NCBI GenBank assembly: GCA_031372565.1
Contig: JANMLN010000052.1
Span: forward strand, 1 to 23,669
From: Gemmatimonadota bacterium
GTDB lineage: Bacteria > Gemmatimonadota > Gemmatimonadetes > Gemmatimonadales > Gemmatimonadaceae
Length of the DNA stretch: 23,669 nucleotides
Direction of reading: 5' to 3'
The notes beneath the pieces were generated by a model that had not been told where the DNA came from, made no database searches, and saw only the letters and a program-made list of their open reading frames with translations. Both the position numbers and the translations under genes were made by a program. Position 1 is the stretch's first letter. Every line of letters starts with the position of its first letter. Positions 1 to 23,669 of this stretch are shown in pieces.

Positions 1-76
1 CGTCCTGAGCGCAGCGAAGGACCTGCTTTTTGTCGCTGAACAGCACAAGCAGGTCCTTCGCTGCGCTCAGGACGAC
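1..76. repeat. REP-like palindromic element (copy 1, may be clipped by window edge)
   Basis: Perfect 28-bp inverted repeat CGTCCTGAGCGCAGCGAAGGACCTGCTT (1-28) / AAGCAGGTCCTTCGCTGCGCTCAGGACG (47-74), immediately downstream of the M20 gene stop; related copy at 3976-4067. Confidence 0.85.
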
Positions 77-78
77 GA

Positions 79-1083
79 CTAGAGTCGTGCCAGCGCCTCG
101 TGCGCCAACAACTCGTACGCATCGACCGCGCGCACCAACTCCCCTTCATCGATGAACTCGTCATCGGTGTGCGCCACATGAATCGACCCCGGCCCGAACA
201 GGTACGGCTTGCCCCAGTTCGGCAGGTTCGGGATATCGGTCGCGAACGCCACGACCCCCGTGTTGAACCCGGGCACCGTGCTGAGTTGCACGGCGGGCAC
301 CATCGTGCCGAACTCGATCTCGGCGCGGCCACGCGCCCACGCGGTGAGCCGCGCTTCCACCGCGTCTGACGGCCCGACCAGGCGCGCCATCAGCCGTGCC
401 TCCGCACTCGGCGCGAGCACATTGTCGGCAACGCCGCCCGAGAGGAAGCCGATGTTGACCGTCGTGTCGCCAAGCAGCTCGTCCGTGGGCAACGCCAGCG
501 CATCGAGCTCCGAGAGCAACTTCACCAGCTCGGCTGTCGCGGAACGACCCAAGGCCGGATAGGCGGAGTGCGCCGCCTTGCCCGTCACGCGCACCAAGGC
601 GCGAATCGCCCCTTTGGTGCCCACGGCCAGCGCGCTCTCGGTCGGTTCACCATTGATCAGGATCTGGCTCGACGTCTGAAATCCGTTGGCCGCAATCGCA
701 CCGTCGTGGTTCGTTTCCTCACCCACCACGAACAGGAGCCCGACGCTGACGCCGGTCGCGCGCATCCGCTCGGCCGCTACGCACATGGCCGCGGCAATCC
801 CCTTGGCGTCGCACGACCCGCGCCCGTACAGCCGCCCATCGGCGCGGCGAGGTGGAATGAACGGCGGTACCGTGTCGAGGTGCGTCGAGAGCGTGACCCG
901 CGGCTGGGCCCCGCTCGTGGCGAGGATGTTCCAGCGCCCCTCGGACACCGGGATGCGCGTCAGCCGCCACTGACGGTCGCGCAGCACGGCTTCCATGCGC
1001 TCGAGTACCGGGCCTTCGGCCCCGGACGTGGAGTCGACTTCCACGAGATGCTCGGCGAGCGTGATCGGGTCAAGTGCGCTCAT
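79..1083 (-). CDS. M20 family metallohydrolase, ArgE/DapE-like (acetylornithine deacetylase-like)
   Basis: Motifs STHLDTV, GRGSCDAKG, VGEE, NGEPT, GKAAHS and C-terminal AHTDDE supply the M20 metal ligands; substrate cannot be resolved from sequence. Confidence 0.9.
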   Translation of the reverse strand: MSALDPITLAEHLVEVDSTSGAEGPVLERMEAVLRDRQWRLTRIPVSEGRWNILATSGAQPRVTLSTHLDTVPPFIPPRRADGRLYGRGSCDAKGIAAAMCVAAERMRATGVSVGLLFVVGEETNHDGAIAANGFQTSSQILINGEPTESALAVGTKGAIRALVRVTGKAAHSAYPALGRSATAELVKLLSELDALALPTDELLGDTTVNIGFLSGGVADNVLAPSAEARLMARLVGPSDAVEARLTAWARGRAEIEFGTMVPAVQLSTVPGFNTGVVAFATDIPNLPNWGKPYLFGPGSIHVAHTDDEFIDEGELVRAVDAYELLAHEALARL

Positions 1084-1246
1084 CGGGCTACGGTAACCCC
1101 CGCCCCACGCTCGGGCAATGCGCGCGACGCCCCGACGCTATACTTTTGTGTAGCCTGCCTGCGGTCCGCGTGACCCTTGCAGTGGCTCCGTTGCCAACAT
1201 GCGCCTCGCACATGCGACAGGCGCACCGGCCGAGAGAATCAACAAC

Positions 1247-3973
1247 ATGGCACATCCGGACTCGTTCAAGAGCCGCTCCACACTCGAAGTGGACGGCCGC
1301 CGCTACACGTACTTCCGCCTCGCCGCCGCCGACGCGCTGAGTGGCTCGCGCTCGGCGCGGCTCCCGTTCTCCTTGCGCATCCTGCTCGAGAACCTGCTGC
1401 GCAACGAGGACGGCGCCTTCGTGAAGGGGGCCGACGTCGAAGCGCTCGCGCGGTGGGACGTGAAGGGGAAGGCCGAGAAGGAGATCGCGTTCCGTACCGC
1501 GCGCGTGCTGCTGCAGGACTTCACCGGCGTACCGTGTGTCGTGGACCTGGCGGCCATGCGCGATGCGCTGGCCGGCTTGGGCGGCGACCCGACCAAGATC
1601 AACCCGCTGCAGCCGGTCGACCTGGTCATCGACCACTCGGTGCAGGTTGACGAATACGGCACGGACGCGGCGCTGCTGCTCAACACCAAGCTCGAGTACG
1701 AGCGGAACAACGAGCGCTACGAGTTTCTCCGCTGGGGCCAGACGGCGCTCGACAACTTCCGCGTGGTGCCGCCGGGCACGGGCAATTGCCATCAGGTGAA
1801 CCTCGAGTATCTGGCACAGGTGGCGTTCACGGCCACGGATGGCGCCGAGACGCTCGTCTACTGCGACTCGCTTGTCGGCACCGACTCGCACACGACGATG
1901 ATCAACGGCTTGGGCGTGCTCGGCTGGGGCGTGGGCGGCATCGAAGCCGAAGCCGCGATGCTCGGCCAGCCGGTGAGCATGCTCATTCCAGACGTGGTCG
2001 GCTTCAAGCTGCATGGACGGTTGCCTGCGGGCGCGACAGCGACCGACCTGGTGCTCACGTGCACCGAGATGCTCCGGAAGAAGAAGGTCGTCGGCAAGTT
2101 CGTCGAGTTCTATGGTGTGGGGTTGTCGTCGCTGGCGCTGGCCGACCGTGCCACCATCGCGAACATGGCGCCCGAGTACGGCGCGACGATGGGCTTTTTC
2201 CCGGTGGACGCCGAGACGCTCAAGTACCTGACGCTCTCCGGCCGCACGCCGGAGCAGGTGGCGCTGGTGGAGGCCTACACCAAGGCGCAGGGCCTCTTCC
2301 GCACGGATGCCACGCCGGATCCCGACTTCACCGACACGCTCGAGCTGGACCTGAGCACCGTGGTGCCGAGCCTCGCGGGCCCGAAGCGTCCGCAGGATCG
2401 CGTGCCGCTGTCGCAGTCCAAGGCGATGTATGCGGAGGCGTACAAGGCGCAGCGCGCGGCCGGCACGAAGGCCGACGCCAGCGCCGTCGCGGTGATGGAG
2501 GACGAAGGGACGCCGGTGCCCGCGTCGGTGAGCTGCACGTACAAGGGCCAGACCTTCGAGCTCAAGGATGGCGCCATCGTGATCGCCGCCATCACGAGCT
2601 GTACCAATACGAGCAACCCGAGCGTGATGCTCGCGGCGGGCCTGGTGGCGCAGAAGGCGGTGGCCAAGGGGCTCACGGTCAAGCCGTGGGTCAAGACGAG
2701 CATCGCGCCGGGGTCGAAGGTGGCGGCTGACTACTTCGCGAAGGCCGGCGTGCAACCAGCGCTCGATACGCTCGGCTTCAACATCGTCGGCTACGGCTGC
2801 ACGACGTGCATCGGCAACTCGGGGCCGCTCCCCGAGCCGATTTCCAAGGCGATCGACGACGGCAAGCTGACCGTGGCGGCCGTGCTCAGCGGCAATCGCA
2901 ACTTCGAAGGGCGCGTGAACCCGCAGACGCGGTTCAATTACCTGGCGAGCCCGCCGCTCGTGGTCGCGTATGCGCTCGCGGGGCGGATGGACATCGATCT
3001 CGACACGGAGCCGCTGGGCATTGGCACCGATGGTCCGGTGTTCCTGCGCGACGTGTGGCCGAGCTCGAAGGAAGTGGAGGACACGATCCTCTCGAGCGTG
3101 AAGCGCGAGATGTTCGTGACGCAGTACGCGAACGTGTTCGCGGGCGATGCCGCGTGGCAGGCCATCGCGGCGCCGACCGGGAGTCGGTACGCGTGGAACG
3201 ACGCGAGCACGTACGTGAAGCATCCGCCGTACTTCGAGGGGATGACGATGACGCCGCCGGGCGTCGTGCCCATCACCGGCGCGCGCGTGCTCGGCATGTT
3301 CGGCGACTCGATCACGACCGATCACATTTCGCCGGCCGGATCGATCGCGGAGAAGAGCCCCGCTGGTGTGTGGCTCAAGTCGCTCGGCGTCGCGAAGGCC
3401 GACTTCAACTCGTACGGCGCGCGTCGCGGCAATCACGAGGTGATGATGCGCGGCACGTTCGCCAACATCCGGCTCAAGAACGAGCTGACGCCCGGGTTGG
3501 AAGGCTGGTGGACACGCACCGCGCCGGGGGCGGAGCCGACGAGCTTCTTCGACGCGTCGCTCAGCTATGCGAGCACGAAGACGCCGCTCGTGATCGTGGC
3601 GGGCAAGGAGTACGGTACGGGGTCAAGCCGCGACTGGGCGGCCAAGGGGACGATGCTGCTGGGCGTGCGCGCGGTGATCGCCGAGAGTTTCGAGCGGATC
3701 CACCGGTCGAACCTGGTGGGGATGGGCGTGCTGCCGTGCGAGTTCGTGGATGGCGCGACGCGGCAGTCGTTGGGGCTGACGGGGTTCGAGACGCTCGAGT
3801 TCGTCGGGCTCGGCGAGTCGCTCAAGCCGCGGCAGCGGCTGTCGGTGCGCGCCACGGAGAACGGCGCGAGCAAGTCGTTCGAGGTGATGGTGCGGATCGA
3901 TACGCCGGAGGAGCTGCAGTACTACAAGAACGGCGGGATCCTGCCGTACGTGCTGCGGAACTTGGCACGCTAG
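1247..3973 (+). CDS. acnA: Aconitate hydratase A
   Basis: [47 protein letters not shown] and [12 protein letters not shown] (three 4Fe-4S Cys), [22 protein letters not shown]. Start set at ATG 1247 (MAHPDSF) rather than 1199. Confidence 0.97.
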
Positions 3974-3975
3974 CC

Positions 3976-4067
3976 GTCGTCCTGAGCGGAGGGCCGCACA
4001 GCGGCCCAGAGTCGAAGGACCTGCTTTTCTCGCCGAGAAGCAGGTCCTTCGCTGCGCTCGGGATGAC
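3976..4067. repeat. REP-like palindromic element (copy 2) with inserted side hairpin
   Basis: GTCGTCCTGAGCG...CGAAGGACCTGCTT...AAGCAGGTCCTTCGCTGCGCTCGGGATGAC, same arms as 1-76, plus internal GGGCCGC-ACA-GCGGCCC hairpin (3991-4007); starts 2 nt after the acnA stop. Confidence 0.85.
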
Positions 4068-4089
4068 AGATGCGTGAGAAAGGCCCGGA

Positions 4090-4127
4090 TTGCGTGCATA
4101 CGGTTACCTAGCTACACTGGCTAGCTA
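4090..4127 (+). promoter_or_regulatory. Sigma70-like promoter and probable autorepression operator of the TA operon
   Basis: TTGCGT (4090-4095), 17 bp, TACACT (4113-4118); palindromic TAGCTA at 4109-4114 and 4122-4127 straddles the -10. Confidence 0.6.
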
Positions 4128-4148
4128 AGTAGACTCTTCGAGGTTCCC

Positions 4149-4469
4149 ATGACGGAGTATGGCATGCACGAGGCCAAGACCCAGCTGTCGAAGCTGGTGG
4201 CGGACGCGATCGCGGGAGAGGAGATCGTCATCACGCGGGACGGCGTGCCGGCGGTGCGGCTCGTGCCGGTATCGCCCAAGAAGAAGACGGGGCGCAAGGA
4301 AGGCGGGTTCACCTTCACGCTGCCTGACGACTTCGATGCGCCCATGGGGCCGGAGTTCTGGGGGCCGGACTGGAAGCTGTTCGTGGACCCGGAGCACTGG
4401 CACCTGTTCGAGGACTCGGCCGATGATGCGGAGGGTCCCGATGGCGGCGAGACGACGGGCGGCATCTGA
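4149..4469 (+). CDS. Phd/YefM family antitoxin (VapB-type partner)
   Basis: MHEAKTQLSKLV...GEEIVITRDGVPAVRLVP is the Phd/YefM DNA-binding signature; LPDDFDAP motif; acidic tail; upstream of a PIN toxin. Confidence 0.9.
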   Translation: MTEYGMHEAKTQLSKLVADAIAGEEIVITRDGVPAVRLVPVSPKKKTGRKEGGFTFTLPDDFDAPMGPEFWGPDWKLFVDPEHWHLFEDSADDAEGPDGGETTGGI

Positions 4470-4488
4470 TCGGGTCAAGGAGGGGCGC

Positions 4489-4890
4489 GTGGCGTTCGAC
4501 GTACCCACTCGCTACCTCCTCGACACGGCGACCCTCATTCGCTGGGCCGCACCGACGTTGCGTGCGTCGGTACGTGCCCGGGCCGTGATCAACGACCAGC
4601 GCGTGCAGTGCTTCGTGAGCGCGGTGAGCGTGTACGAGATCGTGCTCAAGCACGCGATCGGGAGGCTGCCCGTTGCCGAGTCGTTCGCCATGAACATCCG
4701 GCAGTATCTCGACGAGCAGGAGTTCCTCACGCTCGGCGTGAGCGCCCGGCACGCGGAGGTGGCAGGGCGGTTGGGCGGTCACCGCGATCCGTTCGACCGG
4801 TTGTTGGCGGCGCAGGCGATCACCGATGGGCTCGTGATCGTGAGTCCGGATCCGGTGTTTGAGCGGTGGGGGGTGCGGCGGGTGTGGTAG
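4489..4890 (+). CDS. vapC: PIN-domain (VapC-family) toxin
   Basis: YLLDT, SAVSVYEI, HRDPFDRLLAAQA, IVSPD acidic PIN residues; GTG start at 4489 preceded by AAGGAGG. Confidence 0.88.
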   Translation: MAFDVPTRYLLDTATLIRWAAPTLRASVRARAVINDQRVQCFVSAVSVYEIVLKHAIGRLPVAESFAMNIRQYLDEQEFLTLGVSARHAEVAGRLGGHRDPFDRLLAAQAITDGLVIVSPDPVFERWGVRRVW

Positions 4891-4900
4891 TCTCGATCGC

Positions 4901-4910
4901 GTTACAAGGC
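4901..4910. repeat. 10-bp direct repeat GTTACAAGGC, left copy
   Basis: Identical 10-mer at 20961-20970; both copies are intergenic. The match is certain, its meaning is not. Confidence 0.45.
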
Positions 4911-4915
4911 CCCAT

Positions 4916-4933
4916 ATAGGGCATTTGCCCTAT
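4916..4933. promoter_or_regulatory. Palindromic operator ATAGGGCA-TT-TGCCCTAT upstream of the SARP/BTAD gene
   Basis: Perfect 8-2-8 inverted repeat; 15/17-identical copy at 19394-19410. Confidence 0.65.
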
Positions 4934-4968
4934 TGCCGGGCCAAGGAATCAATCGTTTGTTTGCGCTC

Positions 4969-5769
4969 ATGACTCCCACCGGTCCCGGGGCCGCAGCGTC
5001 GGAGGGTGCGCCCGTAAAGGAGACCGAGACAGCCGCGGCGGCGTCAGCCGACGGTCCCGCCATCCGCCTACACCTGCTGGGCTCGGTGCGCCTATCGGGC
5101 ACAGCGAGTGCTGACGCCATCCTCGCGCAGCCGCGACGCACGGCCGTGCTGGCGTACCTGGCACTCGCGCAGCGCGCCGGCTTCGTTCGGCGCGACACTC
5201 TGGCTGCCGCCTTCTGGCCGGAGAACGACAGTGCGCGCGCGCGGACGGCGCTGCGTAAGGTTGTGCATGGGCTGCGCGAGGCGCTTGGCGAGGCGAGCAT
5301 TCAGTCCCGTGGCGACGAGGAGCTGCGACTGGCACCCTCGGTCGTGTGGTGCGACGTGACGCACTTCCGGCTTGCGATGTCCGCAGAAGACCACGAGGCC
5401 GCGTTGGTGCTTTACGAGGGCCCACTACTCGAAGGGTTCTTCGCCGACGCGCCAGAGTTCGAGCGTCTCGTGGAGACTGAGCGTCGCGCGTTCGCCGAGG
5501 CGGCCGCCGCGGCGGCGTGGCAGTTGGCGGATACCCACGAGAAGCACTCGCAGCCAACGCTGGCGACGCGGTGGGCTCGCCAGGCGGTGCGGATAGGAGG
5601 AGCCGATGAGCGATTGCTCAGGAAGTCGCTGCAGCTGCTGAAGCGGCAGGGAGACGTGGCGGGAGCGCTGGCGCTGTACGAGGAGTTTGCGGCGCGGATC
5701 CGCCGGGACCTTGAAGCCGAGCCGAGCCAGGAGACACGAGCGGTTGTGAGTGCGCTTCGCAGCGGCTGA
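4969..5769 (+). CDS. SARP/AfsR-family transcriptional activator (winged HTH + BTAD)
   Basis: IRLHLLGSVRL, RRDTLAAAFWPE...ARTALRKVVHGLREALG, VWCDV..F, LYEGPLLEGF and C-terminal DLEAEPSQET are typical SARP/BTAD segments. Confidence 0.88.
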   Translation: MTPTGPGAAASEGAPVKETETAAAASADGPAIRLHLLGSVRLSGTASADAILAQPRRTAVLAYLALAQRAGFVRRDTLAAAFWPENDSARARTALRKVVHGLREALGEASIQSRGDEELRLAPSVVWCDVTHFRLAMSAEDHEAALVLYEGPLLEGFFADAPEFERLVETERRAFAEAAAAAAWQLADTHEKHSQPTLATRWARQAVRIGGADERLLRKSLQLLKRQGDVAGALALYEEFAARIRRDLEAEPSQETRAVVSALRSG

Positions 5770-5937
5770 GCGGCGCTGTGTCGGGATCTCTCAAGGCGAA
5801 CGTCGGCTGCCTCTCATTCACTCAGGAACTCTCGCTGGCCGATGCGGGGGGGCACGGACGCGATCGTCCCTGAAAGAGCGCGGCGCAACAGCTTGGTACG
5901 CTCCGGCGAGGCCTGAATCGGCTCCCGAGGGTCACCG

Positions 5938-8316
5938 TCAGGGCCGCAGCGTGAACGGCCTGCTGACTGCTTGCGCGAGTCCGGCGCCTTTCGCGACGAG
6001 CGTGTATTTCCCGGCAGCACCGGTGACCGTTACCGCGTCAAACGACACCGCCCCTCCCTTCGTCGTTCGGGTCGGTATACCCCAGATCGATCCGTCGGCA
6101 CGGTGCATTCCGAGCTCGAGCGAGACGGTGTGGCTGCCAACCGCAACCACCTTGCCTTGCGCGTCGAGAACCTGCACCACCACCGCTGGCACGATCGGCT
6201 GCCCGGACGAAACGTCCGATGGCTGCTGCGCGAACGCGATGCGCACGGCAGGACTCGGCGCTCCAACGTCGAACGGCCGAGACTGCGTCGGCTGGAGCCG
6301 GGGTGATTCCGCTACCAAGACGGCGCCTGAGCCCGACTCCCGTACGGCCACCGTGGCGTCTGGGACCTTTCCGTCCCATCGAGCGCAGTACGTGCTCGAG
6401 CACGGGAGGAGGGGCAACTCCAAGCCGCCGACGAGTGTGGCACCGGAGGGACTGCTGAGCCGGAGCCGCACGCTGGCTTCAATGGGCTTGACCCATTCGT
6501 TGCCAATGCTGTCGGCCACGGCGACCTCGATCACGGGCAGTTGTGCACCGGCTCTGACTCCCGAACCGAGCACGCCGTCCGGAGACGGACCATTGCCGTG
6601 CCACACGAGCTGCGTCGCTGGACCTCGAGCCTGCGTCCACCCTACGGCCGCGCCGCTCAACCCGTCCGATGAGAACAGCAGCCGCGAGATGTCACCGGAC
6701 GCCACGCGTTGACGAAATCCGGACAACGAGAAGGTCGCCACGCCGCTCACGGCTCGCACGGTCGGTCCGACGGTGGTGCCCGTACGGGCGAGCGGGTACC
6801 CCGCCTGCCCCGGCTCGGCCACGGCTTCGCTGAATGGCTCCATCACCAGTCCCGTTGCATGTCGAGCGCCCATGCCAATGCTCGATGAGACCGTGACCGG
6901 GTTTGTCGCGCTTGCGGACCTCACCTCGTTTCCATCGGCGTCGATCAATTGCACGCGCAGCACGCCACTGAGTGGCACACCCGGCACCACGGTGGGCATC
7001 GTGTCGAGCAGGCGCATGCCGACGGGAGGTCCGCTCACGGCAAAGATGCCGCTCGCTGCCGGCGCGAGCGTGCTGTCGTCCACGGCGATCGCGACCAGCT
7101 TGACGCCTGATCCTCGTGCCATGCTGACCAGGTTCCCGAATTCGGCAACGCCGTTGGTGGCGGTCACAGTCGTCGTCCCGCCGAGGCCGGCGGTTCCGGT
7201 CGCCGCGATGGAAATGCGTGTTTTCGCCGTGGCGATCGTTTGCCCCGCGCAATCGTGCACGGCGACACGGGGCGGCGGGTTGAGCACGGCATGCGCGATG
7301 CTCGGCGCCGGCTGCGTGACGAAGGCGAGACGACATGGGACCGGGGCGGTCGTGTTGCGGTACCGGACGAAGCCGAGGGCGCCAAGCGCCATCACGCCCG
7401 CCACCGCCAACCAGCGTCGTTGCGCTCGTGCGCCACGTGCAAGGCTCGCCCAGGCGATCGCCGGTCGCGCGGGGGCATGGCTTGCCAAGGCGCGAGCGAA
7501 GGCATCCACGGAGGGAAAGCGTTCGGCGCGGGACTTGGCGAGGGCACGCCTGATGGCCGCGTCAACGGACACCGGCAGTTCCGGATGCACGGCGCGCACG
7601 GACGGTGGTGCCTCGCGGAGGTGCCGAGCTAGCACATCCTGCGGAGCCGCGCCCATGAACGGCGGCGCTCCCGTGAGCAGTTCGAACACGACGCAAGCCA
7701 ACGCATACTGGTCCGCCCGGCCGTCGAGGCGTCGGTCAGCGCCCACCTGCTCGGGACTCATGTAGGCCGGCGTCCCCATGGCGACGCCGGTGCTCGTGAT
7801 GCCGTCTGCGTCGGGGGAGCGCTCGATGAGCCGCGCAATCCCCAGGTCCGCTATGTAGGCCCGCCCGGATTCATCGAGGAGGATGTTACCGGGCTTGATG
7901 TCACGGTGGACCACGTTGTGGTCGTGCGCATGGCGGAGCGCCGCGGACACGTCGGAGGCGATCTGACGGGTGCGCTCGAGGGACTGGGGCCCTTCGCGGT
8001 CGAGCAGGTCACGGAGCGATCCACCCTCCATGAACGGCATGACGAAGTAGATGAAACGTCCTTCGCGTGCCCAGCGGAGAATGGGCACCACGCCGGGGTG
8101 ATGGAGCTGGCTCGCGATCTCGATTTCGCGGGTGAAGCGGAGGGCGTCACCGTCGGCGACGGGGTCGTCGAAAAAGACCTTGACGGCGACGGCCTGATTG
8201 GTGGCGCGGTCCACGCCGCGATACACGCGGGCGCGTGGTCGCGCTGCGATCTCGCGATCGAGGGTGATCGCGGGCGCGAGGAGCTGGTCGAGGAGGGAAC
8301 GGAGGGCGGCGGTCAT
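5938..8316 (-). CDS. Membrane Ser/Thr protein kinase with extracytoplasmic Ig-like repeats
   Basis: VAVK, HRDIKPGN, DLG, GTPAYMSPE, DQYALA; TM segment WLAVAGVMALGALGFV; about four beta-rich repeats (e.g. RLAFVTQP...GVAEF, RIAFAQQP...GAVSF). Confidence 0.92.
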   Translation of the reverse strand: MTAALRSLLDQLLAPAITLDREIAARPRARVYRGVDRATNQAVAVKVFFDDPVADGDALRFTREIEIASQLHHPGVVPILRWAREGRFIYFVMPFMEGGSLRDLLDREGPQSLERTRQIASDVSAALRHAHDHNVVHRDIKPGNILLDESGRAYIADLGIARLIERSPDADGITSTGVAMGTPAYMSPEQVGADRRLDGRADQYALACVVFELLTGAPPFMGAAPQDVLARHLREAPPSVRAVHPELPVSVDAAIRRALAKSRAERFPSVDAFARALASHAPARPAIAWASLARGARAQRRWLAVAGVMALGALGFVRYRNTTAPVPCRLAFVTQPAPSIAHAVLNPPPRVAVHDCAGQTIATAKTRISIAATGTAGLGGTTTVTATNGVAEFGNLVSMARGSGVKLVAIAVDDSTLAPAASGIFAVSGPPVGMRLLDTMPTVVPGVPLSGVLRVQLIDADGNEVRSASATNPVTVSSSIGMGARHATGLVMEPFSEAVAEPGQAGYPLARTGTTVGPTVRAVSGVATFSLSGFRQRVASGDISRLLFSSDGLSGAAVGWTQARGPATQLVWHGNGPSPDGVLGSGVRAGAQLPVIEVAVADSIGNEWVKPIEASVRLRLSSPSGATLVGGLELPLLPCSSTYCARWDGKVPDATVAVRESGSGAVLVAESPRLQPTQSRPFDVGAPSPAVRIAFAQQPSDVSSGQPIVPAVVVQVLDAQGKVVAVGSHTVSLELGMHRADGSIWGIPTRTTKGGAVSFDAVTVTGAAGKYTLVAKGAGLAQAVSRPFTLRP

Positions 8317-8612
8317 GGGTGACCGTGCCAGGCCAAGCGTGCGTCAGGTTGTGGAGGGAGGTGCTGTGGCACAATTGGTGCGCGCGAGATGGGGGCGGGG
8401 GCCATCTCGGGGGAAGTTCGGTGCAGGTGGGGGGAAGGGCAAGCGGTCGATAGCGACGCAGGGGGGCGGATGCGCGAGCGGTAGAATCGGTGGCCGCGCG
8501 CGCCTGTAGTGATGGGTGCCGCTTCACATTCCTGCGCGCCCTCAATCTCTTCATCGGCTGCGAAATCGGTACCCATTGCTCCGGCAGCAACCTCTGAAGT
8601 GCCATACTTCCG

Positions 8613-9206
8613 CTATGCTGTAATCCGGATGCTTGCGGCCTCATCGCTCGAGATACCGACTAGGCTCGATATTAGGCCGTGCAGGTGGACTATTGCGCCG
8701 GCGTGCTTGCCCTGTAATCCGCTGGCGGAAAGTGAGCTTACGAACGTGGCTACTTGCTCGTCGCGCCTGATTGTTCCAGCGAAGACCCCGGAGCAGTCAG
8801 AGGTGTCGAACCTGCAATCAATCTCCAACCTTCCCGAAAGCGGGAGGTCTCCGAGCGCCTCCACGATTGCGGCCCACTCGCCAATCGATATGTCGCGCGC
8901 GCGTTGACTCGTGCCAACGTTGCCGGCGAAAAGTGCACTCGCGCAGCCAGCGACCTCGGAGCCGCGCATTGCGGCGATTTCCGCGCCGTGACCGCTGACG
9001 CAGAGAACGCTCGACACCATGATGGGGCCGTTCCAAACGCCTTCCGCGCACGTCAGAACGACGTCTAGTGACACCCTTCTCTCCCTCCACTTGATCTCTG
9101 GTCCATCAGTTCCGGCCCGAAGACGTGAGAACGCTCGAGACCGCTCCAACACCATCCCTAGCAGACCTCCCAAGTCCCCAGTCGTCAAGCCAGCGATTTC
9201 TGGCAC
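8613..9206 (-). CDS. Hypothetical protein
   Basis: 197-aa ORF co-oriented with its neighbours, filling the gap between them; GTG start preceded by GAAGGGGG; no recognisable family. Confidence 0.5.
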   Translation of the reverse strand: MPEIAGLTTGDLGGLLGMVLERSRAFSRLRAGTDGPEIKWRERRVSLDVVLTCAEGVWNGPIMVSSVLCVSGHGAEIAAMRGSEVAGCASALFAGNVGTSQRARDISIGEWAAIVEALGDLPLSGRLEIDCRFDTSDCSGVFAGTIRRDEQVATFVSSLSASGLQGKHAGAIVHLHGLISSLVGISSDEAASIRITA

Positions 9207-9306
9207 ATCCCCCTTCGGCGTCGTGACCTCAGGGAGGCAACGGTGGCGCCCTGTAGGGGGGTCGAGGTGTCTTTGCGTGCACCCCAGGGTTGAGTAGGAA
9301 CCGTGC

Positions 9307-12150
9307 CTACGGAAGGGATGCCGGCGACGGGCTCAGTTGAAGTCCATTTCCGGTCGCGCCATTGCCGAACGCGCCGTATCCGGCCGCTCCCCAGCACCAG
9401 ACGTTGCCATTGATACCGAGAGAGCATCCGTGATACAGCCCTCCAGCAATCGCAGCGTTCGGTCCACCGGCCGACTGGCCGACTGGGTTCGGCAGGCCAT
9501 AGCCACCGGCGACGACGCTCACATTGCCAACGCCGAGCTCGGCCTCCACGTTGTTCCCCCAACACAGCGTTGATCCGGTCGTGGTGATTCCGCACGTCGT
9601 GTATGTTCCCGCGCCGAGCGCACTGAACAACGCGACGGTATTCGCCTTGAACGGCAGACCCGCGCTTGCGCCTTGGGGAAAGCTGGACGTTCCGATCTGC
9701 GAGTAGTCGTTCGAGCCCCAGCACCATATCTCCTTCGCCGAGGAGAGACCGCAGGAATGGGTCGCTCCAGCGGTGAGCGCGGTGAAGATGATTCCACCAT
9801 ACACGGGCTTGTTGGCCTGCGTTCTGAGAGCCGTGAGCGTGGAATCGCCGAACTGACCACGATCACCAGCTCCCCAGCAAAGCGCAGCGCCGGCGGTGCT
9901 GATGCCGCACGCATGATTTCCTCCCGTAGCGACGGCAGTGAACGTGCGCCCAGGATTGCTCAGCACCGGAACGGATCGGGTTAGCTGCGAACCATCGCCA
10001 AGTTGACCGGACGCGTTCAACCCCCAGCAGTACAAAGCCCCTGATCCCGTCGCACCGCAGGTGAACGAACTGTTGTTACCCGAGAAGATGTCCGCGAAGC
10101 GAATGCCACCCACGACCGCCTTGGGCAGCGGCTCCGACGCCGTGAAGGAGCCCGTGCCTACCTGTCCATTCGCATTGCTACCCCAACAGTATGCGGTGCT
10201 GTCGGACGCAAGCGCGCAGGCATGGTTAAACCCGACCGCGATCTTGGTGAACACCAAACCGCCACCGCCCGCCTGCCCCGGAAACTGCAGCCCACCTCCG
10301 ACTTGTCCAGGGAAAGGGCGGTTCTGCACGAGCGAGCCGTCGCCGACAAACCCATTGGGCCCGTAACCCCAGCAGAATGCTTCGCCAGTCGTACTGAGCA
10401 CGCAGGCGCCATATCCCGACGATCCTAGTTGCTTGGCAACTCCGACGTTGATCGTCAGCGGACTGGCAGCAACGAAGGCAGATGACGCGACGACAGAATT
10501 CGTGCTCACTGTTCCACCAAGCGTCCAACTCGACAATTGCGCGATCCCACCTCCATCCGTGGGCTGCGTTGCGCCCGTCGCGACGCCACCACCGGCGCTG
10601 ACGGCGAAGACCACCGGCGCACCCACCACGACATTTCCAGCGGAGTCCTTCACGAGGACACTCGGCGATGTTGGCACGGAACTGTCTGTTCGTCCGAGCT
10701 TGCTCACATTGGCGAGGACGATTGTTCCCTTGACCTGTGCAGTGGCTGAAAACGTGATCGGAGCAACGGGCACGCCGCTGGCGGTCGCCGTCAAGGAATT
10801 CGCTCCCATGACATTCCCGAGCTTCCAGGCGCCTACCGCCGCGCGACCGTTCGCGAGCGTAGTCGTCGTCGGGGCGGTCAGTTGCCCGCCGCCGGACGTG
10901 ATCGCGAACGTGACACTCACCCCTGCGACGGGATTCCCCAGCGAGTCCGATACGACCACCGTCGGCGCCAGCGGGACCGCGCTACTTACGAGCGCATTCT
11001 GCTGGTCGCCCTGGCTGATCACGATCGCGCGGGGGGGGCCCGCGATGCCGCTCGCGGTAAAGGTCACCGTGGTTCCGCTGGCAGCTTGCGCCTGCAGCAC
11101 ATTTGCGCCAGCCGCGTTGCCGAGGCGCCATGCACCCAACGCCGCGGCTCCGCTGGCGGTCGTCGTCGCCGTCGCACCGGTCAACACGCCGCCGCCCGTT
11201 GTGACGCTGAAGTTGATGGTCGCGTTGGCAACGGGATTTCCGAACGCGTCCATTGCCATCACTTGAGGGGCAACGGGCAACACCGAACCGGCGACGGCTG
11301 TCTGGGCATCCCCGGCTGCCTTGGTGAGGGTCGCGACCGGCCCCGCCGTCGCCGTCGCCGACATGGTCGCCGAAAGGCCCGCGAACGCGGGCACTGCCAC
11401 CGCCAATCCCTGCCCACCGATCCCCTGCCCCAGTCGCCACGCTGTCAGGATCGCGACGCCGGTCGAACCTGTTGTCACAGTCGCCACCGTGTCGAACGCT
11501 CCAGAAGGAATTGCCTGTACCAATCCACGGAGTGCGCCCGTTCCGGTTGTCGTGAATCTCACCGCGACGCCGGGCACCACGTTTCCGTAGCGATCAGTCA
11601 CCCTGACTGTTGGGGCGGTCGCAACCGCGGCGGCCACCGCTGCGCTTTGCCCGCTCCCGGCTGTCACGACGACCGCCGCCGGGACCTGTGGCGCAATGGT
11701 AGCCGTGGTGGCCACGAACACCCGGCTTGCGTCAAATGCCGTCACGGTCAACGTGTCGCGTCCCACGAGCGTGTCCACGCGCCATCCGGTGATGGTCGCG
11801 ACACCGTTCGCGTCGGTTGTGACCGTCTGCGCCGGAAGTTGGGCCGCTGTGCCGCTCCGGGCCTTCACGGTCAGCAGCAGGTTCGCCCAAGGGACCGTGG
11901 CCGTATCCACGATGCGGATCTTGATGTCCGCCGCAGTTGTGCCCGCCGCGACCACCTGCGCGTCCCCTTGCACAGCCGTCACCTGTCCGATGCGCCGGAA
12001 CGCCACCAGTCCCGTGATGTCTGCTTGACAGGAACCAAGCGTGACGAGGGCCGCGACGCCAGCGAGACGCAGAAACCCGCGCCGCGCGCTTGACCAGCCG
12101 ATGCGCGATGTCAACAACGTTGCCTTTGTGCTCCTCGGCTTGAGCCGCAT
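9307..12150 (-). CDS. Probable lipoprotein with about five bacterial Ig-like repeats and a 7-blade RCC1/BLIP-II-like propeller
   Basis: ARRGFLR, hydrophobic stretch, LGS-C41; repeats GDAQ/GSGQ/GDQQ...D..GNPV..V.F...W.LG; seven C-x9-CWG repeats at the C-terminus; SD AAGGAG lies inside the upstream gene's end. Confidence 0.88.
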   Translation of the reverse strand: MRLKPRSTKATLLTSRIGWSSARRGFLRLAGVAALVTLGSCQADITGLVAFRRIGQVTAVQGDAQVVAAGTTAADIKIRIVDTATVPWANLLLTVKARSGTAAQLPAQTVTTDANGVATITGWRVDTLVGRDTLTVTAFDASRVFVATTATIAPQVPAAVVVTAGSGQSAAVAAAVATAPTVRVTDRYGNVVPGVAVRFTTTGTGALRGLVQAIPSGAFDTVATVTTGSTGVAILTAWRLGQGIGGQGLAVAVPAFAGLSATMSATATAGPVATLTKAAGDAQTAVAGSVLPVAPQVMAMDAFGNPVANATINFSVTTGGGVLTGATATTTASGAAALGAWRLGNAAGANVLQAQAASGTTVTFTASGIAGPPRAIVISQGDQQNALVSSAVPLAPTVVVSDSLGNPVAGVSVTFAITSGGGQLTAPTTTTLANGRAAVGAWKLGNVMGANSLTATASGVPVAPITFSATAQVKGTIVLANVSKLGRTDSSVPTSPSVLVKDSAGNVVVGAPVVFAVSAGGGVATGATQPTDGGGIAQLSSWTLGGTVSTNSVVASSAFVAASPLTINVGVAKQLGSSGYGACVLSTTGEAFCWGYGPNGFVGDGSLVQNRPFPGQVGGGLQFPGQAGGGGLVFTKIAVGFNHACALASDSTAYCWGSNANGQVGTGSFTASEPLPKAVVGGIRFADIFSGNNSSFTCGATGSGALYCWGLNASGQLGDGSQLTRSVPVLSNPGRTFTAVATGGNHACGISTAGAALCWGAGDRGQFGDSTLTALRTQANKPVYGGIIFTALTAGATHSCGLSSAKEIWCWGSNDYSQIGTSSFPQGASAGLPFKANTVALFSALGAGTYTTCGITTTGSTLCWGNNVEAELGVGNVSVVAGGYGLPNPVGQSAGGPNAAIAGGLYHGCSLGINGNVWCWGAAGYGAFGNGATGNGLQLSPSPASLP

Positions 12151-12152
12151 GG

Positions 12153-14189
12153 CTACTTCTTCTCCTTTGAAAGTCGGACGACAATCGGATCGTCGGTACG
12201 CGTCGTCTGCACGTCGGGAGTCTGCAGCCGTCCGCTGGCCTTCACGACGTAGGCGGGCAAGCGCTCGGCGAGATAGCTGCGCAGGTTGGAGAGCCGGATT
12301 TCTCCGCTTCCGTTCGCGTCGGCCGCACCGCGGAGCGCGTTCATGAGGAAGTACGAGAACGCGCCATGCTGTTCGTCGCGATTCCAGCTCGCGAACTCCT
12401 TGCCGCCGGCCGCAGTGATCACCACGGCATTGCGGATCTGCGCGATAGGATTGTTGACTTCGAGGATGGCCGAGGTCGCGCCAAACACGCTGCCCCCGTC
12501 GGTCTGGCCCGAGAAACAGGCATCGAGCGCGATGAACACGCTGCGTGGCTTCACGGCGGCGAGGGTGGCATACAGCTGCTCGACGGGGTAGCCCTCCGTC
12601 GCGAGGTAGGCCGGATCCACGTCCACCGGGAGGAGATACGCCTGCAGGTCGCCCTGCGTCCCTCCCGCACCTGCCCGGGAGCCTGGCGCCCCGTGCCCGG
12701 AGTAGAAGATGTACACGTCGGTGGCAGCGGCACCGCCCATTCGTGTAGCCAACAGGCGGCCCAGCTGGCTTTCCTGCGGGTTTCCGCCTGCCCGTCCAAG
12801 CAGCCGTTCCATGCCACGGCCATCGAGATCGGCGTAATAGAGAATGCTCGACGAATCGATACCAAAGGCGCGCGCAAAGTACTGCCGCATGAAATACGCG
12901 TCACGCTCCGCGTACTCGACCTTGGGCACGCGCCGGTAGTCCCGGTTGCCGATCACCAGTGCGATCGCGTTCCGGTTGGGTGCCACGGCGACGGGGATAT
13001 CGCGATCCACCGCCGACAGCGGGTCGAGCGTCGCCACGGCCAGTGTCGTCGCGCGGTCACCCGTGAGCTCTTCTCTCACCAAGTCTTCGGGTGCGGACAC
13101 GGACAGAGTGGGCAACTGGCGATTGCGCTCCACAATCTGGCGGTTGCGGGCGGCGGCGCGTTCAAGCTCGTCGCGATCGCCTGCCAAGCCTTGCTTGACC
13201 TCCGCTTGCTCCGCCGCCCACTGACGAAGATCATCCAGCTTCCACTGTGCCAAGCGGCCGTCGTACGTGGACTTGTCCGCATTGTAGGCCTCCAGGCGAC
13301 CAGTGTGAGCCCGTGCGGACAACCACGCCTGAAGAAGCCCGACGCCAAGCCCGGCACCGGCCGCCAGCGTGGCGGTGCAGCCGGTGCCCTTTCCGAGATC
13401 CACGCTGGAGCCCGCTGGCACGAGCTGTCCGCGGACGTAGGCATCTTGAGAGAAAGTCCGCGAGTCCACGCAGCCCACCGACGGCAAGAACGCTGCCGTG
13501 GCGTATCCTGCGCCCGCGCCGAGTAGCCCCCAGATGACCGCGCCTGTCCATGCGCTCCCGCGCACGGGCTCGATCGGCGCGAGGGGAGGTGCGGTCACCT
13601 GCCGGTATCGGGAGAGAATGCCCTGCGACTCCGCGATGTCCGCAGCGCTGCGAATGCGCGGCAGCGGAAGGGTGTCGCGCCGGAGCTCGGCCGTCACCTT
13701 CACTGCCTGACCTCGAGAGATACTGACACGGCGTCGCACAGAGTCAGCGCCGCTGCGGAGGTCAATGGCTCCGCCCTCGGCGCCCACCGCGAAGTACCGC
13801 AGCGAGTCGCGGAGGGTACCGTAGTCACGAGCTGCGAGCCTCAGCTGTACGCCCATGGGCGTCGCCGCAATGCGCACCCAGGCGCAGCTACGCCGATACA
13901 GATGCAACACGTCCTCGGCTGCGGACCGTCGTGTCGGCGCCCGCTTCACCTGAGCCCGAAGGCTGTCAGAGAGTGCTTCAAAGTCGAACGTGTCGCAGTC
14001 GGGCGGTGCGCCCTGCACGATGTCTATCGGCCGCGTGCCGGCCCGGAATGCGCCCATGACAGCGCCTACCGGCGACAACGTCACCTCCTGCGACCGGACT
14101 GGAGAACCCGTCAGCAACAAGGCCACGAGAAGCCCGGAAGGCCGGAGGTGCGCGCTGGTCAAAGGCCGCTGTGGGAGTGAGTAGTTCAT
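12153..14189 (-). CDS. Caspase-like (peptidase C14) domain protein with signal peptide and Gly-rich hydrophobic hairpin
   Basis: AIALVIGNRDY, FYSGHG (His), LDACFSG (Cys), HGAFSYFL..ALRGAADANGSG; start ATG 14189 with GGAG 6 nt upstream. Confidence 0.9.
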   Translation of the reverse strand: MNYSLPQRPLTSAHLRPSGLLVALLLTGSPVRSQEVTLSPVGAVMGAFRAGTRPIDIVQGAPPDCDTFDFEALSDSLRAQVKRAPTRRSAAEDVLHLYRRSCAWVRIAATPMGVQLRLAARDYGTLRDSLRYFAVGAEGGAIDLRSGADSVRRRVSISRGQAVKVTAELRRDTLPLPRIRSAADIAESQGILSRYRQVTAPPLAPIEPVRGSAWTGAVIWGLLGAGAGYATAAFLPSVGCVDSRTFSQDAYVRGQLVPAGSSVDLGKGTGCTATLAAGAGLGVGLLQAWLSARAHTGRLEAYNADKSTYDGRLAQWKLDDLRQWAAEQAEVKQGLAGDRDELERAAARNRQIVERNRQLPTLSVSAPEDLVREELTGDRATTLAVATLDPLSAVDRDIPVAVAPNRNAIALVIGNRDYRRVPKVEYAERDAYFMRQYFARAFGIDSSSILYYADLDGRGMERLLGRAGGNPQESQLGRLLATRMGGAAATDVYIFYSGHGAPGSRAGAGGTQGDLQAYLLPVDVDPAYLATEGYPVEQLYATLAAVKPRSVFIALDACFSGQTDGGSVFGATSAILEVNNPIAQIRNAVVITAAGGKEFASWNRDEQHGAFSYFLMNALRGAADANGSGEIRLSNLRSYLAERLPAYVVKASGRLQTPDVQTTRTDDPIVVRLSKEKK

Positions 14190-14203
14190 GCGAAGCTCCA
14201 CGC

Positions 14204-15769
14204 CTACCGGGGGATGGGGATGATTTCGGGTGTCTCACGCTGGAATTGCGGCATCGTCTCACCGACATCGGCTCCGACGTACGTCGGGTCACTCACGATC
14301 CAGCGCACGCCGCTCACGATCAGGGCATCGCCGCTCGTGTCGTCCGTGAACCGGACCGCCGTGGCCATATGCGTGGAGTACAGGACGCCGACCACCTCGC
14401 GATGCATGAGCTCCCGCACGAGCGTGGCGAAGAGGACTGCACGGTCCTCGCAGTCCGAGAACGGATAGAACAGCGTCTCGTCAACGGCGAAGGGCTTGTC
14501 TTCACGTCCGAACTGCTCCATATCCGTCGCATATGCGAACGCGCTCTGCACGAAGCGGATGAGGATGTTCGCCGCGTCGCGCTCGGAGCGCCCAGCAATC
14601 AACTGGCGCAATGGCGGAAGCAATGTTGCACGAGCCTCATCCGACATCCCGAGGCCGAACCACACGAACCAGTCCACCTGCGGGAACCACTCGAGGTACC
14701 GGACGCGTGCGACATTGGCCCGAATCGTGATCTCGTGTCGCGCATCCCCGTGCGTCCAGCGCAGAGTGCGCGTGCGCGCGGAGTCTCCCAACTGCGGAGT
14801 CTGGCGGATGGCGAGATTCGCAATGCGCGGCGACGCATCGGATGCTTCGCGGTACGTGCGAATCATGCCCGGTGCTTCCAGCGGCGGTCCATCGTCCAAG
14901 TTGAAGACGCCAAAAGCGCGACCGTCAATGTCATAGCTGGCGACGCGATACACGCGCACGTTCGACGGCAGCAGGAGCACCACGGAACCTGACGCCCCTT
15001 CGCCCGAGAGCGCCACACGCGCATCCAGGCCACCGCGCCGAAGGAGGTACCATGTGACAAGGCGGGTGTTGGCCTCATCGGGCGAGAGCTTGCGCGCCAG
15101 CCGGTATGCAAGACGTGCGAACCCGAAATCGTCGAGGGCGAGCTCTCGCATCTGCGCGTCGAGATCCTCGAGAAGCGGGCGAAGGTCGGCCTTCGTCAAC
15201 TGCTCGTAGAAGGCCGCGATGCCGGCCTGCGTAAGCGGAGCAGCAACACGTGGCAGCCGACCAGGCACGGTGCGCACACGGGCGTCGGCGCCGTAATAGT
15301 CGGGCTCCAGCACTTGCCGTGCGCTCACGGGAAGCGCAGGCGCCGCTCGCGGGCCGACCAGCGTAATGGTCGGCGTCGGCGTGAGCGGGGCCTCCGGCGA
15401 GGTCATGCGTACGCCGGATGGTTCGGGCAGCGGCGTCATGACGATATCGGGGGCCTGCGAGGGACGTTGGCGCAGTGACACGGGCACGCCGGCCGACCCA
15501 CCAGCGGCCGACGAGAGCGAGTCAGCCTCCGGGGCGTGCGGGAGTGCCCTCGGCTTCGGACCGCGATAGCCACTCGACGCACGGAGCACGCGAAACGCCG
15601 ACCACTCGCGCTGCAGCAGCCGAATGAACGCGCTGTCTTGGCTCGCAACGAATTGATCGAAGTTGCGCCGGCCGTCGCGGCGAAAGCGCTCGAACGACGA
15701 GTCTGCCTGAGCCCCAAGGGAAGTCGTGGCCGCCGCAAGACAGGCGACAGCGCGCAGCGTGCGCCTCAT
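14204..15769 (-). CDS. Exported transglutaminase-like (Cys-His-Asp) protein
   Basis: Signal peptide MRRTLRAVACLAAATTSLGA; C-terminal SDCEDRA, THMATAV, SDPT triad; ATG 15769 overlaps the upstream stop (ATGA). Confidence 0.75.
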   Translation of the reverse strand: MRRTLRAVACLAAATTSLGAQADSSFERFRRDGRRNFDQFVASQDSAFIRLLQREWSAFRVLRASSGYRGPKPRALPHAPEADSLSSAAGGSAGVPVSLRQRPSQAPDIVMTPLPEPSGVRMTSPEAPLTPTPTITLVGPRAAPALPVSARQVLEPDYYGADARVRTVPGRLPRVAAPLTQAGIAAFYEQLTKADLRPLLEDLDAQMRELALDDFGFARLAYRLARKLSPDEANTRLVTWYLLRRGGLDARVALSGEGASGSVVLLLPSNVRVYRVASYDIDGRAFGVFNLDDGPPLEAPGMIRTYREASDASPRIANLAIRQTPQLGDSARTRTLRWTHGDARHEITIRANVARVRYLEWFPQVDWFVWFGLGMSDEARATLLPPLRQLIAGRSERDAANILIRFVQSAFAYATDMEQFGREDKPFAVDETLFYPFSDCEDRAVLFATLVRELMHREVVGVLYSTHMATAVRFTDDTSGDALIVSGVRWIVSDPTYVGADVGETMPQFQRETPEIIPIPR

Positions 15770-16725
15770 CGCGAGGACTCGTGCAGCACCACCTCGAACG
15801 GCAAGTCGAGGAGCGCGCGCTCGTTCAGGGGAATCTCCACCAGCCAACGCTCGAATTCCATTCGCCCCATGCGGAGCCCGTCCAGTTCGCGCGGCGTCTT
15901 TGCGCGCTGCCATCGTTCCGGAGGCGCGACGGGCCGCTTTGTCGCAAGAGCCACGATCCACTGCATTTCGCGCGCGCGACCACTCGCGCTCCTGGCGGGC
16001 CAGTTGAGCCGCCACTGTCGCTGTTGCGCCGCGCTAGGGAACGTGAAGGTCGTCCCGCCTTCGACTTCCGGAGCGGACTGCATCTGGTTCGGGACCACGA
16101 ACTCCGCGGAGTCCCCAGTGATCTGTATGACGTAGAGGTGCGAGCGTGCGGACGGCGTCACGCGCACCTCGATACTGTCGCCGCGCACGGCGTCGGTCCG
16201 TCCCTCGAACACCTGTCGGTTGAGGCTTGCCGACACCCGGAACGAGAGGTCCGCCGTCCCACGTTCACGAGTGACCGTTGCTCGGATGCGCACCCGACGA
16301 CGGGTGGCGCCGGGAGCGCCATCACTCGATGACAACACCTCGTCCGCGAGCACCTCGAAATCGGTCACGCGGCCGCTCGTGAACTCCCTGATGCTGCGCA
16401 TGTAGCGCGAATCGAAGTGTTCTGAATCTGCCGACACCCGCAGATCGGCGCCGGCGGTCAGCCTGGTGCCGACCACCATGCGCACGGCCTCGAGGCGTGC
16501 ATCGCGCAGGGCGTCAACACGTGCCTGATCTGGCGACCTGTCTCCCACGAGGGCGATGGATGCCTCGGTCTCGACCACGCACTTCGCGGCAGACTCGGCA
16601 CACGGACCCACGAAGCGCGCGCGCCCGAGTCCCCCTCGCACCGGAGCCTCCTGTGCGCTGAGCTGCCCCACTGCCCGCGCGGTCATCGCCACAGCGAACA
16701 CCATTCGAGCCGCAGGCGTCGTCAT
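15766..16725 (-). CDS. Exported protein with FlgT-N/LPP20-like N-domain and DUF4384-like C-domain
   Basis: Signal-like N-terminus ending LSA-Q; DQARVDALRDARLEAVRMVVG helix; GDSIEVRVTPSARSHLYVIQI...VVPN...GTTFTFPS resembles DUF4384; ATG 16725 overlaps the upstream TGA. Confidence 0.65.
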   Translation of the reverse strand: MTTPAARMVFAVAMTARAVGQLSAQEAPVRGGLGRARFVGPCAESAAKCVVETEASIALVGDRSPDQARVDALRDARLEAVRMVVGTRLTAGADLRVSADSEHFDSRYMRSIREFTSGRVTDFEVLADEVLSSSDGAPGATRRRVRIRATVTRERGTADLSFRVSASLNRQVFEGRTDAVRGDSIEVRVTPSARSHLYVIQITGDSAEFVVPNQMQSAPEVEGGTTFTFPSAAQQRQWRLNWPARSASGRAREMQWIVALATKRPVAPPERWQRAKTPRELDGLRMGRMEFERWLVEIPLNERALLDLPFEVVLHESSR

Positions 16726-17324
16726 CAAGGATTGCCCGACTGGTCATCGTTCGCAATGGAGCCGCCCTTGAGTCCCGTGCTGATCAGCTCCGCCCACGCC
16801 TTTGCGTCCTTGACCTTCGTATACAGCGCATTGTTCGCCTTGATCTTCCGGATCATGTCCTCCGCGATGGGACCGATCGGCATCTCCATGAGGATCCACG
16901 CCCGAAACTGCCCCTCCTCACGCTTGACCTCCTGCTCCCGGACGCGCGCGTTGCGCACGAACTGGTCTACCTCGGCGGTCATCATGCGCTCGAGCGTCTG
17001 TCCTAGGTTGTTCCGGGCAGACAGGCCGGCCTGCTTGATCGTGGCCGACGAGAAGGTCTTGACGCGGGCCTGCAGACCTTCCGCTAATCGTCGGCGCGCG
17101 CTGAGTTCGGCGATCTCCACTGCAACGTCCATATCCGGCGACAGGGCGGTCGCCGTGACAAGCAAGTGATTCTCCTCCTTGGGAATCTTCGCGTACCACT
17201 CCGGGATCTCTGCGAGATCGCCGTTACGGGGCAGTCCCTTGGATCGCGTGGAGTCCTGTGCAGTCAGTGTCGCGGTGCTTCCGAGCGTAGCCAGTATGAC
17301 GAGGCCAGCGATCGCGATGCGCAT
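16725..17324 (-). CDS. LPP20-like exported protein
   Basis: IPEWY...TATALSPDMDVAVEIAELSARRRLA...RVK pattern resembles LPP20; signal peptide; ATG 17324 with GAGGA SD. Confidence 0.65.
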   Translation of the reverse strand: MRIAIAGLVILATLGSTATLTAQDSTRSKGLPRNGDLAEIPEWYAKIPKEENHLLVTATALSPDMDVAVEIAELSARRRLAEGLQARVKTFSSATIKQAGLSARNNLGQTLERMMTAEVDQFVRNARVREQEVKREEGQFRAWILMEMPIGPIAEDMIRKIKANNALYTKVKDAKAWAELISTGLKGGSIANDDQSGNP

Positions 17325-17354
17325 GGTTTTCCTCAAGGGGTGGGGGGGATGTGC

Positions 17355-19067
17355 TCAGGGACAGTCGAACTGGGCGCTGATCGTCGTCGCGATCTTGGCC
17401 TGCGCAGTTCCGGCTCCAATGCGCTGCGCATGGGAAAGGGCGCGACACGCCGACTCGTGGTCGCCCAGAAACGCGTGAGCGCGGACCGAGAAGAGCAGCA
17501 ACTGCGCGGAGTCAGCGCTCGTCGCGACGCGTGGCAGTGCCGCGCTGATGCTGCGAAGCGCGGCCCGCAGGGCCACCGTGTTCGACGAGTCACGGGTCTG
17601 CCGATCAATGGTGCGCAGCGCAGGGGGCGCGTTGAAGGGCTCAGCCATCGTGACGACCGCGTTCTTCGCTGGCTCGCCGCGTGCCCGAGTCGTCGTGGGA
17701 GGCTGATCGCCCTCCGCTCTCTCGGGAGCGGGGCCGCCATTCCCCTGTGCCAACCCTGGATTGCGAGCCGTGCCTGCCGCCTGTTGGGGAGAAGCGCTCT
17801 GTGGCGGCTCCGGTATCGACGCGGCAGGAAACGCGCTGCTGGCGCCAACTGGTTGCGTCGGCGTGGATGGTACGCCTCGGGCAAGGTTCCATGTGAACGC
17901 GGCGCCCGACATGAGCACGAGCCCAACGACGCCGACGAAGAGAAGTCGGCGTACGTGCGTCGGCCCTGCGCCATCGAGCTGCAGAAGGTCCTGCCCGCTC
18001 GGGGTTGTCGCGATCTCTACTCCAGCGCTCTGGTGCGCAGCGACGACTACTGTCGGCGCATCCTGCCGCGCCGCCGCGATGGAGACGGCATCGCAGAACT
18101 CTCGTGCGAAGGCAGCAATCGACGCGAAACGATCCTCTGCGCGCCGTGCGAGCGCTCGAGCGAGCGCAGCCTCGAGCCCCTCGGGCCAGTCCACCAGGGG
18201 GTTCACTTCGCGGAGCGACATCGGAGCGCCGGTCGTTCGGCGGACAAGCGTGTCCGCGAGCGTGGCACTCGCCGGGAATGGCAGCTTGCCCGTGAGTGCG
18301 AGGAAGGCGACCAGCGCGAGCGCGTACTGGTCCGCGGCCACCCCGACCGTCAGCCCCTCTATCTGTTCCGGCGCCATGAAGTCCGGCGTACCGATGATCT
18401 GCCCCGTGGAGGTGACCAGTTGGCTATCCCGTCCGGTTGCCTTCGCGATTCCGAAGTCGATCACCTTCACCCGCCATCCGTCGTCGTGTGGGCGCACCAC
18501 GATGTTGTCGGGCTTGACGTCGCGGTGAACAATGTCGGCGTCGTGTGCCGCCTGGAGGCCAGCTGCGGCTCCGGAGATGACATCCCCGACTTGCCGAGCT
18601 GTGAGTGTTCTTTCGACCACCAGATCCGTGAGTGGGACACCCTCGACAAGCTCCATGACGAGGTACGCACGTCCGTCCGTCGAGTCGCCGCTGTCGATTA
18701 CGTCCGCGACATTCGGGTGGCGCACGCGTGCGAGGTTCTTGCCCTCGCGCATGAAACGTCGCATGGCATTTTCGTCGCTCACGAGACTCGCATGCACGAA
18801 CTTCACCGCACAGTCGCGTTCGAACTTGATGTCGAACGCCGCGAATACCTCACCCATTCCACCGGCGCCGAGCCGCCGGTCGAGTCGGTACCGATCGGCC
18901 AGCACCATTCCGAGCATCCCGTTCTGCCGAGGAGATCGCAGGGTCGCGCCATGGGTTGGACAGAAGCTCGCCTCGCGAGGGAACGAGTGTCCGCACACCG
19001 AACATGTTTGCTGTACTACGGCGGCATTCGGACCCTCATCGTTGCTCGGTGTGTCTCGGTCGGTCAT
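17355..19067 (-). CDS. Membrane Ser/Thr protein kinase with N-terminal zinc ribbon
   Basis: CSVC...FCPTHG ribbon; LGAGGMGEVF, CAVK, HRDVKPDN, DFG, GTPDFMAPE; TM LLFVGVVGLVLMSGAAF; Pro/Ala linker and small helical C-terminal domain. Start ATG 19067 after GAGGGTGG; the ORF extension to 19418 looks non-coding. Confidence 0.92.
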   Translation of the reverse strand: MTDRDTPSNDEGPNAAVVQQTCSVCGHSFPREASFCPTHGATLRSPRQNGMLGMVLADRYRLDRRLGAGGMGEVFAAFDIKFERDCAVKFVHASLVSDENAMRRFMREGKNLARVRHPNVADVIDSGDSTDGRAYLVMELVEGVPLTDLVVERTLTARQVGDVISGAAAGLQAAHDADIVHRDVKPDNIVVRPHDDGWRVKVIDFGIAKATGRDSQLVTSTGQIIGTPDFMAPEQIEGLTVGVAADQYALALVAFLALTGKLPFPASATLADTLVRRTTGAPMSLREVNPLVDWPEGLEAALARALARRAEDRFASIAAFAREFCDAVSIAAARQDAPTVVVAAHQSAGVEIATTPSGQDLLQLDGAGPTHVRRLLFVGVVGLVLMSGAAFTWNLARGVPSTPTQPVGASSAFPAASIPEPPQSASPQQAAGTARNPGLAQGNGGPAPERAEGDQPPTTTRARGEPAKNAVVTMAEPFNAPPALRTIDRQTRDSSNTVALRAALRSISAALPRVATSADSAQLLLFSVRAHAFLGDHESACRALSHAQRIGAGTAQAKIATTISAQFDCP

Positions 19068-19393
19068 GAGTTCCACCCTCGCCTGTAGGTGTCCGCGCAG
19101 ACCGTTGGAGCGCTCCAGCTGAGGCATCGGGGGTAAGCCCGGTCGGCCTTTCCTGCTGAAGTTCCCTGAGCGCAGCGGCTTGCTCGCACGACCAGCTGGG
19201 ATCCCCGCACGTGAAGGGTCCCCAACCGGGCCGCTGGCGCCATGGATGTGCGTCGCGTCGGGAGGTTGGCGGTCGGCATGCCAGCGGCAATCGAGGGAAG
19301 CGAAGAGAGAATGCTCCTTGATCGAGGTCGCATTCGCGTAAACGGAAGGCCAACCTCGCACCGCACCGTCGCCCCGGCGTCGGCCATCCGCCC

Positions 19394-19410
19394 TAGGGCA
19401 TTCGCCCCAT
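19394..19410. promoter_or_regulatory. Second copy of the palindromic operator, upstream of the kinase/exported-protein operon
   Basis: TAGGGCATTCGCCCCAT versus TAGGGCATTTGCCCTAT at 4917-4933 (15/17). Confidence 0.55.
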
Positions 19411-19414
19411 ACCG

Positions 19415-19990
19415 TCACGCCGCCCCCTCGTCGTTCTGTCCCTCGCGCGCGAAGCGCTGCACCAGTTCGGCGCGCCGACGAATTCCCAGCCGCGCATGCA
19501 CGGCCTCCAAGTGCCGCCGCACGGTGGCGACTGTCACCCCCAGCTCTTCCGCAACCTCCCGGGTCGTGGCACCGCCGGCCATCAGGCGCCCCACCGTCAA
19601 CTGACGCGGCGTCAGTCGCCGCATGTCGGCCCGGCTCCGGTGCCGCCGCGTAGGCGGCGCGATGACAACCAACAGCGCGCCCGTGCCTGGCTCACCGCCA
19701 GCCGGGATCACGTGCAGCGTCTCGCCGTCCATATCCATCAGTGCGGTGGCGAGCGACAGCTCGTAGCCGGCCGCGTGCAAGCAGCGCTCGGCCTGCACGG
19801 CAAGCTCAGCCAAGCGCCGCCGGCTCAGGCGACGCCGGAGCGCGGGCGTCACATGCACCACGCTGCGGTCCACCACCAGCAGCGCCTCTCCGCCCGACGC
19901 TTCCAGTGCGAGCAGTGCGACGGTGACGGCGGCCGGTGCCGGCAGTGCCGACGTCGGGCGCAACGGGTGGGGTTTCGGTGAGGTGGCCAT
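19415..19990 (-). CDS. LuxR-family HTH regulator
   Basis: LTPRQLTVGRLMAGGATTREVAEELGVTVATVRRHLEAVHARLGIRRRAELV; N-terminal part may be a degenerate PAS-like region, no receiver domain seen. Confidence 0.85.
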   Translation of the reverse strand: MATSPKPHPLRPTSALPAPAAVTVALLALEASGGEALLVVDRSVVHVTPALRRRLSRRRLAELAVQAERCLHAAGYELSLATALMDMDGETLHVIPAGGEPGTGALLVVIAPPTRRHRSRADMRRLTPRQLTVGRLMAGGATTREVAEELGVTVATVRRHLEAVHARLGIRRRAELVQRFAREGQNDEGAA

Positions 19991-20039
19991 TGTGCGACCC
20001 CATCATCGCGCAACACCGTTCCCGTATGCGGACATTGAA

Positions 20040-20067
20040 CGTTCCGCTATCGTTTCAGGAGCGTTCC
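20040..20067 (-). promoter_or_regulatory. Triple direct repeat with 11-bp period (SARP-type site), array 1
   Basis: CGTTCC 20040, CGTTTC 20051, CGTTCC 20062. Confidence 0.6.
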
Positions 20068-20201
20068 CCTTTACGCGTCATCCGCGCGATGCCGACGCAC
20101 GCTGTAGCCCTCAGGCACGGCTGAAGTGCGAGGCCGGCTGACGTTCTTCGACGGTGTGGACGACCGACGCTTCAACTTCCAGCGCTGGAGCGGGTGCAAG
20201 G

Positions 20202-20229
20202 CGTTTCAGGAACGTTCTGCCAGCGTTTC
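20202..20229 (-). promoter_or_regulatory. Triple direct repeat with 11-bp period (SARP-type site), array 2
   Basis: CGTTTC 20202, CGTTCT 20213, CGTTTC 20224. Confidence 0.6.
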
Positions 20230-20890
20230 AACCTCCGGTCGCGCCGTCGGGCGGCGCGCTGTGGCAATCTCGCGTTGCCACCGAAGCACGTGCCAACAGC
20301 AACCGCGGCAACACCGCACTCCGCGTGTGCACCCGCAGCTTCTTCATGACGCCCTCCACGTGCCGCCGCACGGTGTGCACGCTCAACCCCATGCCTGCGG
20401 CGATCTCTCGATTGCGCGCCCCCTCGGCAACCTGAAGGGCAACACGCCCCTCGCGTGCGCTCAGGCCGTAGCGCTCGATCAGCACGGGCAACGTGGGCAG
20501 GAGGGACGCGAGCGACACAACCGGATCGAACGGCTCGTCGAGCTCGCCGGGAGTCGCCCGCACAAGACGCAGCGACGATGTGGAACGACGGGCCCCGACG
20601 GCTGTGGCCGCGGCGGTGGGGGCGACCGTATCCGCGGTGCCCAAACGGCGAGTTGTCACGGTAGGTGGTTCGTGCAGAGTGCTCACGGACCGTGCGGTAC
20701 AGTGCGCAACCATCGGCGGTCGCCCTGCCCGGCACCATCCTGGATCGTGGAGCGAGACCTCGTCGCCGTCACTCCACCCGTGCACGCCTGGCATCGTCGC
20801 CGTCGGCGTACTGGTTGCGCCGCGAACATGGCACCGCCAACGAAGGTACGGAAGGGCGGCCCGGCGGCTATCACGCAAAGGTGACGGCAA
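20228..20890 (-). CDS. LuxR-family HTH regulator (true start uncertain, probably well downstream of 20890)
   Basis: YGLSAREGRVALQVAEGARNREIAAGMGLSVHTVRRHVEGVMKKLRVHTRSAV; the N-terminal part of the ORF looks spurious. Confidence 0.75.
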   Translation of the reverse strand: MPSPLRDSRRAALPYLRWRCHVRGATSTPTATMPGVHGWSDGDEVSLHDPGWCRAGRPPMVAHCTARSVSTLHEPPTVTTRRLGTADTVAPTAAATAVGARRSTSSLRLVRATPGELDEPFDPVVSLASLLPTLPVLIERYGLSAREGRVALQVAEGARNREIAAGMGLSVHTVRRHVEGVMKKLRVHTRSAVLPRLLLARASVATRDCHSAPPDGATGG

Positions 20891-20960
20891 CGTGAGAACA
20901 GCGAATCACGATCCGACGCGGACGACTGAAACTCGCTGGCACCGAGAGCGCCTCTCTGGT

Positions 20961-20970
20961 GTTACAAGGC
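20961..20970. repeat. 10-bp direct repeat GTTACAAGGC, right copy
   Basis: Identical to 4901-4910. Confidence 0.45.
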
Positions 20971-20999
20971 GTCTCCCTGACCTCCGAATCCCGACTCCC

Positions 21000-21557
21000 A
21001 TGCATCTTTCGATTCGCCTGCTCGTCGCGACCGTGCTTGTCGCCGCTCCCGTGGACGCACAGCAACCAACCGGCCCCAAGGTCGGCGACCTCGCCCCCGA
21101 CTTCACCGTCACCGTGGCGGGCAAGGACGGCGTGAAGTCCGCCCCGTTCAAGCTCAGCGACGCCAAGGGGAGCACGGTCGTCATCGCCTTTTTCCCCAAG
21201 GCGCGCACCAGCGGCTGCACCATGCAGATGGAAGCGTATCGCGACCGTTACGCCACCCTCTTCAAGGACGGCATGAAGGTCATCGTGCTCGGCATCTCCA
21301 CCGACGCCGACACGACGCTGGCCAACTGGGCCACCGAGAAGAAGCTGCCCTTCGCGCTCGGCTCCGACATGGACGGCAAGGTGGGTCAGCTCTACGGTGC
21401 GTACATGCCCGGGCCGAAGATGGAGAATCGCCTCCTGTTCGTCGTCGGCCCCGATGGCCGCATCGCCTATGACGCCCGCCCGTTCCGCCAGGCGGCCGAA
21501 GAGGCGTACACGGCCCTCGGGGATGCCGTCGCCAAGAGCTCGGCCGGCGGCAAGTAG
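21000..21557 (+). CDS. Exported 1-Cys BCP/PrxQ-type peroxiredoxin (Cys paralog)
   Basis: Signal peptide ending VDA-Q; KVGDLAPDF; FFPKARTSGC = PxxxTxxC (C73, TGC at 21216); conserved Arg in ENRLLFVVGPDG; only one Cys. Confidence 0.92.
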   Translation: MHLSIRLLVATVLVAAPVDAQQPTGPKVGDLAPDFTVTVAGKDGVKSAPFKLSDAKGSTVVIAFFPKARTSGCTMQMEAYRDRYATLFKDGMKVIVLGISTDADTTLANWATEKKLPFALGSDMDGKVGQLYGAYMPGPKMENRLLFVVGPDGRIAYDARPFRQAAEEAYTALGDAVAKSSAGGK

Positions 21558-21655
21558 CGCGGCAACCGGCGCCCGATGTCTCGCGCGCTCAGGCTCGGGC
21601 GCTACCTTAGGGGATGTTCGAACCGGTACTCGACGTCCCCCCATCCGGAGCAGTC

Positions 21656-22246
21656 GTGACTCACGCTCGCATCACTACAGGCGCCGCCTTGGCGGCCGCT
21701 CTCATGCTCGCCGCACTCCCCGCGCGCGCGCAGCAGCCGGCCGCGGCGCCCCCGCCGCCGGTGTCCATGCTCGGGCAAGTGGCCCCCGACTTCACCCTGC
21801 CATCCGTGACGAAGGACGGCGGCAAGGTGCGCCCGTTCCATCTGGCCGAGTACAAGGGCCAGACCGTCGTCCTCTTCTTCTTCCCGAAGGCACGGACCAA
21901 GGGCTGAACCATCCAAGTGGAGGCGTACCGTGATCAGTACGCCACGCTCTTTCACAACGGCGAGAAGGTCGTTGTTGTGGGAATCTCCGCCGACCCGGAC
22001 AGCACGCTGTCTGCGTGGGCTGCGGAAAAGAACGCCCCGTTCCGGCTCGCCTCCGACCCCGAGGGGAAGGTGATCAGCCAGTACGGCGCATGGAACGCGG
22101 ACGGCAAGTACGCCAACCGGCACACGATCATCGTTGGACCGGACGGCAAGATCGCCTTCGAGCAGCGCCCGTTCCGGGTGACAGCGCAGGAGGCGTACAC
22201 GGCGCTGGGTGAGGCCGTGGACAAGCTCGCGCCGCGAGGCAAGTAA
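21656..22246 (+). CDS. Exported BCP/PrxQ-type peroxiredoxin, probable selenoprotein (UGA 21905-21907 = Sec84)
   Basis: FFPKARTKG-TGA-TIQVEAYRDQYATLF aligns without gap to FFPKARTSG-C-TMQMEAYRDRYATLF of the upstream paralog; the frame stays open to TAA 22246; GTG start after GGAG gives a signal peptide ending ARA-Q (alternative ATG at 21614). Confidence 0.88.
21917..21945 (+). promoter_or_regulatory. Putative bacterial SECIS hairpin
   Basis: GGCGTAC (21922-21928) pairs with GTACGCC (21937-21943); loop CGTGATCA has G at position 2 and starts 21 nt after the UGA; stem can extend GT/AC across a 3-nt bulge. Confidence 0.65.
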
Positions 22247-22265
22247 GGCCCGACTTCGGACGCAT

Positions 22266-22295
22266 GCCCGGCGAGCGCCCCGTTCGCCGGGCTTT
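22266..22295 (+). terminator. GC-rich hairpin with short U tail after the peroxiredoxin pair
   Basis: GCCCGGCGAGCG-CCC-CGTTCGCCGGGC (12-bp stem, one G-U) followed by TTT; the tail is short, so termination may be weak. Confidence 0.5.
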
Positions 22296-22316
22296 CCATA
22301 TGCCCCGCCCGACGCC

Positions 22317-23669
22317 ATGACGCCGAGCGCCGCCGAGTTGTTGATGGAGATCTACCGCGCCGCAGTCCGAGGCGCGGACCCGGGTGTCGCCGTGCGTGAG
22401 GCGATCGCAGCGCAACCGTTTTCGCCGGACCGACGCCTCTGGCTGCTGGCCATCGGCAAGGCGGCCAACACCATGGCGACGGCCGCCGTTGCCACACTGG
22501 CGGACCAGGGGATCACGATCGCGGGGGGCGTGGTCGTTGGCGCGCACGCGGAGCTGTCGCCGCACGCCGAGATCGAGACGGCCACGGGTGAGCATCCGCT
22601 CCCGGGCATGCAGTCGCTCAAGGCGGCTGAGCGGATCGGCACGATCGTGACGCGAGTGAAGCCCGACGACGAGGTGCTGGTGCTGCTGTCGGGCGGCGGT
22701 ACGTCACTCGCCGGTGCCCCCATCGATGGCGTCACGAGCGACGACCTGTTCGCGCTCAACGTGATGCTGCTCAACTCGGGCGCCGACATCATGGTGATGA
22801 ACGGCGTACGGAAGCGCTTCTCGCGCTGGGCCGCGGGCCGACTCGCGCGAGCACTGGCTCCGGCGCGCGTGCGCTGCCTGATCATCTCCGATGTGCACGG
22901 CGACGACCCGACCTTCGTGGCCTCCGGGCCGTGCAGCCCTGATCCGCTGTATGCAGCGGACTTGCAGACGCTGCTCGAGGACTACGAGCTGGACGCACGA
23001 CTGCCGCACAATGTGCGCACCGCCTTGAGCGCGATGATCGCGGGGAGCCGCCGCGAGACGCCCAAGCCCGGCGACCCGATGTTTGCGAACGTGACGCAGA
23101 AGGTGATCCTGGGCAATGCACAGGCGCTGCGGGCCGCGGCGGCGCGCGCGACCGAACTGGGGATTCGCCCGGTGTTCATCTCGCGCGATTCCATTCTCGA
23201 CAGCGCGGCGCGCACAGGCGACACGCTCGCCCGCGAGCTGATGACGTTCGCGGACAGCGGGTTGCGGCGCGCGAACGATCCGGCGTCGTATGCCTGCATG
23301 CTCTGGGGCGGCGAGACCACCGTGGTGCTCGAAGACGGAGCGCACGGCATGGGCGGACGGTGTCAGGAGCTCGCGCTCGCCGCCGCGCGCACGCTGCATG
23401 GAGCCGGGGCCAATGCGCACGGTGTGTACCTGCTGGCCGCGGGCACCGATGGTCGCGATGGGCCGACGGATGCGGCGGGGGCGATCGTGGATGGGTCCAC
23501 ATGGGCGGCGATGAAGCGCGCGGGACGCGACCCGGAGCGGGATCTTGCGCAGCATGACGCGTTTCCGGCGTTTGATGCCGTGGGGGCGCTGGTGCGCACC
23601 GGACACTCAGGGACGAATGTGCGGGATGTCGTGGTGGGGTTGGTGCAGCCGAACCCCAAACGGGCCCAC
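22317..23669 (+). CDS. Glycerate kinase type 2 (GckA/TtuD-like, DUF4147+MOFRL), truncated at window end
   Basis: Translated by hand from ATG 22317: AIGKAA, GEHPLP, LLSGGGTSL, ISDVHGD, ASGP, GGETTV, GGRCQE, GTDGRDGPT, TGHSGTNVRD; no stop inside the window, hence missing from the ORF track. Confidence 0.92.
   Translation, partial: MTPSAAELLMEIYRAAVRGADPGVAVREAIAAQPFSPDRRLWLLAIGKAANTMATAAVATLADQGITIAGGVVVGAHAELSPHAEIETATGEHPLPGMQSLKAAERIGTIVTRVKPDDEVLVLLSGGGTSLAGAPIDGVTSDDLFALNVMLLNSGADIMVMNGVRKRFSRWAAGRLARALAPARVRCLIISDVHGDDPTFVASGPCSPDPLYAADLQTLLEDYELDARLPHNVRTALSAMIAGSRRETPKPGDPMFANVTQKVILGNAQALRAAAARATELGIRPVFISRDSILDSAARTGDTLARELMTFADSGLRRANDPASYACMLWGGETTVVLEDGAHGMGGRCQELALAAARTLHGAGANAHGVYLLAAGTDGRDGPTDAAGAIVDGSTWAAMKRAGRDPERDLAQHDAFPAFDAVGALVRTGHSGTNVRDVVVGLVQPNPKRAH

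Follow-up and report, generated by a model that had tools for sequence, protein, structure and literature searches.

A peroxiredoxin gene of a Gemmatimonadota bacterium carries a TGA codon at the position of its catalytic cysteine, which raises the question of whether this codon ends the gene or encodes a residue of the protein. The gene lies in a 23,669-nucleotide stretch of contig JANMLN010000052.1 (assembly GCA_031372565.1), the whole of which was analyzed and is referred to here as the window. From the evidence described below, we consider it highly probable that positions 21656–22246 form one intact gene, which encodes an exported peroxiredoxin with a single active residue and with selenocysteine (Sec) as that peroxidatic residue.

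Reading frame and predicted protein

Two ORFs on the + strand, at 21614–21907 (97 amino acids) and 21917–22246 (109 amino acids), lie in the same frame with TGA 21905–21907 between them, and the original prediction held that they are a single gene split by this codon. Read-through confirmed this. When translation was begun at GTG 21656 and the TGA was read as U, the product was a protein of 196 residues in which U84 is the sole recoded step and which, as claimed, has no Cys anywhere. The full gene (21656–22246, + strand) comprises 196 codons followed by TAA, with a single in-frame TGA. Judged from the sequence, GGAG at 21647–21650 (+ strand), 5 nt upstream of GTG 21656, is the likely ribosome-binding site; ATG 21614 has no spaced Shine-Dalgarno sequence. 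The nearest relative (locus L001) has a Val codon at the N-terminal position matching GTG 21656, and its protein is 83% identical to that of the window over residues 1–196, a span that crosses the TGA. A promoter and terminator scan of positions 20850–22400 found neither.

The TGA forms part of the active-site motif P77-K-A-R-T81-K-G-U84 (PxxxTxxU; 21884–21907, + strand), which was assigned from the read-through and from alignment with a tandem paralog. This paralog (21000–21557, + strand; 185 amino acids), identified by alignment and Pfam, has its own signal-like N-terminus, and its codon aligned to the TGA is TGC (21216–21218), in keeping with the prediction that the TGA takes the place of the C of PxxxTxxC where the adjacent copy has TGC. 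The two proteins are 56% identical (103/185 residues, E 9e-69), and both match Pfam AhpC-TSA, the Sec protein with 108 bits and the paralog with 96 bits (cut-off 26). The halves on either side of the TGA are both conserved with the paralog, as is the catalytic Arg that had been singled out: Arg155 (CGG, 22118–22120, + strand), the conserved catalytic Arg of peroxiredoxins, is invariant in alignments A1 and A3 (the latter is described below). The read-through, the paralog alignment, and Pfam thus agree that this is one peroxiredoxin gene, in which UGA occupies the peroxidatic position. Genome-wide reassignment of UGA was considered and ruled out, because TGA is the terminal stop of 6 of the 13 window genes; only the peroxiredoxin gene has an internal in-frame TGA.

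Several comparisons point to the type of protein that is encoded. The match to Pfam PF00578 (AhpC-TSA) has a score of 108.3 bits (cut-off 26, E 3.1e-31). Ten NCBIfam models matched, and none of these matches reached its cut-off. The BCP/PrxQ group (PRK09437; PDB 2ywn, 2cx3, and 3hjp) supplied both the best NCBIfam match (PRK09437/NF006960, 75 bits against a cut-off of 140) and the best PDB sequence match, a Sulfolobus BCP-like protein (E 4e-13). Many BCPs have a resolving Cys five residues past the active site; the window protein differs from them in having Glu89 there. PrxU of Eubacterium acidaminophilum, a Sec-peroxiredoxin that has reportedly been studied experimentally, likewise has Sec as the peroxidatic residue, but its model (NF040737) is longer (233 positions) and the window protein, at 54.8 bits against a cut-off of 270, is not a member. 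The second-best PDB sequence match was AhpE of Mycobacterium tuberculosis (E 8e-13; PDB 1xxu and 4x0x), which, like the window protein, has a single redox residue and lacks a resolving Cys; it differs in using Cys instead of Sec, and its solved chains of 153–164 residues are without the ∼38-residue N-terminal extension of the window protein.

An AlphaFold2 model calculated from 116 sequences had a mean pLDDT of 90.9 (∼98 for residues 41–190, 53–71 for residues 1–30) and placed residue 84 in the first turn of a helix formed by residues 82–93. The best PDB fold match of this model was the 1-Cys peroxiredoxin AhpE (TM 0.88 on the target, rmsd 2.3 Å, 30% identity); at least 500 PDB fold matches were obtained at E ≤ 0.001, and among the matches listed, all are peroxiredoxins. 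The predicted fold is that of a 1-Cys peroxiredoxin of the AhpE/BCP type.

The signal peptide that had been proposed is predicted to cover residues 1–25 (21656–21730, + strand), with a basic start, an Ala/Leu-rich core, and A-R-A followed by QQ. This assignment draws on these sequence features and on the disordered N-terminus of the model, and an uncharged hydrophobic 12-mer is present at the N-terminus in 79 of the 82 gene copies described below. These features suggest that the protein is exported by the Sec pathway.

Recurrence of the TGA and selection in relatives

A search with the read-through protein, in which C replaced U, returned 548 relatives (E ≤ 0.001). Of the 120 matches listed, six are proteins of only 108–112 residues that cover the C-terminal 54–56% of the query, and all six start at the Met or Val before EAYRDQYAT, the first start codon past the stop. 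When the C-terminal fragment was itself used in a search, at least 250 database clusters were found at E ≤ 1e-20. The 120 fragments listed (the C-terminal ORF of the window and 119 others) are all 102–117 residues long, 119 of them start at the Met or Val before EAYRDQYA, and none contains Cys. They are named peroxiredoxin or redoxin domain protein (peroxiredoxin Q/BCP by JGI), and none is named a selenoprotein. The expectation that annotation pipelines would split the gene is borne out, as its C-terminal ORFs are stored as separate proteins.

A rival reading is that UGA is a genuine stop and the locus gives two products, an 83-residue exported peptide and a 109-residue protein translated from GTG 21917. 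Gene callers do predict the C-terminal ORF, and 119 of the 120 fragments listed have an ATG or GTG past the TGA. We nevertheless regard this as highly improbable. In the model, the break would fall inside one thioredoxin-fold domain, between the active-site strand and helix, and the C-terminal part alone would be without the signal peptide, Thr81, and the redox residue. Full-length Cys forms have the Met or Val codon as well (in A3, M88 is conserved to at least 90%), which makes it an internal residue like any other. In addition, the C-terminal ORF has no independent Shine-Dalgarno sequence, because the bases in question are a conserved spacer.

Returning to the reading of the locus as one gene, a scan of species-representative genomes matched 599 stretches of DNA, 338 of which encode a relative, and the best 80 of these 338 were analyzed (45–83% protein identity to the window protein). 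All but one of the 80 loci are titled Gemmatimonadota (79/80; as Gemmatimonadetes, Gemmatimonadaceae, Gemmatimonadales, or Gemmatimonas), and the gene family is widespread in this phylum. Going by their record titles, many of the related genomes appear to derive from soil or groundwater.

Alternation between TGA and TGC at the active-site codon, for which the original prediction had proposed a search, was found. By local tblastn, 77 of the 80 loci have TGA opposite residue 84, and the other three (L047, L050, and L074) have TGC. For the family as a whole, this ratio makes Sec forms look commoner than they are, since one pattern of the two used for the scan, [MV]EAYRD[QK]Y, sits directly past the TGA and over the hairpin described below, and the sample is enriched for this clade. 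At the protein level, alignment A3 contains 116 full-length Cys-type sequences (115 database proteins and the window read-through with C for U), and C84 is invariant in it, as are P77, R80, and T81. The suspicion that annotated U-containing versions were hidden among these "Cys" proteins was discarded, as the read-through core of any TGA locus is absent from all 115 database proteins in A3.

The surroundings of the gene were also compared. A DUF4147/MOFRL gene (22317–23669, + strand, identified by Pfam) is the downstream neighbor in the window and runs off its end; among the 71 loci with 1500 nt or more of sequence on the downstream side, 32 have this gene directly downstream on the same strand, the Cys loci L047 and L074 included. 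A second, tandem peroxiredoxin copy is missing from L001, and no second match was found in any other of the 80 loci. The tandem Cys paralog is special to the window genome among the genomes compared; its nearest relative is the protein P0007 (82%).

Together, the 77 TGA loci, the three TGC loci, and the two window genes provide 82 copies, 78 with TGA and four with TGC. The frame stays open for 110–119 codons past the site in all 82 copies, no copy has a Cys in the mature part, and no other stop or frameshift was found in the 78 TGA copies. When dN/dS was calculated by the pairwise Nei-Gojobori method for the TGA copies, with pairs taken as usable at 0 < dS < 2, the median was 0.203 upstream of the TGA (2050 of 3003 pairs usable) and 0.275 downstream of it (2545 of 3003 pairs usable). 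For the window and L001, the downstream part gave a dN of 0.077 and a dS of 0.509 (dN/dS 0.15). Purifying selection acts on the coding sequence both before and after the TGA, including the downstream part for which such a test had been proposed.

These figures bear on the possibility that the locus is a pseudogene or an assembly error, in which a nonsense mutation or a miscalled base produced the TGA and the Cys paralog does the work. A working Cys paralog does adjoin the gene, and pipelines treat the gene as broken, but the open frame and the dN/dS values do not fit this explanation: the downstream median is 0.275, the value against the closest relative is lower still, and the 78 copies contain no further stop or frameshift. 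The same TGA is also present in 77 other species genomes, which stem from many independent assemblies, and the hairpin downstream of it is kept by selection. We find a pseudogene or an assembly error scarcely credible.

A candidate SECIS hairpin and the decoding of UGA

The prediction that a SECIS element lies downstream of the TGA is supported by a hairpin that is at the expected place and is constrained at the nucleotide level. This candidate (21922–21943, + strand), identified by folding and conservation, starts 14 nt past the TGA and has a 7-bp stem (21922–21928 paired with 21937–21943) and an 8-nt loop, CGUGAUCA (21929–21936). According to the main text of PMC1088965, a bacterial SECIS element is a stem-loop that comes straight after the UGA and has a G in its small apical loop, and the window hairpin fits this wording, as it is directly downstream and its small loop contains G.

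In the 78 TGA copies, a block of 11 codons, +3 to +13 (21914–21946, + strand), is synonymously frozen, with a median dS of 0 compared with 1.35–1.43 in the flanks. Within it, CAA, TAC, CGT, GAT, and CAG are each present in 78 of 78 TGA copies and GAG, GCG, and GCC each in 77 of 78, while codons neighboring the block use 2–6 synonymous codons. Three of the fixed codons are minority choices in the 13 window genes (usage of 0.19 for CAA, 0.12 for CGT, and 0.29 for GAT), in a sequence of 67% G+C. On the 67 distinct rows of the alignment, all 469 of 469 stem cells are paired, and none of 500 shuffles reached the observed values. Only three stem variants occur, and all of them still pair, in L020 and L070 by compensatory changes on both sides and in L052 by a G-U pair. 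As the element barely varies, the covariation comes from these three sequences only, and we rely on the frozen synonymous sites as the main argument for this reason.

The Cys copies provide a comparison. EAYRDQYA is also the peptide of the three TGC loci, and that of the window paralog is EAYRDRYA, but other codons are used for them, which places the constraint on the RNA and not on the protein. In these four TGC copies, 5–6 of the 7 stem pairs are left and the loop is altered; the calculated folding energy is −10.3 kcal/mol for the TGA hairpin and −2.4 to −7.0 kcal/mol for the Cys copies. TGA copies are the only ones to show this constraint on the RNA.

No Rfam family matched the window at gathering scores; one lncRNA match within positions 21500–22400, on the opposite strand, was set aside as chance (E 6.2). 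The loop 8-mer occurs 160 times in the 1.08 Mb of sequence inspected, 79 times with a full 7-bp stem, and 78 of these 79 are the peroxiredoxin site. The 79th (L029, minus strand) was rejected, as it lies within an ordinary ORF that has no in-frame TGA, and a case with a 5-bp stem in L078 turned out to be a plain stop codon. Among the matches inspected in this 1.08 Mb, no second selenoprotein gene was found by means of the same hairpin.

The original prediction also named the genes needed for Sec insertion. There was no Pfam match to selA, selB, or selD products among 20 window proteins, and tblastn searches of the window and the 80 loci with the SelA, SelB, and SelD proteins of Escherichia coli K-12 gave nothing at E ≤ 1e-3. 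ARAGORN found no tRNA of any kind, tRNA-Sec included, in the window and 60 of the 80 loci, and a local run found none over all 81 sequences. Since these searches covered the 23.7-kb window and up to 20.6 kb per relative, ∼1.08 Mb of mostly syntenic sequence, the absence of sel genes from the loci says little. In supplement file 1 of PMC5029168, Gemmatimonas aurantiaca T-27 is negative for SelD, SelA, SelB, YbbB, YqeB, and YqeC; it is the only member of the phylum in that 2016 census, and one negative genome is weak evidence because Sec use is patchy within phyla.

One alternative is that the UGA is recoded without SelA, SelB, and SelD, either by hairpin-driven read-through with Cys or Trp or by a SelB-independent route. 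The sel genes and tRNA-Sec were indeed not found in the window or the loci, the one surveyed genome of the phylum is sel-negative, and the hairpin matches no curated RNA family. Yet the sequence inspected is a tiny, syntenic fraction of each genome, and a UGA at a catalytic Cys position with a close, small-loop hairpin containing G is the classic signature of Sec, in a family in which proven Sec members exist. With Trp or some other redox-inert residue in place of the peroxidatic one, the enzyme would be dead, yet its gene is kept by purifying selection. We consider such recoding very improbable. A stricter form of it, in which the Gemmatimonadota that have the TGA form are without SelA, SelB, SelD, and tRNA-Sec, and the hairpin drives an undescribed decoding of UGA at the catalytic position, strikes us as slightly more improbable again.

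The reading that we favor is that UGA84 encodes Sec, and we infer from the codon, its context, and the hairpin that SelB binding and Sec insertion take place at this site. A ribosome arriving at UGA84 would encounter, 14 nt downstream, a hairpin that acts as a bacterial SECIS and recruits SelB and Sec-tRNA(Sec), such that Sec would be inserted and translation would not terminate. The signal peptide would then direct the protein across the inner membrane. There, the selenolate, placed beside Thr81 and Arg155 in the first turn of the helix of residues 82–93, would be expected to reduce peroxides and in doing so become a selenenic acid. As the protein has no second Cys that could serve as a resolving residue, the selenenic acid would need an outside reductant for its recycling. 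The peroxidase activity and the use of such a reductant are proposed here from the type of protein and its predicted active site.

Evolution and significance of the probable Sec-peroxiredoxin

The relationship between Sec and Cys forms was examined in a quick, unrooted FastTree phylogeny of 196 rows (78 Sec and 118 Cys). This tree requires at least five changes between Sec and Cys, two of which are forced by well-supported branches. The window Sec gene and that of L001 cluster with a Cys protein, P0003 (support 97), and the next grouping contains the window Cys paralog and its relatives (support 98), apart from the other Sec copies. Both groups of Sec genes have the identical hairpin, base for base, and Sec and Cys versions occur at the same locus in related species. 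The simplest reading is that the ancestral gene encoded Sec and that one-base changes from TGA to TGC took place repeatedly, followed by decay of the hairpin; the direction from Sec to Cys is suggested by the hairpin common to both Sec groups. Sec thus looks ancestral in this family, and looks to have been replaced by Cys several times. A 2006 study (PMC1794560, Table 1) inferred the reverse direction among other peroxiredoxins, with five Cys-to-Sec events and no Sec-to-Cys event.

A further observation concerns the Pro of the active-site motif. All 116 full-length Cys-type sequences and all four Cys copies known from DNA have the Pro of PxxxTxxC (lost in 0 of 120). Of the 78 Sec copies, only 12 retain it, the window gene included, and the other 66 have Phe (33), Tyr (27), Val (3), or Ile, Thr, or Ser (1 each) in its place. 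Selenium may relax the constraint on the active-site pocket.

The original prediction stated that Sec-peroxiredoxins have been reported. This part stands; these proteins are an established family and among the commoner bacterial selenoprotein families. The main text of PMC1088965 lists 43 Sec-peroxiredoxin genes (COG1225/Bcp, PF00578, TxxU) in Sargasso Sea data, Table 3 of a 2016 census (PMC5029168) lists 91 genes in 78 organisms, and the main texts of reviews from 2022 and 2026 (PMC9312934 and PMC13188914) include the family. Because Sec-peroxiredoxins are established in bacteria, the gene described here very probably encodes a known kind of protein. It has in common with the known family the same Pfam domain, Sec at the peroxidatic residue of PxxxTxxU, widespread Cys homologs, and a hairpin just past the UGA. 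The clade of the window gene differs from it in the predicted signal peptide, the absence of a second Cys, and the replacement of the motif Pro in most Sec copies.

Gemmatimonadota are not mentioned in the searched main texts of PMC1088965, PMC5029168, PMC9312934, and PMC13188914. A full-text literature search, the results of which were judged mainly from titles and abstracts, likewise found no report of Sec use in this phylum. Within the reach of that search, the gene would add a phylum to the known users of Sec. It also has a practical consequence, as a C-terminal piece of ∼110 residues is all that at least 250 database clusters contain of this enzyme, and a model of the clade would mend many Gemmatimonadota annotations. 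The Sec and Cys genes that lie side by side in the window genome are a natural comparison for the effect of selenium on peroxiredoxin catalysis. If the protein is exported, as its N-terminal sequence suggests, then this selenoenzyme would link the supply of selenium in soil to the defense of the cell envelope against oxidative stress.

Active-site proline in Sec and Cys forms

In the alignment of full-length Cys-type sequences, the proline of the PxxxTxxC motif was invariant (116/116), and it was also kept in all four Cys copies known as DNA, namely the three TGC loci and the window paralog. In contrast, 66 of the 78 Sec forms carry Phe, Tyr, Val, Ile, Thr, or Ser instead of this active-site proline; these substitutions were seen at the aligned codon among loci L002–L080, which belong to the best 80 of 338 related genome loci. 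The Sec gene of the window retains proline at this position (Pro77, codon 21884–21886, + strand).

The tandem paralog and flanking genes

The tandem Cys paralog (21000–21557, + strand) lies between a LuxR-type gene and the Sec gene, and has its own signal-like N terminus as read from its sequence. This paralog was absent from L001, the closest relative, and tblastn found no second peroxiredoxin match in any other of the 80 loci. Pfam analysis identified two LuxR/GerE-type regulator genes on the minus strand (19415–19990 and 20228–20890), placed just upstream of the peroxiredoxin pair in divergent orientation; among the 80 loci, homologs of both regulators were found only in L001. On the other side, a DUF4147/MOFRL gene (22317–23669, + strand, Pfam) follows. 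Of the 71 loci whose sequence extends 1500 nt or more beyond the peroxiredoxin gene, 32 have such a gene as the immediate downstream neighbour in the same orientation, and it adjoins Sec as well as Cys versions of the peroxiredoxin.

Other genes of the window

Pfam matches define a minus-strand run (9307–19418) encoding an RCC1/Big_1 repeat protein, a caspase-like Peptidase_C14, a DUF4384 protein, and a Ser/Thr kinase. This run, a second Ser/Thr kinase gene (5938–8316), and the nearby PIN (4159–4890) and BTAD (4933–5769) genes could form a signalling or conflict system. The mechanical ORF list also contains two long minus-strand ORFs (14204–16015 and 15766–16728). Because these share ∼250 nt and the former is without a Pfam match, at least one of their starts is probably mis-set by that list.

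A family member on a long contig

P0160, a database protein matched by the C-terminal fragment search, is a 117-residue C-terminal fragment of the Sec-peroxiredoxin family encoded on a 5,116,566-base contig. Therefore, a near-complete chromosome carrying the TGA form probably exists, which could allow selA, selB, and selD content to be read alongside the TGA form.
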